Of a stretch of DNA of 64,000 nt, positions 1 to 64,000 are shown in pieces (the first letter of the stretch is position 1; each line of letters opens with the position of its first letter). The position numbers and the translations under genes are program-made. The stretch comes from Escherichia phage vB-Eco-KMB43. The stretch lies in the sequence record OR525698.1, one strand, 5' to 3'. A model generated the notes under the pieces. That model saw nothing but the letters and a program-made list of their open reading frames with translations, had not been told where the DNA came from and searched no databases.

Positions 1-308
1 TAGAAATGCTGCGGTTCGGTGATATTTACGATTAATTCAGCTTCTTCCATGAGGAAAACTTCAGATTCTACTGATTCCGTCGTATCGGTATCTTGTACCG
101 TTACTTTATAGCTACCCGCATTTTCACTTGTTGCACCTACTACAGATAGCGTAGCTGTGCTATTTTCATGTGGTTGGTCGTCTTTTGTCCATGTATATGT
201 CAAATTGCTGGGTAATGGTTCGTCACCCGCTACAGTCGCCGTTAAGGTGAAACCATCTCCAGCAAGAAAACATCTTTTGTCAGATTTAATTGATACTGTG
301 AAAGTCAT
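1..308 (-). CDS. hoc: Hoc-like head outer capsid protein, N-terminal part only (gene continues beyond window start)
   Basis: Minus-strand ORF starting ATG at 308 (MTFTVSIKSD...), Ig-like domain pattern (Y.W...SY.V), position next to inh/uvsW as in T4. Confidence 0.5.
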   Translation of the reverse strand, partial: MTFTVSIKSDKRCFLAGDGFTLTATVAGDEPLPSNLTYTWTKDDQPHENSTATLSVVGATSENAGSYKVTVQDTDTTESVESEVFLMEEAELIVNITEPQHF

Positions 309-477
309 ATAAAGCCACTCCCATAGAAAATCCGAATTTAATTAATTGAAATAGTTGATTGCCATCAACCAGATAACCATTGCGAGATTCCAATACATGA
401 GTATTAGAATAGTGATGTAACGAGGCCGAAATAGTATCGATCTCGTCTGGGTATTTGTTCTGTTTGATGTAATACAT
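286..477 (-). CDS. hypothetical small protein (63 aa)
   Basis: ORF track; sits between the inh-position gene and hoc; no recognisable motif. Confidence 0.3.
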   Translation of the reverse strand: MYYIKQNKYPDEIDTISASLHHYSNTHVLESRNGYLVDGNQLFQLIKFGFSMGVALYDFHSIN

Positions 478-573
478 TGATTTTGTTAGAAATGTAGTAT
501 CCTCTTTTTAATTGCATAACGGAACTACAATTAAAATTATAACAAATATTTCACAACTTTTATCACCCAAAAA

Positions 574-1299
574 TTACTTGAGTGTGTGGAATTGGCTGTG
601 TTTAGTCTCTCGCACCTTGACAGACCCATCGCGTTTGATATAATAGATCAGCGACTTGAGGGTGTCGTGTACATACGCGTGCGGGAAACGTTCTGGATAC
701 TTCTTCCAATCTGGAGTATTAACGATCCAGTCGAAAATCCACCACGGGCAGGAGTAGTAACCACGACCGCCACCGATCAAGCAAATGGTCGGACGGAAGC
801 CAGTAAGATCGCAAAATGAATCAGTGTCATGTGCTGGGGAACGATGCTCTGCTTCGTTAGAGAAAATGTTGGCTACCGGAGATTCCACTTTAACTTCCGG
901 TGCTTCTTCAACATCTGACTTAACTTCTTCGACCACTGGTTCAACTGCCGGAGATTCTTCTTTTGTTTCTTCAATGACGATCTCAGGTTCTTTCATTGCT
1001 TCAACCAGAGACGGATCAACTTCGTCGAATACCACTTTATCATCTGCGGTGTCTGCTGCCAGAATAAGATCGTTAATACTGGTTCCTTCTGCCGGAGTTT
1101 CTTCTTCCATTTCGGAAGCCAGTTTAGTTAATTCTGTTTCTACGAACTCGATCATGTTCTCTAGCGAGAGCGTCTTTTTGACCTTTATATCAAATTGTTT
1201 TGCGTAGTCCGCTAATTCTGTTTTAGCGGCTTTCTGTGATTCTTTGTCGTCGGACGCCGCAATAGCGCGGAGTTCTTCGAAATATTCTTTATCAAACAT
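574..1299 (-). CDS. hypothetical protein with acidic central region (positional equivalent of T4 inh)
   Basis: 241 aa ORF, E/D-rich middle, position between hoc and uvsW. Confidence 0.5.
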   Translation of the reverse strand: MFDKEYFEELRAIAASDDKESQKAAKTELADYAKQFDIKVKKTLSLENMIEFVETELTKLASEMEEETPAEGTSINDLILAADTADDKVVFDEVDPSLVEAMKEPEIVIEETKEESPAVEPVVEEVKSDVEEAPEVKVESPVANIFSNEAEHRSPAHDTDSFCDLTGFRPTICLIGGGRGYYSCPWWIFDWIVNTPDWKKYPERFPHAYVHDTLKSLIYYIKRDGSVKVRETKHSQFHTLK

Positions 1300-1325
1300 G
1301 TTATTCTCCTGATTGGGGGTGTTTG

Positions 1326-1333
1326 TATAAATA
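1326..1333 (+). promoter_or_regulatory. T4-type late promoter TATAAATA (uvsW)
   Basis: Exact TATAAATA ~37 nt upstream of uvsW ATG. Confidence 0.6.
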
Positions 1334-1369
1334 TTTGTATACTGTATTTATTGAGTGAGGCTATTCGCT

Positions 1370-2854
1370 ATGCAAGATATTAAAATTCACTTTCTGAACT
1401 ATTCCCATGTTCAAATTGAATGTAGCGATTCAATTTTATTAGAAATGCGAGATTATTTTAGTTTTGAAGTCGAGGGAGCGCGGTTTCAAAAAAGATTTAA
1501 GTATGGTGGATGGGATGGGCGTATTCGTCTTTTAGACTACAACGGAAAGTTGCCTATCGGCCTAACTAAAACCGTGGGAATCTTCGCTAAAAATATGGGC
1601 TATAGCGTATGGGTAGATCCTCGCTTATTCGAAAAAGAACAAGTTACAGAAGAAGAAATTACAAAATGGTGTAATGACTTAGAATTATATTCCGGTGCTA
1701 ACAGGATCACCCCGCACTGGTATCAATCAAAGGCTGTCTTTGAAGGTATCCATCATAAACGCCGTATGTTAGTTTTGCCTACGTCCGCTGGTAAATCTGC
1801 GATTGCTTGTATGTTGTCTCGCTGGTACTTAGAGAACTACGAAGGGAAAGTGCTGATCATCGTTCCTACCACGTCGCTAGTGCTGCAAATGCGTGATGAC
1901 TTTGTTGATTATCGCCAGTTTCCTTATGAAGCAATTCATACTATCATGAGCGGTACTAGTAAACACGTAGGTGATCGCCTGATCGTTGTTAGTACGTGGC
2001 AATCAGCATGTAAACAGCCTCGTGAGTGGTTCCAACAATTCGGGATGGTTATTGTTGACGAATGTCACAAAGCCACTGCTAAAAACCTGCTAAACATCGT
2101 TACTGATATGGATCATTGCCAATTTAAGATCGGTATGACTGGTTCCCCTCGTGACGGGAAAGCTAACATGATGCAGTATGTCGGGCTTTTCGGTGATATT
2201 TCTAAGATCGTGAGTATTGACCGCCTGATGGAAGAAGGGCAGGTGACAAAACTGAAAATTAACTGTCTTTTCCTTCGTTATACCGATGAGGAATGTAGCG
2301 CGGTTAAGGGTAGAGAATATGCGGAAGAGATCAAGTATATTACGTCTAACCCACGACGAAATAAGTTTGCTTGTAATTTGGCGCTAAAACTCGCTAAGAA
2401 GGGCGAAAACGTATTCCTTATGTTCCGCAATACTAAGCACGGAAAACTTATGTATGACGCGTTACAGAAGGTACACGACAAGGTTTATTATATTGACGGT
2501 GGAGTTAAGACAGAAGAACGTGATGAATTTAAGAAATTAGCGGAAGGGGAAACCGGGATCATTTGCGTTGCATCCTATGGTGTGTTCTCTACTGGTGTTT
2601 CAATTAAGAATTTGCACCATGTTATTTTCGGTCATCCAGTGAAGGAATCAACTATCGTTCGTCAGAGTATCGGTCGTGCATTGCGTAAACATGGTTCTAA
2701 GGATATTGCAACGGTCTGGGATCTTATAGATCATCTGGCGGTGAAGACAAAGAGCAAGAATGCTAAGAAACAGTTTAGTCACCTTAATTATGCTCTTAAA
2801 CACGCGCTTTTGAGGATACAGCTTTACAATACCGATAAATTTGAGTATGCTTAA
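1370..2854 (+). CDS. uvsW: UvsW RNA-DNA/DNA helicase (SF2), C-terminus altered by 55 bp tandem duplication
   Basis: Strong similarity to T4 UvsW (MQDIKIHF..., Walker A LPTSAGKS, DECH box); late promoter TATAAATA upstream; stop codon created at duplication junction. Confidence 0.9.
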   Translation: MQDIKIHFLNYSHVQIECSDSILLEMRDYFSFEVEGARFQKRFKYGGWDGRIRLLDYNGKLPIGLTKTVGIFAKNMGYSVWVDPRLFEKEQVTEEEITKWCNDLELYSGANRITPHWYQSKAVFEGIHHKRRMLVLPTSAGKSAIACMLSRWYLENYEGKVLIIVPTTSLVLQMRDDFVDYRQFPYEAIHTIMSGTSKHVGDRLIVVSTWQSACKQPREWFQQFGMVIVDECHKATAKNLLNIVTDMDHCQFKIGMTGSPRDGKANMMQYVGLFGDISKIVSIDRLMEEGQVTKLKINCLFLRYTDEECSAVKGREYAEEIKYITSNPRRNKFACNLALKLAKKGENVFLMFRNTKHGKLMYDALQKVHDKVYYIDGGVKTEERDEFKKLAEGETGIICVASYGVFSTGVSIKNLHHVIFGHPVKESTIVRQSIGRALRKHGSKDIATVWDLIDHLAVKTKSKNAKKQFSHLNYALKHALLRIQLYNTDKFEYA

Positions 2855-2904
2855 ACACGCGCTTTTGAGGATACAGCTTTACAATACCGATAAATTTGAG
2901 TATG
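2795..2904 (+). repeat. perfect 55 bp direct tandem duplication (2 copies) at uvsW 3' end
   Basis: 2795-2849 identical to 2850-2904; junction creates GCT TAA stop. Confidence 0.95.
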
Positions 2905-2933
2905 TCACGAAAACCATCGAGATTTAATAAATA

Positions 2934-2956
2934 GGGGCTTTAATGCCCCTTTATTC
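2934..2956 (+). terminator. rho-independent terminator after uvsW
   Basis: Hairpin GGGGC-TTTAAT-GCCCC followed by TTTATT. Confidence 0.6.
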
Positions 2957-2970
2957 TACGGAGATTAAAA

Positions 2971-3207
2971 ATGATTAGCTTTAAACGTTTTTTGGTTGAG
3001 GCCGCTATTGACGGTTTCATGCGTAAGATTTATTCTTGTAATACTATCGAGGGATTAAATGAACTTGAGGCATATTATGAGAAGCGCAAGAAAGAAACAG
3101 AATTGAAACCTGCTGATGATATTTCGATCCGTGATGCCATCGCTGGACGCCGTAAGCAACTGGAAGCGGACAACGAGCCAGAAGATGAGCCGGAAGAGGA
3201 TTTTTAA
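2971..3207 (+). CDS. UvsW.1-like small acidic protein
   Basis: 78 aa ORF with GGAG RBS immediately downstream of uvsW terminator, same position as T4 uvsW.1. Confidence 0.5.
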   Translation: MISFKRFLVEAAIDGFMRKIYSCNTIEGLNELEAYYEKRKKETELKPADDISIRDAIAGRRKQLEADNEPEDEPEEDF

Positions 3208-3210
3208 GAT

Positions 3211-3237
3211 ATAAAAAAGCCCCATCATTGATGGGGC
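3211..3237 (-). terminator. rho-independent terminator (minus strand) after uvsY operon
   Basis: Hairpin GCCCCAT-CATTG-ATGGGGC with A-run on plus strand (T-run on minus). Confidence 0.55.
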
Positions 3238-3270
3238 AAAATAAACCAATTAAAATCGGTTATCAACAAA

Positions 3271-3447
3271 TTACATTAACAGCATTGTTTGCTCTACGAG
3301 TTGTTCTTGTTCTTCGCCGTTCGCATCTTCACTAATCGAACGTTCTGTTACTAGCTGTAAGCAGTAGCCAGTGTGAACAACGCCGTTTTCTGTCTGGACG
3401 GATAACGCATCCTCGACAGGTTGTTTACAACAAATACAGATTTTCAT
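3271..3447 (-). CDS. small Cys-rich protein (58 aa), uvsY-downstream ORF
   Basis: ATG at 3447, ORF MKICICCKQP..., below ORF-track size cutoff; followed by hairpin terminator. Confidence 0.35.
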   Translation of the reverse strand: MKICICCKQPVEDALSVQTENGVVHTGYCLQLVTERSISEDANGEEQEQLVEQTMLLM

Positions 3448-3468
3448 AAAAATTCCTCCTGCATGTAT

Positions 3469-3876
3469 TTAGCGACCAGATTCCAGCATACGCAATTCTA
3501 TAGCATTCTTGATCGCAAAGCCACGAGATTTAACGATATCAAGTGCGCGACCAGCAAAATCCATTACCATCTGGTAATATGCAATTTTCGTATCAAGTGG
3601 TAAGATCTCGTCGTCTGCTGCCATGACAACTTTCAATTCTGATTTCTCATATTCAGCACGACACCAGTCATCACTACGGTTAGTGTAAAAATCAAGACGA
3701 TTTTTCATAGCCTTTTTCTTTTTAGCCTCAAGAGCAATCGTCTCTCTTTTCGCCTCGCTGTAAATCCTTAACCACTTTGAGTATACTACCGGATTATTCA
3801 GCGCCTCCCATTGCAACTTAGTCGCATCGATCTTCATGTCAGCTTCTAATTGTTCTTTCAAATCGTTTAGGTCCAT
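3469..3876 (-). CDS. uvsY: UvsY recombination mediator
   Basis: 135 aa, similar to T4 UvsY (KSRGFAIK motif), conserved position. Confidence 0.85.
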   Translation of the reverse strand: MDLNDLKEQLEADMKIDATKLQWEALNNPVVYSKWLRIYSEAKRETIALEAKKKKAMKNRLDFYTNRSDDWCRAEYEKSELKVVMAADDEILPLDTKIAYYQMVMDFAGRALDIVKSRGFAIKNAIELRMLESGR

Positions 3877-3923
3877 AATATCCCCTTATTCACACTAAGA
3901 CCTATATCATATCACACACAAAA

Positions 3924-4310
3924 TCACTTTGCAAGTCTTATGCGTAGTTGTTCAAGATCATCTGGGTTATCTATTACTGAAAAGTAGATTGATACTATGA
4001 TTGAGTTATCGTCGTACTGCGGAGTTACTTCTACTGTCAGGTTTCGGACCCGTGGTTCATAGTTTCGGATCGCCTCATTGATGTTTTTTGATAAGGTGTC
4101 CACTGTCAGTGGGTTCATGTTCTCAAACAGTGATTTATTGAGATCGCATCCAAACAGTGGATCAAATGGACGAGATCCCTTGCGAGTAGTCACGATCAGT
4201 AGAATAGAATCCTTAACCGCTTTAATCCCTATGTTCTTTTTAACGTCGTTATTCCACGATCTGGATATATTGAGATCCAAATCAGTATACATCTGATTAA
4301 TAGTTGCCAT
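3924..4310 (-). CDS. 25: baseplate wedge protein gp25
   Basis: TTRKGSRPFDP.FGCDL and FSVIDNPDD motifs as in T4 gp25; start set at ATG 4310 with GAGG RBS. Confidence 0.85.
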   Translation of the reverse strand: MATINQMYTDLDLNISRSWNNDVKKNIGIKAVKDSILLIVTTRKGSRPFDPLFGCDLNKSLFENMNPLTVDTLSKNINEAIRNYEPRVRNLTVEVTPQYDDNSIIVSIYFSVIDNPDDLEQLRIRLAK

Positions 4311-4318
4311 GTTATACC

Positions 4319-4948
4319 TCAAAGAATTTTAAGGAAACTGGATAGACCTGATAATGAATATACACCAGATTCCCCGCATTCGCACTTGATCGGTACTGCC
4401 AGCGTGATTTGATTTCTTGTTAGCTCGTCGATCACTTCTTCCACTTTATCCGTGGTAAGCATATCCAGCACACGGTCAAAGTCCTGTGCGTTCAGGTCGT
4501 CTATATTGAATTGCTGATCGCCGATCACGATATATTCGATACATGCAATTACCATCTGCATAATATCAACATCTTCTGTAAATTTAGGTTGACGAAACTT
4601 GATTTTTACTTGTCCTAAGTCTAGAATATATGGTTCAACTTCTGGTATCTGTGTGCGTGAAACATCAAGAGAATATACTTTCTCTTTATTGCATACACCA
4701 CACACCCAAGTAGCATCAATTTTCATCTTATTGAGGCTGTGACACCATAAGAGAAGAAAAATATATTCTGCTTCGCATTTCTCTAGCTCTAATGCATTGA
4801 TCCCCGTACATTCATGTATGATCTCTATAACAACCTCTGACAGCTTGCCAGTCTCTTTTGCTGCTACCAGTTTTTGAAATTCGCCGAAGGTGAAAGCACG
4901 GGCGTGTATCAACTTTTCGCCTAATTGGATCTTGAAAAAGTATTGCAT
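4319..4948 (-). CDS. 26: baseplate hub protein gp26
   Basis: 209 aa ORF at T4 gene 26 position and size, divergent from gene 51. Confidence 0.7.
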   Translation of the reverse strand: MQYFFKIQLGEKLIHARAFTFGEFQKLVAAKETGKLSEVVIEIIHECTGINALELEKCEAEYIFLLLWCHSLNKMKIDATWVCGVCNKEKVYSLDVSRTQIPEVEPYILDLGQVKIKFRQPKFTEDVDIMQMVIACIEYIVIGDQQFNIDDLNAQDFDRVLDMLTTDKVEEVIDELTRNQITLAVPIKCECGESGVYSLSGLSSFLKIL

Positions 4949-4990
4949 AATAAAACACCCTTTATAAACACATAGAATTATTTAGTATTT

Positions 4991-4998
4991 TATAAATA
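4991..4998 (+). promoter_or_regulatory. T4-type late promoter TATAAATA (gene 51)
   Basis: Exact TATAAATA ~21 nt upstream of gene 51 start. Confidence 0.6.
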
Positions 4999-5018
4999 CC
5001 CGAAAGGGGGATTATACC

Positions 5019-5789
5019 ATGAATATTATCCGAATAAAACTACCGGAAGGTGTGCAGAGATTTAAACCCTTCACGGTAAAAGATTATAGAGATTTCCTTC
5101 TGGTGTCAACTGAAATTAAGATGAATCCAGAAGAAGAACAAACGATTCTGGATGAGCTATTAGAAGAAATATATCCAGAAGTAGATCCGGCATTTCGTGA
5201 ATATATTTTCCTGAATGTCTTTACTAGTTCAATTGGTAAAACTAAGATACCGCTTTGTTTTACTTGCCCGACTTGCAACAAAGAAAGAAAAATGTTGCTT
5301 AACTTACAGGTTGAAGCACTAAAACCAATCGTTCTAGAGGCCGCAGGGCTTAAAATAACTTTCCGGTATGTTAAACCATCAACCGACTATGCAAAAACGT
5401 TTCTGGATGCGATAGAGCGTGTATCTGATGGTATTAATGATTATCTATGGACTGAATTACCGGAAGAAGTTAGAGAACAGGTTATCGATTCAATCTCATT
5501 TGCTGAATTTGAAGAAGTTGTTAAGCAGATGCACACAATCAAGATCGAACAAAAGATATCTTGTTGTGAAAGTCATGACCTGAAATACATAGGTCTTCTT
5601 CCATTGTTCAAATTGTTGTTGAATCCAGATGAGTTATTCATCTTTTATCGAATAAACCATCTATTGGCAAAATCAAATTATTCTATCAGTGATCTTATGG
5701 ACATGTTACCCGTCGAGAGAAACATTGCACTGACACTGGTCGAGAAAGACGTAAAAGAGGCAAACAATGCAAAGAACGGGGTTTCCTAA
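5019..5789 (+). CDS. 51: baseplate hub assembly protein gp51
   Basis: 256 aa, late promoter TATAAATA at 4991-4998, position as T4 gene 51. Confidence 0.75.
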   Translation: MNIIRIKLPEGVQRFKPFTVKDYRDFLLVSTEIKMNPEEEQTILDELLEEIYPEVDPAFREYIFLNVFTSSIGKTKIPLCFTCPTCNKERKMLLNLQVEALKPIVLEAAGLKITFRYVKPSTDYAKTFLDAIERVSDGINDYLWTELPEEVREQVIDSISFAEFEEVVKQMHTIKIEQKISCCESHDLKYIGLLPLFKLLLNPDELFIFYRINHLLAKSNYSISDLMDMLPVERNIALTLVEKDVKEANNAKNGVS

Positions 5790-6876
5790 TGTCTCAATAA
5801 AACTTTATCAGGATTATGAGGCATTTCTAAATCATCGCTTTATAGAATTGGGTGCTACCTTTGTTACAATGACTCTGCGTGATTCGATTCGTGGGGTGAA
5901 CGAAGGATTGTTGCAATTCTATGATAATAAGGCGATGCATACAAAATTAAACGGGAGAGAGATCATTCAGATTTCTCTATCCACTGCTAATACAGATGAA
6001 GTGTTTAACCGAATCTATGGGATCTCTCATAGTAATGTAACAATTGACCAAAAATCAGACAACATTTTAACATTCCAGTTAAAGAGTTATCATGAAACCC
6101 TAAACCTTAAATTTTCTAGCTCATTGACAAATAACGCTGTTAATAACGTAACTAGTATGATTGATGCCATCTATAAGGAAGTTCCTTTATGGAAACCTAC
6201 TATAAAGGGTGATAACGTTGTTATTCCTCGTTGTCCGTGGGTTAGTACCATAAATGACTATATGGATTTTGTTAGGGCATACGGGCAAAGCGTAGAAACC
6301 GAGTCTTTCGTGTATTGCTGGGAAGATTTTGATGGTATAACGATCGCTGGACACGATACAATATTAAAAAATGAGCCAATACCAGCTATAATCTGTGAGC
6401 CTAGACTCATGGGGCAATTTATTGATATGTCGCCTAATCTGATGGTTTTTAATTTCGAGTGGCAGACTAAGAGCAATGCTAAAGTTAAAAATTCATTTAG
6501 CAATGTGACATACACAACTATTGATTTTGTTACTAAGCAGTATAATAAAATTATTGTTGGTAATGGGGATAATATTGCACACTTTGCTCATGGCGGCGCT
6601 TATGGCGATTTAACTTATAAGAATGCGTTTTTGGAAGGTTCTAAACTTGCCACAATAGAACAATATGATTCATATGCTACCGCCGTGTGTCACGGTAATT
6701 TTTCGTTGCGCCCTGGTATGGTTATTCGATTCTTTGATGAGAAGCAACAAGCACGCAATGATTTTATTGTTGACGAAGTTGTGCATGAAATTAGCCGAGA
6801 GCAATCATTAACTCACCTGTATATGATCGGTAACAGCGAAGAATTACAGGAAGTCAAATTTGAAGGTAAGATATAA
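5767..6876 (+). CDS. 27: baseplate hub protein gp27
   Basis: 369 aa, similarity to T4 gp27 N-terminus (QRPGYPN.S.KL...LQFYD). Confidence 0.85.
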   Translation: MQRTGFPNVSIKLYQDYEAFLNHRFIELGATFVTMTLRDSIRGVNEGLLQFYDNKAMHTKLNGREIIQISLSTANTDEVFNRIYGISHSNVTIDQKSDNILTFQLKSYHETLNLKFSSSLTNNAVNNVTSMIDAIYKEVPLWKPTIKGDNVVIPRCPWVSTINDYMDFVRAYGQSVETESFVYCWEDFDGITIAGHDTILKNEPIPAIICEPRLMGQFIDMSPNLMVFNFEWQTKSNAKVKNSFSNVTYTTIDFVTKQYNKIIVGNGDNIAHFAHGGAYGDLTYKNAFLEGSKLATIEQYDSYATAVCHGNFSLRPGMVIRFFDEKQQARNDFIVDEVVHEISREQSLTHLYMIGNSEELQEVKFEGKI

Positions 6877-8582
6877 TGACAGAAACTAAACCTATGTTAA
6901 AATTTGTTGTTCCTGTAAAAAAATTAGAGATAAACGGGAAACATATCAAGATCCCAAAAATGGGGATTAAGCAACATCGATTATTAAAAGATGTTCGTAG
7001 CTGTGATGAAACATTAAAGATTCTTCTTGATTCAATCTGTCCTGGGTTAAACGCTGCCGAGTCTGAATTGGTTATGCTTAACCTTTGTGCGTATGAAGAA
7101 TTGCAAAAACTCAATAATTTCTCTTCTCAGATGAATGAGAAATTACGTGGTTTTGGTGTTATGATGGAACGTAGATTTGGTGTTGTCAGTAAAATGGCTA
7201 GCGGTATTGGTGCGATTGAAGAAGCACTGAAAAAACCGGAACAACCGCAAACAATGCCATCACCTCAGCCAGTTTTGCCTACTGTACCGGAACAGCCTAA
7301 TAATGACAACTATCAAGGTCTTCCAAAGAAAAAACCAGATGTTGAGGAACGGAAGAAAAAGAACGCCGCAGATAAGCGCAATGCGGATTCTATGGAAAAT
7401 CTTCTTAAAGTTGTTCGTGGAGGATTTAAAGAAACCATAGGTATCTCTAATAAGGTCTTAGGGATGTTATTTAAGATCACCTTGACCGCTATGGCAGAAG
7501 CCGCAAAATGGGGCGCTATTTTGATGGGTATTGTTTTTGCCATTGATACCCTTATGATTCATTTCAGATATTGGAGTGATTTATTCGAAACAAAATTTGA
7601 TGAATTTATGGATAAAGCCGGAGAATGGGCTGGACCCATTAGTGATATTCTAACAACTATTCGTCAAGTTCGAGATTATTGGTCTAAAGGTGAATATGGA
7701 GAATTAATTAAATCTCTTGTTATGGGTATTGGTGATGCATTCTATAAAACCTTTATCCAACTTGATCGAATTATCACTACTGGTATTGCTAAAATTCTTC
7801 GCATGATCCCTGGTATGGGTGATTATGCCGATAAGTTAGAATATGGTGCTTTAAAATCTGCTGTCGCTCAAGGTTATACGCCAAATGAAAGAGAACTCGA
7901 ATTAATGGATAAGGTCGAGTCTGAACACGAAGAGGACAAATACGGGGAGCGTACTGGTTGGACCGGAAAAGCCCGTGATATTGGTGAGGCTATCGGTGAC
8001 TCCATTAAAGATAAAGTTAACGAGGGTCTTGTTAGTCTGGGTTGGAGAGATCAAAAGGATGTTGACGCAGAGAAGCGACAAGAAGAATTAAAGCGCGGAG
8101 AATATGAGTCTGTTTCTGCTGAACAACGATCTGCTAGTCGTAAACTTAGAATTAAAAGTGAGGGCGCGATCAACAATATTAATGAAGTTATGGAGAATTT
8201 GAGCGGTGACTATGACAAAGAAAGAATGGGAGAGTTGAAAAAGGATATTGATGTTTACCGTGAGCAAGTTCAAGATCCTACATTAGTTGAAAGTGATCGT
8301 TCTCAGTTAGAGCGTCTTATTGAAAAATTTGATGAGATGTATGCTGATAAAACTAAGGGTGTTGTGCAAACACAGCCGGTTCCTGCAACTGAAACGGAAA
8401 CAGCAAAACAAGCGGAACGTACTGAACAAATGCAGAAACAAGCTGCAATCCAGAAACAAACGACAAATCAGACCTCAAACGTAAATAATACACAAATTGT
8501 AACAAACAATAGAACTATTAAACAGGGTGCACCAACAACTAGAATTGATGCCCCCGGTACAATTAATATGGGGAACTTTTAA
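6876..8582 (+). CDS. 29: baseplate hub / tail tube length determinant, gp29-like (no separate gp28 ORF seen)
   Basis: 568 aa ORF with hydrophobic segment and coiled-coil-like regions at gene 29 position; start overlaps gp27 stop (TAATG). Confidence 0.6.
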   Translation: MTETKPMLKFVVPVKKLEINGKHIKIPKMGIKQHRLLKDVRSCDETLKILLDSICPGLNAAESELVMLNLCAYEELQKLNNFSSQMNEKLRGFGVMMERRFGVVSKMASGIGAIEEALKKPEQPQTMPSPQPVLPTVPEQPNNDNYQGLPKKKPDVEERKKKNAADKRNADSMENLLKVVRGGFKETIGISNKVLGMLFKITLTAMAEAAKWGAILMGIVFAIDTLMIHFRYWSDLFETKFDEFMDKAGEWAGPISDILTTIRQVRDYWSKGEYGELIKSLVMGIGDAFYKTFIQLDRIITTGIAKILRMIPGMGDYADKLEYGALKSAVAQGYTPNERELELMDKVESEHEEDKYGERTGWTGKARDIGEAIGDSIKDKVNEGLVSLGWRDQKDVDAEKRQEELKRGEYESVSAEQRSASRKLRIKSEGAINNINEVMENLSGDYDKERMGELKKDIDVYREQVQDPTLVESDRSQLERLIEKFDEMYADKTKGVVQTQPVPATETETAKQAERTEQMQKQAAIQKQTTNQTSNVNNTQIVTNNRTIKQGAPTTRIDAPGTINMGNF

Positions 8583-9640
8583 TGAAAATTAGTGTTATCA
8601 ATGATGCCGTTGATAGCTTTAAAGCGGGGGTTAAAACCTCCGCTGGTTTTACCTCAAAAAATAAAGGGAAAACATTAACCGCTCAATTCCCCGCTGAACG
8701 TGCTAGCGGTAATGATGCTAGCGGTTATTATATCAACGACTTATATAATAATGGTCTGTTATTCACTGCATACGATTACACCTCTCGTACTACTGGATCG
8801 CTGCGTGATTTCAGGAAAAAGAAAAATGTTGCTAGCGGTTTTGGTGGTAGCGTTAATATCGCTGGTTTTGATTTAAATTTGGGTGGGAGAAATGCTGCAT
8901 TTGACCGAGAGGCAATTGCTAATATTCTTCTTCCTCGTAGTCAATCTGACGTTGACGCTGCCAGCCATAAGTTTAATGATGTTGGTGAATCTGTTATTTC
9001 TCGCGGCGGTGGTACTTTAGGCGGTGCTCTTTCTAATATGGCATCTACTGCCGTTTTTGGTGGTATCGAAAGTATTACTGGTGGATACCTTGCCGATCAC
9101 GGTGAACAGATTTATAATACTGCGCGAAGCATGTATGCGGGTGCTGATGCACGAACTAAAAACTACGTATGGCATCTAACCCCACGTAGTATTGAAGACC
9201 TTCGCAATATTCTGATCATATACGAAACGTTTTTAGAATTGTCTTATGGTTCTAGTGGCATTTCCAGCACCGCAAAAGAATTAAAAGCGGAAGTTGATGC
9301 GTGGTATAAAAATACACTATTGAGAAAATCCACCCCAGAGGAAGCGAAGAGAAATGATACTCTGTTTGAAGGGATCACCGATTTTCTATCAAACGTAATT
9401 ACTGTATCTAACCCGACAATATGGATGATCTCTAACTTCGGCAAGCGTACATCGTTTGAAGGGCGTAGCGATGCATTTGGTCCCGCTCAGATCTCAAGTG
9501 TACGTCTGGACAAGTCGCCTGATGGTAAGTTTAATGGCCTTGCTATTTCTCCTAACTTGCCGAGTACCTTTGTTCTGGAAGTATCATTTAGAGAGATCTT
9601 GACACTTTCCCGTGGTACTATATTTGGGAGTGCGGCATAA
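8582..9640 (+). CDS. 48: baseplate tail tube cap gp48
   Basis: 352 aa ORF at conserved position, start overlaps upstream stop. Confidence 0.8.
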   Translation: MKISVINDAVDSFKAGVKTSAGFTSKNKGKTLTAQFPAERASGNDASGYYINDLYNNGLLFTAYDYTSRTTGSLRDFRKKKNVASGFGGSVNIAGFDLNLGGRNAAFDREAIANILLPRSQSDVDAASHKFNDVGESVISRGGGTLGGALSNMASTAVFGGIESITGGYLADHGEQIYNTARSMYAGADARTKNYVWHLTPRSIEDLRNILIIYETFLELSYGSSGISSTAKELKAEVDAWYKNTLLRKSTPEEAKRNDTLFEGITDFLSNVITVSNPTIWMISNFGKRTSFEGRSDAFGPAQISSVRLDKSPDGKFNGLAISPNLPSTFVLEVSFREILTLSRGTIFGSAA

Positions 9641-10089
9641 TGTTTGATTTAAATGACTTTAACGAACAAGCCGCTAACCTTGACTTTCAGCGATCGAACT
9701 TATTCAGCGTGGCATTTGCCACCACTCCAAGTAATAAGACACAAGCGATCCTAGAAAGTATGGGTGGTGCGGTATATGATATTATACCAAATGCATTAAA
9801 TGACTATTTCGGGATTACTCGTGGTGATTATACTGACGCATTAACAAATCTTGCTGTGCAGGGTGTTAGGCGTGCTGTTGATTCATCTGGTGTCAAAAAG
9901 TATCTTTTAGGTGCAATGTCATCCCGCGTAGTTCAATCTCTTCTGGGGCAATTTGATGTTGGTACATATGCGCTTGACTGGTTCAATCTGGCATATAAGA
10001 CAAGCGGTCTTCTGGTGTATGCTGTTAAGGTTCCAGAAAACAGATTGAATTATGAAATGGACCGTAACCACAATGCGCCAAACATTCGA
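9640..10089 (+). CDS. 54: baseplate tail tube initiator gp54, N-terminal segment (residues 1-150)
   Basis: Collinear with T4 gp54 up to ...PENRLNYEMDRNHNAPNIR; reading frame then diverges and stops at 10170. Confidence 0.8.
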
Positions 10090-10466
10090 TTAATGGTAAG
10101 TGTCTGGAAGAAAAAGATGGTCTTAAGCTGTCTGATGTGTATATTTGTACAGAGACTGAATTTACTTTAAATGGTAAAGTCTTTAAATTTAAAAATCCAA
10201 TGTATACTTCTGACCCCATTATCGATGACGCTGATTTCTTGAGTCATCATTATCACGATCCTAGTGTAGACTTCCATGATTTCCCAGCTTTTATTATGGA
10301 TTGGGCTACAGGATTAAGAAAAACTATTGCACTGGATACACCGGAAGGTACTATCTATGGTGGAATTAACATATTGGATCGCCTATCATGAATGACGCAT
10401 TAACATCATTTCGCGGGATGCGCAAGGAAGCGGAAGAAAACCCGATTGATAAACTTAACAAATTAG
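10090..10466 (+). other. intervening sequence interrupting gene 54 (candidate group I intron or other excised element)
   Basis: Removing 377 nt (or 380 nt, 10087-10466) joins NIR to INGRDFDPLVLSFRMD in frame, matching the contiguous T4 gp54 sequence; 3' end is G. Confidence 0.6.
10137..10391 (+). CDS. open reading frame inside the gene 54 intervening sequence (~100 codons open, function unknown)
   Basis: Frame open from 10083 to TGA at 10391 in AT-rich DNA; weak RBS; same frame as gp54 C-terminal segment. Confidence 0.3.
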   Translation: MYICTETEFTLNGKVFKFKNPMYTSDPIIDDADFLSHHYHDPSVDFHDFPAFIMDWATGLRKTIALDTPEGTIYGGINILDRLS

Positions 10467-10949
10467 ATAAACGGACGTGATTTCGATCCGCTTGTATTGA
10501 GCTTTAGAATGGACTCTAGCGCATCAAACTATCGAGCAATGCAGGATTGGGTTAACTCAGTAGAAGACCCCGTTACAGGGCTTCGTGCGCTTCCTGTTGA
10601 CGTTGAAGCAGATATTCAGGTTAACTTACATAACCGAATGGGAGTTCCTCACACGATCATGATGTTTAATGGTTGTGTTCCTGTTGGTGTGAGTGCACCG
10701 GAATTAACCTATGAAAATAACAACGAAATAACAACATTCGATGTTACTTTCGCATATCGTTCTATGCAAACTGGTGCTGTAGGAGAGCAAGCCGCGCGAG
10801 AATGGATTGAGGATAAGGCAATAAACGCAATAACAAACACTTTCGGCAATAATTTACTTGATAGTGGGTTATCTGCTGCTGGTAATGCTTTATCGCGTCT
10901 AAATGGCGTTGGTGGGCGTGTGGTGAATACTGTCACTAACTGGTTCTGA
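10467..10949 (+). CDS. 54: baseplate tail tube initiator gp54, C-terminal segment
   Basis: INGRDFDPLVLSFRMDSSASNYRAMQDWVNSV... collinear with T4 gp54 C-terminal half; no good own start or RBS. Confidence 0.8.
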   Translation: MNGRDFDPLVLSFRMDSSASNYRAMQDWVNSVEDPVTGLRALPVDVEADIQVNLHNRMGVPHTIMMFNGCVPVGVSAPELTYENNNEITTFDVTFAYRSMQTGAVGEQAAREWIEDKAINAITNTFGNNLLDSGLSAAGNALSRLNGVGGRVVNTVTNWF

Positions 10950-10958
10950 TAATCGAAA

Positions 10959-10984
10959 GGCGGGGATTATCCCCGCCTTTTTAT
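10959..10984. terminator. bidirectional terminator between gene 54 and lipoprotein gene
   Basis: Hairpin GGCGGGGA-TTAT-CCCCGCC followed by TTTTTATTTT. Confidence 0.65.
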
Positions 10985-11466
10985 TTTGCTAAATCATTGC
11001 AATATTTTAGTGCCTTAGTTTGAAATTCTGCGCTGTTAAGTTCTTCATAACGGTCATAATCACCGTTTAATGCTGCTTTTCTTGCTTCTTGCTCTATCTG
11101 CATGTCAGACATGATAATACAGCGATCCCGTGCTTTCATCTTCTCAAGTTGTATAAACTCTTCTTTCTGTTTGCGCAATTCTTCTTGACGCTTCTTTTCT
11201 TCTCGTGCTTTCTCTTCCCGCGCTTCTTTGATTGCATCCTTGAACATCTGCGTTTGTGGTGCTAAACCAACTTTAACGCGACCCACGTCTCGACGTTCCA
11301 TTTTAGAAATAAAGCATGATTCGATCTGATCATCACTTGCATATGCTGCTTTACATTCACGAAGCAAGAAAACCGGATCTGATTTAGCATTCATCATAGC
11401 TTCCATGTTAGCACAACCAGTAAGCATGAATGCAGACGCAAGACCAATTAGTTTAATCATTTTCAT
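10981..11466 (-). CDS. putative lipoprotein (signal peptide plus lipobox LTGC)
   Basis: N-terminus MKMIKLIGLASAFMLTGC, charged coiled-coil-like body. Confidence 0.6.
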   Translation of the reverse strand: MKMIKLIGLASAFMLTGCANMEAMMNAKSDPVFLLRECKAAYASDDQIESCFISKMERRDVGRVKVGLAPQTQMFKDAIKEAREEKAREEKKRQEELRKQKEEFIQLEKMKARDRCIIMSDMQIEQEARKAALNGDYDRYEELNSAEFQTKALKYCNDLAK

Positions 11467-12287
11467 TTAGTCACCTCACCGAAAATTGTAAATTGTCTAC
11501 GATTCTCATCGCCGAAAGATTCTACTACGTCGTTTACCTTGACGCAAGTCCCGCGCGGTAAAATTACTTCACATTCGCAAGGATTCCATGCAATTGACCC
11601 AACAACAAAACCTTTATGATCTTTTACGTCAATTACCCACGATACATTACAAGAATGTTGCATCTTTCCGGTCATCGATTCATATCGATTCTCACAATAA
11701 AGGCTAGTGCTGTTTGATAGCCATCCTCCAAAGATGATCGGTGTCATGCTGGTCGATACAAAGTTTTTAAAGGTAAACTCCTTATCTTCAATGATGCGCT
11801 CTATTGTCTGAATGTCAAGATGTTGACCGCGATAAAGAGTACCGTTTAACTTTTCGGTTTTATCCATGACACAATCCATCAAATCGACAATCTCTGATAT
11901 CTCGTCGGTCATGTCTTCTTCCCCTAAGAGAGCACCATTTACCCATTCGTATTGTTCAGATACATAATCACAGATTGCATTATATTCTGCTGGGGTTATG
12001 TTGTTATGTTTGTAATGTTTGAATACATTATCTCCAAAGTCTTCGGAATGTACTTCATACATCACATTAATGATTTTCTTGACAAATCCATAATCTTGTG
12101 TCTCGCGCTCAAGGAAGCGGATAACCTTCACATAATCATCAAAGTTAATCTGATCGCTGATCATCTCAGTGATCATGTAACCATTAATCCCCTCAATGTC
12201 ATATGTTTCAATATAATTGTCCATACGTTCCATCATTGATTCGCGTGATTCTTCCGAAAGACGAAAATCCTGTAATTTCTTGAACAT
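11463..12287 (-). CDS. Alt-like ADP-ribosyltransferase domain protein (paralog of alt)
   Basis: R-S-E type motifs LYRG, FKNFVSTS, ECEVILPRG shared with the adjacent Alt. Confidence 0.7.
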   Translation of the reverse strand: MFKKLQDFRLSEESRESMMERMDNYIETYDIEGINGYMITEMISDQINFDDYVKVIRFLERETQDYGFVKKIINVMYEVHSEDFGDNVFKHYKHNNITPAEYNAICDYVSEQYEWVNGALLGEEDMTDEISEIVDLMDCVMDKTEKLNGTLYRGQHLDIQTIERIIEDKEFTFKNFVSTSMTPIIFGGWLSNSTSLYCENRYESMTGKMQHSCNVSWVIDVKDHKGFVVGSIAWNPCECEVILPRGTCVKVNDVVESFGDENRRQFTIFGEVTK

Positions 12288-12307
12288 TTTAAACCTCCCA
12301 TATAACA

Positions 12308-12340
12308 GAAAACGGGGCTAGTATAAAACTAGTCCCCGTT
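12308..12340 (-). terminator. terminator after alt
   Basis: Hairpin ACGGGGCTAGT...ACTAGTCCCCGT with flanking A-run on plus strand. Confidence 0.55.
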
Positions 12341-12366
12341 TGAGTCAACCATTATTTCTTAAAAAA

Positions 12367-14418
12367 TTACATTTTAAATTTATCTGGCATTGCGTCTACA
12401 GATACCAGATCAGCGATAAGCTGACGTAGAGTTGCCTTATCTGCTTTCTTACGTTCGGTTTTAGCTTCGCTAATGAAGCTGGAGAAAGACAGGTCAGAAG
12501 CAGGTTTAATAACACCTTCACGGATGAATGCATCACCGTCTGCGATCATCTCGCCAGATTCTTGTAATGCTGCCAGTTCATTTTTGTTCATAATATGTGC
12601 CTCAATGTAATAAGTTTCTTGTGAATCCGTCGATGCCGTAGCACGAGTTACCGTATCAAAGGATAACACAACACCGCGAGGAAGTAAAATCTCGCATTCT
12701 TTGTAAGCAAATGCTTTGTTACCTACTGGCAACACAGGGATGTTTTCCGCGCCAGCAATGGAGAAAGCAACATTAGCGCCACCTTCACCGCGAGAGCCAG
12801 CCATAGAATCAACACCAGCAACGGCACTAGCCACGTTTGCATTCCAGCCGCCAAAAATGTTAGGTGCAAGGGAAGTGCTCACATAGTTTTTAAAGTAAAA
12901 CGCTTTTTGCTTACGTGCAGTTTCCCACATTTGAGTCCGGAAGTCCATACCACGATACAGAATAGTACCCGGATCAAGTTTAACGCCATAGTTGGAGAAG
13001 GCATTATCCAGTGCATCGCACATCTTGACCAATTCTTCTGGATCTGCGATGCCTTCAAACTCTTCCAGCTTACGATCAGTTAGGAAGTTGTTCATATTGA
13101 TGTATGCTGCATCGGCATATTCGCTCAATACAAAACCTTCCGCGCCCGGCAGATCAAGATCAATATCTGCCATCATTTCACCCATGTTGCTAGCAATTGC
13201 TTCAAACATACCGGAAGCAACATTACGTAGGGCATCGGTTTTAATCTGGGTGATATGACTACGCAGCATTTCAGCTTTTACATCTGCTGGCATAGACTGG
13301 TCTACTCGATCCATTGCCAGGGCGGTGATCTTGTTTTCGAATACTTCCTCGCTCATGATTTCTTTTAAGCGTTTGATTGATGCTGCGATAACTTCCGCAG
13401 ACAACGGATCATATTGATCCTGAACTTTTACCAGTTCGCTTACTGCGTATTTTGCATCTGCTTCGCTTTCAAAAATAGTACGCATGAAACCATAGCGAGT
13501 GATAATATCACTTGTCCAGTCATTCAGAGAACGGGCGGTTGAACGTTCTAATGCTTGACGATCAATCAGAGTATTAAACTGTTTCTTAGGTTCGGCTTCG
13601 GTGATATCTTCTTCCGGTTTAAGATTAATTTTTTCTGGATGATTCACATAGTCGCTGTTATAGGTCGCTTGAGTTTTCAGCATTTCTTCTTTAGTCAAAC
13701 GAGATTTAGCCGCTACGCGTTGTTCTGCTTCCGCGTTTCGTTCTTCTTCTGACACAAGACTAGCCGCATACGCCTCATCTTTAGTCAGAGATTCACCAGT
13801 AGCCTTAGATACCCAGCGATCACCTAAATCACTTTCTACTTTAGTGAACAAGGATTCATCAAGTTTAATCCCTTTAATCTTATCAATCGCCATCCCGCGA
13901 CGCTTGACAACAACTAAAGCGATCTTTTTGCTGGTCATTACTTCCTGCTGGAATACTTCAAACTTCGGTGTACGACGCACCAAACGCTCTATAACGCGCT
14001 TAACCAGTTCGGTCTTACCTTTCATGCGGGATACGTTAAAACGGAACATAACAGCGTCTAATTGCGCTTTACGGGCTGTTTCCATAACCACATCAAAAGC
14101 ACTTGCCATAACTGCAATCGGGTTATCTCCTAGACCATTTTTAAGCTGTACAATACGACCGCTTTTGTTCATTTCGCACAGTACAACATGTGCGGTCTTG
14201 TCACCCATACGAATGATTTTAGGTGTTTTGTTGGTGAAGTTACAAAGACGGACAATCACATCTTTATCGCGTGTCTGTACTGCAAAAAGCTGTTTAGGAT
14301 TCTGCTTAGGCTTTAAGCACTGTACCGGAGCAATACTGCCAAAGTTTTCTTCCTCTTCCGTCAACAGCCATTTCTCGAAAGATTCAATCATTAGATCGTC
14401 GATTTCTAAGTTAAACAT
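12367..14418 (-). CDS. alt: Alt ADP-ribosyltransferase (head-packaged)
   Basis: 683 aa, T4 Alt size; motifs ILYRG, FKNYVSTS, YKECEILLPRG. Confidence 0.85.
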   Translation of the reverse strand: MFNLEIDDLMIESFEKWLLTEEEENFGSIAPVQCLKPKQNPKQLFAVQTRDKDVIVRLCNFTNKTPKIIRMGDKTAHVVLCEMNKSGRIVQLKNGLGDNPIAVMASAFDVVMETARKAQLDAVMFRFNVSRMKGKTELVKRVIERLVRRTPKFEVFQQEVMTSKKIALVVVKRRGMAIDKIKGIKLDESLFTKVESDLGDRWVSKATGESLTKDEAYAASLVSEEERNAEAEQRVAAKSRLTKEEMLKTQATYNSDYVNHPEKINLKPEEDITEAEPKKQFNTLIDRQALERSTARSLNDWTSDIITRYGFMRTIFESEADAKYAVSELVKVQDQYDPLSAEVIAASIKRLKEIMSEEVFENKITALAMDRVDQSMPADVKAEMLRSHITQIKTDALRNVASGMFEAIASNMGEMMADIDLDLPGAEGFVLSEYADAAYINMNNFLTDRKLEEFEGIADPEELVKMCDALDNAFSNYGVKLDPGTILYRGMDFRTQMWETARKQKAFYFKNYVSTSLAPNIFGGWNANVASAVAGVDSMAGSRGEGGANVAFSIAGAENIPVLPVGNKAFAYKECEILLPRGVVLSFDTVTRATASTDSQETYYIEAHIMNKNELAALQESGEMIADGDAFIREGVIKPASDLSFSSFISEAKTERKKADKATLRQLIADLVSVDAMPDKFKM

Positions 14419-14460
14419 TTTATATCCTCTAGTTGATAACCTATAAACCTATATTTATGA

Positions 14461-14480
14461 AAAAGGGGCTTAACGCCCCC
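14461..14480 (-). terminator. terminator (GGGGC-TTAAC-GCCCC hairpin family)
   Basis: AAAA upstream on plus strand gives T-run on minus strand. Confidence 0.55.
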
Positions 14481-14485
14481 ATTTA

Positions 14486-14698
14486 TTATAATGCACCATC
14501 GAGCAATTGCTCTAAGGTGTATCCTGAATAGTCTTTTTCAATCAGGATATATTTTCCTACTCGTTTAATACAACCGCGCATTTCAACGTATTCTGCGTAG
14601 TTGATGGTGCGAGTTGTTCCATCTTCCAGTAATGCAGTACCGATTTCGTTAATGCGGTCATAAGTTACGTCGGTAATGATGATTTCGATGTTAGCCAT
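14486..14698 (-). CDS. hypothetical small protein (70 aa)
   Basis: ORF with AAGGAG RBS, preceded by early promoter, followed by hairpin terminator. Confidence 0.5.
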   Translation of the reverse strand: MANIEIIITDVTYDRINEIGTALLEDGTTRTINYAEYVEMRGCIKRVGKYILIEKDYSGYTLEQLLDGAL

Positions 14699-14734
14699 TT
14701 GATACTCCTTAGTAGTTCGTTTCGGTATGGGTGT

Positions 14735-14763
14735 ATTATGATATACACCCTCTGTTATGTCAA
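14735..14763 (-). promoter_or_regulatory. early promoter, PeSL-like (TTGACA ... CATAAT)
   Basis: -35 TTGACA and -10 with palindromic element, upstream of 14486-14698 ORF. Confidence 0.5.
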
Positions 14764-14769
14764 CAACTT

Positions 14770-14949
14770 TTAGAACATTTTTGAAATCAATTCTGCTTTG
14801 ATTTCGCAGAGAACATCTAAAGATTTCTCGTCACCTGCTTTTGCTGCTTCTGCTTGCATTTTTGAAATGGCTTCAATGTCGGTGCAATTATAAGCCGCTT
14901 GAACTTTAGCGATTGCGATGATTGCCGATTCGATGGTTAAGTGTTTCAT
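14770..14949 (-). CDS. hypothetical small protein (59 aa)
   Basis: ATG at 14949 behind a PeSL promoter and GGAGAATCAA leader; below ORF-track cutoff. Confidence 0.4.
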   Translation of the reverse strand: MKHLTIESAIIAIAKVQAAYNCTDIEAISKMQAEAAKAGDEKSLDVLCEIKAELISKMF

Positions 14950-14981
14950 GTTTGATTCCCCTTTCGTTTCGGTATGTGTGT

Positions 14982-15011
14982 ATTATAGGGGATCACCGAT
15001 CCCCCTGTCAA
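14982..15011 (-). promoter_or_regulatory. PeSL early promoter (TTGACA-GGGGGATCGGTGATCCCC-TATAAT)
   Basis: Consensus -35/-10 with GC stem-loop in spacer. Confidence 0.6.
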
Positions 15012-15022
15012 CAACTTTTTAG

Positions 15023-15538
15023 TTATTTTTTTAATTGCTCATCTTGCAATAGGGCAATCACATGCTGGCGATGTTCTTCCGATTGAGGCACACCGAAAAA
15101 GTTTGTTTTGTAGAAATACTCTAATCGGTCTTCTCGTGTGCTCTCTTCCATCATGATCGCGGGTAGTCCGAGATTTCGGAAACGTCGCTTTTCTGCTGGC
15201 GTAAAATCACTGTAATACAACATAGAATCATCATTACCAGCAATGCTAAACTCATCCTTCATAAAGGAGAATATTGCGTTTAAACGCTGTTTACCGTCCA
15301 CGATTTCGATCTCATAGCGAGAGCCATCATCAATCTTAGCCATTGCGATAGCACCGACCGGAAAATCATTAATCAGGTTTTCGATAAACATACGTTTGTT
15401 TTCGGTGTCCCATACCAAAGGACGCTGATAATCTGGGTTCATGTTGATATAGCCATCTTCTAACCATGCTTCGTAAACAGAGATGACAAAGTTTTTAGTA
15501 TTGGTATAGTAACGGCGTTTAGGCGTTAAACGGTTCAT
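15023..15538 (-). CDS. DUF262 / ParB-like nuclease domain protein
   Basis: Motifs DYQRPLVWD and VDGKQRL (DGQQR-type); start at ATG 15538 with AGGAG RBS. Confidence 0.65.
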   Translation of the reverse strand: MNRLTPKRRYYTNTKNFVISVYEAWLEDGYINMNPDYQRPLVWDTENKRMFIENLINDFPVGAIAMAKIDDGSRYEIEIVDGKQRLNAIFSFMKDEFSIAGNDDSMLYYSDFTPAEKRRFRNLGLPAIMMEESTREDRLEYFYKTNFFGVPQSEEHRQHVIALLQDEQLKK

Positions 15539-15539
15539 G

Positions 15540-15872
15540 TTATAGTCTCCTGAATGGATCATCACGTAAATCAATATCTTTTAAGAACTCATCCCATGAA
15601 TGGCGGATATTGTTCTTAATTCTCCAGATAAGCGCAGGGATTGAACGCTCTCCCATCTGGAAGTATGGATCATATGATCCGTATGCCCAATATGCTACTA
15701 CAATTCCACAATCAGCGCAATAGTATTCTATTTCACTTGCTGGCGACCAAAGTCCATCAATATGATCGGTGATCTTGCTTTCGATGTTATGGCTATGACA
15801 ATCAGGGCAACGGATGCAATGACCTTGTTTATCGTAATTTGACGTTAGCGAATACTTAAACAATCTCATCAT
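15540..15872 (-). CDS. zinc-ribbon protein (CxxC...CxxC)
   Basis: CIRCPDCHSH ... YYCADCG cysteine pairs; coupled to flanking genes. Confidence 0.5.
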   Translation of the reverse strand: MMRLFKYSLTSNYDKQGHCIRCPDCHSHNIESKITDHIDGLWSPASEIEYYCADCGIVVAYWAYGSYDPYFQMGERSIPALIWRIKNNIRHSWDEFLKDIDLRDDPFRRL

Positions 15873-16585
15873 AGATCCTTATTTGCTTCAAATACTGCCT
15901 TTGCGAATCCTCGCGGGGTAAGTGACCTGATAGTCTTTGTTTTCGTTCCTTTCCCGCCTAGCTTAGAATGCTGTTTACTGTACCCTTTATTAATCTGCAA
16001 AGGTTTCTTTTCTGGCATTATAAAGCCTTGTCCGGTCCATAAGCAAGTCTTTTTCGGGTACATATCACGGGCGGCGATATACTCAGGAAAAGTAGGATGT
16101 TTATCATCTTCCGGCAAATAACCGCCATATTCCCACGGATGGAACATATAATCAGGCTTACGCCACATGCTAGAGATAACGCTTACAGGATTCTCTATCA
16201 TGTAGGGAACTCCTAGCCATTCACCCAAATAAGCGGTTATTTTAGCTGCCCGTACATCATGAACTTGAATCAATGGTCCTTGCTCTCGTTTCTTTCGTTC
16301 AAAGTGTGCAGCGCCACTAACAGCTAAATTGGTGCACGGTGGGAATGCAAAGATAATATCCGGTTTCCCCCATTCAAGGTCCATTGCTCTTTCCAGCCAG
16401 TTCAAATCAATCCAGGTGTTTACATAGGTAATGTTTGGATGTTCAAATCTGGTATTATACTTTTTGTATGTACCGTGGTCGGCGTCATCCGCATTAAAGC
16501 AGACTACCTTATGACCTGCTTTAGCCCATTCTAGCCCCATTATCCCCGATCCGTCAAAGTTACAGAATATTAATTTTTGTTTCAT
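15869..16585 (-). CDS. minimal C5-cytosine methyltransferase-like protein (238 aa, no obvious target recognition domain)
   Basis: Motif I-like FDGSGIMG, motif IV AFPPCTNLAVSG, motif VI ENP, motif X-like LTPRG. Confidence 0.55.
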   Translation of the reverse strand: MKQKLIFCNFDGSGIMGLEWAKAGHKVVCFNADDADHGTYKKYNTRFEHPNITYVNTWIDLNWLERAMDLEWGKPDIIFAFPPCTNLAVSGAAHFERKKREQGPLIQVHDVRAAKITAYLGEWLGVPYMIENPVSVISSMWRKPDYMFHPWEYGGYLPEDDKHPTFPEYIAARDMYPKKTCLWTGQGFIMPEKKPLQINKGYSKQHSKLGGKGTKTKTIRSLTPRGFAKAVFEANKDL

Positions 16586-16827
16586 ATACGCCCCTTTAAT
16601 CCAACACAGATTTTAGAAGGTTCTTTGCCGTGCCACATTAAGTAAAGTCCATTAATGCGGCCTTGTTTTGTATATGATTCTTTTCTGATCTTCTTATAGT
16701 GTCGTGCTTCCTCAGCCGATTGTTTAGAATACCAATCATAAAGGAAGAGGCACAAAGGCCAACCATTAGCGGCCTTAATGCAGTTATTAAGAAATTCCTT
16801 ATTGCGTTTAATTAATTTTCTTTTCAC
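16582..16827 (-). CDS. hypothetical protein (81 aa)
   Basis: ORF overlapping neighbours by 4 nt within operon. Confidence 0.5.
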   Translation of the reverse strand: MKRKLIKRNKEFLNNCIKAANGWPLCLFLYDWYSKQSAEEARHYKKIRKESYTKQGRINGLYLMWHGKEPSKICVGLKGRI

Positions 16828-17075
16828 GCTGCCCCCATTGGTTTGATAGTAACAGAATCTAAAAGACCTTTGTTAGCCAGTTCGCGGCAAGTTTTCAGAT
16901 CCGCAACTTCCCAGCCAGCCGCAATCAGGTTATCGATGAGGCTGTTAGCAACTTCTTCGCTCATGAAAGAGCACTGTTTGCCGATGGTGTAGCGTACACG
17001 CTGTAATTTCAGTTTACGGAAGCCTTTAACGTTCAGGTCTTTAGCGATTTTCTTTGCGGTTTCGATGTTAGCCAT
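16824..17075 (-). CDS. hypothetical protein (83 aa), first gene of the PeSL-driven operon
   Basis: AGGAGA RBS, PeSL promoter at 17115-17144. Confidence 0.5.
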   Translation of the reverse strand: MANIETAKKIAKDLNVKGFRKLKLQRVRYTIGKQCSFMSEEVANSLIDNLIAAGWEVADLKTCRELANKGLLDSVTIKPMGAA

Positions 17076-17114
17076 TGTTTGATTCTCCTAAGTGGTATCT
17101 AGTCTTGATGGTTG

Positions 17115-17144
17115 TATTGTAGGGGAGTTATCCTCCCCTGTCAA
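17115..17144 (-). promoter_or_regulatory. PeSL early promoter (stem GGGGAGG/CCTCCCC)
   Basis: TTGACA with GC palindrome; drives operon 17075 to 15023. Confidence 0.5.
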
Positions 17145-17158
17145 CACTTTTTATAAAA

Positions 17159-17326
17159 TTATTTGTTAATTTCCGGTGCGTTGCTAGGATAGTAACCTTC
17201 TTTAACTCCGAGGTATTTCGCAACCATCCCTACAATCTTCTGTGCTACTACAATGTCAAATTTCAGATAATCTTCGCCGTGGGTTTCAATGATATATGCT
17301 TCACATGCTGCTTTAGTCTCGAACAT
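17159..17326 (-). CDS. hypothetical small protein (55 aa), paralog of 20780-20947
   Basis: MFETKAACEAY...NAPEINK; near-identical copy elsewhere; PeSL upstream. Confidence 0.45.
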   Translation of the reverse strand: MFETKAACEAYIIETHGEDYLKFDIVVAQKIVGMVAKYLGVKEGYYPSNAPEINK

Positions 17327-17359
17327 TTTGATTCTCCTATTTCGTTTCGGTATGTGTGT

Positions 17360-17388
17360 ATTATAGGGGATCTCCCGATCCCCGTCAA
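17360..17388 (-). promoter_or_regulatory. PeSL early promoter (TTGACG-GGGATCGGGAGATCCCC-TATAAT)
   Basis: Consensus hexamers with stem-loop spacer. Confidence 0.6.
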
Positions 17389-17404
17389 CAACTTTTTTTT
17401 AAAA

Positions 17405-17686
17405 TTATTCGTGATTAGTTTCGATGTTGTGCATTTTGCACCAGTTCAGCCAATCACCCAGATCCTGATAGTTAATGCTTTTATCTGCTGCCATCGTTTT
17501 TGTCTTGATACCCATATGTGCGTTATGAGTAAGCATTTTTACAGTGAACTCAATTTTATCACCTTTAGCTTTAACATCAACCAGTTTGGTCCACTGGCTA
17601 CCAGCGCCGCGAATGTTCATACCAACGATGTTTCCGATGTATGCTTCTTTGTTTTTCAGGATTTCGGTTGCTTTGATGAATTTCAT
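17405..17686 (-). CDS. hypothetical protein (93 aa)
   Basis: ORF after PeSL promoter with GGAGAATCAA leader. Confidence 0.5.
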   Translation of the reverse strand: MKFIKATEILKNKEAYIGNIVGMNIRGAGSQWTKLVDVKAKGDKIEFTVKMLTHNAHMGIKTKTMAADKSINYQDLGDWLNWCKMHNIETNHE

Positions 17687-17719
17687 TTTTGATTCTCCAG
17701 TTCGTTTCGGTATGTGTGT

Positions 17720-17748
17720 ATTATGCTATTTTCTTACTTTGGTGTCAA
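17720..17748 (-). promoter_or_regulatory. early promoter (TTGACA-17-CATAAT), PeSL-related without clear stem
   Basis: Hexamers at correct spacing plus shared CACACATACCGAAACGAA leader. Confidence 0.5.
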
Positions 17749-17757
17749 CAACTTTTT

Positions 17758-18027
17758 TTAGATATTTTCAGAAATAAATTTTAAAACTTGACGTAAATGT
17801 TTCTCATCTTTGATAGTCGCCGGAAGTTCTTCTTTTACTTCCTGTGCAAGATAGATATTTCCGTTCCAAGTGAAAGATCCGTCTTCGTTTACGCGATAGC
17901 TGAACATCCACTCGCAATCATTTTCGATTTCATATACACACAGAAGAGTGTAATCTTCAAAGCTATTGATTTCAAGGTCGAAGCCGTGACGTTTTGCAAA
18001 GTTGGTAGTGGTTTTAGTCAGTGCCAT
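17758..18027 (-). CDS. hypothetical protein (89 aa)
   Basis: ORF after PeSL promoter. Confidence 0.5.
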   Translation of the reverse strand: MALTKTTTNFAKRHGFDLEINSFEDYTLLCVYEIENDCEWMFSYRVNEDGSFTWNGNIYLAQEVKEELPATIKDEKHLRQVLKFISENI

Positions 18028-18068
18028 TGTTTGATTCTCCTAAGTGGTATCTCGTCTTGATGGGTGTA

Positions 18069-18096
18069 TTATGCTATAGGCGTGATCTGGTGTCAA
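18069..18096 (-). promoter_or_regulatory. early promoter (TTGACA ... CATAAT)
   Basis: Hexamers upstream of 17758-18027 ORF. Confidence 0.5.
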
Positions 18097-18344
18097 TGCT
18101 TTTTTTAATTTTATGCAATAAAAAGACGACACTAAGGTCGGCACATTTTAAAAATTCTTGCCATATATGCAAGCCTCATAATCTAGAGGATGACCGCCAA
18201 TCCTACCCGGCTTAATATTCCAACCGCATCGATATTTGCTGACCATGCTAACAGTTTCGGTTCTTAGAGCATTTTCTTTGCAAATCATACCCCATAAATT
18301 CTTTTCTATAAGGACAGTCCGCTTTGCAAGTTGGCGGTTCTACG

Positions 18345-18536
18345 TCATTTAGCGGGTCGGAAGCAGTTGGCTTTATTATCAATTCTTTGTTTGCAATAAT
18401 CATAAGCACATCCCATTGAAGACAATTTAACATCTTCGCAATAAGTGTTGAATCCGTCAAACACGGTCACTTCGTATTTGACTCCATCAGCGATAGCTTT
18501 TACTTTATACCATCCATGCTTGTATAAAATCTTCAT
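18345..18536 (-). CDS. hypothetical Cys-containing protein (63 aa)
   Basis: GAGGAAAT RBS plus ATG right after PeSL. Confidence 0.45.
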   Translation of the reverse strand: MKILYKHGWYKVKAIADGVKYEVTVFDGFNTYCEDVKLSSMGCAYDYCKQRIDNKANCFRPAK

Positions 18537-18568
18537 CTTTATTTCCTCAATCTCGTTTCGATGGGTGT

Positions 18569-18598
18569 ATTATGCTATAGGCTAGACCAGGTTGTCAA
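18569..18598 (-). promoter_or_regulatory. early promoter (TTGACA ... CATAAT)
   Basis: Hexamers upstream of 18345-18536 ORF. Confidence 0.5.
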
Positions 18599-18621
18599 CA
18601 ACTTTTTTAATTTTTTGGAAA

Positions 18622-18647
18622 TAAAAAAGCCGACGCTAAGGTCGGCT
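18622..18647 (-). terminator. terminator
   Basis: Hairpin AGCCGAC-GCTAAG-GTCGGCT with A-run. Confidence 0.55.
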
Positions 18648-18654
18648 AATAAAA

Positions 18655-18963
18655 TCATTTAGACAAATAATCATTCTGTGCAATCCGGTCGGCGTATGCT
18701 GGTGTTACGTCAATCGCCAACACTTTAACGCGTGCTTTCTTGCGACCTGGGTTTTCTCGTAACCAGTGCTCATGACCGTGCACATTTTTATATTTTGATG
18801 CGGTTTCGAAGGTACGGATCGGACCTGGATAATCTGCGTAAAGGATCTCTAGGTCTTCGGTGATGTAAAAATATACATCATAATTACTGTTCTCTAGTTT
18901 AAGCAGAGAATTGCGAAATTGTGGTAAATTCTCGCGGGTAAATTCAACTACAAGATTTTTCAT
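18655..18963 (-). CDS. HxHW-motif small protein family member
   Basis: Shares H.HW and LAIDVTP motifs with five paralogs; start at ATG 18963 with GAGGA RBS. Confidence 0.5.
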   Translation of the reverse strand: MKNLVVEFTRENLPQFRNSLLKLENSNYDVYFYITEDLEILYADYPGPIRTFETASKYKNVHGHEHWLRENPGRKKARVKVLAIDVTPAYADRIAQNDYLSK

Positions 18964-18988
18964 AGTGATATCCTCATTCAGATAGATT

Positions 18989-19007
18989 AAAAGGGGCTTA
19001 ACGCCCC
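18989..19007 (-). terminator. terminator (GGGGC-TTAAC-GCCCC hairpin family)
   Basis: Same hairpin as the 14461 copy. Confidence 0.55.
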
Positions 19008-19012
19008 GTATA

Positions 19013-19300
19013 TTAAAACAGTCCTTCCTGTACACCGTAGTAGAGTTCGTCACTGATAATTTCATTAATGCGACGGTGTGCATATTCCTGATTTGCGAAG
19101 TTGTCAGCAAGTTCTACTTTAGTTTCGCCGTCATGAGTCCATTTAGTGATAACTTTACCATCTGCAAATTTGAAGTTGAACTCTTTAGCTACTGCATCGC
19201 GTACCAGACGTGCGAACTTGTTGTTACGGATTGCATTATCGGTTTCGTGTGCAGCGTGAGCAAATTTGTTAACTTTCAGAGTGATAGTAATGTATGCCAT
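19013..19300 (-). CDS. hypothetical protein (95 aa), AKEFN-motif pair with 22182-22493
   Basis: ORF after PeSL; shared motif RDAVAKEFNFK. Confidence 0.5.
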   Translation of the reverse strand: MAYITITLKVNKFAHAAHETDNAIRNNKFARLVRDAVAKEFNFKFADGKVITKWTHDGETKVELADNFANQEYAHRRINEIISDELYYGVQEGLF

Positions 19301-19346
19301 AATTTGATTCTCCTAGTTAGAAAGTGTATCTCGTTTCGATGGGTGT

Positions 19347-19375
19347 ATTATGCTATACACCCGATCCATTGTCAA
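19347..19375 (-). promoter_or_regulatory. early promoter (TTGACA-17-CATAAT)
   Basis: Hexamers upstream of 19013-19300 ORF. Confidence 0.5.
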
Positions 19376-19707
19376 CGCCTTTTTATAAAATAATTTTCGA
19401 TATCTTTATGATGTTTTTCTCGTGCTTGGTCTGCCTCGGCTGGCGATACGTTGGAAGCGATAATCTTCACTACTGTTGCACCTTTTTCGGTGTCCGACAC
19501 CCAATGATTATGGAAACCGCTATTATTAAACACTTGATAAGAAAATGATTTAATGCTAGGGAAATTATATGTGTAATAGCGTACCTTTAATTCTGAATCT
19601 ATGTATAGATAGATCACCGCACCTAGATAGACCGTCTCACTCGTTCCATCAACTAACAGTAGAGTATTTCGCAATTCTTCTAAATTGTCTTTTGTAAGAA
19701 AAATCAT
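19372..19707 (-). CDS. HxHW-motif small protein family member
   Basis: FHNHW ... IIASNVSPAEADQAREKHH. Confidence 0.5.
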   Translation of the reverse strand: MIFLTKDNLEELRNTLLLVDGTSETVYLGAVIYLYIDSELKVRYYTYNFPSIKSFSYQVFNNSGFHNHWVSDTEKGATVVKIIASNVSPAEADQAREKHHKDIENYFIKRR

Positions 19708-19721
19708 AGTATAATCCTCAA

Positions 19722-20045
19722 TTAAACCAAATTAACTTTGGTGTTGTGGTGTTTTTCTCGTGCTTCGTCCGCTTCTTCCGGTGTCACGTTACGAGCGACT
19801 ACAATAACACTTGCTGCCTCTCCGTGATGAGAGATCTCTACCCAATGGTTATGATTTGTGAATCCGTGTTTTATTGCGTAAGCGAACGGCTTGGACGTCC
19901 AGTAGTTACTATAATATCGTACATTTAGATCGCTATCAATGTACAAATATGTGCTGTCGTTTACATTGCCACTAACAACAAAAACAAGACAATTGCGAAG
20001 ATCTGGCAATATTTTGTCTGTCAATTTTATAATGTGACTGTTCAT
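19722..20045 (-). CDS. HxHW-motif small protein family member
   Basis: NHNHW ... VVARNVTPEEADEAREKHH; ATG at 20045. Confidence 0.5.
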   Translation of the reverse strand: MNSHIIKLTDKILPDLRNCLVFVVSGNVNDSTYLYIDSDLNVRYYSNYWTSKPFAYAIKHGFTNHNHWVEISHHGEAASVIVVARNVTPEEADEAREKHHNTKVNLV

Positions 20046-20047
20046 AA

Positions 20048-20257
20048 TTAACACCACTCAAGAGTTTTTGAAAACACATCTATCCATTGTTGAGTATATG
20101 CAGTTTCTTTCCACGAGACAATACCAGTAGAATAATGATTCTTGTTTCCAGAAAAGGACGGGCATTTTGATGCATCTTCCATCATCTTTTCGGCGAACTC
20201 TGGTTCGTATACTCGCAAGATCTGTTGATATGCTTTGTAGTCTTTAAATTTGCTCAT
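20048..20257 (-). CDS. hypothetical protein (69 aa)
   Basis: ORF in overlapping operon. Confidence 0.45.
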   Translation of the reverse strand: MSKFKDYKAYQQILRVYEPEFAEKMMEDASKCPSFSGNKNHYSTGIVSWKETAYTQQWIDVFSKTLEWC

Positions 20258-20522
20258 AATCGTTAACTACCTTATCAGCTTCTTTTATTGTTTTTACATC
20301 AACTGCGATAACCCGTAAAGGTTCGTCGTGGTTCCACCAATGATCGTGAATATCAGCTTGTGATTTATCACCAAAGGAATCACGAATATCATTTTTACAT
20401 TTATAGCTAATGTGACCGTCATAGTCAACATAAAGGTAATTATCGAAAATCGGCGTTTTTAAGATCATGCCGAAAAATCTTTCTTTGTGTGTCTTATCCA
20501 GTGTTGCAGTAATTCGCATCAT
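20244..20522 (-). CDS. HxHW-motif small protein family member
   Basis: HDHWW ... IAVDVKTIKEADK. Confidence 0.5.
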   Translation of the reverse strand: MMRITATLDKTHKERFFGMILKTPIFDNYLYVDYDGHISYKCKNDIRDSFGDKSQADIHDHWWNHDEPLRVIAVDVKTIKEADKVVNDYEQI

Positions 20523-20534
20523 AATATATTCCTC

Positions 20535-20714
20535 TTAGAAAGGGATGGTCATTTCTTGAGCTTGTACATTCTCGTTAGGATTAAACTTCATCCAACCGAT
20601 ATTGTCTACCAGCATATGCACATTTTTATCATATCCTACGTGAGTAGTCAATACTAAATGTGCTTTACCTTCAACGATGATTTCCATGTACTTCTGAACT
20701 TCGATAGCTTTCAT
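20535..20714 (-). CDS. hypothetical small protein (59 aa)
   Basis: ATG 20714 behind PeSL and GGAGAATCAA leader. Confidence 0.4.
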   Translation of the reverse strand: MKAIEVQKYMEIIVEGKAHLVLTTHVGYDKNVHMLVDNIGWMKFNPNENVQAQEMTIPF

Positions 20715-20747
20715 TTTTGATTCTCCGTTTGTTGTCTTGATGGGAGT

Positions 20748-20776
20748 ATATTACTACTCCCTTTAATCATTGTCAA
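20748..20776 (-). promoter_or_regulatory. PeSL early promoter (stem GGGAGTA/TACTCCC)
   Basis: TTGACA plus palindrome GGGAGTATATTACTACTCCC. Confidence 0.5.
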
Positions 20777-20779
20777 CTA

Positions 20780-20947
20780 TTATTTGTTAATTTCCGGTGC
20801 GTTGCTCGGATAGTAACCTTCTTTAACACCCAGATATTTTGCGACCATTCCGGTGATCTTCTGTGCTACTACAATGTCAAATTTCAGGTAGTCTTCACCG
20901 TGGTTTGCTACAATGTATGCTTCGCATTCTGCTTTAGTCTGGAACAT
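20780..20947 (-). CDS. hypothetical small protein (55 aa), paralog of 17159-17326
   Basis: MFQTKAECEAY...NAPEINK; PeSL upstream. Confidence 0.45.
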   Translation of the reverse strand: MFQTKAECEAYIVANHGEDYLKFDIVVAQKITGMVAKYLGVKEGYYPSNAPEINK

Positions 20948-20981
20948 TTTTGATTCTCCTATATCTCGTTGGTATGTGTGT

Positions 20982-21010
20982 AGTATAGGGGATCACCGAT
21001 CCCCTGTCAA
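20982..21010 (-). promoter_or_regulatory. PeSL early promoter (TTGACA-GGGGATCGGTGATCCCC-TATACT)
   Basis: Same stem-loop spacer as the 14982 copy. Confidence 0.6.
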
Positions 21011-21017
21011 CAACTTT

Positions 21018-21326
21018 TTATTCTTCATCTTCATCTTTATCTTGATATGCGTACGTCATAAATTTGTCTGCTACTTTGTCCGCGTTTTCAGGTTCTACGT
21101 CTGACGCTAGGACAACAGCTAGTTCTGTTTTGTCGTTTCCATCATACCAATGATTATGAGTGTCGTTTTCTTCGATATAAAACGAATCATTTGGAGTTGT
21201 GCGACAATATACGTCTAAATTCCCATCGATATAAAAGATCCAATCCGAATACAAAATGATTGTTTTAGCAAGATTTTTATTGCCTTCAACGAAAGGTTCG
21301 GCTACAAACAAATTAGTATGTTCCAT
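21018..21326 (-). CDS. HxHW-motif small protein family member
   Basis: THNHW ... VVLASDVEPENADK; start ATG 21326 with GAGGAAAAA RBS. Confidence 0.5.
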   Translation of the reverse strand: MEHTNLFVAEPFVEGNKNLAKTIILYSDWIFYIDGNLDVYCRTTPNDSFYIEENDTHNHWYDGNDKTELAVVLASDVEPENADKVADKFMTYAYQDKDEDEE

Positions 21327-21343
21327 AGTATTTTTCCTCAAAA

Positions 21344-21535
21344 TTATACAGCTTCGTAAACTTCCCAATGTCCAACACCAGCACGCTTAACGAAAAGGTT
21401 TTCTTTTATGTTATTCATAAACGTCTGGATGGATTTAATTCGTTTGGAAGGTTTCCAGTCTTCGTTGGTATTGCGTCGATACATCATAACATTACCAGAC
21501 CGCTTATATTCAGCAACCATTTTAAGACCACACAT
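21344..21535 (-). CDS. hypothetical protein (63 aa)
   Basis: ORF track; promoter-like motif upstream. Confidence 0.4.
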   Translation of the reverse strand: MCGLKMVAEYKRSGNVMMYRRNTNEDWKPSKRIKSIQTFMNNIKENLFVKRAGVGHWEVYEAV

Positions 21536-21580
21536 AATATTATCCTCAATTTGTGGGAGAGTATTACCCTCCCGATTATT

Positions 21581-21612
21581 GTTATACTACATTACGCAAA
21601 ATGGCGTGTCAA
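21581..21612 (-). promoter_or_regulatory. early promoter-like element with nearby GC palindrome
   Basis: TTGACA present; -10 weak; palindrome GGGAG...CTCCC displaced. Confidence 0.3.
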
Positions 21613-21912
21613 TGCTTCTTTTGCTGTTCCGCTAAGATTCTCTATCTCTCCTGGCATAACATCAACCGCCAGAACTTCTACAACATCCTCTGATCCTAAC
21701 CAGTGAGTATGACCTTTGTAGAACTTGATAATCAGACTACCTTCCTCATCCCATTTAACGCTATCGCTAGCCCACCACACATCACCGTCGATAAAGTTGA
21801 TGTAAAGCACACTACGCCACATTGAATTAATTACTTTCAATACTGCGCCTTTCATATCTTCCACGGTGTGGTCTTCCATTTTGAAGACCTCGCCTACCTG
21901 AACTTTTGCCAT
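21592..21912 (-). CDS. HxHW-motif small protein family member
   Basis: GHTHW ... LAVDVMPGE; RBS GAGAGGTGA. Confidence 0.5.
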   Translation of the reverse strand: MAKVQVGEVFKMEDHTVEDMKGAVLKVINSMWRSVLYINFIDGDVWWASDSVKWDEEGSLIIKFYKGHTHWLGSEDVVEVLAVDVMPGEIENLSGTAKEALTRHFA

Positions 21913-21929
21913 TTAGTCACCTCTCTTTA

Positions 21930-22109
21930 TTACATAACAATTACGCCAGCCGTTGAAAGTTGATGTTTCAACTGAGCATTTTCTGCTACTGTCAAATCAA
22001 TGATTTCTTGTGACGCTGCAATCATATAGCCATTGGTGATATTGTTTTGCATCAGTTCAATGGTTTCTTCGTTGTAGCGGATTTTAGCGATGATTTCGTT
22101 GAAGTTCAT
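21930..22109 (-). CDS. hypothetical small protein (59 aa)
   Basis: ATG 22109 behind PeSL; MNFNEIIAKIRY... Confidence 0.4.
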   Translation of the reverse strand: MNFNEIIAKIRYNEETIELMQNNITNGYMIAASQEIIDLTVAENAQLKHQLSTAGVIVM

Positions 22110-22143
22110 AATTGATTCTCCTAGTTCGTTTCGGTATGTGTGT

Positions 22144-22173
22144 ATTATAGGGGAGTTTAACCTCCCCTGTCAA
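22144..22173 (-). promoter_or_regulatory. PeSL early promoter (TTGACA-GGGGAGGTTAAACTCCCC-TATAAT)
   Basis: Consensus hexamers with stem-loop spacer. Confidence 0.6.
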
Positions 22174-22181
22174 CAACTTTT

Positions 22182-22493
22182 TTAAAGTTTTTCCATGATA
22201 ACGGTCATAATTACATCTTCTGCGCGAGCGGTCAGATTATCAGCGTCAGCATGTGGGCGGTTGGTTGTTACAGAGATAACACCGTTGCGCACTGGTTTGA
22301 TATTGATATCAAGATGATCCGCGAAACGTTCGCCAGTTACAGAATGAATTTTGGTGTTAAATTCTTTTGCCAGTGCCTTGCGAACTTCACGAATCAGGAT
22401 AGCGTTTTTCAGTTGGTTCTCCGCGCTCATGGTCTTCTGAGTGTTCATGGTTCCGTCGAAGTCAATCATTGGCAGCGTTACGATGTATTTCAT
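22182..22493 (-). CDS. hypothetical protein (103 aa), AKEFN-motif pair with 19013-19300
   Basis: Shared motif REVRKALAKEFNTK; PeSL upstream. Confidence 0.5.
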   Translation of the reverse strand: MKYIVTLPMIDFDGTMNTQKTMSAENQLKNAILIREVRKALAKEFNTKIHSVTGERFADHLDINIKPVRNGVISVTTNRPHADADNLTARAEDVIMTVIMEKL

Positions 22494-22537
22494 TTTTGAT
22501 TCTCCGTTTAAGAAAGTGTGTTTCGTTTTGATGTGTG

Positions 22538-22567
22538 TAGTATAGGGGATACGTGATCCCCTGTCAA
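22538..22567 (-). promoter_or_regulatory. PeSL early promoter (TTGACA-GGGGATCACGTATCCCC-TATACT)
   Basis: Consensus -35 with stem-loop spacer. Confidence 0.6.
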
Positions 22568-22580
22568 CAACTTTTTTGAA

Positions 22581-22925
22581 TTATTTTTTCATGAGCTTAA
22601 TGGCTTCTTCCATAGCCAGCACATTTCGATAGTTAGGGTATCGTGTTAGATCGTCATACATTCGCTTAAGGGTGGAAACTTCCTCAAACTCTGGGTTTTC
22701 TAGATACAGTTGAACAAATTGTTTCTCTACCATCTCGGCTTTTAGCTTGTCTGCTTGTTCCTGTTCATATGATTTCGTTGGACCCAACACCAACAAAATG
22801 ATAAAGGTGATCAACGGGCTAATGATCAATGATAGGATAACATAACCAATAACGCTACGGTTTAAACGGCTTGCGTACATGCCTACAAGGAAAACAAAAA
22901 GGATATAGATAAACAGAAAGAACAT
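22581..22925 (-). CDS. small membrane protein (two predicted TM segments)
   Basis: Hydrophobic N-terminal half FFLFIYILFVFLVGMY... IISPLITFIILLVLG. Confidence 0.5.
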   Translation of the reverse strand: MFFLFIYILFVFLVGMYASRLNRSVIGYVILSLIISPLITFIILLVLGPTKSYEQEQADKLKAEMVEKQFVQLYLENPEFEEVSTLKRMYDDLTRYPNYRNVLAMEEAIKLMKK

Positions 22926-22932
22926 ATAATGG

Positions 22933-23406
22933 TTACTCCTTATTTTCGCGCTCGTACTTTTCGAAATAAAATTCTACTGGCTGGTCGTGGATTGACAGCA
23001 AGCCAAAGCGTTTAGCCGCTCGCAATCCCATATTGCGCTGAATGTACTTCTGGAAGTTCTCGCGTATACACTTACGCCAGGATTCTAAGCCCATGCAGCT
23101 TTTATAAAGATTGCATTGCACACATGCCGGATTCATGTTATCAAGTATATCATGCTCCGGTTTATGCATTCCTACAACCTTATACTTCCACGATCCATCA
23201 TCATTACGGACAATTCGTCCATTTTCATCATAGACTACCTTTGAGCGTCGCAATACTGGTTTGATGTGGTCTGCGTGCCAGCGATCCCCTAGTTCCTCGC
23301 CACAATAGGCACAACGTCCACCATATTTCATTTTCAGGATCTGGCGTTGCTCTTTCTTTGACAATTTTTTAGGTTTAGGGGCTTTCGCCCCTTCATTATC
23401 ACACAT
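22933..23406 (-). CDS. HNH endonuclease (free-standing, homing-endonuclease-like)
   Basis: CAYCGE...WHADHIKP...N...CVQCNLYK pattern typical of the HNH motif. Confidence 0.7.
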   Translation of the reverse strand: MCDNEGAKAPKPKKLSKKEQRQILKMKYGGRCAYCGEELGDRWHADHIKPVLRRSKVVYDENGRIVRNDDGSWKYKVVGMHKPEHDILDNMNPACVQCNLYKSCMGLESWRKCIRENFQKYIQRNMGLRAAKRFGLLSIHDQPVEFYFEKYERENKE

Positions 23407-24901
23407 CGAATACCTCTTTTACTGTATTTGCAGTGGTCTTGTCGTAGCGAATACGTTTGATGATTGGGAGAAATAAAGAGAACTCCGGTTCATCTTCTTT
23501 ACGTGATTTGCTGCGAATGTACCCGTTGCATGTCATCTCAATGACTTTTCCAATCAGGTTATGACGGTCAGCCCATAACATTTCTCGGTCGAGTTCATTT
23601 CGACGATCGAACGGAATTACACGTTCAGTACCATCATCACCTTTTTCGGTTGTAGTGTCGGTTAATCCCGATCCGGTGTTAGTCATCATTCGTCCGCACG
23701 CACTACGGACAGTAAAACCGCCTACCTTATTGGGGTCTTTACTATGCGGATATACATCAACAATTTCCGCGTCGAAGTCAATCACTTCTTTAAATTTAAC
23801 CTGATCTTTACTACGGCGATCTTCAAATACACCATGTAAATTTTTAAGGATAATACCTTCTAAGCCCATGTTGACATAACGATGATATACTTCGCGAGCT
23901 TCATCGATATTGTTAACTACAGTGTTTTCTATGATCTGAACACGAGGATCGTTAAGTTCTTCAACAATCTGTTTTAGTTCTTCGAATCGATCTTTATATT
24001 GCTTCGTTGCTTTCTCGTTTCCGTAATACACATCACGGTCGATAACATCCCAGACAGTGTAAACAATACATTGGGCTTCTTCTTTTGGAATAGTTCCTTT
24101 AAGTGATTTGTTGAGGATACCATTTCCGGTCTGACGATCTGCAACAACGGATTCTTTCACTGCTTCCGCTACTGGCGTTAATGGCATTTCCTCTTCTTCA
24201 AATATCCATGACAGAGTACCATCATAAACGCTTTCAACGAAGTTCTGCGCTGGTGTTTGCGAAAGGGTAGGCATATATACCAATTCGCCATCTAGAACAA
24301 TTCCACGGCCTCGTAGACGCTCTAAAACCGCAAACAAATCATCAAGCCCTTGATAGGTATTACCTGAGCGGGTATAGATTGCTAATGTTTCCCCGTCAAT
24401 ATCAGCCATACCACGAGCGCCATCGCTTTTAAGTTGTGCATACGCCGGATACTTGATATTAGCAATAGTCTTATCAGAACATGACGATGCAAGGTGGCAC
24501 GGTTGCTGGGGGATCAGTTTCTTCCATACCTTGTTTGCAGTGGTAGCGGAACAGCCGCATTCCAGATCACGATTCAGGACCATCATTGCAACTTTAGCAT
24601 CATCCTCTGACAAGCAAGTCAGAGTATCGGTAACTAGCTGTAATGCTGCATTACCAGTTACTTGACGCGTGGCAAGTTTATTTTTAAAGACCTGTAATGC
24701 ACCGGATAAAGACAATACAGACGAATAGCGAGACGGTTTATCGTATTTCTTTACGCCAAACGTAACCTGTTTGCAATATGCCAGATAAAAGCATTCTTTC
24801 AGCGTTTCATTGCTCGCGGATTCTTTCAGAATCTTTTCTTTCAGCGATGTTTTGTCTGTTGCTGCAAGCTGATTAATGATATTAAGAATTGACATTTTCA
24901 C
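23399..24901 (-). CDS. 30: ATP-dependent DNA ligase gp30
   Basis: 500 aa, adenylation motif KSDGARG, T4 ligase-like length and position. Confidence 0.9.
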   Translation of the reverse strand: MKMSILNIINQLAATDKTSLKEKILKESASNETLKECFYLAYCKQVTFGVKKYDKPSRYSSVLSLSGALQVFKNKLATRQVTGNAALQLVTDTLTCLSEDDAKVAMMVLNRDLECGCSATTANKVWKKLIPQQPCHLASSCSDKTIANIKYPAYAQLKSDGARGMADIDGETLAIYTRSGNTYQGLDDLFAVLERLRGRGIVLDGELVYMPTLSQTPAQNFVESVYDGTLSWIFEEEEMPLTPVAEAVKESVVADRQTGNGILNKSLKGTIPKEEAQCIVYTVWDVIDRDVYYGNEKATKQYKDRFEELKQIVEELNDPRVQIIENTVVNNIDEAREVYHRYVNMGLEGIILKNLHGVFEDRRSKDQVKFKEVIDFDAEIVDVYPHSKDPNKVGGFTVRSACGRMMTNTGSGLTDTTTEKGDDGTERVIPFDRRNELDREMLWADRHNLIGKVIEMTCNGYIRSKSRKEDEPEFSLFLPIIKRIRYDKTTANTVKEVFDV

Positions 24902-25361
24902 CTCGTTTTGTTAAACGTTCACGAATATCATTGAGGATACTACAAAATTCCGATTCAGTCAATATAGTCTTTAACGGATCAGTTCCACCTATGCTATGAC
25001 GTAATTTCTTATTTCCGGTAGCAAGTAATGCTTTACAAAATTCTGGGTTATTCCGTGCCATCGTAACAAATGCCAGATGTACCAGTCTGTAATAATGCTC
25101 ACTCATTCGATGAATCGGGCGACCCTGAAAATATAACATGTGATTCTCAATCTTTTCAGTTCTTCCGGTTCTTTTTGCTTTGCCACCGTGCATCAAAAAG
25201 ATTTCTCTTTGTCTCTGAGGGTTCTTAAATCTTAGCCCCTGTAAAAATCCTTCTGTGCTGTTAATATCGCAGCCAAATAAACGGAATGGTCTTTTATTGA
25301 AATTACTCAATTCACCCGATGGATAAGGTCCACCCGCATAGATATCAATTTCAGAAGTCAT
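24882..25361 (-). CDS. NADAR (YbiA/DUF1768)-like domain protein
   Basis: Motifs YAGGPYP.GELSNF, TEGFLQGLRF, KALLATG resembling the NADAR family. Confidence 0.5.
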   Translation of the reverse strand: MTSEIDIYAGGPYPSGELSNFNKRPFRLFGCDINSTEGFLQGLRFKNPQRQREIFLMHGGKAKRTGRTEKIENHMLYFQGRPIHRMSEHYYRLVHLAFVTMARNNPEFCKALLATGNKKLRHSIGGTDPLKTILTESEFCSILNDIRERLTKRGENVNS

Positions 25362-25598
25362 TGAAACTAATCTCGCTAATCAGAGAGAACGGATCATAAT
25401 CGTCATTAGGAATATCGATAGTAATCGAATGAGGATTTACCCATACACCAAACTGGTCTTCTTCGGTGAATACTTCGGTATGGATTTCGTGGATGTTTAC
25501 ATTCATAGTTTTCATAATAAAATTTCCTTAATAATCAATAACTTACAAAATCATATAGCCAAAATATAGGCGGGATTATTTCCCGCCGTTTAAAATCA

Positions 25599-25922
25599 TT
25601 AACCGTAAACTACCACAATATTCTGTTTGTGTGTTACAGTCCATTTCAGGTCGATCTCTTCTTCCTTCTTAACGCCGTTAATAACGTCTGGATGAGGAAC
25701 TTTATTCATCTTGCCATGTGGCAGTAAAACAGTTTTACCCAGCAATTCTTTATCTACCGTTTCACCGATATCAATAATCTTACCTACCAGCGGAATCTCG
25801 CCCATAGTGCGCTTTTGCTCAATAATGATCCCCATAGAGCTTTTTACTTCTGTCCCTGCGCTTTCTGCTTTAGCTTCAATGATCACATAGTCACCAAGTG
25901 CTTTAGGAGTTTTAACGGTCAT
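25599..25922 (-). CDS. 31: co-chaperonin gp31 (GroES-like)
   Basis: 107 aa; GDYVII and NKVPHPDV motifs as in T4 gp31. Confidence 0.8.
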   Translation of the reverse strand: MTVKTPKALGDYVIIEAKAESAGTEVKSSMGIIIEQKRTMGEIPLVGKIIDIGETVDKELLGKTVLLPHGKMNKVPHPDVINGVKKEEEIDLKWTVTHKQNIVVVYG

Positions 25923-25963
25923 AATTTTATTACCTCTTCAAATCAATACAGTTTAATGATGAA

Positions 25964-26284
25964 TTATTTATAAATTTCGACGATCTGCGCTGGAGTCAGC
26001 CCGTCTACATTAATCAGACTATCAAGCCCAAAACTACGGAAACCTTCAACTGCAATTTCATATACTGGCAAAGATGTTTCTGATTCTTTACGCGGTTTTT
26101 CAACATTCGGAACTAACCACTTTTCGTATGTTTCAAACGGCATCAGTGCCGGATCTCGCGTGGCGATCATCTCACGGACAGTACCATCTTTCTTAGTAAA
26201 CTGCAAAGAGTGAGTACCGACCGAAAACATTTTCTTTAGTGCTTCACGAAGTGCGATATTATCAACTTGTTCAGTCATTATCAA
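25964..26284 (-). CDS. hypothetical protein (106 aa)
   Basis: ORF between cd and gene 31, overlaps cd stop. Confidence 0.5.
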   Translation of the reverse strand: MIMTEQVDNIALREALKKMFSVGTHSLQFTKKDGTVREMIATRDPALMPFETYEKWLVPNVEKPRKESETSLPVYEIAVEGFRSFGLDSLINVDGLTPAQIVEIYK

Positions 26285-26777
26285 TACCCTTCAAATCAGT
26301 CAATAATGCTTTTGGAATACGCGTGATTGTAATATCTGCATTATTCAGAATATCAGCCCAATCACGCCCACCATTTCGATCATATGTGTCGCAATAGTAT
26401 AGATGTTTAATACCACTGTTTGCAATTGCTTTAGCGCAATCTGGACACGGTGAAGCAGTACACCACATACTAGCGCCTTCAATCGATACACCGCTACGGG
26501 CAGCAAACAAAATAGCATTTAATTCAGCATGGATCTCGTTTTTCTGTGACCATGCACTATGCTCTGGTCGTTTTTCTGGGATCATTTTGCCGTCATCATC
26601 CAGCCAACCGTTTTTATGTGCATGACAGCTACAATTTACTTGCCCTGCTGGAGTTCCGTTAAATCCAGTAGAAATGATTCGCCCGTCTTTTTCGATCAGT
26701 GCGCCTACCTTCCACGAAACGCATTTAGAGTTCTTTGCGATTAGATAGGCGATCTGCATGTAAGTTTGTGACAACAT
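26271..26777 (-). CDS. cd: dCMP deaminase
   Basis: Zinc-binding motifs HAELNAI and PCPDCAKAI. Confidence 0.85.
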   Translation of the reverse strand: MLSQTYMQIAYLIAKNSKCVSWKVGALIEKDGRIISTGFNGTPAGQVNCSCHAHKNGWLDDDGKMIPEKRPEHSAWSQKNEIHAELNAILFAARSGVSIEGASMWCTASPCPDCAKAIANSGIKHLYYCDTYDRNGGRDWADILNNADITITRIPKALLTDLKGIDND

Positions 26778-26798
26778 AATATAATCCTCACATAGTAA

Positions 26799-27002
26799 TT
26801 AACCGTATACGCGAAAGTATTCTACTGATCCGTCGCTATACTGTTTTACATTGAATGTATTCACACCATGATTATTTCTCATGATGACATATACACTGCG
26901 ACGTTCATCGCTAAACGGCATAACTGGCGCTGGTTCAATATCAACACTAAAACCACGTTTAGCAAGTGCTTCGCCTAATTGCTTGAGTTTATCGGTAAAC
27001 AT
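26799..27002 (-). CDS. hypothetical protein (67 aa)
   Basis: ORF coupled to pseT. Confidence 0.45.
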   Translation of the reverse strand: MFTDKLKQLGEALAKRGFSVDIEPAPVMPFSDERRSVYVIMRNNHGVNTFNVKQYSDGSVEYFRVYG

Positions 27003-27880
27003 TAAAAGTCTCCGTAGTTAACCTGAAAACATTCTACACCAATTGAGCGGTACATGTCAACCACTTGATCACGGTCATCTACCGCCAAAACAACATGATA
27101 ACGCGGTGCAATTTCAGAGAAGAAGATCTCTTTCTTCACTTCATGATCAGGACGACGATCATTAGTTTCACGTTGAAAGTGATCACTCGGTTCAATACCC
27201 TGTTCACGCAACCATTGCAGAGTATCTTCTTCGCAAACATCCTCACGCCCTGAGCATGTAATGATACGATAACCATTATCACGATACAGTTTAAGCATTT
27301 CGACCACTTGCGGACGAGGTTTATCTTCTTTGACCTTTGTCCAGTCAAACGGATGACGACCGCCCTTATCCGCTAATGTCCCATCAATATCAAAGATCAC
27401 TGCCTTTGGCAGCATGGTATTCGGTTTGTATACTTCTTGACCCATATATTCCTGCATCAGATAAAATTGGTTGCGCAAATGAGAAAGTGGAATTGCTTTC
27501 TCACCGCGATATAAATTACGTTTCTTTAGTGTCTCAAATGATTCATTGAACACTTGTTCAGTATACACCGCGTTAAATTCTTTTGCAAGTTCTTTGTAGA
27601 ATACACGATGTTTTTCTTTCAGGTTGGTATCGGAGATAATGATACTCAATCCGCGTGATAGAGTCTCACGAGCAATCATTCTCTGAATAGACTCTACCAG
27701 CTTTTCTTTTTCCTTAGTATACTTGTATTTCAAATGTGAGTCAACACCAAACAACATAAGACGAAGATCATCACGATTCACATTACGATAATTACTAAAC
27801 CGTTTACATGTTTCCATCGCCCATGTAGTTTTACCGGACCCAGAACAACCAACGGTTAAAATCACTTCACATTTCGGCAT
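27002..27880 (-). CDS. pseT: polynucleotide 5'-kinase / 3'-phosphatase
   Basis: P-loop GCSGSGKTTWA, HAD phosphatase motif VIFDIDGTLA, C-terminal IGVECFQV; start ATG 27880 with AAGGAGA RBS. Confidence 0.9.
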   Translation of the reverse strand: MPKCEVILTVGCSGSGKTTWAMETCKRFSNYRNVNRDDLRLMLFGVDSHLKYKYTKEKEKLVESIQRMIARETLSRGLSIIISDTNLKEKHRVFYKELAKEFNAVYTEQVFNESFETLKKRNLYRGEKAIPLSHLRNQFYLMQEYMGQEVYKPNTMLPKAVIFDIDGTLADKGGRHPFDWTKVKEDKPRPQVVEMLKLYRDNGYRIITCSGREDVCEEDTLQWLREQGIEPSDHFQRETNDRRPDHEVKKEIFFSEIAPRYHVVLAVDDRDQVVDMYRSIGVECFQVNYGDF

Positions 27881-28332
27881 TATTTCTCCTTCGGTTTGCA
27901 CCGTTCCTCATTAAGTTCTTTTCGATAATAACACATGATCAACTTACTTTCAAGTGTATATCTCTTAATATCCGCAAGCCAGACTCTGAATTTTTGGGAG
28001 TCCTCCCACGACATAGAAACTCTAGGTTTACCGTCTATTGTATCCACTTTCAGGTCAATGTCAACTTTTTCTATTGGTGCTGGTAGTGGAGGATGTAATT
28101 TCGGTTCCTGTGAATAATGGTCCATTGTACACGAAGAAAGCGCAAATACAATAGGCAAAGCGAAGACATGGATTATGGAGGTCTGAAAATTCTTATGTGC
28201 TTTCTTAAACATCCAGTGTATCACGAAAATTGAAAACACCATCAGGATAATAATGCTTGCACCTATCCACAGATAATCAACCAGATTAAAATTGCTTATC
28301 TGCTCTTGTGTAGGCAATATTTCTATGCTCAT
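27880..28332 (-). CDS. membrane/lipoprotein ORF, outer-membrane spanin candidate (lipobox FALSSC) with N-terminal TM extension
   Basis: Strong AGGAGG RBS, ATGA overlap with upstream gene; internal signal-like segment ending LSSC, proline-rich region. Confidence 0.4.
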   Translation of the reverse strand: MSIEILPTQEQISNFNLVDYLWIGASIIILMVFSIFVIHWMFKKAHKNFQTSIIHVFALPIVFALSSCTMDHYSQEPKLHPPLPAPIEKVDIDLKVDTIDGKPRVSMSWEDSQKFRVWLADIKRYTLESKLIMCYYRKELNEERCKPKEK

Positions 28333-28652
28333 TTAGTAGCCTCCTTTAATTCTTCGGTAAACTCCTTAAATGAATCATTAAGCTGTTTCTCTACCAACTT
28401 TGGTTTTTGTGCTACTACATAGCCTCGTGTAGCGTCTTTCATTGCTTTGTTTTGTTCTTCTGCAAACTTAGTTCTTATTCCGTACATCTCCTTTTGTAGT
28501 GAGTCTACGACCTTCATCTTTTCATCTGTCTTTTTCTTATACTCTGTAAATTCCTGATTCAGTCGATCTACCTCCTTTTTATTTTCCCACCACATATTAC
28601 CACCTACCCCTAGCAACACAGAGATGATAACAATGTATATCAGCTTTGACAT
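28329..28652 (-). CDS. inner-membrane spanin candidate (N-terminal TM plus coiled coil)
   Basis: MSKLIYIVIISVLLGVGG then charged helical region; adjacent to lipoprotein ORF. Confidence 0.45.
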   Translation of the reverse strand: MSKLIYIVIISVLLGVGGNMWWENKKEVDRLNQEFTEYKKKTDEKMKVVDSLQKEMYGIRTKFAEEQNKAMKDATRGYVVAQKPKLVEKQLNDSFKEFTEELKEATK

Positions 28653-28696
28653 ATTACCCCCAACGACAAAAGGCGGGGAACTAGCCCCGCTTATTA

Positions 28697-29866
28697 TTAC
28701 CAATCAATCTTATCAGCCGGAATAAGTTTCTTATAATTCCGTAGATAGTAAGTTTTCATTGAATCCAGAATACGGTCATAATCAAGACCATCAAATGCAA
28801 TCATCAGACACATGAAAATATATGCTTGTGCATCACCATGTTTACGTGATTCGATAGTCGCATTTGATGCATATGTCTTTCTGTCTTCTCCCGCGTGTGC
28901 GTTATAAAATTCTGTTGCTGTCGTGAAGGCATTGCGAAGAATAGACCTGAATGCTTCCTCGAATAGCTCGATTCGTTCCAGTGCTTCCGGTTCGCCTTCA
29001 TATGCAGCACGCAAATCATCGGTTTCGCTTTCTACGACATAGTAGATCAGGTTATTAGGAAACATCGATGTGTTTTTAATGTTATGCACACCAATATACC
29101 ATTCACTCTTCACTTTGAACATTTGACCGTCTTTAGTGCGTGCAACAATTCCTTCGATACCTTCTGCGGTCCGAACTTCATCAAGAATATTGCTAAAACG
29201 CGCTGAATCAACCTGTAACGCATTTACCAGATGAGGACGTAGGATTGCGTCAGAAAATAGCATTTGATGCGGTACGTACTCTCCTGTGACGTTATGGCGT
29301 ACATTCAGAAGTGTTAGCGACGGTTCAGAATATTCTACAACAATTCGGTTGCTGGGCGCTGTATATTCAAAGTTGAAAGTATAATCAGACCCAATATCAG
29401 CAATCTTAGCGCGTAGATCCGCATACTTCTCTGAATACAGAAGACCGTTTGCTCTCTCTGCCTGGCTTGAGTACAAGGCCGCTTTAGACTTCAACTGAAC
29501 ATAGCCGTTATCAATGTATGTGCTTACTAGACTACCGTCCATTTTGTCCATGACCATTTCCACATCTTCCGGCTTAAAGCGAGCGCGATCATTCTCACCC
29601 AAATTAAAAAACTTCTCCATAGGACGAGATGCGATGCGGACCGGACGACCTTTATCGTCAATTTCAAACATGATCCCGCGACACTCTAACGCATCTGGTT
29701 TATTCCACATTTCCGGTTTGCTCAAGTACAGATAACTAAAAATGCGCATACGGGTTTGCATCGCCGTAATTTCATCTTTGTAATAGAACGTATCAGATCC
29801 GTCACATAGTGCCATCAGATTTTTGAACAATGCTAAAACTTTTTTGTTGTTTTCTTTTGTTGACAT
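28697..29866 (-). CDS. rnlA: RNA ligase 1
   Basis: Similarity to T4 Rnl1 (RIFSY, DALECRGIMFE, VRIASRPMEKFFNL, KxDGSLVS adenylation lysine). Confidence 0.85.
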   Translation of the reverse strand: MSTKENNKKVLALFKNLMALCDGSDTFYYKDEITAMQTRMRIFSYLYLSKPEMWNKPDALECRGIMFEIDDKGRPVRIASRPMEKFFNLGENDRARFKPEDVEMVMDKMDGSLVSTYIDNGYVQLKSKAALYSSQAERANGLLYSEKYADLRAKIADIGSDYTFNFEYTAPSNRIVVEYSEPSLTLLNVRHNVTGEYVPHQMLFSDAILRPHLVNALQVDSARFSNILDEVRTAEGIEGIVARTKDGQMFKVKSEWYIGVHNIKNTSMFPNNLIYYVVESETDDLRAAYEGEPEALERIELFEEAFRSILRNAFTTATEFYNAHAGEDRKTYASNATIESRKHGDAQAYIFMCLMIAFDGLDYDRILDSMKTYYLRNYKKLIPADKIDW

Positions 29867-30263
29867 AATTTGTGTTCCATTCTGGTTTAAATTTGGTGAT
29901 CAAAACAGGTTCTTCGATATCGGCAGTGCTTATAATATCCTTACCCGTTGGATTCTCGATGTACAACTCAAAGCACTGTCGGTAATAGAATGTTACTGTC
30001 TTACCTTCCTCTAGCGCCTTATGAATATTCTTACTCTTGCGAGTATCCGCTGTTGGTGTTTGTCTGTTAATGCTAGTCCGGTAATAATTGATCCGCTTTC
30101 TGAGATTGACAGTCTGACCAATATATACCAGTTCATCATCAACAACAATAGCGTAAAGAACATTTAAACGGTTCTTCTGAGGCGGCAGAATCACATCACC
30201 ATCTTTACACTCTAAACATGAATATTTAACGAATCCATAGTTTTCTATTAGCTCATTAATCAT
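29802..30263 (-). CDS. denA: GIY-YIG endonuclease, DenA (endonuclease II)-like
   Basis: GIY-YIG motif LYAIVVDDELVYIGQT...LRKRINYY; position between rnlA and nrdB as T4 denA; 3' end overlaps rnlA start by ~65 nt. Confidence 0.6.
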   Translation of the reverse strand: MINELIENYGFVKYSCLECKDGDVILPPQKNRLNVLYAIVVDDELVYIGQTVNLRKRINYYRTSINRQTPTADTRKSKNIHKALEEGKTVTFYYRQCFELYIENPTGKDIISTADIEEPVLITKFKPEWNTNYVNKRKQQKSFSIVQKSDGTM

Positions 30264-30313
30264 TATCCTTTCCTCACGTCACAACAAAGGCGGGATTTCT
30301 CCCGCCCGCCTTA

Positions 30314-30712
30314 TTAACTTTCCAGAATATCGCGAGCTTCGTTACGCTCCTTGATGATTTTCAGGACAAATTCCAGTTTTTCTTTGTTCAGTGTTCCGTT
30401 TTCCATTGCTTCTTTGACGGTAAACACTCCGCCACCTTGCCCGTATACAGTGACAGTGATTTCACCTAACATCGTGGTATGAAAACCGCCAATTTTCGGT
30501 GATTCGAAAGAAACAATTACCTCGCGAACAGTATTACCGTCGTTGATTTCTGAGAGGGTAATGTCGTTTTTGTAGGCGGTTGCTTTAACCATACGGATCA
30601 ACATAGTCTGATCTGGTGAGATGGTCATTTTGTCCATTGCATGTTGCAATGCAGCGTAACCGAAAACTTTAACGAAGTCCAGAACATCTTTGCGAGTTTG
30701 AAATTTAATCAT
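30314..30712 (-). CDS. hypothetical protein (132 aa)
   Basis: ORF behind PeSL with hairpin terminator downstream. Confidence 0.5.
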   Translation of the reverse strand: MIKFQTRKDVLDFVKVFGYAALQHAMDKMTISPDQTMLIRMVKATAYKNDITLSEINDGNTVREVIVSFESPKIGGFHTTMLGEITVTVYGQGGGVFTVKEAMENGTLNKEKLEFVLKIIKERNEARDILES

Positions 30713-30745
30713 CTTGATACTCCTTAGTTGTTTTGGTATGGGAGT

Positions 30746-30774
30746 ATCTTACTACTCCCGTGATATGCTGTCAA
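30746..30774 (-). promoter_or_regulatory. PeSL early promoter (stem GGGAGTAG/ATACTCCC)
   Basis: TTGACA, palindrome overlapping -10 TAAGAT. Confidence 0.5.
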
Positions 30775-30782
30775 CTGCTTTT

Positions 30783-30932
30783 TTATGCAACCGCAAACAT
30801 CAACATTTGAACATTCTTGGCTGTCTGGCTTTCAAAGTTCTGACATTCTTTGATAATGTCCTCTACTTTCTCGCCGGAGATCTCCGCGTAAGTTTCGATT
30901 GCCATTTTCAGTACCGCGTCAAAGTTGTTCAT
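30783..30932 (-). CDS. hypothetical small protein (49 aa)
   Basis: ATG 30932 behind PeSL and GGAGAATCAA leader. Confidence 0.35.
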   Translation of the reverse strand: MNNFDAVLKMAIETYAEISGEKVEDIIKECQNFESQTAKNVQMLMFAVA

Positions 30933-30970
30933 TTGATTCTCCTTAAAGTTTATTTCGTTTCGATGGGGGT

Positions 30971-30999
30971 ATATTAATACCCCCGTTATTCAGTGTCAA
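30971..30999 (-). promoter_or_regulatory. PeSL early promoter (stem GGGGGTAT/ATACCCCC)
   Basis: TTGACA-17-TAATAT with palindrome. Confidence 0.55.
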
Positions 31000-31218
31000 C
31001 TACTTTTTAATGACAATTTCGAATTTTGCTACCTTGCGTCCTCGTTTATTGAAAGCAACCCACGGACGGTTTTCAATATAGAACAATTCTTCGCCAATAA
31101 TGAATACTGGCTGATTGTAAAGGCGACCCATCAGGTCACGCTGGCGAATGGTAGTAGATTCGTATACTTCGCCTACTACAAAGTGTTTGCTGATAGAGTC
31201 GGTGCAAGTAAATTTCAT
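31000..31218 (-). CDS. hypothetical protein (72 aa), VAKFEI-motif pair with 59495-59701
   Basis: C-terminal KVAKFEIVIKK shared with a paralog; PeSL upstream. Confidence 0.5.
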   Translation of the reverse strand: MKFTCTDSISKHFVVGEVYESTTIRQRDLMGRLYNQPVFIIGEELFYIENRPWVAFNKRGRKVAKFEIVIKK

Positions 31219-31251
31219 TTTGATTCTCCTTTGTTTCGTTTCGATGGGAGT

Positions 31252-31280
31252 ATCTTACTACCCCCGTTATTCAGTGTCAA
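31252..31280 (-). promoter_or_regulatory. PeSL early promoter
   Basis: TTGACA-17-TAAGAT with imperfect palindrome. Confidence 0.5.
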
Positions 31281-31287
31281 CTACTTT

Positions 31288-31506
31288 TTACTTGTTGTAT
31301 TCATTCCACCATTGGGTGAGCTTATCAATTATTTTTGTGTTTCTATCCAACTTATCCCACCGTTTTCGAGGGTTTATCAACCGTAATAGGTAAGGTGTAC
31401 TTGTTAAGTGAACTCGGTCAATATAGTGATTGATGTACTGCTTTTCGATTCTAAGTTTCATCTTTTTACGATGAAAATATGCAATGACTTGTTCTTCTGT
31501 TTCCAT
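31288..31506 (-). CDS. hypothetical protein (72 aa)
   Basis: ORF behind PeSL. Confidence 0.5.
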   Translation of the reverse strand: METEEQVIAYFHRKKMKLRIEKQYINHYIDRVHLTSTPYLLRLINPRKRWDKLDRNTKIIDKLTQWWNEYNK

Positions 31507-31529
31507 ATGTTCCTCCGTTTCGATGTGCG

Positions 31530-31559
31530 TATTATGCTATGGCAAGATCAGATTGTCAA
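31530..31559 (-). promoter_or_regulatory. early promoter (TTGACA-17-CATAAT)
   Basis: Hexamers upstream of 31288-31506 ORF. Confidence 0.5.
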
Positions 31560-31570
31560 CACCCAATAAC

Positions 31571-31596
31571 AAAAAAGTCGCCACTATGGGCGACTT
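31571..31596 (-). terminator. terminator
   Basis: Hairpin AGTCGCC-ACTATG-GGCGACT with A-run. Confidence 0.55.
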
Positions 31597-31606
31597 TGAA
31601 CAAACA

Positions 31607-32083
31607 TTAATCATGACCGTGATTTGCAATATCCGCTCGCGTCTTATCTTTGTGATTTCCTACGTCAAAGACACGATAACCATTTTCACGCAAAACTTTA
31701 ATCACTTCTGGGTTATCCTCAAAGACTCCGACAACTTCATCTTTATCAAAGGATTTAATTACCTCTAATTTGATGTGATAGTCTTTACGGGAATCGGTAC
31801 GGCCTCTCATAAAGATTTTATCAAAACACACCCCGTTAGAAATTAACCAATCAATTGTTTCCATGTAAGCATGTGAACTTCGTCCTGTGAGGATGTAAAT
31901 CAAATGCCCGTTGTCGGAAAGAGCATTAATAACACGAATTACATCGTAAATGGGGGAATCTCCCCCACATGCTTTGTTATATTCGATCCATGACTCGACT
32001 TTATCAAGATTTTCGGTTGGCATCTTTGCTAGTCGATGCGTTGGATCTGTGATCGTAAAATCTAAATCGACAAAATATATCAT
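31607..32083 (-). CDS. HAD-superfamily phosphatase-like protein
   Basis: N-terminal DxDxT motif (FVDLDFTITD); overlaps nrdB stop. Confidence 0.5.
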   Translation of the reverse strand: MIYFVDLDFTITDPTHRLAKMPTENLDKVESWIEYNKACGGDSPIYDVIRVINALSDNGHLIYILTGRSSHAYMETIDWLISNGVCFDKIFMRGRTDSRKDYHIKLEVIKSFDKDEVVGVFEDNPEVIKVLRENGYRVFDVGNHKDKTRADIANHGHD

Positions 32084-33243
32084 AGATATTTCCCGAATCG
32101 GTTGTAGTCATCGTCTGTTAAATCGGTATTAACCTGAGATACCAGATACATAATCTCTACTTCTTGCGCTGCATTCTGTACTTCGTCAGAGTTTAACCAC
32201 TTACGCATCCACGGTAAAGGATGACGACGAACACTAAACGGGCTTTTCAGTCCGACAGCACGCATACGGGAATCTGCCAGGTATTCTACATAAGTTTTCA
32301 GAATTTCCGGTGACAATCCAGGAATTGACCCCATTGCGAATAGGTGGTCTACCCATTCTTTTTCTTGCTCGACAACATCCAGAAAGATTTTCGTTGCTTC
32401 GCCTTCAAGTTCTTCCGCAATCTGTTTCCACTCATCACCATCAGCCCCCGTTTGCCATTGACGAATAATGTATTGTGTGCCTTTTAAGTGAAGTTGTTCA
32501 TCACGCGCAATAAATTTCATGATCTTCGCGTTACCTTCCAGTAAACCACGTTCGGCAAAGCTGAAAGTACATGCAAAGGACACATAAAAACGGATTGCCT
32601 CCAGTGCATTAACGCAATGCATACACAGATAGAGTGATTCCATCAGATTGCGTTTAGTTTCTTCCACGTACGAAATGCTATCAGAATATGCATCAAGGTC
32701 AAATTCATTTTCAGAAGAACGACTAAAACTTTCTTTAGCGTCCTCGTATTCACGGATTTTCACCAGAACATCATCATAATATTTCCCGATAGATTCCGCT
32801 CGCTTCATGATAGCAGGGTTATCGATGATCTGGTCGAACTCACTAGCCGGATCAATGAAACAGTTACGCATAATGTGTGTATAGCTTCGGCTATGAATCG
32901 TTTCGCTGAATGTCCATGTTTGCAACCATGTATCGAGAGTTGGATCAGATACAATTGGACCAAATGCTGCGGACGGTGCGCGACCTTGAATAGAATCAAG
33001 TAATGTCTGATACTTCAAGTTTTCGGTAAAGAAACGCTTTTCAACGTCACCCATATTAAGATATTGAATGCGGTCGGTTGCAAGTGAAATCTCTTCTGGA
33101 CGCCAGAAAAATGACAATTGCTTTTCGATCAGTTCTTCAAATACTTGATGACGCTGAATATCATAGCGAGCGATACCCAACCCACTACCCAGAAACATCG
33201 GTTCGTTCATAATATCAACATGTTCGCGGTTAAATACGCTCAT
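32080..33243 (-). CDS. nrdB: ribonucleotide reductase class Ia beta subunit (uninterrupted, no intron)
   Basis: 387 aa, di-iron site helices (ARDEQLH), C-terminal NrdA-binding tail. Confidence 0.9.
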   Translation of the reverse strand: MSVFNREHVDIMNEPMFLGSGLGIARYDIQRHQVFEELIEKQLSFFWRPEEISLATDRIQYLNMGDVEKRFFTENLKYQTLLDSIQGRAPSAAFGPIVSDPTLDTWLQTWTFSETIHSRSYTHIMRNCFIDPASEFDQIIDNPAIMKRAESIGKYYDDVLVKIREYEDAKESFSRSSENEFDLDAYSDSISYVEETKRNLMESLYLCMHCVNALEAIRFYVSFACTFSFAERGLLEGNAKIMKFIARDEQLHLKGTQYIIRQWQTGADGDEWKQIAEELEGEATKIFLDVVEQEKEWVDHLFAMGSIPGLSPEILKTYVEYLADSRMRAVGLKSPFSVRRHPLPWMRKWLNSDEVQNAAQEVEIMYLVSQVNTDLTDDDYNRFGKYL

Positions 33244-33258
33244 TAATTCACCTCACTA

Positions 33259-33426
33259 TCACTTTTTAACACAAAAGAACTTAGTATTTCTGTTTATTTC
33301 GCTATCCTGCTGCAATTCCTGCACAGCTTCAAAACAATTTTGATATGATGAAAACTCTACGCTGGTAACAGTTCCTTTATTATATACGCCTACGCTAACG
33401 GAAAGCAATAACCATAATGTAGCCAT
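33259..33426 (-). CDS. hypothetical small protein (55 aa), signal-like N-terminus, tandem paralog
   Basis: MATLWLLLSVSVG...; TAATG overlap with upstream ORF. Confidence 0.4.
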   Translation of the reverse strand: MATLWLLLSVSVGVYNKGTVTSVEFSSYQNCFEAVQELQQDSEINRNTKFFCVKK

Positions 33427-33599
33427 TAGTTCACCTTTTGTTTTTCAACGCAATATAGATTCATAAAGCGTTTATTGTCTTCGCGGATAATCTCGCGAGC
33501 TTTAACGCAATCCTGCTTTGTTGCAAACTCAATGCTTGACATATTTCCGTAATTATACATTGAATTGCTTATTGCAATCAATAACCATACAGTAGCCAT
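33426..33599 (-). CDS. hypothetical small protein (57 aa), signal-like N-terminus, tandem paralog
   Basis: MATVWLLIAISNS...; AAGGTGA RBS; TAATG overlap. Confidence 0.4.
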   Translation of the reverse strand: MATVWLLIAISNSMYNYGNMSSIEFATKQDCVKAREIIREDNKRFMNLYCVEKQKVN

Positions 33600-33766
33600 T
33601 ATCCGACAACCTCAAAACATTTATCATCAGGAAGAATCGCCCATTCTACACCGTATTCATCCTCAACGTAGTAGCAAGTCCCATCATGTCGAGCATCATA
33701 TTCATCACCAACAACAAAGCTATCAGCTAGTTCAAAATCTACAGCAACACATTTTAATTTGGTCAT
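33599..33766 (-). CDS. hypothetical small acidic protein (55 aa)
   Basis: ATG 33766 with GAGGA RBS behind PeSL. Confidence 0.4.
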   Translation of the reverse strand: MTKLKCVAVDFELADSFVVGDEYDARHDGTCYYVEDEYGVEWAILPDDKCFEVVG

Positions 33767-33797
33767 AATAAAATCCTCACTTGTTTTTGATGGTTGT

Positions 33798-33826
33798 ATT
33801 ATAGCGGGGATTTCTCCCCGCGTCAA
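33798..33826 (-). promoter_or_regulatory. PeSL early promoter (TTGACG-CGGGGAGAAATCCCCGC-TATAAT), downstream flank of MTase cassette
   Basis: Core identical to the copy at 34696-34724. Confidence 0.65.
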
Positions 33827-34674
33827 CAGCTATTTGACAATCCATCGCAAGCATCAATGTAAGCACCTACAAAACTTTCTATAAAAAGTGCTCCGACTTG
33901 AGGAACTATCGCATTGCCATAACCGCGCAATCGTCCCATTGTTGAGGATACCCCATCAGCCAACAAGGGAATCGTGGGTTCAACAATTCGTTTTTTCCCG
34001 TCTCTGCATAGATACTCTGTTCCACTGTCCCAAAACCGTAATACATCTTCACTTGTTCTGATAAATTTCCCGGCGCTAGTGATTTCCTCCCCGTTGCAAG
34101 TCTCGCTTCCATTCTCCGTTGCATTGCTTCCGGCGATCTTGCTGATATATTCGTTACAGTAGGTGTTTGCCAACTCGTTAATAGCCCCGAAGAAAAGTCT
34201 GTCCCGCTTGTGCGGCGCACCGACGATATCACATGATAATACCGCAGCCCCGACACTGTAACCTTCTCTTTCCAATTCCTCGTGAAGATCATCCAACCAC
34301 CCCGTTTCGATAGCTTTTGCAACCTGTTCCCCAAAGAGCATTGGAGGTTTGCACGCTGACACGAGTTTAAGAAATGTCGGTGCAAGGTGTCTTTCGTCGA
34401 ACTTTCCTTTTTGCTTTCCGGCTCTTGAAAATGGTTGACATGGTGGCGATCCGGTCCATAGCCTTGTTGTTTCTGGTACTCCAGCGAGTTGCAATGCTCT
34501 TGACCACCCCCCAATCCCCGCGAAGAAGTGACATTGTGTAAATCCTTCCAGATCTCTAGGGGTGACTTCTGTAATTGATCTTTCATCGACATACCCATAA
34601 GGAATTAATTTGTTTGCTATAAGTTCACGTAACCAGTTAGCCGCGCCTTTATCCCACTCATTGTAATAATTCAT
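33823..34674 (-). CDS. DNA (cytosine-5)-methyltransferase, compact (283 aa)
   Basis: Motif I FFAGIGG, motif IV GSPPCQPFSRAG, C-terminal GNAIVPQV; GC-rich versus flanks; identical PeSL copies on both sides. Confidence 0.8.
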   Translation of the reverse strand: MNYYNEWDKGAANWLRELIANKLIPYGYVDERSITEVTPRDLEGFTQCHFFAGIGGWSRALQLAGVPETTRLWTGSPPCQPFSRAGKQKGKFDERHLAPTFLKLVSACKPPMLFGEQVAKAIETGWLDDLHEELEREGYSVGAAVLSCDIVGAPHKRDRLFFGAINELANTYCNEYISKIAGSNATENGSETCNGEEITSAGKFIRTSEDVLRFWDSGTEYLCRDGKKRIVEPTIPLLADGVSSTMGRLRGYGNAIVPQVGALFIESFVGAYIDACDGLSNSC

Positions 34675-34695
34675 TCTTACAATTCACCTCACATT

Positions 34696-34724
34696 ATTAT
34701 AGCGGGGATTTCTCCCCGCGTCAA
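34696..34724 (-). promoter_or_regulatory. PeSL early promoter (TTGACG-CGGGGAGAAATCCCCGC-TATAAT), upstream flank of MTase cassette
   Basis: Core identical to the copy at 33798-33826; overlaps nrdA stop. Confidence 0.65.
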
Positions 34725-34732
34725 CAGTTATT

Positions 34733-36976
34733 TTACAGCTTACAGGATGAACACTCGCTAGCGTCTTCCGTACCATCTGCACCGTCGCGAACGTTCGCAT
34801 AATACAGGGTTTTCAGACCGTAATATTGAGCAAACAACATATCATCTAACACATCAGCAATATCGACTTTACCAGTCTTATAAGTGCTTGGATCGTATGA
34901 TGTATTGGAACTAATCGCCTGATCCACAAACTTCTGCATGATCGCTGCCAGTGTCAGATAAGGCTTGTTACCTTTCTTGATCAGTGTCCAAAGCAGGTCA
35001 ATAACATCAGCATTATTCTCTACGTTCGGAATAACCTGATTAAATTGCCCTTCTTTCGATCCTTTAACCGATACAATCCCGCGAGGCGGTTCAATACCAT
35101 TTGTGCTGTTAGACACCTGAGAAGATGACTCACAAGGCATCAGCGCCGAAAGCGTACTGTTACGAATGCCATATTTTTTCAGGTCTTCGCGCAGTTCTTC
35201 CCAATCCATCTCATACACCGGATCAACCAGTTCATCTACTGTCTTTTTGTACCAGTCGATAGGAAGTTCACCGCGACCGTAGCGTGTTTCGTGCATCAGT
35301 TCGCAAGCACCCTTCTCTTTTGCGAGTTGCACACTAGCCTTAATCAGAGCATATTGCAAGCGTTCAAACGTTTTATGCGTAAACTCGTTAGCGTCTTCAT
35401 ATGTGAAGAAATTATCTGCTAGATATGATGCAAAGTTAGTAACACCAACGCCCAGAGAGCGACGTTTTTTGGCTGTCAGAGCTTGTTCTACAGGATAATC
35501 CTGATAATCTAACAGGTTGTCAAGTGCACGCACCATAACCATAGCAATGCGTTCTACTTCTTTCATGTTTTCGATATCGAAATTACCTAAAACATATGCT
35601 GCCAAAGTGCATAGGCTGATCTCTGAATCATCACGACCCATCGGTTTAGTAGGCAGTGCAATTTCACAACACAGGTTAGATTGTTTAATCGGTGCTACAT
35701 TACGAATAAACGCCCCGTGATTGTTCATGTTGTCTGTGAACGTTGGGTAGATTCGACCAGTGTTAAAACGTTCAATTGCCACCGCTAAAAACAGGTCTTC
35801 GGCTTTAACACGAGTTTTACGAACACTCGGATCTTTTTCCAGTTTTTCGTAAAGCTGGCGGAAACCTTCCTCATCTCGGAAGTACAGATCCCACAACAAG
35901 CCACCTGCAACATCTGGACTAAACAGAGTAATGTAATCCCGTTTAAGGAATCGCTCTACCATCAGGTTATTAATCTGTACGCCGTAGTCAAGATGGCGAA
36001 TGCGGTTATCTTCCACGCCCTTATTGTTCTTTAACACAATCAGACTTTCAAACTCTAAATGCCACATTGGGTAATAGAGTGTCGCTGCCCCGCCACGAAT
36101 ACCGCCTTGTGAGCATGACTTAACGGCAGTCTGAAAATGTTTCCAGAATGGGATAACGCCAGTATGACGAACTTCACCATGCCCGATCTTAGATCCTTCC
36201 GCGCGAATCATACCAGCATTGATACCGATACCAGCACGCTTGCTAATATACTTGATGATTGCATTTGCTGTTTCGTTGATGCCCTGCAATGAATCATCAG
36301 ATTCGATCACCACACACGAACTAAATTGGCGTGTTGGGGTACGCACACCTGCCATAATCGGAGTAGGCAGAGAGATTTGCTTATTCGCAACAGCATTATA
36401 AAAATCAATCACATGTTCAAGTCGATTTTCTGTCTCTTCTTGATGCAAGCACATACCGATCAGCATATACGCAAATTGCGGTGTTTCGATGATTTTCTTA
36501 GTGCTGCGATCCTGAACAAGATATTTCTCTTTTAACTGCATCGCACCAGCATAGGTCATTTTAAAATCAAGTTTATGGTCGATGAATTTCTCCAGATATT
36601 CCACTTCTTCACGGGAATATTTTTGCAGAATTTCGCGATCATATTTTCCGGTTGCAATATTACGCTCAATATGGCTATAAAAATCAATAGGTTGGAATTG
36701 ACCGTATACTGATTTACGAAGCGCGAACATTGCAAGGTTACTTGCTACATATTGATAATCAGGTGTTTCTACAGTAATGTTATCTGCGGCGACCTTAATC
36801 AATACTTTCTGGATATCATTGGTAGACATACCTTCTGTCAGAAGTGGTTCAACCATATCAAACAATTCATATGGATCAACGTTATGACCTTCGGCTGCCG
36901 CTTCCAGAATTTTCATTACTTTTTCTTTTTCAAACGGAACAGTCAGACCGGAAGACTTAACAACATTTTTAATCAT
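34733..36976 (-). CDS. nrdA: ribonucleotide reductase class Ia alpha subunit
   Basis: 747 aa, ATP-cone N-terminus, active-site NLCCEI, C-terminal CSSCKL. Confidence 0.9.
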   Translation of the reverse strand: MIKNVVKSSGLTVPFEKEKVMKILEAAAEGHNVDPYELFDMVEPLLTEGMSTNDIQKVLIKVAADNITVETPDYQYVASNLAMFALRKSVYGQFQPIDFYSHIERNIATGKYDREILQKYSREEVEYLEKFIDHKLDFKMTYAGAMQLKEKYLVQDRSTKKIIETPQFAYMLIGMCLHQEETENRLEHVIDFYNAVANKQISLPTPIMAGVRTPTRQFSSCVVIESDDSLQGINETANAIIKYISKRAGIGINAGMIRAEGSKIGHGEVRHTGVIPFWKHFQTAVKSCSQGGIRGGAATLYYPMWHLEFESLIVLKNNKGVEDNRIRHLDYGVQINNLMVERFLKRDYITLFSPDVAGGLLWDLYFRDEEGFRQLYEKLEKDPSVRKTRVKAEDLFLAVAIERFNTGRIYPTFTDNMNNHGAFIRNVAPIKQSNLCCEIALPTKPMGRDDSEISLCTLAAYVLGNFDIENMKEVERIAMVMVRALDNLLDYQDYPVEQALTAKKRRSLGVGVTNFASYLADNFFTYEDANEFTHKTFERLQYALIKASVQLAKEKGACELMHETRYGRGELPIDWYKKTVDELVDPVYEMDWEELREDLKKYGIRNSTLSALMPCESSSQVSNSTNGIEPPRGIVSVKGSKEGQFNQVIPNVENNADVIDLLWTLIKKGNKPYLTLAAIMQKFVDQAISSNTSYDPSTYKTGKVDIADVLDDMLFAQYYGLKTLYYANVRDGADGTEDASECSSCKL

Positions 36977-37024
36977 ATTACCTCACTTCATATTTTAGCA
37001 GGAACAAGTTTTATCCTCCATATT

Positions 37025-37045
37025 GGGGGCTTTCGCCCCCTTTGT
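37025..37045. terminator. GC hairpin GGGGGC-TTTC-GCCCCC between td and nrdA (terminator-like)
   Basis: Perfect 6 bp stem; T-run only on plus strand while genes are minus; function uncertain. Confidence 0.3.
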
Positions 37046-38278
37046 TTATACTGCCATTTGAGCGGTGATCGCTGGATGGCTTTGATAGTTGTGAATTTTA
37101 AAATCTTTCGGAGTCTTTGTCAATACCTCATCTAAAGATTTAAATTCCGGCAACTCAATTGTTGGTTTATCAAACGGAACACGGCTTAACTGTTCCATAA
37201 CTTGATCAAAATGGTTTTTGTAAATGTGAGTATCTCCACCAGAGAAAATCAGTTCTCCTACCTCAAGATCACACATTTTCGCTATGATGTGAGTTAACAG
37301 CGCATAGCTGGCGACGTTAAAGGGCAAGCCCAAAAAGCTGTCTACGCTTCGCTGAAACCACATACAAGACAGTTTACCTTCATTGACGTAGAATTGTACG
37401 AACGGATGACATACACCCAATACAGCATTATGTGTTCCTTGTACGTTCCATGAGTCAATGATGATACGTCGATCCGTTGGATTGTTTTTAATTTGTTCAA
37501 TCACGTTTTGTAACTGGTCTTCCCAAATCTTCGGGCGATAGACATATTCTTCATCGTCTTTAGTGCTTGATGTGTCTACGTCCATACTAACAAACATCGT
37601 GGTATCCGGTGCTATAATATCCCCACCCAGATAATCACTATCAAGCAGATAACCGAAATAACCATCATCTACCCATTCCTGGAATCCCCACAAGCAATAT
37701 GCATCATTAACAAAATTAGATTGAGTCTTCCAGTGGTCTGCTACTAAGAATTGATTATATTCAGAATCAAACTCTTCATAACGCATACCACGCCAGATAG
37801 CACATAAACGGTCTTCTGTGTCATTAGTTGGCGTAAAGTCTTCTACCCACGGGTGCTTAAATGTATGTGTATATTTGCTCTTAACGCGCTTAATTTTGAT
37901 TTCACCATGTGGATGAATCGGTTTGCGTCGCCACGCCATACCATACATATTTCCGACATTATAACCATTGAATCGCAATGGATTCTTTTCTTTCATATCA
38001 AGACAGTTGCCGCGCCAAATATCAAAGGCTTCCTCGTCAAACTTGCCGCGTGTAATTTCCTGTAAGCGACGGCGGTCAAGTGATCCCTCCATAAACCATA
38101 GCAATTCGCCAATTACAGAGGCTGTAGCCATCTTTTTAGTGGTCAGTAATGGGAAACCCTTGCTTAAATCAATTCGCATCTCTGCGCCGAATTTAGAGAG
38201 CGTACCTACCCCCGTGCGGTCTTCACGAGGACAGCCATTATCAAGAACATCACGCAATAGTTTCAAATATTCTTTCAT
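37046..38278 (-). CDS. td: thymidylate synthase with ~125 aa in-frame insertion
   Basis: N-terminal DRTGVGT, FPLLTTKK; catalytic region RRIIIDSWN...CHPFVQFYV...LGLPFNVASYALL; 410 aa versus ~286 in T4. Confidence 0.8.
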   Translation of the reverse strand: MKEYLKLLRDVLDNGCPREDRTGVGTLSKFGAEMRIDLSKGFPLLTTKKMATASVIGELLWFMEGSLDRRRLQEITRGKFDEEAFDIWRGNCLDMKEKNPLRFNGYNVGNMYGMAWRRKPIHPHGEIKIKRVKSKYTHTFKHPWVEDFTPTNDTEDRLCAIWRGMRYEEFDSEYNQFLVADHWKTQSNFVNDAYCLWGFQEWVDDGYFGYLLDSDYLGGDIIAPDTTMFVSMDVDTSSTKDDEEYVYRPKIWEDQLQNVIEQIKNNPTDRRIIIDSWNVQGTHNAVLGVCHPFVQFYVNEGKLSCMWFQRSVDSFLGLPFNVASYALLTHIIAKMCDLEVGELIFSGGDTHIYKNHFDQVMEQLSRVPFDKPTIELPEFKSLDEVLTKTPKDFKIHNYQSHPAITAQMAV

Positions 38279-38519
38279 CCCACATCACCTTTTTCTTATT
38301 GATTGCTTTCTTACGCAGTTTTGCTACTGTCTCGTCAATGTCTATAAAGATAACACCACGGTCGAATATAGTAGCAGGTCTTGATATATCGCTATTTTCT
38401 TGCACAGGAAGCCATGATGCGCTCGCTTCATCATAGAGATATTGTAAACCGTAATAATCTACGGCTACTGCGTAGTTTTCACTGGTAGCTGACCATAATT
38501 GAATAATACCGACTTTCAT
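38250..38519 (-). CDS. hypothetical protein
   Basis: ORF between frd and td; ATG 38519 overlaps upstream stop (TAATG). Confidence 0.4.
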   Translation of the reverse strand: MKVGIIQLWSATSENYAVAVDYYGLQYLYDEASASWLPVQENSDISRPATIFDRGVIFIDIDETVAKLRKKAINKKKVMWDERIFETIA

Positions 38520-38611
38520 TATTGTTCCCGTCCACAATGTAAACACCGACTACCAGCAAACATCAAAGATTCACCACAATGTTTGCACTCATAATCTGTC
38601 AGAATTTTCAT
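38519..38611 (-). CDS. tiny zinc-ribbon peptide (30 aa)
   Basis: MKILTDYECKHCGESLMFAGSRCLHCGREQ; coupled to frd stop. Confidence 0.3.
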   Translation of the reverse strand: MKILTDYECKHCGESLMFAGSRCLHCGREQ

Positions 38612-38612
38612 G

Positions 38613-39194
38613 TTACGCCTTCTTACGTTCTAAAATTTGTTCGCTGATCAGGTAATCATCAAGGAAGTAATTATGTTCTTCTTTTGTTGCAAAGTCAAAA
38701 TATAATTCCTGAATCATTTCCTTAGAGATGCCAACATCATATTCAAACGGATCATTAATTCCTGATCGTTGAACATACGTTAACACAATACGGTCCGCAA
38801 AGTCAACTGCTTTTTCAATCAGGGAAGGTCCGCCAATAACGCTTACCAAACCTTGCAATTTCTCTATGACTTCTAATAATTCCTTCAATCCACCATCATT
38901 AGTAATCGCGGTATACACATCTGGTTGGTCGCCGTTTTTTGCTTTCGGTGCTGGCTTACTGGTATCGGTGCTAACAACCACATTCACACGGCCTTCCAGT
39001 GCTTTAGGTAGACTTTCAAAGGTATTACGTCCCATTACAACCGCCGCAAGATCAACATCTCCCATAGTGCGCATTTTAAAGTTTTCCATGTCCTTTTTGA
39101 TTGGACGTCCCCACGGTAAACCGCCTTTAAAACCAAAAGCCCAATTTTCATCTGACATTTTAGTATCACCAATCGCAAATACACATTGAATCAT
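38613..39194 (-). CDS. frd: dihydrofolate reductase
   Basis: 193 aa, GLPWG motif, same length as T4 Frd. Confidence 0.85.
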   Translation of the reverse strand: MIQCVFAIGDTKMSDENWAFGFKGGLPWGRPIKKDMENFKMRTMGDVDLAAVVMGRNTFESLPKALEGRVNVVVSTDTSKPAPKAKNGDQPDVYTAITNDGGLKELLEVIEKLQGLVSVIGGPSLIEKAVDFADRIVLTYVQRSGINDPFEYDVGISKEMIQELYFDFATKEEHNYFLDDYLISEQILERKKA

Positions 39195-39209
39195 AATATA
39201 AATCTCCTA

Positions 39210-39539
39210 TCAAACCAGCTTGAGATAGTTTTCGTTAACGTTTTCTTCTGTGATCTCGGTTTTAAACTCATTACCAACATCAGGAGAAACATAATAGCGT
39301 TCGGAATAATCACGCCACATTTTCAGTAGGCTGACACCAACATTAACACCATTTTCCCAGAAACGGAAGATAATTTTATTTGCGGTGTAGCGGTAATCGC
39401 TTTGAATCAAGCTGCCATCACCGCGACGTGATTCATAAACCGTAATACATTCACGGTTAGCGGCTTTAAGACATTCTTCAATAGTGCCGCATGAGATAAT
39501 TTCGGTTGAGTCGTTTACGATTTGTTCTACAGTCCACAT
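39210..39539 (-). CDS. hypothetical protein (109 aa)
   Basis: ORF behind PeSL. Confidence 0.5.
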   Translation of the reverse strand: MWTVEQIVNDSTEIISCGTIEECLKAANRECITVYESRRGDGSLIQSDYRYTANKIIFRFWENGVNVGVSLLKMWRDYSERYYVSPDVGNEFKTEITEENVNENYLKLV

Positions 39540-39570
39540 AATATAATCCTCTCTTTGTTTCGATGTGTGT

Positions 39571-39598
39571 ATTATACATTACCACATCAGCATGTCAA
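39571..39598 (-). promoter_or_regulatory. early promoter (TTGACA ... TATAAT)
   Basis: Hexamers upstream of 39210-39539 ORF. Confidence 0.5.
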
Positions 39599-39629
39599 CA
39601 CCTTTTTCATAAAATTTTAGGCAATAAAA

Positions 39630-39655
39630 AGCCTCCCCGAAGGAAGGCTTTAAAA
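39630..39655 (-). terminator. terminator after gene 32
   Basis: Imperfect hairpin AGCCTCCCC-GAAG-GAAGGCT with A-run. Confidence 0.5.
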
Positions 39656-39660
39656 ATTCA

Positions 39661-40684
39661 TTACAGATTCAGAAGTGAGTCCAGGTCATCCAGATCAGAA
39701 GCGGAGGAAGTACCGCCACCCAGATCCAGCGATGCCATCAGGTCATCAGCGGAAGAATCTAACGCCGTGCTAGCTGCGTTAATACCAACTACAGTGCTAG
39801 CTGCGGTAATACCAGAATCGAATGCATTCATCTGTGCGTCAAAATCGTCAAGCTGGCTGTTAATCGCTGCCGCAGCACTGGAAGCCGCAGCGCCAGCTAC
39901 CATAGAAACGCCCATAGTTTTCTTAAATTTGGTTTCCAGTTCATCGAACGGTTTAAACTGGCTAGGCGCTACAATCTCACCCAGATCAACCATGTTTTCC
40001 ATCAGATATTTCTGATATGCTTCGTCTTCAATTTTCGGAAGCTGTGATTGCTGCATGAAACGAGAATCATCATAGTTCTGGTGTTTATCAACCTTCTTAG
40101 CTTTCAGGAGGAAGTTAGCACCGGAGAACACACAAGTTACATCTACCGGAACTTCGCCCATGTCGGTATTCACGTTCACCATTGCAACGATCTTATCATA
40201 AATTTTCTGACCGAAGCGGAATTTGAATACCTTACCTTCATTTTCTGGTGCTTGAGGATCTTTCAGTACCAGAATATTTGCGTAGTAAGACGCTTTACGC
40301 TTAATCAGTTGCCATTCGGTTTTATCGGTATTGTACAGGTCTTTTTCGTTAATATATTTGCACACAGGGCAAGAATCAAAATCACCGTGGGTGCTGGAGC
40401 AGTTTTCCCAATACCATTTGCCATTAACTTTGAAGGAATGGTTTACCAGTTTCACAATCGGCAGACCGTCTTCTGTCTTAGACGGCAGGAAGCGAATCAG
40501 GGCTTCACCGTTACCTGCTGCATCAGTCTTAATCTTCCACTCTTTCGGATCTTCTTTGGAGAAACCGTTGCCACCTTTCAGTGTTAATCTTCCACTCTTT
40601 CGGATCTTCTTTGGAGAAACCGTTGCCACCTTTCAGTGAGGCCAGTTGAGCTTGCAGTTTGGAAGAATCTTGGCGTTTAAACAT
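39661..40684 (-). CDS. 32: single-stranded DNA-binding protein gp32, reading frame disrupted by 55 bp tandem duplication
   Basis: ATG at 40684 ([23 protein letters not shown]...) matches T4 gp32 N-terminus; frameshift inside the duplication gives a stop; remainder of gp32 is in the ORF-track frame 39661-40629. Confidence 0.85.
40529..40638 (+). repeat. perfect 55 bp direct tandem duplication (2 copies) inside gene 32 5' region
   Basis: 40529-40583 identical to 40584-40638; 55 is not a multiple of 3, so gene 32 is frameshifted. Confidence 0.95.
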
Positions 40685-40720
40685 ATTCACTATTCCTTCT
40701 TTTGATTAATTTACTAGACT

Positions 40721-40748
40721 ATTATACAGATTTAAATTTACTTGTCAA
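40721..40748 (-). promoter_or_regulatory. sigma70-type early promoter for gene 32 (TTGACA-16-TATAAT)
   Basis: Minus strand reads TTGACAAGTAAATTTAAATCTGTATAAT upstream of gene 32 ATG. Confidence 0.55.
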
Positions 40749-41425
40749 CTATTTGTTTCGGCTTTTAATTGAGATATTTCTTTACACTCTTTAACTACTT
40801 TAACAAATAATGCTCTTGCTTTTGCGGCGTCAATAACAAGTAGTTTCTTGTACGCCTTCATTTTAACACTATAAGTTTGCCAAATCAAGTCTTTGGCTAC
40901 CTTGTCGTGTTCGTCGATTATATTTAGAAAGCTATCTAACAACATAAACGACTCAAACGATATAATCCGATTTTGCAGTAGTTTAAAGATACCGCTTGTT
41001 TCGGTTGTGGGATTGTATGTAATTAGCTCTTTAAGAGTAACCCCGCGTTTCTCGGAGAAGTATACCAGACTTTTAATGTCATCGTCAAATCGTGTTGCTG
41101 CATCGGTTATCTTTCCTATGTATTCCATATAAAAGCCGTATGCGTCAACATCAGTGATTTCACCTACCCATGCATCGGTATTAGCTACCAGATTGCTTAG
41201 GAATAGGAAGTATAATTCTCTTAGATTGTACTTTTCCGCTAATTTTGCGAAATAATACTTATCTCTGCGTTTATTGAATGCGGCATCAGACAACCGCATC
41301 CTCCAATTGTATTTTACGCAATCATAACGCCCGTTCATGTGAGCTTTCATCATGCAATATAACATATACACAGATTTAGCATTAATTCGCATATCTGGAT
41401 CTGGAGGAAGACGGTTTCTGATCAT
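40745..41425 (-). CDS. 59: helicase loader gp59
   Basis: 226 aa, similarity to T4 gp59 (KSVY.LY, HMNG.YD, YNW.MR.SDAA). Confidence 0.8.
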   Translation of the reverse strand: MIRNRLPPDPDMRINAKSVYMLYCMMKAHMNGRYDCVKYNWRMRLSDAAFNKRRDKYYFAKLAEKYNLRELYFLFLSNLVANTDAWVGEITDVDAYGFYMEYIGKITDAATRFDDDIKSLVYFSEKRGVTLKELITYNPTTETSGIFKLLQNRIISFESFMLLDSFLNIIDEHDKVAKDLIWQTYSVKMKAYKKLLVIDAAKARALFVKVVKECKEISQLKAETNS

Positions 41426-41434
41426 ACATACCCC

Positions 41435-41704
41435 TTAAATATCGAGAGTGTTGGTCGGTTCGTCGATCACTCCCTTCCTGAGCGTTCTATTTACTATACA
41501 TTCTTGTGTGATCTTGTCAATAATGGACACCGGAATATATTTCTGATAGTGACCATATTCGATAGAGTTTTCCTCTACAAACTGAGTGGTCGCTTCAAGA
41601 TAAGTCAATCCCTCTTCAACAACCAGTTTTTCGATTGCAAGACCGTTTGCTGTTTTATTCGCGGCTTTTACCGCATGTTCATTAAGCATTGAACACCCGA
41701 TCAT
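41435..41704 (-). CDS. 33: late transcription co-activator gp33
   Basis: 89 aa, motif YLEATT.F.EENSI shared with T4 gp33; position after gene 59. Confidence 0.6.
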   Translation of the reverse strand: MIGCSMLNEHAVKAANKTANGLAIEKLVVEEGLTYLEATTQFVEENSIEYGHYQKYIPVSIIDKITQECIVNRTLRKGVIDEPTNTLDI

Positions 41705-41957
41705 AGAGTTCTACCGCTTCATCGCGTTCTGCTTCGAAGGTTTCGCGCTGTTGCTGGTGATACAGTTTAAACAGAATGCCCCACATTTTACCGTCTACGC
41801 CTAATTCTTCTTTAGCACGCTGTTTGATCTCTTTGATCTTATCGCCGTATGCTTCTTGAATGGTTTTCTGATCGCTGGCTTCTTTAATCAGTTGTGCCAG
41901 GGTATTTCCGTGTACATTTTCGTCAAATACTACTTTTTCTTTTTTCTGTTCAGTCAT
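41682..41957 (-). CDS. dsbA: DsbA-like late transcription dsDNA-binding protein
   Basis: 91 aa basic/acidic protein at T4 dsbA position. Confidence 0.55.
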   Translation of the reverse strand: MTEQKKEKVVFDENVHGNTLAQLIKEASDQKTIQEAYGDKIKEIKQRAKEELGVDGKMWGILFKLYHQQQRETFEAERDEAVELYDRVFNA

Positions 41958-41961
41958 AATA

Positions 41962-42561
41962 TTAACCCTCTTTCGTCATTAATTGAAAACCACGTTCAGC
42001 TTTTGAGATTTCGCTAGGACGTAAATCGTCACCCACATATTCTAGCATCATTTCTCGGATAATGTCAAGTGCTTTTTCATCACCTGATTTTAACTCGAAC
42101 TCAAGTTCATAATGAGCAGTGTCGCCCAATCCTTCGCCTACTTTGCCATAATAGAAAGTGTCTTTGCACATTTCCACTATACCACAACCCATATCTAGAG
42201 TCAATGACTTGCGATATGTCATTACTTGCATTGTTGTAGTGATATAGTCTGAGTTTACCCCTATACTATCAATAAAATGGACAAACTCATCCCAATTTGA
42301 AAATGTAATTTCCTCGCGGTTGAATAGTCCAGATTCATTATCACCCATTTTGACCATGATCTCTGATTTTCGACAGTCAAGTCGTGCATAAATTCCTTTT
42401 TGACGTAGCGCATGATCTTCGGTATCATAATAAAATTCGTGTTTTAGAATGTTATCTCGGTCTAAGAGATTGTATCCGTCATACATTGCCACCCACAAAT
42501 CACAGATGGTTTCGACGCCAATTTGTGAGTGTGCATAGTATTTTAATTCAAGTTCTTTCAT
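41962..42561 (-). CDS. CYTH-like domain protein (triphosphate tunnel metalloenzyme family candidate)
   Basis: N-terminal ExExK (MKELELKYY) and C-terminal YELEFELK acidic strand motifs, ~200 aa. Confidence 0.4.
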   Translation of the reverse strand: MKELELKYYAHSQIGVETICDLWVAMYDGYNLLDRDNILKHEFYYDTEDHALRQKGIYARLDCRKSEIMVKMGDNESGLFNREEITFSNWDEFVHFIDSIGVNSDYITTTMQVMTYRKSLTLDMGCGIVEMCKDTFYYGKVGEGLGDTAHYELEFELKSGDEKALDIIREMMLEYVGDDLRPSEISKAERGFQLMTKEG

Positions 42562-42571
42562 ATGTCAACCC

Positions 42572-43519
42572 TTAGAACTCACCAATTTTCTGCAACATTT
42601 TAACTAACGCATTTGTTACAAAATAGTTATAAATTTTACCGCGTGGTGCTGGTTTAGATTTTTCCCATGACTCCAGAATCTGATTCTGAATATCATCTGG
42701 GATGTAATCGAAATCAATAAGTTCGCGGTTTTCGTCAAATCGTCGTGCTTCTTCCTCTGTCATCAAAGACTTTGGATCTTCGGCATCGAAAATTTGCTCC
42801 AACCATTTGGTTGGAACTGGTTTAGCTCGTTCCCCTTCCAGTCGAGAGATAATGAAATCACTACGACACTTGACAGAAGCCACACCGTCTTTTGCGTCAC
42901 CCTTAACACATTTTACCATAAGGTCTTTGTAAGGGCTACCATATTTGCATTTCTTCCATGCTTTCTGTACTGGCGCCCACTGTTTCACATTTTTGTATTT
43001 GTGCAACTGTGTGTAGTCACCATCGCCGGAGTTGATTAGCACCTGACGACCTTCTACAGAAAACTTTTTAGTTAACACAGCGATTATATCATCTGCTTCA
43101 ACTTTGTCAACCTTAATAACGTGATAAGGCATGTTCTCTTTAAACTCTTCGGTGATCTTATTGATCGCAGCAAAGATCATCTCCCAATCACGCGGATCTG
43201 CGTCTCGTTTTTCCTTACGGTTGCGTTTATAGTAAGGTGCGATATCACGTCGCCAGTAACCTTTGCTTGAATCAAAAGCAAGTACCGTGATTGGGTATTG
43301 ATCTTTGAATTTTGTCATATTATAACGCATGGTGTCAAGAATAAGATGACGGATCATGCCTTCATTAATAGGATCTTCCGGTTTAAAGGTATGCGAGATA
43401 GTAGCAATCATAAGCTGCGACATATCAATCAAATGCACACCTTCCGGCAGTTTATCTTCTGGATCATCAAAGAAATCATTAAGTGTAGCGGTAGTTTTTG
43501 TAAACGGGTTATACGTCAT
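42572..43519 (-). CDS. rnh: RNase H / 5'-3' exonuclease (FEN family)
   Basis: 315 aa, acidic catalytic clusters (DDIIAVL, SGDGDYTQL), T4 rnh position. Confidence 0.85.
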   Translation of the reverse strand: MTYNPFTKTTATLNDFFDDPEDKLPEGVHLIDMSQLMIATISHTFKPEDPINEGMIRHLILDTMRYNMTKFKDQYPITVLAFDSSKGYWRRDIAPYYKRNRKEKRDADPRDWEMIFAAINKITEEFKENMPYHVIKVDKVEADDIIAVLTKKFSVEGRQVLINSGDGDYTQLHKYKNVKQWAPVQKAWKKCKYGSPYKDLMVKCVKGDAKDGVASVKCRSDFIISRLEGERAKPVPTKWLEQIFDAEDPKSLMTEEEARRFDENRELIDFDYIPDDIQNQILESWEKSKPAPRGKIYNYFVTNALVKMLQKIGEF

Positions 43520-43521
43520 AA

Positions 43522-43707
43522 TTAAGTTCTCTCCACTCTCACAACAACAGACTCATCAAACGAGCTAGATACTTCACGATCATACCCGTATTTCTCCATA
43601 ACTCGCAGAATTGCATTGTTTAGTTCTGCGCGAAAATAATTGTAATCCTTATCAGGGATTCGGTCAACTACCCATTTTGCACCGTCTGACAAATCAACTT
43701 TAACCAT
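43522..43707 (-). CDS. hypothetical protein (61 aa)
   Basis: ORF between rnh and gene 34. Confidence 0.4.
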   Translation of the reverse strand: MVKVDLSDGAKWVVDRIPDKDYNYFRAELNNAILRVMEKYGYDREVSSSFDESVVVRVERT

Positions 43708-43745
43708 AATATATCATCCTCTTTTGTTTCTATCAAGCCTTATTT

Positions 43746-43753
43746 TATAAATA
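43746..43753 (+). promoter_or_regulatory. T4-type late promoter TATAAATA (gene 34)
   Basis: Exact TATAAATA ~29 nt upstream of gene 34 start. Confidence 0.6.
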
Positions 43754-43781
43754 TGAACATACTATAAAAGGAGACCCAATA

Positions 43782-46700
43782 ATGGCAGATTTTTCTCAAC
43801 ATTTCAAGGCCACATTTGGCTTTGACGCTGGTAATGAAAAGGTCGTCAATGTAGCATACGCAGATAAAAACACATCAACGGATGCGGTCAACGTTGAATT
43901 TTTCAATTACCATAATGGTATTACTCAGTATGACACAACTCGCGGTTATGATCAATACGGAACTACAATCTATCAAAACCGTCCGTATTATGCAAAAGAA
44001 GATATCGCAAAACCAGCAGGTGACTTTGACCCGACTAAATGGCAAGCACTGCGCACGGACCCACGTTGGGATTATGTTGCAGCAACTTCCGGCGATACTC
44101 CTTTAAAGTCCGGTGATTATATCGCAGCGGACTGTCAGTTTGCAAACTTGACATTCTCAATGCCTACTAATCCGGCAGAGGGCGACACTATAACAGTAAA
44201 AGATATCGGTGGCAAGTGCGGTGTTAATGAGTTATCGTTCCTTGCGGCTGGTCATGAGTTCTATCATAACGGTGTGGTAAACAACCGCAAATGGTATTGT
44301 ACTACCCCTTATGCAATGAACTACTTCATTTTTGTTCGCAATCGCTGGCACGTTTACCAGACGGGAACGGAGCCGCGCGGGGTATATGCACAGCCATCTA
44401 TTGATCCGATTCAGATGCAAAACGGTGATCAGGTATTCCGTCGTAGTTCTTTAGGTAACATTGTTTTGATGCTTCCTAAGTTTGCTAATAACGGTGATAT
44501 GATCCAGACTACCGATCTTGACGGATTGACTGCAACCAACCATGTTACAGTAAAAGTACATGAAGGTGCGCAAGAACAATCGATCGGTACTTTCGGGGTA
44601 AAAGAAATTGTTGGTAAGCGTAGCGGTCATGGTGTATTCATCTTTGACAAACCGGAAAACTTATGGCGTTTGTGGGATGGCGATCAGTCTGTTCGCTTGA
44701 ATCCTATCATTAGTGATACTCGCTTATCCCCTAATAGCTATGTTGCAGTATTTGGTGATCGTGATGTTACCTTGACTTTACCGACCAATGTCGAGCCGGG
44801 TGATCGTATCCAAGTTTCTATGCAGTATATGCACGGAAACCAGACTTGCCGAATCGTTACCTCAGAAGAGGATACAAAAATCCTTATGCAGAAAAACATG
44901 GTTCAGTTTCCTAAGCGTAGCGAGTACCCATTCAATGGGACCGATACATGGACGGGAGTGTCTGAATTGTCTTTCAACGCTGCAAATGATTATGTACCTT
45001 ATCTGGAGTTCTCTTATTCAGAAGGTGATGATGGTAAGAAATACTGGTTGGTTGCACATGCTCACCCGATTGTAGAACGAGTAGATCCTACACGTAAAGA
45101 TCGTGTTGGTGTAATTGCACTGGCTACCCAGGATGAAACAAACAAAAACCATGAAGATAATCCTAGCGACGAAGTTGCGGTGACCCCAAAGGTTCTGGCT
45201 AATAAAACAGCCAACGAAACTCGACGCGGTATTGCTCGCATTGCAACTCAAGCGGAAACGCATCAAGATACTGGTTCCAGCTTCCTGGATGATGTTATCG
45301 TTACACCTAAAAAGTTAAATAACTGTGTTGCTACCGAAGACCGTCGTGGTGTGGTGGAAATTGCAACTCAACATGAAACAAACGAAGGTTTAGACGATAC
45401 CCGCGCAATCACTCCTAAGAAGTTAGAAGAACGTCGCGCGTCCGAGGATCTTGCTGGTATCGCTGAAATTGTTCAGGTAGGCGGTAATGCTGCCGCTCTA
45501 AGGGGTGAAGCTGGTACGGGGATCTATAACATCAACGACCACGCTAAAATAGTTACTCCGCAAAACATCAACGAAGTTAAGGCGACCGAAACTTCCCGTG
45601 GTGTTGGCTATCTGGCAACTGATGCGGAAGTGCAAGGGGCTACAGAATCAACCCCGCAAGATGCTTTACTAATCACGACTCGCACGCTAACGAAACGTAC
45701 TGCTACCGAATCGCGTACTGGTATCGCTGAAATTGCAACGCAGGAAGAAACAAACTTAGGTCAAAGTGATAACCATATCATCACGCCTAAAAAGCTGCAT
45801 ACTCGCCGCGCAACGGAAACTTTACACGGTTTAGCAGAAATTGCAACTCAACCGGAATTTGACGCAGGTCGTGACGATTCTCGCATTTCTACCCCATTGA
45901 AGATTAAAACCTTCTTTGAGAATGCACAGCGTTTGAAAGTAGATCCGACTCAGGGGCTTAACCTTACTGGTGATTTGTGGCAAGGTATCATGATCAGCGG
46001 TCTGGATGCAACCGAAGACACAAAAGGTGTCGCTAAAGTTGCTACTACTCAGCTTACTGACGCTGGTCAAGATGATACTACAATCATCACGCCTAAAAAG
46101 CTGCAAGGCAAAAAGGCCACCGAAGGTAAAGAAGGTATTATCCGAGTTGGTACTCAAGCCGAAACCGTGGCTGGTACACTGGCTAATGTAGCAATTTCTC
46201 CGAAGAACTTCAAATATGTTGTTCAGACAGAGGATACATGGAAAGCAACCGAAGCGCGTCGTGGATTCTTGAAAGTTGCTACTCAGGAAAACTGTTTTGT
46301 TGGTGATAATCTGCAAGGTTCTACTCAAGAACTAGGAAACTACCAGCATGACGGAATTGCTGTTACCCCGAAAGGATTAAACTACGCACTTGCTAATTTC
46401 TTACCTAAGATGGCAACCGCTCAGAATAGTTTGAAATTAGGTAACGTAGAGGCCGCTAAATGGGCGCGTAGAGACATTGACCAGACCATAGAGAGCAATT
46501 ACACGTTTAATAAAAACGTTAACGTGAAGGGCGATTTAGAGTGCTTAAAATCTGGTTCCTTTGAAACTCTGTCTGTGACTAAGAACTCGACCGATGATCC
46601 GAGTAATGGTCATCTGGTGTTGGGTGAGCGTGGAGTTGACGGTCACACCGGAATTACTCTGCATGGCACAACCGCATCGGAAGGCATGGAAAACTCATGG

Positions 46701-47522
46701 TCTATTATCGTTGGTGGCACGGGAACAGCGCAAGTTGTTGATAGTAATGCTATCGCTTTCGGTAAAATCAATGATGGTGGATTAGTCGAGCATTACGCCT
46801 TTGCTATGGAACACAATGGCGACGCGACAGCATATAGAGACTTTATTGCAGGTCGTAACCTGTATGCGAAACAAGGCGGTTTATACATTGTTGACCAGTC
46901 TAATCCGGCAATGACTCGTTCCCCAGATGGTATGCTGAATATCGGTCACGGTGGAAGTGTTAACATCAAGGCAGGTCATCAAACGTTAACTACAGAGATC
47001 GCCGGACAGAAATATCAGATCGTACACGCAGGAAACGCTGACGAAGTTCTTAACCGTCAGTTTGTTAAGAATGCTGGCGATACAATGGTCGGTAAGCTGA
47101 CTATGGATAATGCGCCTATTGTTTCTGTTAAGCATGAAGCTAGCGCGGCAACCGCTCCGGCAATCGGTAACATCGGTTTCTGGAATATGCGAGTTACTAC
47201 CCAGAACATCAAAGAAACTTATCCAGAGAAGAAAAACGGTACTCTGATGCAATGGGGTACTGACGCGGACGGGCTTACCCAGCTTTGGTCCCCTGATGGT
47301 ACTCATAAACATTATATCCGTTCCGGTACTGGTGGTCAATGGACCGCATGGGGCGAAATTTACACCAAACAGAACAAGCCTACCGCTCAGGAAATCGGGG
47401 CAGTTGTTGCCGAAGGTGGTTTAATGAACTCTATGACGGTTCGTGACTGGATCAAGGTTGGTAATGTTAAAATCATCGCCAATAATCTGACTCGTACCGT
47501 AGATTTTATCTGGGAAGACTAA
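43782..47522 (+). CDS. 34: long tail fibre proximal subunit gp34
   Basis: 1246 aa, repeat-rich fibre protein; late promoter TATAAATA at 43746. Confidence 0.9.
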   Translation: MADFSQHFKATFGFDAGNEKVVNVAYADKNTSTDAVNVEFFNYHNGITQYDTTRGYDQYGTTIYQNRPYYAKEDIAKPAGDFDPTKWQALRTDPRWDYVAATSGDTPLKSGDYIAADCQFANLTFSMPTNPAEGDTITVKDIGGKCGVNELSFLAAGHEFYHNGVVNNRKWYCTTPYAMNYFIFVRNRWHVYQTGTEPRGVYAQPSIDPIQMQNGDQVFRRSSLGNIVLMLPKFANNGDMIQTTDLDGLTATNHVTVKVHEGAQEQSIGTFGVKEIVGKRSGHGVFIFDKPENLWRLWDGDQSVRLNPIISDTRLSPNSYVAVFGDRDVTLTLPTNVEPGDRIQVSMQYMHGNQTCRIVTSEEDTKILMQKNMVQFPKRSEYPFNGTDTWTGVSELSFNAANDYVPYLEFSYSEGDDGKKYWLVAHAHPIVERVDPTRKDRVGVIALATQDETNKNHEDNPSDEVAVTPKVLANKTANETRRGIARIATQAETHQDTGSSFLDDVIVTPKKLNNCVATEDRRGVVEIATQHETNEGLDDTRAITPKKLEERRASEDLAGIAEIVQVGGNAAALRGEAGTGIYNINDHAKIVTPQNINEVKATETSRGVGYLATDAEVQGATESTPQDALLITTRTLTKRTATESRTGIAEIATQEETNLGQSDNHIITPKKLHTRRATETLHGLAEIATQPEFDAGRDDSRISTPLKIKTFFENAQRLKVDPTQGLNLTGDLWQGIMISGLDATEDTKGVAKVATTQLTDAGQDDTTIITPKKLQGKKATEGKEGIIRVGTQAETVAGTLANVAISPKNFKYVVQTEDTWKATEARRGFLKVATQENCFVGDNLQGSTQELGNYQHDGIAVTPKGLNYALANFLPKMATAQNSLKLGNVEAAKWARRDIDQTIESNYTFNKNVNVKGDLECLKSGSFETLSVTKNSTDDPSNGHLVLGERGVDGHTGITLHGTTASEGMENSWSIIVGGTGTAQVVDSNAIAFGKINDGGLVEHYAFAMEHNGDATAYRDFIAGRNLYAKQGGLYIVDQSNPAMTRSPDGMLNIGHGGSVNIKAGHQTLTTEIAGQKYQIVHAGNADEVLNRQFVKNAGDTMVGKLTMDNAPIVSVKHEASAATAPAIGNIGFWNMRVTTQNIKETYPEKKNGTLMQWGTDADGLTQLWSPDGTHKHYIRSGTGGQWTAWGEIYTKQNKPTAQEIGAVVAEGGLMNSMTVRDWIKVGNVKIIANNLTRTVDFIWED

Positions 47523-47555
47523 TTAAAGGGGGCGAAAGCCCCCTATGGGGTTATT

Positions 47556-48695
47556 ATGACACAAGATATAGAATTACGCAACACCGGAATTAAGTTTGCG
47601 CATTTCGACGAAGACTCCGCGACATTTACAAGCATTTCAGAAAATAACTCTGTGATGTATAAGCTGGAAGTGCGCGGATCTAATGCGGATTCTACCAAAC
47701 CAGCAAGGATTAGATTTAATGGAGTGGAGATAGTTGGCACTGGCTATGAAAATGGCCTAAATTTTAAAGTTCTTACTCCAACTGGACAACTACACGAAGA
47801 AAAGGTATTCTATGGTCGCGGTGCTGTTTTGGCAATGCGTGATTATCTCTCTTTGCTGAAAGGTGACTATATCATTGCGATGGCAACGCATGGAGAATTG
47901 TTTGCAGATCCGATAAGTGATGTTGTATTCTCTAAGATGGGATCTGTATCATTCCCGAATCACATTTTGCTACAGCAAATGCCTCGTGTATCCTATGCAG
48001 CAATTTATTCTACTAAAATGGGCAAAATTGTGTGCGAAGGGATGCAAGCAACGAACGGGGAAGGTCAAGATTCGTCTATACAGATCGAGAAAGTTTATGA
48101 TACTATAGACGATCTTGCAATAACAGGAACACCACAACGATTTTTAGATTATCCGGTTGAATATGTTAGCGAAGATGCCGAACATTTCGAGCTAATACAA
48201 TGGCCTCATGATGAGATCAGCTCACCACTTGAAGATTTTAACATAAAGGCAGGTGACAAACTATCAATATCCTTTGAATTGTTCCGTGATAGTGCCGCAG
48301 CCGCAGCCAACGTAACAGCGCGTTTCTATCACAACTACTTCACTGATGGACAATATCAAACTGGCGTTCGTTATAATGCCAGCCAGAAAGATCAATGGGA
48401 AAAGTTTGAAGCCGTCTATACCGTACCGGAAGGAGTTGATAGTGTTACCACTGGTTGTATCAGATATCCAACCAACTCAAATGAAGGTATTGTTAAAATT
48501 AGAAACATACTAATAACGCCGATCAGTGGAGTCGTCAAAACTACTGGTCCTACTTCATTTGGTGTTAACGGTATTAGAACAACTCACATTCAGGATAACG
48601 GCAATTTCGATAACCCTGTTATGAGTCTTCTTAAATTACCTAGAGACAATAAACATATCACATCCAACAACTTTAAAGAGTTCGATGTTGATTAA
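47556..48695 (+). CDS. 35: long tail fibre hinge protein gp35
   Basis: 379 aa at conserved position. Confidence 0.85.
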   Translation: MTQDIELRNTGIKFAHFDEDSATFTSISENNSVMYKLEVRGSNADSTKPARIRFNGVEIVGTGYENGLNFKVLTPTGQLHEEKVFYGRGAVLAMRDYLSLLKGDYIIAMATHGELFADPISDVVFSKMGSVSFPNHILLQQMPRVSYAAIYSTKMGKIVCEGMQATNGEGQDSSIQIEKVYDTIDDLAITGTPQRFLDYPVEYVSEDAEHFELIQWPHDEISSPLEDFNIKAGDKLSISFELFRDSAAAAANVTARFYHNYFTDGQYQTGVRYNASQKDQWEKFEAVYTVPEGVDSVTTGCIRYPTNSNEGIVKIRNILITPISGVVKTTGPTSFGVNGIRTTHIQDNGNFDNPVMSLLKLPRDNKHITSNNFKEFDVD

Positions 48696-48707
48696 CATTT
48701 TTAACAA

Positions 48708-48738
48708 GCCGATCCTCGTGGTCGGCTTTATTTTTATA
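48708..48738 (+). terminator. terminator after gene 35
   Basis: Hairpin AGCCGA...TCGGCT followed by TTTATTTTTAT. Confidence 0.6.
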
Positions 48739-48856
48739 CAGTTGGTTAAAACATAACCAAAACGAAGAAAGATCTTTAGAATAATAGAAAATTTGTTTCG
48801 GTTAAAAAGTAGTCAGTGCCTACGGCACGTCGCGAAGCGATATTTTGTTAACATTC

Positions 48857-48864
48857 TATAAATA
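48857..48864 (+). promoter_or_regulatory. T4-type late promoter TATAAATA (gene 36)
   Basis: Exact TATAAATA ~34 nt upstream of gene 36 start. Confidence 0.6.
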
Positions 48865-48897
48865 CTCGGAACTATAACTAATTTTTGAGGTTACTTT

Positions 48898-50388
48898 ATG
48901 GCAGATTTGAAACATGGATCTACTGTAGGCGGATCTCCCATTTGGACGCAAGGAAACTTGACGATCCAGCCAGCGGGTGATCAGCTTTTCTATAAAGGTC
49001 ATAAAATCTATACCGCTTTTGATAAACCTTCGGCTGCCGATTTTGATGCTGTTAGTGCATCTGAGGGTGGTACATTTCAGAAACTGGTCCATTTTGAGGA
49101 AGGTTTAAGCGTAGGTAGCGCATCCGGTGGAGAAACCAAAAAGAACGGGATCTTTAAAGGAAAGAGCGATGCGGCTAACTTTGATGGTGTAAGTTGGGGT
49201 TTGCATTCGTGGAAATCTATTGGTTTTGTTAATGCTCGTGATGATGTTATCATGGCTTATATTGACACTACCACAGGTGATTTTAAAACTAAAGGGACCA
49301 TCGAAGGGACAACCATTAAAGACACTGGTCAACGCGTCTATAGTCCTGTTAATAAGCCGACAAACAATGATTTGGATTTGGTGTCTCGTCGCGGTGATAC
49401 TCTCACGGGAACGTATAATTTAAACACGGCTACATTTAAACTTGATGTTAATTCGAAAATACTTGCGCGGGATCGTGGTTTCATTGCTTTCGATTCTAAT
49501 GCCATTTATTTTGGAAATAGTCTTGATACTTTGGCATTCAGTAGCAAAAACGAGCCGACAATTTCTGTTAATGGCAAGGCAGGTAGATTCTACCACACCA
49601 ACAATAAACCGACTAAAGCCGATGTTGGACTAGGTAATGTCACCAATGATGCACAGGTTAAACGTGCTGGTGATATTATGGAAGGTAACTTGCAAGCGCC
49701 TAGAATGTTGGCGACAAACGATCCTGCTGGTCCTAATGAATTGGTTCGTTTGAGCTACTTTGAGAAAAAATCAATGGTAGCAAATCCAACAATCATTGGA
49801 AACGTTGATTGGAACACTCTTATTAATCGCGGTATCTATCGTGTGGAAAATGCTGGATCAGGTACTAATAAACCGTCTGATAGCTATTATAACGGCGTTT
49901 TGATGGTATATCGCCCAGAAGATGCGGTCGGTACTCGTCGAATTGTTCAGGTATACTATCCTGAATCTATTGATCATCCGATGTGCTGGCGTTCTTGTTC
50001 TAATGAATCATGGACCGCATGGAACTATGTAGATCACCGTAAATTGGCTGATGCTCGCTATGTTAATGTGACTGGCGATACCATGAGAGGTGCTTTGACA
50101 GTTCCCGCTGCAAACGGCGTTCGTACCGCAAAAGCTAACTATAATGGTGATAATTGCTACGCTGGACTTAATAGCTTAGATGGCACAGCAATGATTCATC
50201 GTGTTAGTGATATTAAAGCGCACGAGAAACTAGGCATCACACATGATTCTAAAATTATTTTCGTTAAATCACGCAACAATACTCAGGACACCGATACATT
50301 TGAATTATACCACGAAGGACACAAACCAACTCCTGATGATGTTGGCGCTGTTCCGCTTAATGCGGTAATTGATTTTGGTACTTTCTAA
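48898..50388 (+). CDS. 36: long tail fibre distal connector gp36 (extended, 496 aa)
   Basis: N-terminus MADLKHGSTVGGSPIW like T4 gp36; late promoter TATAAATA at 48857. Confidence 0.85.
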   Translation: MADLKHGSTVGGSPIWTQGNLTIQPAGDQLFYKGHKIYTAFDKPSAADFDAVSASEGGTFQKLVHFEEGLSVGSASGGETKKNGIFKGKSDAANFDGVSWGLHSWKSIGFVNARDDVIMAYIDTTTGDFKTKGTIEGTTIKDTGQRVYSPVNKPTNNDLDLVSRRGDTLTGTYNLNTATFKLDVNSKILARDRGFIAFDSNAIYFGNSLDTLAFSSKNEPTISVNGKAGRFYHTNNKPTKADVGLGNVTNDAQVKRAGDIMEGNLQAPRMLATNDPAGPNELVRLSYFEKKSMVANPTIIGNVDWNTLINRGIYRVENAGSGTNKPSDSYYNGVLMVYRPEDAVGTRRIVQVYYPESIDHPMCWRSCSNESWTAWNYVDHRKLADARYVNVTGDTMRGALTVPAANGVRTAKANYNGDNCYAGLNSLDGTAMIHRVSDIKAHEKLGITHDSKIIFVKSRNNTQDTDTFELYHEGHKPTPDDVGAVPLNAVIDFGTF

Positions 50389-50392
50389 TTCT

Positions 50393-50416
50393 AGCGGGGA
50401 TTATCCCCGCTTTTCT
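50393..50416 (+). terminator. terminator after gene 36
   Basis: Hairpin GCGGGGA-TTA-TCCCCGC followed by TTTTCT. Confidence 0.6.
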
Positions 50417-50455
50417 AAATAATATTATTCTAACAACCGTTAAGGATTTTATAAA

Positions 50456-53254
50456 ATGGCAGATTTACAGAGAATCCAATTTAAAAGAACAAGTACGGCA
50501 GGTCGCAAGCCGGATGCGAATATTCTAACTCCGGGTGAACTTGCTATTAACCTAGCGGATCGAGAACTATATACAAAAGATGACAGCAATAATGTAATTA
50601 CTTTGGGACACTTTCGCGGTGAGTTGCCATCTGATGCAAATTTAGATAATTATGGACCTACTGGTAAATTTACTGGCGTTTGGTCTAAATCAACTTCAAC
50701 AAATGCGCAGCCAGCAAATAAATTCCCAGAAGAGAATGCTGTAGGTGTATTAGAAGTATTTGTGGCTGGTCAATTTGCTGGCACTCAGCGTTATACTGTT
50801 CGGTCTGGTAACGTTTATATCCGTTCTTTGTCTGCGAAATGGAATGGCGTAGATGGTCCATGGGGTCCGTGGCGCAATATTCAAACTGGCACACGTCCAC
50901 TATCAACTACACTAGACTTGAATACTTTAGGTGATGCTTCTCATTTTGGGTTATGGCGAAATAGTTTAAGTTCCATTGCATCATTTTCTCGAAATTACCC
51001 AGAAGAAGGTGGTCTCGCGCAAGGTCTTTTAGAAATTTATGAAGGTGGTAACTATTCTCGCACGCAACGTTATACTACCCGAATGGGTGTTGTATATGTT
51101 CGTTGTCTTGCTGGTGCATGGGATCCAGAAGCTCCGAATTGGGGACCGTGGCAACAAGTAGGTATGGTTACTCCAAACACATTCTATGACGGGGATCTTA
51201 ATAATTTTCGTTCTCCTGGCTTGTATAACATTTTAGGGACTGATGCCGTTATTAACCGTCCAGTTGCAGAAGGTGTTCCGGTTGAGATGACCGGATTGCT
51301 TGAGGTTAAACAGCGTGCTTCCGGTGCCGCTATTTTCCAACGTTTCACTACCGCAGGAACGGGTGCAACTACGCGATCTCGCGTGTTTGAACGTGCGATG
51401 ACAAATAACATCTGGGGAAATTGGTACGAAGTATATACGTCCTATTCTATGCCGATCACTCTGGGTATGGGTGGTGTTAAATCTCAATTAGCGGAGCTAG
51501 ACTGGCAAACCTTTGATTTTGTCCCTGGTAGTATGTTTAGTGTTCCTTTGAACAAAATAAAGAATATGCCAGCAAATATGGATTGGGGGACGATTGACGG
51601 AAACTTGGTTATGTTTTCTGTCGGTCCTAGCGAACATACCGGAACGGGTCGAACTGTTCAAGTGTGGCGCGGTACTGTATCTCAGGCGAACTATCGTTAT
51701 TTCGTTGTTCGTATCGCTGGTAATCCAGGAAGTAGGACTAATACTTGTCGTCGTGTTGTTGTGGAAGATGGTCGCCACACATGGACAGCGCAACAAGATT
51801 TTAATGGTGCAGTTAACTTCGGTGCTCCTACCAATTTTAACTCTACTGTTAACCTTAATAACACTACCACATTTAAAACAGAAGTTAAATTCCGCTCATC
51901 TAATGCATTCCGTATGTATGGCGGTAATTTTGGCACAATTTTCCGTAATGATGGTGAAAGTCTTTATATTCTTTCCACCGACGAAAATGATCAAGATGGA
52001 AACTTTAATACAAATAGACCTTTCCGCTATCAATTAAAAACTGGCGATGTTACTTTGGGTGGCACTAGCGGTGCTAACGCTTTAGTATTAAAAGGCGGTT
52101 CTCTTGCTGCTACCTTTAGCGGTGATGTTAATTTAAGTAAAGGTACGCTGACGTTTGAAGCGGGTGGTAAGCAATCACGCGATTATTTCCGGTTTAATCA
52201 TTGGGGTGATAGCAATAACGCTCGTGATAACATTATTCAGTTAGAAGATAGTAAAGGCGCTCATTTTTCCACTGAACGTACTTTAGCGACGGGCGCAATT
52301 AAAACTAAGTTCTTTGGTGAAGTTGAATCCGATGGTCGATTGACTATTAAACGTCCTGGTGATGCTATTGTATTATCAACAACTGCTGGTAATGCTTTGC
52401 ATATTCGCGGTGATATAGACGGGAGTGGTAACTGGTATATTGGCAAGGGTGGTGCTGATAATTCGCTAGCATTTTATAGCTATGCTACTCAGGCGGCAGT
52501 ACATATAACAAACAATGGTGAGATTGCGTTAAACCCGCAAAATACCGCAATGGTTAACGTTAACCGCGACCGTGTACACATTAACGGTTCTGGATGGATT
52601 GCTAGACAACCGGGTGATTGGGGCAACCAATGGCGAGTAGAAGCTCCATTATTCGTTGATCATGGTTATGTTGGTCAAGATAGTTATTATCCTATTCTTA
52701 AAGCAAGAAGCGTTATAACCAATCAAGGATATAGCACCGCTGTTGACTTTGGTATGCGTCGTATTCCATCACAGTGGGGGCAAGCAATCATTCGCGTCGG
52801 ATCCACGGAGGCTTCTCCTGATGCTGGACACCCACAAGCTATATTTGAATTCCATCATGATGGATTCTTTTATACACCAGGAAATGGTAGCTTTAGCGAT
52901 GTGTATATTCGTTCTGACTCCCGTCTCAAGATTAATAAAGAAGAATTAGAATATGGAGCGGTCGAAAAAGTTTGCCGACTGAAAGTTTATACATACGATA
53001 AGGTTAAGTCTATTAAAGATCGTAGTGTTATTAAACGTGAAGTTGGTATTATTGCTCAGGATCTTGAAAAAGAATTACCGGAAGCTGTGTCTAAAGTTGA
53101 AGTTGATGGTTCTGATGTTCTGACAATTTCTAACTCGGCAGTGAATGCTCTTTTAATTAAGGCTATTCAGGAAATGAGTGAAGAAATTAAAGAATTGAAA
53201 ACGCCTCTCTTTACTAAAATTGCTCGCAAAATTAGTAAATATTTTAAATTCTAA
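50456..53254 (+). CDS. 37: long tail fibre distal subunit gp37 with C-terminal intramolecular-chaperone-like domain
   Basis: N-terminus MADLQRIQFKRTSTAGRKP like T4 gp37; C-terminal SDSRLKINKEELEYG...IIAQDLEKELPEAV resembles auto-cleaving chaperone domains. Confidence 0.9.
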   Translation: MADLQRIQFKRTSTAGRKPDANILTPGELAINLADRELYTKDDSNNVITLGHFRGELPSDANLDNYGPTGKFTGVWSKSTSTNAQPANKFPEENAVGVLEVFVAGQFAGTQRYTVRSGNVYIRSLSAKWNGVDGPWGPWRNIQTGTRPLSTTLDLNTLGDASHFGLWRNSLSSIASFSRNYPEEGGLAQGLLEIYEGGNYSRTQRYTTRMGVVYVRCLAGAWDPEAPNWGPWQQVGMVTPNTFYDGDLNNFRSPGLYNILGTDAVINRPVAEGVPVEMTGLLEVKQRASGAAIFQRFTTAGTGATTRSRVFERAMTNNIWGNWYEVYTSYSMPITLGMGGVKSQLAELDWQTFDFVPGSMFSVPLNKIKNMPANMDWGTIDGNLVMFSVGPSEHTGTGRTVQVWRGTVSQANYRYFVVRIAGNPGSRTNTCRRVVVEDGRHTWTAQQDFNGAVNFGAPTNFNSTVNLNNTTTFKTEVKFRSSNAFRMYGGNFGTIFRNDGESLYILSTDENDQDGNFNTNRPFRYQLKTGDVTLGGTSGANALVLKGGSLAATFSGDVNLSKGTLTFEAGGKQSRDYFRFNHWGDSNNARDNIIQLEDSKGAHFSTERTLATGAIKTKFFGEVESDGRLTIKRPGDAIVLSTTAGNALHIRGDIDGSGNWYIGKGGADNSLAFYSYATQAAVHITNNGEIALNPQNTAMVNVNRDRVHINGSGWIARQPGDWGNQWRVEAPLFVDHGYVGQDSYYPILKARSVITNQGYSTAVDFGMRRIPSQWGQAIIRVGSTEASPDAGHPQAIFEFHHDGFFYTPGNGSFSDVYIRSDSRLKINKEELEYGAVEKVCRLKVYTYDKVKSIKDRSVIKREVGIIAQDLEKELPEAVSKVEVDGSDVLTISNSAVNALLIKAIQEMSEEIKELKTPLFTKIARKISKYFKF

Positions 53255-53260
53255 CAACAA

Positions 53261-53278
53261 GGGGGCATTGCCCCCTTT
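53261..53278 (+). terminator. hairpin after gene 37 (terminator-like)
   Basis: GGGGGC-ATT-GCCCCC followed by TTTGG. Confidence 0.4.
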
Positions 53279-53290
53279 GGAGTATAAATT

Positions 53291-54073
53291 ATGGCAGTAG
53301 TTGGTGTTCCTGGTTGGATTGGAAGTTCAGCCGCAAATGAAACAGGACAAAGATGGATGAGTCAAGCGGCTGGTCAATTAAGATTGGGTGTTCCTTGCTG
53401 GATGATTCAATTTGCAGGTCGCTCGCGAGAAATTATTCATACACTTGGTGCAGACCATAACTTCAACGGTCAGTGGTTCCGTGATAGATGCTTTGAAGCA
53501 GGTAGTACACCTATAGTGTTTAATATCACTGGAGATTTAGTATCATATTCTAAAGATGTTCCTTTATTCTTTATGTACGGAGATACACCGAATGAATATG
53601 TTCAGTTGAATATACATGGCGTAACGATGTATGGTCGTGGCGGGAATGGCGGTAGCAATGGTCCTGGATCAGCCGGGGGGCATTGTATTCAAAATGATAT
53701 TGGTGGGAGACTAAGAATTAATAATGGTGGAGCTATTGCAGGTGGCGGTGGCGGTGGCGGTGGTGGGTATTATTCTCCTTTTTCACAAATGAGATTAACC
53801 TTTGGCGGTGGCGGTGGGCGTCCGTTTGGTGCGCCGGGCGGATCTATTGATATGCAATCAGGCGCAACTGCTGGTACTCTTTATGCGCCCGGTTCGGGGT
53901 CCGTGAACGGTATCTATAATGGTGGAAGCGGTGGTGAGGTAGGCGCCGCAGGAGGTAGATGTAATATTCGTGGTCAAGGATCTGAATATAATGGCGGCGA
54001 TTCTGGATATGCTGTTATAGGGTCTTCTCCAACGTGGCAAAATCGCGGAGCTATTTACGGACCGGCTGTTTAG
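53291..54073 (+). CDS. 38: tail fibre adhesin gp38 (T2-type, glycine-rich motifs)
   Basis: [11 protein letters not shown]...[19 protein letters not shown] and poly-Gly blocks characteristic of T2/T6-type gp38. Confidence 0.85.
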
Positions 54074-54136
54074 ACGCAATTATAAAAAGAATTAAGGAAA
54101 ACTCCCACGGAAGGGAACTACTAAGGAGAAACGGCT

Positions 54137-54376
54137 ATGGTCTATAATATCGTCATTGGTGCTTTGTCTAATTTCGGAATGAAACTATTGTCAAAGTTAA
54201 TTAGTGAAAAGATGCTCACTAAAATTTTCTTCTATTGCGCTCGTCGTCTTGCGGCTTATACCAATACGCCAATTGATGATCGTTTTGTGGAAGAACTTTA
54301 TAAGGAGTTTAATAAAGATCAGTCAGAAGATAGTAACGAGCAAGATAAACCTAATGATAGTCAACTACCTAAATAA
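54137..54376 (+). CDS. hypothetical small protein (79 aa)
   Basis: ORF between gene 38 and t with GGAG RBS. Confidence 0.4.
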   Translation: MVYNIVIGALSNFGMKLLSKLISEKMLTKIFFYCARRLAAYTNTPIDDRFVEELYKEFNKDQSEDSNEQDKPNDSQLPK

Positions 54377-54409
54377 GAGTACACTGTCATAGTTATCTTA
54401 GGGCATTAT

Positions 54410-55066
54410 ATGCAAGTTTCTGAAAAAGGGAAAGACTTTGCTATCTCAAATGTCCTGCGCGCTATTTTCACAACTAAAAGCACGGAGTTGCTCGTACTTC
54501 GTGTTTTTGCTGCCGTCGTGTTGTCCATATTAGCATTTGTCGTTTATAGTAAAAACGAGTTATTTGCGCTTTATAAAGAGACTCGTTATGAGACTTATGC
54601 TCACATTCTCCAGGTAGAGAAAGACCGCAATTTTGATAATGCAGCACAGGAGCAGTTACAGATAGTTCATGTGTCGGCTGATGCCGATTTTTCTGCTGTT
54701 TTTAGTTTTCGTCCGAAAAACCTAAACTATTTTGTTGATTTGGTGGCATATGAAGGAAAGTTACCGCATACAATCGATGAAAAAAATTTAGGCGGATTCC
54801 CTATCAATAAAACGAGTGAAGAATATCGTAGGCATCTTTTAGGTAAATCATATTTTACCGATAAAGATTTCCAGTATATTCCATCAAGAGAAAAGAAATT
54901 AGAGAGTATCGATATAGGGTTTATGTATTCTTGCCCTATATTCAATCTCGATAATGTCTATTCTGGTAGTATCTCCATTGCATGGAAGAATAAACCGGAT
55001 ATTGACATTGAGAATTTAGATACTCTTTGCAATCAATCTGCCAGAATCCTCGGTAGGATTAGATAA
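54410..55066 (+). CDS. t: holin T
   Basis: 218 aa, single N-terminal TM, conserved LEQLQIVH, FSAV.SFRPKNLNYFVD, ARILGR as in T4 holin. Confidence 0.85.
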   Translation: MQVSEKGKDFAISNVLRAIFTTKSTELLVLRVFAAVVLSILAFVVYSKNELFALYKETRYETYAHILQVEKDRNFDNAAQEQLQIVHVSADADFSAVFSFRPKNLNYFVDLVAYEGKLPHTIDEKNLGGFPINKTSEEYRRHLLGKSYFTDKDFQYIPSREKKLESIDIGFMYSCPIFNLDNVYSGSISIAWKNKPDIDIENLDTLCNQSARILGRIR

Positions 55067-55070
55067 CTTA

Positions 55071-55103
55071 AAGGGGGAAGCCTTTCGGCCTCCCCTTCTT
55101 TTT
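55071..55103. terminator. bidirectional terminator after holin t
   Basis: Hairpin GGGGGAAGCC-TTTC-GGCCTCCCC followed by TTCTTTTTTATT. Confidence 0.6.
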
Positions 55104-55351
55104 TATTGACGCATAGACGCGCCTGAATCGCATTTTGACGCTGTATGATGAAAACATGTAGCGTACCAGTCATCGGCTTGTTTGTCTTCGTCAGAAAACG
55201 CGTAATTTCGTTGTATGCCGTTTTCTACTTTGACCAGTGCAATAGCTGTTTCTGGAAGATCAATCAATCGGACAAAATCACCATCTTCCCACTCTACACG
55301 AGCAATATCATAGCCCATCTCAAAGTATACAATCGCTTGTTCTAATTTCAT
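55103..55351 (-). CDS. hypothetical protein (82 aa)
   Basis: ORF; bidirectional terminator between it and t. Confidence 0.45.
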   Translation of the reverse strand: MKLEQAIVYFEMGYDIARVEWEDGDFVRLIDLPETAIALVKVENGIQRNYAFSDEDKQADDWYATCFHHTASKCDSGASMRQ

Positions 55352-55677
55352 TCTGGAAACTTCCCGTAAACATTCTCTGCCAACTTACGTGCATCGTTTA
55401 CAATATCTTTCATGTAATGACTATAATTTTTAGCTAGATCAATGATGCAATCAACAAAGAAGTAATAGCGTCGCAGTGCTACCAGCTCAACATCTTCAAG
55501 ATGACCATTTTCTCCAATCGCTGAAATATGTTTAAATTCCTTTCGGATCGCGTCCATCGCTACATTAACTTCTTTTATAATATCTTTCGTATTATATGCA
55601 CCTCGACTAATCAAAATTTTGGTTAGGTCTTCTGCTTTTTCGTGAAAGTTGTCAATTTCAAACTCGATCATAATCAC
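55348..55677 (-). CDS. hypothetical protein (109 aa), paralog of 55786-56118
   Basis: Shared C-terminal motif AENVYGKF. Confidence 0.5.
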   Translation of the reverse strand: MIMIEFEIDNFHEKAEDLTKILISRGAYNTKDIIKEVNVAMDAIRKEFKHISAIGENGHLEDVELVALRRYYFFVDCIIDLAKNYSHYMKDIVNDARKLAENVYGKFPE

Positions 55678-55785
55678 CTCTCATAATTTCACGCTGTTGT
55701 GTCAACATTTTTTCGTGGTTTGCTAATTCTATACCTTGTAATAGCATAACCAGTGCAATTTTCAATGATTCATCATCTTTCATAA

Positions 55786-56118
55786 TCAAAATTTACCGAA
55801 AATATTCTCTGTCATAATTCTTGCTTCGTCGATTATTTTCGTCATGTTCATGGTGTAGTTATGATCATTTAGTGCTTTAATGACAACGAGCAAGGAATCT
55901 AAAAACACTCGATACCGGGTATATTCTACGCTATTTGTGAATACCGATGTTTTCTCTACTTTATCGATCAGATAGCCTAAAACCGATAGAGCCTCGTTTA
56001 CTTCCCTTGTTACTTTATCGGCGCTAAACAACACCGGATAAAGACGCGGTGTGATTAACCGCGCTGCCTCTTTCAATTCGGTCGCTTTCCATGATTCATA
56101 TTTGTCATAGTTAAACAT
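55786..56118 (-). CDS. hypothetical protein (110 aa), paralog of 55348-55677
   Basis: C-terminal TENIFGKF. Confidence 0.5.
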   Translation of the reverse strand: MFNYDKYESWKATELKEAARLITPRLYPVLFSADKVTREVNEALSVLGYLIDKVEKTSVFTNSVEYTRYRVFLDSLLVVIKALNDHNYTMNMTKIIDEARIMTENIFGKF

Positions 56119-56130
56119 TGTATAATGTCC

Positions 56131-56463
56131 TTACAGATGAAAACCTGTTACAATCACCGCATCGATCATACCGCTAGGAATAAACGGTTCACCCTCTTTT
56201 ATTTCAACTTTGAATTGATGCCATTTCGCTAATACTTCTTCCAGTACACCCAGCGATTCGGCGTCTGCTTTGGTGTCATCTGTCACCCATTCCGGATTCA
56301 TGAGAGCATAGTTTACATAGTCCATTTCTGGGGTCATGTCATCAATGTTAATATATTTGTAGTTGACGCGTTTCAGAATTTCAAATTCTTTATTATCAAC
56401 CTGTACCATGTATAATTCAGTAGTTTCTGGAATCAGTTCCCACACAATCAGTACATTTTTCAT
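56131..56463 (-). CDS. hypothetical protein (110 aa)
   Basis: ORF track, operon context. Confidence 0.5.
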   Translation of the reverse strand: MKNVLIVWELIPETTELYMVQVDNKEFEILKRVNYKYINIDDMTPEMDYVNYALMNPEWVTDDTKADAESLGVLEEVLAKWHQFKVEIKEGEPFIPSGMIDAVIVTGFHL

Positions 56464-56471
56464 AGTTCACC

Positions 56472-56840
56472 TCACTTAACAAAGATTTTCTTTAATGCTT
56501 TCAGGATCGTTGCTTCCGGTGCTTCCTCCGGTGGAGGAAGCAATTCTACCACTTCCTCTTCCAACTCGATATAGTCTACCAGATATTCTACATAGAATGC
56601 AAGTGCTTCCATGAAATTAAATGCTACATCCGATTCACCACAAGCGCCTACATGCATTGTATAAACATCACTGCGATCAAGTTTGTGGATGCTTCCCAGA
56701 TAGTTCCGGTTATACCAGACTTCCCACACTTTCAGCTTTCCGGTTTTGGTTGCTGTTTTATAATCGGTTTCGTAATGATGCAATTGACGTTGCAGATCAT
56801 TGATAATAACACATTTTTCGTAATTGTTTTGAATTTCCAT
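56472..56840 (-). CDS. hypothetical protein (122 aa)
   Basis: ORF track. Confidence 0.5.
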   Translation of the reverse strand: MEIQNNYEKCVIINDLQRQLHHYETDYKTATKTGKLKVWEVWYNRNYLGSIHKLDRSDVYTMHVGACGESDVAFNFMEALAFYVEYLVDYIELEEEVVELLPPPEEAPEATILKALKKIFVK

Positions 56841-56850
56841 GATGTAATCC

Positions 56851-57042
56851 TCACTTATCGTTAAGAAGTTCTAAAACTTTCTGTCGTACTTTGTCAATAT
56901 TAGTTGATTCAAAAACTGTATGGTATCCCCAACTTTGACCGTATGATCGCGAGCAATCCCCATATCCCCATTGTTCAACCTGATAGTATTCAAGGAATGG
57001 GTGCTGCCGAACTATGATACCATCGCGATTAAAAATTACCAT
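56851..57042 (-). CDS. hypothetical protein (63 aa)
   Basis: ORF track. Confidence 0.45.
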   Translation of the reverse strand: MVIFNRDGIIVRQHPFLEYYQVEQWGYGDCSRSYGQSWGYHTVFESTNIDKVRQKVLELLNDK

Positions 57043-57065
57043 AATATAATCCTCACGTCAACAAC

Positions 57066-57353
57066 TTATTTTCGGTTGTGGTCACGATATGTTTTAAAAT
57101 ATCCCTCGTACCACGGTAAAATATCTGGATTTTTACCACTATACAGACCTTTAACCATCATGTCAATAAGACCGTCCGGTGTTTGATAATTACCAGCTTT
57201 TATAAGCTCTCTGATTAAAATCTCTCTGTATATGTCTTTCGGATCTTCGTAATCAACTTGTATTGTTGTTGTGGTCTCATTCAATTTGGTTTCTGGAGTA
57301 TCTCGCATCGCATCCCACCAATCTTTTGTGATCTTCATGTTATTGAATTTCAT
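57066..57353 (-). CDS. hypothetical protein (95 aa)
   Basis: ORF track. Confidence 0.45.
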   Translation of the reverse strand: MKFNNMKITKDWWDAMRDTPETKLNETTTTIQVDYEDPKDIYREILIRELIKAGNYQTPDGLIDMMVKGLYSGKNPDILPWYEGYFKTYRDHNRK

Positions 57354-57364
57354 AATTTAACCTC

Positions 57365-58123
57365 TTACTTGCAAACGTATTGATCTACATCAATTGCGCC
57401 ACCGAATGTAGGATGACGTTTTTCGAATCGAATAGTTCCGTCGTTTGGTTCGAAAACGGAGTATTCATATAGATCTTTCTTGCCAACATTCTTATAAAAC
57501 CCGCCTTTAGTCATAAGGGTTTCTTGTACGTTTGCTTTGTGTACGTTGTATTCATCAATGTATACAAAATCAACCATCTTCCCATTTTTAATGGTTACTT
57601 TAAGATCTCCTGGTTGATTTCCATATTTGGCATACAGTGGCGCTTCTTTAATTTTTGTGGAAATTCCATCTTTCATACTCCACTCATAACGAACGGTGCA
57701 TTGATAGGTAAAAGTTTCGACCTTCGGTTCTTCTACCACTTTTGCTTCCTGTTTCGGTTGTTCTTCTTCAACCTTCGCAGAAGTCTCTGAATCGCTTTCT
57801 GACGCGGTTTCTTCTTTAGGTAATACATTCATCAAGTTTTGGATTTGAGCGTTGTATACAGCCTCCAGTGGCTGAATCTGCCCGATATTGATCATTGTAT
57901 CACGAACAGTTTTATTCCAGTTACGTTGCTCTTGTTTCAGAGACGGATCAATCTTAACAGCCTTAACATACACCTCATGAAGTTTAGAGTCCAGTGCGGA
58001 GATAGACTCATTAGCACAAATAAACTTCTCTGATTTGGTAGTAGCTTTAGCGCAATCAAAGGACGCAGCGTTAGCACCGAAAGCAGTAGCAGAAAGAACG
58101 ATAGCAGCGATAATGTTTTTCAT
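57365..58123 (-). CDS. secreted protein with DUF1311/LprI-like N-terminal domain
   Basis: Signal peptide MKNIIAAIVLSATAFGANA; pattern C...C...LD..L..VY...QR.W typical of DUF1311; PeSL upstream. Confidence 0.5.
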   Translation of the reverse strand: MKNIIAAIVLSATAFGANAASFDCAKATTKSEKFICANESISALDSKLHEVYVKAVKIDPSLKQEQRNWNKTVRDTMINIGQIQPLEAVYNAQIQNLMNVLPKEETASESDSETSAKVEEEQPKQEAKVVEEPKVETFTYQCTVRYEWSMKDGISTKIKEAPLYAKYGNQPGDLKVTIKNGKMVDFVYIDEYNVHKANVQETLMTKGGFYKNVGKKDLYEYSVFEPNDGTIRFEKRHPTFGGAIDVDQYVCK

Positions 58124-58157
58124 AATATATTCCTCAGTGTTTTGTCTTGATGGGAGT

Positions 58158-58187
58158 ATCTTACTACTCCCTTAATCCTGTGTCAAC
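58158..58187 (-). promoter_or_regulatory. PeSL early promoter (stem GGGAGTAG/ATACTCCC)
   Basis: TTGACA with palindrome, upstream of DUF1311 gene. Confidence 0.5.
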
Positions 58188-58198
58188 AACTATTTTTT

Positions 58199-58411
58199 TT
58201 AATTTTTACCCGCTCGTGCATTAATACGCATTTTCTGCATAGCCATGATCTGGCTTACTACTTCTTCTTTACGTTCTTGCGTGATAACGTGACCAGATTC
58301 CGCAAACTCTCCCGCAACTTCTTCTACGATCTCGCGAACTTGAGAACGTCCAAAGATGCGGTTTCCTTCGTAGCTCATAAATTCAGTCACTACTTGCTCA
58401 ATAGATTTCAT
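58199..58411 (-). CDS. hypothetical protein (70 aa)
   Basis: ORF behind PeSL. Confidence 0.45.
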   Translation of the reverse strand: MKSIEQVVTEFMSYEGNRIFGRSQVREIVEEVAGEFAESGHVITQERKEEVVSQIMAMQKMRINARAGKN

Positions 58412-58440
58412 GTGATTCTCCTTTCGTTTGGTATGGGAGT

Positions 58441-58469
58441 ATATTACTACTCCCTTATCTTTACGTCAA
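58441..58469 (-). promoter_or_regulatory. PeSL early promoter
   Basis: TTGACG-17-TAATAT with palindrome GGGAGTATATTACTACTCCC. Confidence 0.5.
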
Positions 58470-58476
58470 CTAGTTT

Positions 58477-58719
58477 TTAGAAATTTTTCGCTTCTTCTTC
58501 GGTCATCATAACCGCGCATTCGTGCATAACTTTGAAAACCGGATCAATCATGTCGAATGCTTCGCGGGACAGTTTACGAGAAGCGATTTTGATTGCTTCA
58601 TCGTCTTCGACTACAGGAACAAAAACAGTTTTCAGTTCATCGAGCACGGCAGCTTCTTTTTCATTCAGGAAGATCCCAGCGTCGTACAGTGCAACTTCGA
58701 TAACATTCACTTTAACCAT
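58477..58719 (-). CDS. hypothetical acidic protein (80 aa)
   Basis: ATG 58719 behind PeSL at 58754-58782. Confidence 0.45.
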   Translation of the reverse strand: MVKVNVIEVALYDAGIFLNEKEAAVLDELKTVFVPVVEDDEAIKIASRKLSREAFDMIDPVFKVMHECAVMMTEEEAKNF

Positions 58720-58753
58720 TTTTATTTCCTCCAGTTCGTTTCGGTATGGGAGT

Positions 58754-58782
58754 ATAATACTACCGATGACCTTTGGCGTCAA
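58754..58782 (-). promoter_or_regulatory. early promoter (TTGACG-17-TATTAT)
   Basis: Hexamers upstream of 58477-58719 ORF. Confidence 0.5.
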
Positions 58783-58984
58783 CTAGTTTTTTGTTATTTT
58801 CGTGAAAATTTTTCGTCGCCTCAAGTGCTTTTCGCTGGGCTTCTTGTTGTGCTTGCTGGCGTGCTGCCTCTTGCGATGCCATAACGGAAGCATTTGCGGC
58901 AGTTACAGCCGCGACCATCGCTGCGGTGTTAGCATTTACAGTACATGCGCTCGCCAACAAAGCAATCGCAATCATTTTCTTCAT
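58760..58984 (-). CDS. small secreted/lipoprotein-like protein (74 aa)
   Basis: Signal peptide MKKMIAIALLASAC, A/Q-rich body. Confidence 0.45.
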   Translation of the reverse strand: MKKMIAIALLASACTVNANTAAMVAAVTAANASVMASQEAARQQAQQEAQRKALEATKNFHENNKKLVDAKGHR

Positions 58985-59151
58985 AGTTTCCTCTTTAGGT
59001 TATCTTCGACCTTCACCCATTCCGCGTATTCTTGCGCGGCTACTTTCGGATTTAGTCCGTCTTCATACATTGCATCAAGTAATTCTTTGTCGGTGGGCTT
59101 ATACCCTAGATAAGCCTCCACCTGATTTTTCCAAATTTTATACCAGTTCAT
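58981..59151 (-). CDS. hypothetical protein
   Basis: ORF; likely start ATG 59151 with GGTGA RBS. Confidence 0.4.
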   Translation of the reverse strand: MNWYKIWKNQVEAYLGYKPTDKELLDAMYEDGLNPKVAAQEYAEWVKVEDNLKRKL

Positions 59152-59155
59152 ATTA

Positions 59156-59428
59156 TCACCAATCAAGAGCGCGTGTCTCTGCGTCTTCCCATGCTTGATC
59201 CATAACAGCCTTGAAAACATATTCTAGAGTATCATCTTTAGAGAATCCGAAGACCTTAGACGGGATATCTTCAATTGCTACTCCAGCAACTTCTGCATTA
59301 CGCGCTTGGCAATAATGCAACTCTAAGTTATCGAGATAGCGACCGCCTAATTTCTCCATATCATCCCAGCATTTCCAGTAACCTACTTTATTTGCAATTG
59401 CTAACACTTTGCTGTTTTCGTTGCTCAT
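59156..59428 (-). CDS. hypothetical protein (90 aa)
   Basis: ATG 59428 behind PeSL at 59460-59488. Confidence 0.45.
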   Translation of the reverse strand: MSNENSKVLAIANKVGYWKCWDDMEKLGGRYLDNLELHYCQARNAEVAGVAIEDIPSKVFGFSKDDTLEYVFKAVMDQAWEDAETRALDW

Positions 59429-59459
59429 CTTTGATTCTCCTTTTGTTTGGAATGGGAGT

Positions 59460-59488
59460 ATATTACTACTCCCATTATTCAGTGTCAA
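59460..59488 (-). promoter_or_regulatory. PeSL early promoter
   Basis: TTGACA-17-TAATAT with palindrome GGGAGTA...TACTCCC. Confidence 0.5.
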
Positions 59489-59494
59489 TAGATT

Positions 59495-59701
59495 TTATTC
59501 GATTATTTCAAATTTTGCTACCGGATCACCGTTTCGTTTGGTTGCAGTAAGTTGTTGTTTGTCAAAGTAAAACCAAATATAGTCACCATGAACTACATCA
59601 AATGTGTTTCCGCTATTGTCCGTGAATACATCAACATCATAATCACACCCGACACCAAAGCTATAATTGATGTGATCGGTTTCAATGCAACGTACTTTCA
59701 T
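59495..59701 (-). CDS. hypothetical protein (68 aa), VAKFEI-motif pair with 31000-31218
   Basis: C-terminal PVAKFEIIE; PeSL upstream. Confidence 0.5.
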   Translation of the reverse strand: MKVRCIETDHINYSFGVGCDYDVDVFTDNSGNTFDVVHGDYIWFYFDKQQLTATKRNGDPVAKFEIIE

Positions 59702-59732
59702 TTTTTGAATCTCCTTTTTGTTTCACTGTGTG

Positions 59733-59762
59733 TATTATGCAATGCTGGATTATGGAAGTCAA
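59733..59762 (-). promoter_or_regulatory. early promoter (TTGACT ... CATAAT)
   Basis: Hexamers upstream of 59495-59701 ORF. Confidence 0.45.
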
Positions 59763-59774
59763 ACAACTTTTCAA

Positions 59775-59801
59775 ATAAAAAAGCCGACCACAAGGATCGG
59801 C
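59775..59801 (-). terminator. terminator
   Basis: Hairpin AGCCGA...TCGGCT with A-run. Confidence 0.5.
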
Positions 59802-59812
59802 TTAATAGTCAG

Positions 59813-60205
59813 TTACTTACTAAATTTCTTTTTGGCTTCGTCTACTGCATGAGATGCCAGCACCGCTGCCGCATGTGCACTTTTATCTGTGTTGCATAGA
59901 ACACCCAGATAAACATCACGCCAAAGTTTAATCATCTCGTAGATCATATCAATATCATTTTCTTGTTTGTTGGTGATGCTATTCGTCGTTATCTGGTAAG
60001 GTAACGGCTTGATCTGTACTGGTTCCGCCATCGGGCTAATCGGTCTCGGATCAGTCATCGGATTAATTGATGGTGATGATTTCCATACGTCATTATTCCA
60101 CGGTTTAATCGTTGTATCGTAAAGTTTATAAGGATTTTTGTCTGGATTAACCATCCAGGCATGATGAGTACCCAAACCATTTGAAGTGATGCGTCGTTCA
60201 GTCAT
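59813..60205 (-). CDS. hypothetical protein (130 aa)
   Basis: ORF with downstream hairpin terminator. Confidence 0.5.
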   Translation of the reverse strand: MTERRITSNGLGTHHAWMVNPDKNPYKLYDTTIKPWNNDVWKSSPSINPMTDPRPISPMAEPVQIKPLPYQITTNSITNKQENDIDMIYEMIKLWRDVYLGVLCNTDKSAHAAAVLASHAVDEAKKKFSK

Positions 60206-60407
60206 ACTTTCCCTCCAAAAATTCTTTCATCAAATAGTCTATCGTTGCTCTGTGTTCTGGTGTGTTTGTTATCTCTGCTAACTTATTCAGAGATTCAATA
60301 GTGATCCGGTTGGCTTCTTCCATAGTCTCAACGACCATTGGCACAATCTTTTTATTGTTGTACACAAATGCAATATAACCGCCTTCTGGATATTCTTTCA
60401 TAATCAA
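60198..60407 (-). CDS. hypothetical protein (69 aa)
   Basis: ORF coupled to gene 52. Confidence 0.45.
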   Translation of the reverse strand: MIMKEYPEGGYIAFVYNNKKIVPMVVETMEEANRITIESLNKLAEITNTPEHRATIDYLMKEFLEGKYD

Positions 60408-61765
60408 CCCTTCTTAAGTTCTTTAAGATCTTTCTTATATTCCTTCATTGCTGTCGTCTTTGTCCAATACTCATATTCACTATGATGTTTATTGGCATCT
60501 TTGACCAGTCGATCATACTCTTCTTGAGTAACGCTATACAATGGCATAGAAACTAGCTTATCGGCGTATGGACGCAGTTTTTCATGTCCATTGATGGATT
60601 GCATTACCTCGGCCTTTTTCTTGCCCTGTAGCTCGATTTCGCCCTTAATTACGCGATCGATAAATTCGGCTTTAGCCATTGCATAATTGTATGCTTCCAG
60701 CGTTTCCGCTTGCATCAATTCAATGCGTTTATCGACATACCCTAAGCGAATTTCGACGAATCGACGGATCAGATCGCTCGCTTTCTCGAATACTTCTACT
60801 AAACCACGTTCATTAACCACTACGATATTCTGGGCTACTAACTGCGTTAGTTTAAAATCCTTCATGATTTGCTCATGTCGAGCGGATTCATCTTCGCTTT
60901 TGAAATAATCGCGTTTCAGTGTTACTTCAAATCTGAATCCATCCTTAGAGCAACGGTCATTATACGATACAATCAGATCTTTTTCTTCCAGTGCATCCAG
61001 TACCGCTACATATTCTTCACGGTCGAACTTATAAGGAACTTCTGATATTGTCAGCTTAGTCTTGCCGTTTAGTTCATATGTACCCTCAAGAATCACACCA
61101 TCGCGATCATCTCGCGGGATAACTTTACCCGTGAATTTTGGGAATTGAACACTAGGTTCTTTATCCAGTTTTCCGGCAAGTGCTAGCTCTGTGCATTCAA
61201 TAAGGCTTTCCAGTGAATGCGGTAAAATGTCAGTTTTATACCCTGTAGCAATACCACTAATACCATTAGCCAATACCATTGGCACAACTGGCAAGTAGAA
61301 CGCTGGCGGGATGTGTTCCAGATCTTCGTGCTTAGGTGCGCAATTCATATCTTTATAGATTTTAAAGAAGTTTTCATGCACACGAGCAAAGATATAACGT
61401 GCTGCACCTGCTTTCTGGACTAAACGAGATCCGAAGTTACCTTGACCGTCAAGCAGTGGAGTATTATTGCTCCATGTATTCGCCATGAGTGATCCGGCTT
61501 CTACGGCATTAGTTTCCCCGTGGTGATAACCCAACTCAGCAACACCAGATCCAATATCTGCCATCTTACGGAATTTCTTACGGTCGCCTTTACTCTTTTG
61601 CAAAGCACATTCCATAACAAAGCGTTGCACTGGTTTAAGCCCATCTACTAATTGAGGAATCCCGCGTTCCTCGGCAGAATAGATCGCATATTCCTTAGCT
61701 TCATTATGTACAATGCTTTCAAGGCTGCGGTAAGTAACTGATTTATTCATCTTCACCTCATACAC
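60404..61765 (-). CDS. 52: DNA topoisomerase II medium subunit gp52
   Basis: 453 aa, GyrA-like N-terminus (GLKPVQRFV), T4 gp52 size. Confidence 0.85.
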   Translation of the reverse strand: MYEVKMNKSVTYRSLESIVHNEAKEYAIYSAEERGIPQLVDGLKPVQRFVMECALQKSKGDRKKFRKMADIGSGVAELGYHHGETNAVEAGSLMANTWSNNTPLLDGQGNFGSRLVQKAGAARYIFARVHENFFKIYKDMNCAPKHEDLEHIPPAFYLPVVPMVLANGISGIATGYKTDILPHSLESLIECTELALAGKLDKEPSVQFPKFTGKVIPRDDRDGVILEGTYELNGKTKLTISEVPYKFDREEYVAVLDALEEKDLIVSYNDRCSKDGFRFEVTLKRDYFKSEDESARHEQIMKDFKLTQLVAQNIVVVNERGLVEVFEKASDLIRRFVEIRLGYVDKRIELMQAETLEAYNYAMAKAEFIDRVIKGEIELQGKKKAEVMQSINGHEKLRPYADKLVSMPLYSVTQEEYDRLVKDANKHHSEYEYWTKTTAMKEYKKDLKELKKG

Positions 61766-62120
61766 GCTTACAAATCACATTCTTTACTTTATCAGATTTA
61801 TCAGCCCAATCCAATAGCCATTTTAACGGAAGGATTGACACAATAAACGGGGCAGCAATCAAAGCAAACATGATACACCTGATAATCAGGAAAACGCAAG
61901 TGACAAAACTAGCGATAGTGATCCCGACAAAACAAAATACCATAGAAAACAGAGTAATGATATAGAAAGGCCAGAATACCCACTCCCGCATCTTAACTCC
62001 TTTGTATTCTCTGAATTGCTTAAAATCTACAAACAACTCTCGGATAGACGCGTACAGGACCGAAAAATCATCTTTCATTGCTCTGAATGAGCAATCTTCT
62101 ATTTTAGAATGACCTAGCAT
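61758..62120 (-). CDS. membrane protein (120 aa)
   Basis: Several hydrophobic segments. Confidence 0.5.
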   Translation of the reverse strand: MLGHSKIEDCSFRAMKDDFSVLYASIRELFVDFKQFREYKGVKMREWVFWPFYIITLFSMVFCFVGITIASFVTCVFLIIRCIMFALIAAPFIVSILPLKWLLDWADKSDKVKNVICKRV

Positions 62121-62122
62121 TA

Positions 62123-62416
62123 TTAACCGCCTTTAACCATTGATACCGGAATTGTTTTCTGATTTGTGTATAATTGGCCTACTTCAATTTTTTCTTGAAT
62201 CACCACGACGTTACAATATCCACTGTCTTTAAGTTTTCTGATAATGACTCGCTTTTGTTCGTCGGTGATAGGATTGACTGTTCTCACCAATTCACCGCAA
62301 ATAATAGCACCATCTTTACAATTGCCAGTAACTTTCATGCTACGACCGTGAACAACAACCACATCACCGTAAATCACATTTTCGTCGTCGTATTTGGTAA
62401 TAACCGTGACTGTCAT
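62123..62416 (-). CDS. hypothetical protein (97 aa)
   Basis: ORF track. Confidence 0.45.
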   Translation of the reverse strand: MTVTVITKYDDENVIYGDVVVVHGRSMKVTGNCKDGAIICGELVRTVNPITDEQKRVIIRKLKDSGYCNVVVIQEKIEVGQLYTNQKTIPVSMVKGG

Positions 62417-62430
62417 AATGTATTCCCTCT

Positions 62431-62453
62431 AAGAAAGGCCGCGCAAAGCGGCC
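62431..62453 (-). terminator. terminator
   Basis: Hairpin GGCCGC-GCAAA-GCGGCC with A-run. Confidence 0.55.
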
Positions 62454-62461
62454 TATGTTGA

Positions 62462-62788
62462 TTATTGTTCTACAGTATAACCGTTGTTTTCAAGCCATGC
62501 AATAACAATCTTTTCGCCAATTTCATCGAGCATTTCATCAGCGCCATATTCTTTAATGAAAGTCGATGGATCATTATTGCTTACTACGTGCTGGATCACA
62601 ACATGTTCAGGAATTGCGTCTAGCAGTTCGCTATGATCATACTCATTAACGATATCTTCAACACTAACATTATTAACCAAATCAACATCATCCATAGTCA
62701 CAGTAACGCGACCGGACGGACGCAATGAATATTGGCTACTTTCAACTTCAACATGTGCACTTTCGCAAGTAACTTTCATATCAACCAT
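62462..62788 (-). CDS. hypothetical acidic protein (108 aa)
   Basis: ORF with hairpin terminator downstream. Confidence 0.45.
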   Translation of the reverse strand: MVDMKVTCESAHVEVESSQYSLRPSGRVTVTMDDVDLVNNVSVEDIVNEYDHSELLDAIPEHVVIQHVVSNNDPSTFIKEYGADEMLDEIGEKIVIAWLENNGYTVEQ

Positions 62789-62802
62789 AATTAATTCCTC
62801 TG

Positions 62803-63804
62803 TTAGTAATGGCTAAAACCTTCGGTTACATCTTCAACCACATAGTAACGATGACAGCGCATTTTGGCATTCGCATAATCTTTCGGGATACTTACAACGT
62901 GACGCGGGTCAACTTTACATTTAATGATTCGGCCTCGTCCACCGCCATAGTGCGGAATATAGTGTTTCGCTGCAACGTGGAGGCCATTAGAGCAAGTGCG
63001 ATCATCATCTGGGTCCACGTCTTTACGCTTCATTTTAACCGTGCGACCTGGGCTATTATCAAACGTATGCGTAAAGAAATCTTTATAATCAACATCAACA
63101 CGTTTCCATGCATAGAAACAACCATCTTCCACGATCTCAATGTCGTTGTGCTCTAAGAAGTCAAATAGACGATCTACGGCCTTACGGCTAGGGTTTTTCT
63201 TGCACTTCTCAAAGAAGTTCAGATAGTGCGTATATGGCTTATTCTCTTTAATCGACTCCACAACTCGACGAGTCAGATTATTATCAAGAACAATATTATG
63301 ATAATACACAATACCATTTTCGATACGGAAAGCGCCGTGATAATATACTTCAACCGCTTTCTTAATGTCAATCAGCGTAATAGCTTTGATGAAATCATTA
63401 TGTTTAATCGCTTCCAGTGCTTCATTAAAGTTAACATGTGATGGATCAGCAGTATAAACAATGTCACCACATGTAATAGTAATAAACTTAGTTGAGGCTA
63501 TGGCTACGATTTTTGAGGAAGTAGTCACGGGCTTTTTTGCGCGTTCACCGCCTTTTCCTTTACTGGTTTTACGGCGTGCTTTACGTTTTTCTAGTGCCTT
63601 GCGACCTTCCGCTACTGCGTCTTTCTGAATCAGTAATACACGGGAGGCAGTGCGACGAGATACACCAAATGCTGCCGCAAGTGCTTCGCGGGTAGTAAAC
63701 TTACCTTCGCCCCACTGTTTAGCCAGTTTGATTTGTTTCGCAGAATCCAGGCATTGAACGTTACGGTCAGAGACTGTGATTTTTGCTTTAGTCATAGTAT
63801 TCAT
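62803..63804 (-). CDS. rIIB: rIIB-like protein with N-terminal HTH
   Basis: Motifs RLFDFLEHNDIEIVEDGCFYAWK, TFDNSPGRTVKM, CSNGLHVA, PRHVVSIP, MRCHRYYVVEDVTE resembling T4 rIIB. Confidence 0.6.
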   Translation of the reverse strand: MNTMTKAKITVSDRNVQCLDSAKQIKLAKQWGEGKFTTREALAAAFGVSRRTASRVLLIQKDAVAEGRKALEKRKARRKTSKGKGGERAKKPVTTSSKIVAIASTKFITITCGDIVYTADPSHVNFNEALEAIKHNDFIKAITLIDIKKAVEVYYHGAFRIENGIVYYHNIVLDNNLTRRVVESIKENKPYTHYLNFFEKCKKNPSRKAVDRLFDFLEHNDIEIVEDGCFYAWKRVDVDYKDFFTHTFDNSPGRTVKMKRKDVDPDDDRTCSNGLHVAAKHYIPHYGGGRGRIIKCKVDPRHVVSIPKDYANAKMRCHRYYVVEDVTEGFSHY

Positions 63805-63857
63805 TCCTCTATTAGTTGGGCGACTATCGCCGCCCGATTCACATCATTATACCAGAA

Positions 63858-63989
63858 TTATTTTGCTTCTACAACCTTGCGGATTGTGCGGTCTGATACA
63901 TTATAGATTCGTGCCAGTTCGCCTTTAGTCAAGCCGCGAGCGTATTGTTTACGGATGGTTTCTTTCTGGATAGCGGTCAGTTTAGTCAT
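63858..63989 (-). CDS. small HTH protein (43 aa)
   Basis: MTKLTAIQKETIRKQYARGLTKGELARIYNVSDRTIRK; resembles the rIIB N-terminal HTH segment. Confidence 0.35.
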   Translation of the reverse strand: MTKLTAIQKETIRKQYARGLTKGELARIYNVSDRTIRKVVEAK

Positions 63990-64000
63990 AGTATCACCTC

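What the first reader, a model, noticed from the sequence alone, without database searches (positions are those of the whole stretch)
41962..42561. CYTH-like protein inserted between dsbA and rnh
T4 has dsbA directly followed by rnh. Here a 199 aa ORF sits between them, with an N-terminal ExExK signature (MKELELKYY) and a second acidic strand motif (YELEFELK), the pattern typical of CYTH triphosphate tunnel enzymes. Phage-encoded CYTH enzymes could hydrolyse or make nucleotide second messengers.
Basis: inference. Interest (0 to 1): 0.45.

Follow-up and report, generated by a model that had tools for sequence, protein, structure and literature searches.

The report
Phage CYTH triphosphate-tunnel enzyme gene
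A 199-residue gene between rnh and dsbA in this RB49-like coliphage encodes an apparently intact CYTH "triphosphate tunnel" enzyme, probably a phosphohydrolase rather than a cyclase, but the assignment has been in the literature since 2006 and the substrate is still unknown.

Summary
ORF 41962..42561 (- strand, 199 aa) lies between rnh and dsbA. In T4 those two genes are 8 nt apart. The window is a Krischvirus (RB49/Phi1-like), and all 58 Krischvirus records carry the gene in this slot.

The CYTH reading holds:
- Pfam CYTH scores 27.8 bits, above the 23.2-bit cut-off.
- The profile-profile comparison with cellular CYTH domains gives 99.9% probability.
- The AlphaFold model has pLDDT 95.6, and its best solved-structure match is the tunnel domain of E. 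coli YgiF inorganic triphosphatase (TM 0.79).
- Metal-binding and catalytic residues are kept: E3/E5/K7, R60, K71, R82/E84, R117, E154/E156, K187/R190.

All three published hallmarks of class IV adenylate cyclases are absent.

This is not new. RB49ORF244c was listed as a CYTH hit in 2006, and the RB49 GenBank record notes similarity to ygiF.

Two smaller points came out of the work. The phage clade has a remodelled tunnel (Y58-x-R60-x-D62 instead of small-x-R-x-R, plus extra aromatic residues). Codons 11-150 form an anciently diverged cassette exchanged by recombination between near-identical flanks. No substrate or role has been shown.

The parts
41962..42561 (-). CYTH/TTM protein gene (199 aa), the orthologue of RB49ORF244c and phi1p245
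   Evidence: ORF. Pfam PF01928 at 27.8 bits, above the 23.2 cut-off. PHROG 14893, E 4e-132. AF2 pLDDT 95.6. Foldseek top hit YgiF 5a60, TMq 0.79.
42541..42555 (-). Codons 3-7, the ExExK motif (E3, E5, K7) on strand beta1; metal and triphosphate binding
   Evidence: Invariant in all 69 aligned phage and cellular CYTH sequences.
42376..42390 (-). Codons 58-62, Y-A-R-L-D. R60 is the catalytic Arg (YgiF Arg56). D62 replaces the second Arg of RxR. Y58 sits at the position of ThTPase Trp53.
   Evidence: hhalign and MAFFT alignments. Column counts: D/N in 11/11 phage sequences against R in 56/58 cellular ones; Y in 9/11 phage sequences against A/S/G in 54/58 cellular ones. Roles of the residues come from PMC4641920 and PMC8233210.
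42088..42111 (-). Codons 151-158, YELEFELK. The acidic strand with E152/E154/E156, which are the ExE ligands for metals 1 and 2.
   Evidence: E154 and E156 are invariant in 69 sequences. The role of ExE comes from PMC8233210.
41977..42006 (-). Codons 186-195, SKAERGFQLM. [quoted passage not shown]
   Evidence: Helix 187-195 in the model. K187 is invariant and R190 nearly so. It aligns to SKAARGY of YgiF.
42114..42531 (-). Anciently diverged, recombining core of the gene (about codons 11-150) between near-identical flanks
   Evidence: 45-70% DNA identity to phage Skers against 95-100% in the flanks. dS is 0.44 to saturated here against 0.07-0.16 in the flanks. It is the only equal-length (419 nt) in-gene stretch that blastn could not align in about 42 kb of collinear sequence.
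42569..42573 (-). AAGGG Shine-Dalgarno-like element 7 nt upstream of the ATG, overlapping the rnh stop codon
   Evidence: Read directly from the sequence.
42572..43519 (-). rnh (T4-type RNase H, 5'-3' exonuclease), the upstream neighbour
   Evidence: Pfam RNaseH_C E 4e-39 and 5_3_exonuc_N E 8e-18.
41682..41957 (-). dsbA (late-transcription dsDNA-binding protein), the downstream neighbour. Its start codon is 4 nt after the CYTH stop codon.
   Evidence: Pfam Phage_DsbA E 5e-22. Sequence read.
41435..41704 (-). Gene 33 (late-transcription co-activator), next gene downstream
   Evidence: Pfam Trans_coact E 2e-26.

Best explanation
The ORF encodes a stand-alone, catalytically competent triphosphate tunnel metalloenzyme of the CYTH superfamily. 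Its closest relative is the tunnel domain of bacterial YgiF-type inorganic triphosphatases, but it lacks their CHAD domain. It is a conserved, lineage-specific accessory gene of Krischvirus-like T4-type phages. It is co-oriented and tightly packed with rnh, dsbA, 33 and 59.

Inferred mechanism, by homology with YgiF, AtTTM3 and ThTPase: the substrate's triphosphate binds in the basic half of the beta-barrel (K7, R60, K71, R82, R117, K187, R190). Two Mg2+/Mn2+ ions are held by E3/E5 and E152/E154/E156. Metal 2 activates a water molecule, R60 polarises the beta-gamma bridge, and the terminal phosphate is hydrolysed.

The tunnel lining differs from that of cellular relatives: D62 replaces an Arg, and Y58, F136, Y9, Y138 and K40 replace small or aliphatic residues. 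I therefore infer that the preferred substrate may not be plain PPPi. It may be a triphosphate carrying an organic group, such as a nucleotide or thiamine triphosphate. The likely role is to remove such a compound from the infected cell. The fold and residue conservation are shown here. The chemistry, the substrate and the biological role are inferred.
For: - Pfam CYTH scores above the gathering threshold.
- The phage-family profile matches a profile of 58 cellular CYTH domains with 99.9% probability and E 2e-35.
- The AF2 model has pLDDT 95.6 and pTM 0.89, with a beta-barrel and a C-terminal helix.
- The top 28 Foldseek PDB hits are all CYTH/TTM-family structures. YgiF 5a60 is first, with E 9e-13, TMq 0.79 and rmsd 3.4.
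- Twelve catalytic or binding residues are invariant across 69 sequences.
- Conserved residues alternate along the strands, as expected for tunnel-facing positions.
- dN/dS is below 1 even in the diverged core.
- Homologues at 32-50% identity (P0043-P0045) keep the slot immediately upstream of dsbA-33, and P0043's contig also has rnh immediately upstream.
- Residue roles and the cyclase-versus-hydrolase criteria come from PMC4641920 and PMC8233210.
- The clade-specific tunnel substitutions are counted.
Against: - There are no biochemical data for any phage member. Literature searches found none.
- The placement of R60 opposite the catalytic Arg depends on the alignment. Pairwise HMMER alignments to YgiF put Y58 there instead. 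In that case the catalytic Arg would be missing and hydrolysis doubtful.
- D62 puts a negative charge where relatives bind phosphate.
- I could not inspect the model's coordinates, so the tunnel geometry is inferred from the strand pattern only.
- One isolate, G2494, has the gene split into two ORFs, so the gene may be dispensable.
- E. coli already has abundant PPPase activity (PMC3440374), which makes a simple PPPi-clearing role hard to justify.
Confidence: 0.72

Rival explanations
1. It is a class IV (CyaB-like) adenylate or nucleotide cyclase that makes cAMP or another cyclic nucleotide in the infected cell, as some GenBank records annotate it.
For: Two phage records call the orthologue 'adenylate cyclase'. 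The CYTH superfamily does include CyaB. Several PDB neighbours carry 'putative adenylate cyclase' names.
Against: All three class IV cyclase hallmarks of Vogt et al. 2021 fail. There is no HF motif four residues before ExExK, because only M-K precede it. The first Arg of RxR is kept as R60 rather than replaced by a small residue. The second Glu of ExE is kept as E156 rather than Ala. True class IV cyclase structures (2fjt, 3n0y/3n10) rank only 35-42 in the fold search, with TMq 0.47-0.48. Many 'adenylate cyclase' labels in this family are historical misannotations (PMC3440374).
Confidence: 0.05
2. It is a counter-defence or host-takeover enzyme. It would destroy a triphosphate-bearing immune signal or a nucleotide that the host uses against the phage. 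Alternatively, it may itself be a target recognised by a defence system. Either would explain why divergent alleles are kept and exchanged.
For: The core of the gene is an anciently diverged cassette exchanged by recombination between 95-100% identical flanks. In about 42 kb of collinear sequence, the only other diverged homologous stretch is in the tail-fibre genes. The tunnel lining is remodelled in a clade-specific way. The gene lies among co-oriented genes that are early or middle genes in T4.
Against: There is no PADLOC hit. No literature links CYTH to phage defence or counter-defence. dN/dS in the core is about 0.2-0.3, which indicates purifying rather than positive selection. Mosaic accessory genes are common in T4-like phages without any immune role. 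No candidate substrate is identified.
Confidence: 0.12
3. It is an RNA 5'-triphosphatase, like the Cet1 and viral capping TTMs. It would act on 5'-ppp ends of transcripts or of Okazaki primers, which would fit its position next to rnh.
For: TTM-type RNA triphosphatases of giant viruses appear among the weaker structural matches (rank 50). The adjacent gene processes RNA primers.
Against: The closest relatives by sequence and structure are small-molecule triphosphatases (YgiF, AtTTM3, SaTTM, ThTPase), not Cet1-like enzymes. The conserved C-terminal plug helix closes one end of the tunnel in that group (PMC4641920). Gene adjacency in T4-like genomes is weak evidence for a shared function.
Confidence: 0.06
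4. It is a catalytically dead binding protein (a sponge) for a triphosphate or polyphosphate ligand.
For: If the pairwise HMMER alignment is right, Tyr58 replaces the catalytic Arg. In YgiF and AtTTM3, mutating that Arg strongly reduces activity.
Against: The profile-profile alignment and the multiple alignment both put R60 at the catalytic Arg position. The ungapped spacing from the YxD motif (14 residues) agrees with this. All metal ligands are invariant, which is not expected for a non-enzyme.
Confidence: 0.05

Closest known systems
E. coli YgiF inorganic triphosphatase, TTM domain (PDB 5a60/5a61)
   Same: It is the best sequence match in the PDB (A2 profile E 1e-50; phage-only profile E 3e-3) and the best structural match (TMq 0.79, 23% identity). 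It shares ExExK, the catalytic Arg, Lys, RxE, ExExE and the SKAxRG plug helix.
   Different: The phage protein has no CHAD domain (199 aa against about 433 aa). The second Arg of RxR is Asp. Aromatic Y58, F136, Y9 and Y138, and K40, replace small or aliphatic tunnel residues. It is phage-encoded, and its activity is untested.
RB49ORF244c / phi1p245 / PHROG 14893 (Krischvirus hypothetical protein)
   Same: It is the same gene in the same slot, at 84-96% amino-acid identity. PHROG E 4e-132. It was listed as a Pfam CYTH hit in Nolan et al. 2006 and noted as 'similar to ygiF' in GenBank AY343333.
   Different: Nothing essential. The window carries the Phi1-type allele of the variable core rather than the RB49-type allele.
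Mammalian 25-kDa thiamine triphosphatase
   Same: CYTH fold (TMq about 0.6). An aromatic residue sits two positions before the catalytic Arg: W53 in ThTPase and Y58 here. This is the W/YxRxR signature of PMC8233210.
   Different: The second Arg of the signature is Asp here. Overall similarity is much lower than to YgiF. Whether the phage protein hydrolyses ThTP has not been tested.
Class IV adenylate cyclase (CyaB, YpAC-IV)
   Same: Same superfamily, with a shared ExExK motif.
   Different: The phage protein lacks the HF motif, keeps the first Arg and keeps the second Glu of ExE. Structural similarity is low (TMq 0.47-0.48).

Membership tests
CYTH / triphosphate tunnel metalloenzyme superfamily (Pfam PF01928) | Profile score above Pfam's curated gathering threshold | tested here: met
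   27.8 bits against 23.2, E 2.6e-6. hhalign probability 99.9% against cellular CYTH domains.
CYTH / triphosphate tunnel metalloenzyme superfamily (Pfam PF01928) | N-terminal ExExK motif on strand beta1 | tested here: met
   E3-L-E5-L-K7. Invariant in 69 sequences.
CYTH / triphosphate tunnel metalloenzyme superfamily (Pfam PF01928) | Antiparallel beta-barrel tunnel fold with a C-terminal plug helix | tested here: met
   Predicted, not solved. AF2 pLDDT 95.6, nine strands, helix 187-195. The top Foldseek PDB hits are all TTM structures.
CYTH / triphosphate tunnel metalloenzyme superfamily (Pfam PF01928) | Acidic ExE motif on the penultimate strand, which binds metals 1 and 2 | tested here: met
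   E152, E154 and E156. E154 and E156 are invariant.
CYTH / triphosphate tunnel metalloenzyme superfamily (Pfam PF01928) | Divalent-metal-dependent action on a triphosphate substrate | not testable with these tools
   Requires an enzyme assay.
YgiF-type inorganic triphosphatase (CYTH-CHAD) | Catalytic Arg (YgiF Arg56) in the RxR strand | tested here: met
   R60 aligns to it in hhalign and MAFFT. Caveat: pairwise HMMER alignments place Y58 there.
YgiF-type inorganic triphosphatase (CYTH-CHAD) | Second Arg of RxR (YgiF Arg58) | tested here: not met
   D62. D/N in 11/11 phage-clade sequences against R in 56/58 cellular ones.
YgiF-type inorganic triphosphatase (CYTH-CHAD) | C-terminal CHAD domain | tested here: not met
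   The protein ends at residue 199, just after the plug helix. dsbA starts 4 nt later.
YgiF-type inorganic triphosphatase (CYTH-CHAD) | Specific hydrolysis of PPPi | not testable with these tools
   Requires an enzyme assay.
Class IV adenylate cyclase (CyaB-like) | HF motif four residues before ExExK (HFxxxxExExK) | tested here: not met
   Only M1-K2 precede E3. Criterion from PMC8233210.
Class IV adenylate cyclase (CyaB-like) | First Arg of RxR replaced by a small residue | tested here: not met
   R60 is retained.
Class IV adenylate cyclase (CyaB-like) | Second Glu of ExE replaced by Ala | tested here: not met
   E156 is retained and invariant.
Thiamine triphosphatase (25-kDa ThTPase) | W/YxRxR motif | tested here: inconclusive
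   Y58-x-R60-x-D62. The aromatic residue and the first Arg are present, and the second Arg is absent.
Known anti-phage defence proteins (PADLOC) | Match to any defence-system model | tested here: not met
   No hit at E <= 1.

The most novel reading that the evidence does not exclude
The remodelled tunnel and the anciently diverged, recombining core would mark this enzyme as part of the phage-host arms race. It would hydrolyse a triphosphate-bearing nucleotide or immune signal, or the PPPi and nucleotide products of host dNTP-depleting defences. Different alleles would be maintained because host factors recognise or inhibit the protein.
Probability: 0.1. Interest if true: 0.6.

Novelty: already known. 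Interest (0 to 1): 0.2.

Why it matters
As it stands, this confirms a database-level annotation and has little consequence. No phage CYTH enzyme has been characterised. A substrate for this one would show which triphosphate compound matters during T4-type infection, and it would correct the conflicting GenBank labels ('adenylate cyclase' and 'inorganic triphosphatase'). The clade-specific Y-x-R-x-D signature and the recombining core give concrete mutants and allele swaps to test.

Tried and rejected
- **NCBIfam:** only a meaningless 11.7-bit hit.
- **PADLOC:** no hit.
- **Single-sequence PDB search:** only marginal hits, an immunity protein TriTu at E 0.11 and YgiF at E 0.17. The TriTu hit was rejected as chance, because profiles and the fold search point only to CYTH structures.
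- **Rfam over 40500-44000:** nothing found.
- **T4 late-promoter motif TATAAATA:** no excess in the window. The only nearby copy (43746-43753, + strand) serves gene 34.
- **Sigma-70-like sites:** several lie on the - strand, including a perfect TTGACA-16-TATAAT inside rnh and TTGACA-18-TAGAAT inside the conserved 3' end of the CYTH gene. These are consensus matches only, and I make no claim from them.
- **Special constraint on the conserved C-terminal 49 codons (for example an embedded promoter):** I considered this. Their dS (0.035-0.11) is about the same as in the flanking genes (0.07-0.18), so they simply belong to the flanking, recently shared block.
- **Viral-contig scan with the family alignment:** only three close Krischvirus contigs.
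- **Closest cellular relative, P0046:** it lies in an archaeal contig next to a PRK-family kinase and says nothing about the phage gene.
- **Literature:** four searches found no functional study of a phage CYTH protein.
- **Model coordinates:** I could not read them, so residue positions in the tunnel are inferred from strand periodicity and alignments.

Full report
**Observation**

The window contains an ATG-started ORF of 199 codons at 41962..42561 on the - strand.

Pfam identifies the neighbours. RNase H (rnh) lies upstream at 42572..43519 (-). DsbA lies downstream at 41682..41957 (-), followed by gp33 and gp59. gp32 lies further downstream, by comparison with the annotated Phi1, RB49 and Skers records.

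The genes are tightly packed. The rnh stop codon overlaps an AAGGG ribosome-binding element 7 nt before the ORF's ATG, and the dsbA start codon follows the ORF's stop codon after 4 nt.

In T4, dsbA and rnh are 8 nt apart with nothing between them. The statement that this ORF is an insertion relative to T4 is therefore correct.

**Origin of the window**

The region is 99.8% identical to Krischvirus LF73P4 and to phage FL04. It is 90-97% identical to the other 56 Krischvirus records, including RB49, Phi1 and JSE.

tblastn finds the protein in exactly those 58 records and in no other phage in the collection. Most records call it hypothetical. Two call it 'adenylate cyclase' and two call it 'inorganic triphosphatase'.

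**Is it a CYTH protein?**

Yes. The evidence is:
- Pfam CYTH (PF01928) scores 27.8 bits, above the curated 23.2-bit threshold.
- An exhaustive HMMER search of 1.8 billion representatives found only three at E < 1e-30 (two of them, P0037 and P0043, were already in the query alignment) and six at E < 1e-10. About 200 distant stand-alone CYTH and CYTH-CHAD proteins followed.
- A profile of the phage family matches a profile of 58 of those cellular domains with 99.9% probability and E 2e-35.
- An AlphaFold2 model built on a 69-sequence alignment has mean pLDDT 95.6 and pTM 0.89. It shows a beta-barrel followed by a C-terminal helix.
- The top 28 Foldseek hits against the PDB are all CYTH/TTM-family structures. 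The first is E. coli YgiF bound to tripolyphosphate and Mg2+ (5a60; E 9e-13, TM 0.79, rmsd 3.4 A, 23% identity).
- Across the 69 sequences, E3, E5, K7, Y44, D46, K71, R82, E84, R117, E154, E156 and K187 are invariant. R60, E130, D134, S186, R190 and G191 are nearly invariant.
- Within the phage family, conserved residues alternate along the strands, as expected for side chains that face the tunnel.

**Hydrolase or cyclase?**

Vogt et al. 2021 (PMC8233210) give three sequence hallmarks of true class IV adenylate cyclases:
- an HF motif four residues before ExExK;
- a small residue in place of the first Arg of RxR;
- Ala in place of the second Glu of ExE.

None applies here. Only M-K precede E3, R60 is kept, and E156 is kept. 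True class IV cyclase structures rank only 35-42 in the fold search, with TM 0.47-0.48. The 'adenylate cyclase' labels in GenBank are most likely inherited misannotations, a problem already described for this family (PMC3440374).

Martinez et al. 2015 (PMC4641920) show that YgiF Arg56 is needed for catalysis but the neighbouring Arg is not. They also show that two metals, bound by the ExExK and ExE glutamates, carry out hydrolysis. With R60, all the glutamates and the plug-helix Lys and Arg present, the most likely activity is two-metal hydrolysis of a terminal phosphate.

**An alignment caveat**

Pairwise HMMER alignments to YgiF put Y58, not R60, opposite Arg56. MAFFT and hhalign put R60 there. 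I favour R60 for two reasons. The spacing from the invariant YxD motif is 14 residues in both the phage and the cellular sequences, and the ungapped match to the nearest cellular relative, P0046, supports it. I could not inspect the model's coordinates, so this point remains open.

**What differs from cellular relatives**

The protein has no CHAD domain. Several tunnel-facing positions are specific to the phage clade:

| Position | Phage clade (11 sequences) | Cellular CYTH (58 sequences) |
|---|---|---|
| 62 (second Arg of RxR) | D/N in 11 | R in 56 |
| 58 (two before the catalytic Arg) | Y in 9 | A/S/G in 54 |
| 136 | F in 10 | G in 44 |
| 40 | K in 11 | L/Q/M in 46 |
| 9 | Y in 11 | variable |
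| 138 | Y in 11 | mostly I/V |

Position 58 corresponds to Trp53 of thiamine triphosphatase, which stacks on the thiazole ring of the substrate. These changes suggest a substrate other than plain PPPi, possibly one with an aromatic or cationic group. This is inference only.

**Genomic behaviour**

Three more distant metagenomic homologues (P0043, P0044 and P0045, at 50%, 40% and 32% identity) also lie immediately upstream of dsbA and gene 33. P0043's contig also has rnh immediately upstream. The P0044 and P0045 contigs are too short to show that side. The gene is therefore an old, stable resident of this slot in a T4-like lineage, not a recent insertion.

Within Krischvirus, the gene is a mosaic hot spot.
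- rnh, dsbA, gene 33, the first 30 nt of the ORF and its last 150 nt are 95-100% identical among the window, RB49 and Skers.
- Codons 11-150 fall to 45-70% identity with Skers and 72-95% with RB49.
- Synonymous divergence in the core is 0.44 (window against RB49) to saturated (window against Skers). In the flanks it is 0.07-0.16. dN/dS in the core is about 0.2-0.3.

This pattern indicates old alleles moved by homologous recombination, under continued purifying selection. It does not indicate local fast evolution.

In a blastn comparison of the window with 50 kb of Skers, collinear blocks are 94-98% identical. The 419-nt CYTH core is the only equal-length, in-gene segment that fails to align. 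The other breaks are insertions or deletions, or lie in the distal tail-fibre genes.

One isolate, G2494, has the gene split into two ORFs. This is either a sequencing error or a sign that the gene is dispensable in the laboratory.

**Prior knowledge**

Nolan et al. 2006 (PMC1524935) list 'RB49ORF244c, CYTH domain, 0.0026' in their table of Pfam hits. The RB49 GenBank entry notes 'similar to ... ygiF'. A 2021 survey mentions CYTH triphosphatases scattered among jumbo phages and suggests they degrade unmodified nucleotides (PMC7824862). The BFVD fold search shows other, distant phage CYTH proteins. I found no functional study of any phage CYTH enzyme.

**Verdict**

The observation and the fold assignment are confirmed, and both were already known.

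The best-supported mechanism is a metal-dependent triphosphate phosphohydrolase (confidence about 0.7). A cyclase is unlikely (about 0.05). The physiological substrate and role are unknown.

A plain PPPi-clearing role looks weak because E. coli already has ample PPPase activity. The remodelled tunnel and the recombining core leave room for a host-interaction role, but nothing tested here supports it directly: there is no PADLOC hit, and selection on the core is purifying.

Interest is low. The added value is a cleaner annotation and specific testable mutants.

Noticed in passing
window 40523-40632 (gene 32, - strand): A 55-nt tandem duplication (two copies, 98% identical) lies near the 5' end of the gp32 ssDNA-binding protein gene. 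Because 55 is not a multiple of 3, the normal ATG ORF stops after 53 codons (40690..40529), and the rest of gp32 (39661..40629) is in another frame. The duplication is absent from Phi1, RB49, Skers and all 58 Krischvirus records, including the 99.7%-identical LF73P4. It could be an assembly artefact, a mutant or a mixed population.
   Followed up: partly
window 42114-42531: The core of the CYTH gene is an anciently diverged allele cassette between near-identical flanks (dS 0.44 to saturated against 0.07-0.16). It is the only equal-length, in-gene segment that blastn could not align in about 42 kb compared with phage Skers.
   Followed up: yes
window 43083-43110 (- strand, inside rnh) and 42039-42068 (- strand, inside the 3' end of the CYTH gene): A perfect sigma-70 consensus (TTGACA-16-TATAAT with an upstream TG) lies inside rnh, and an 11/12 match with TG lies inside the conserved 3' end of the CYTH ORF. 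The region has 20 promoter-like sites against 7.9 +/- 3.1 in shuffles, mostly on the - strand. These could be internal early promoters for CYTH and dsbA-33. This was not tested.
   Followed up: no
window 43522-43707 (- strand): A 61-aa ORF lies upstream of rnh (PHROG 3594, unknown function). It is conserved in Krischvirus and absent from the T4 rnh-34 intergenic region.
   Followed up: no
L013 (phage vB_EcoM_G2494, MK327935) 601-1196: In this isolate the CYTH gene is annotated as two ORFs (66 and 130 aa), which implies a frameshift or a sequencing error. A 130-aa fragment also appears as P0041 and in BFVD.
   Followed up: partly
L002 / L014 (phage Skers) between genes 59 and 32; window 40689-40756: Skers carries an HNH homing endonuclease between genes 59 and 32 that the window lacks. 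T4 has the GIY-YIG endonuclease SegG in the same place.
   Followed up: no
window 14700-22600: Many short (45-110 nt), 73-92% identical repeats are shared between intergenic parts of the window and the small-ORF region of Skers. They look like repeated promoter or intergenic modules between small early genes.
   Followed up: no
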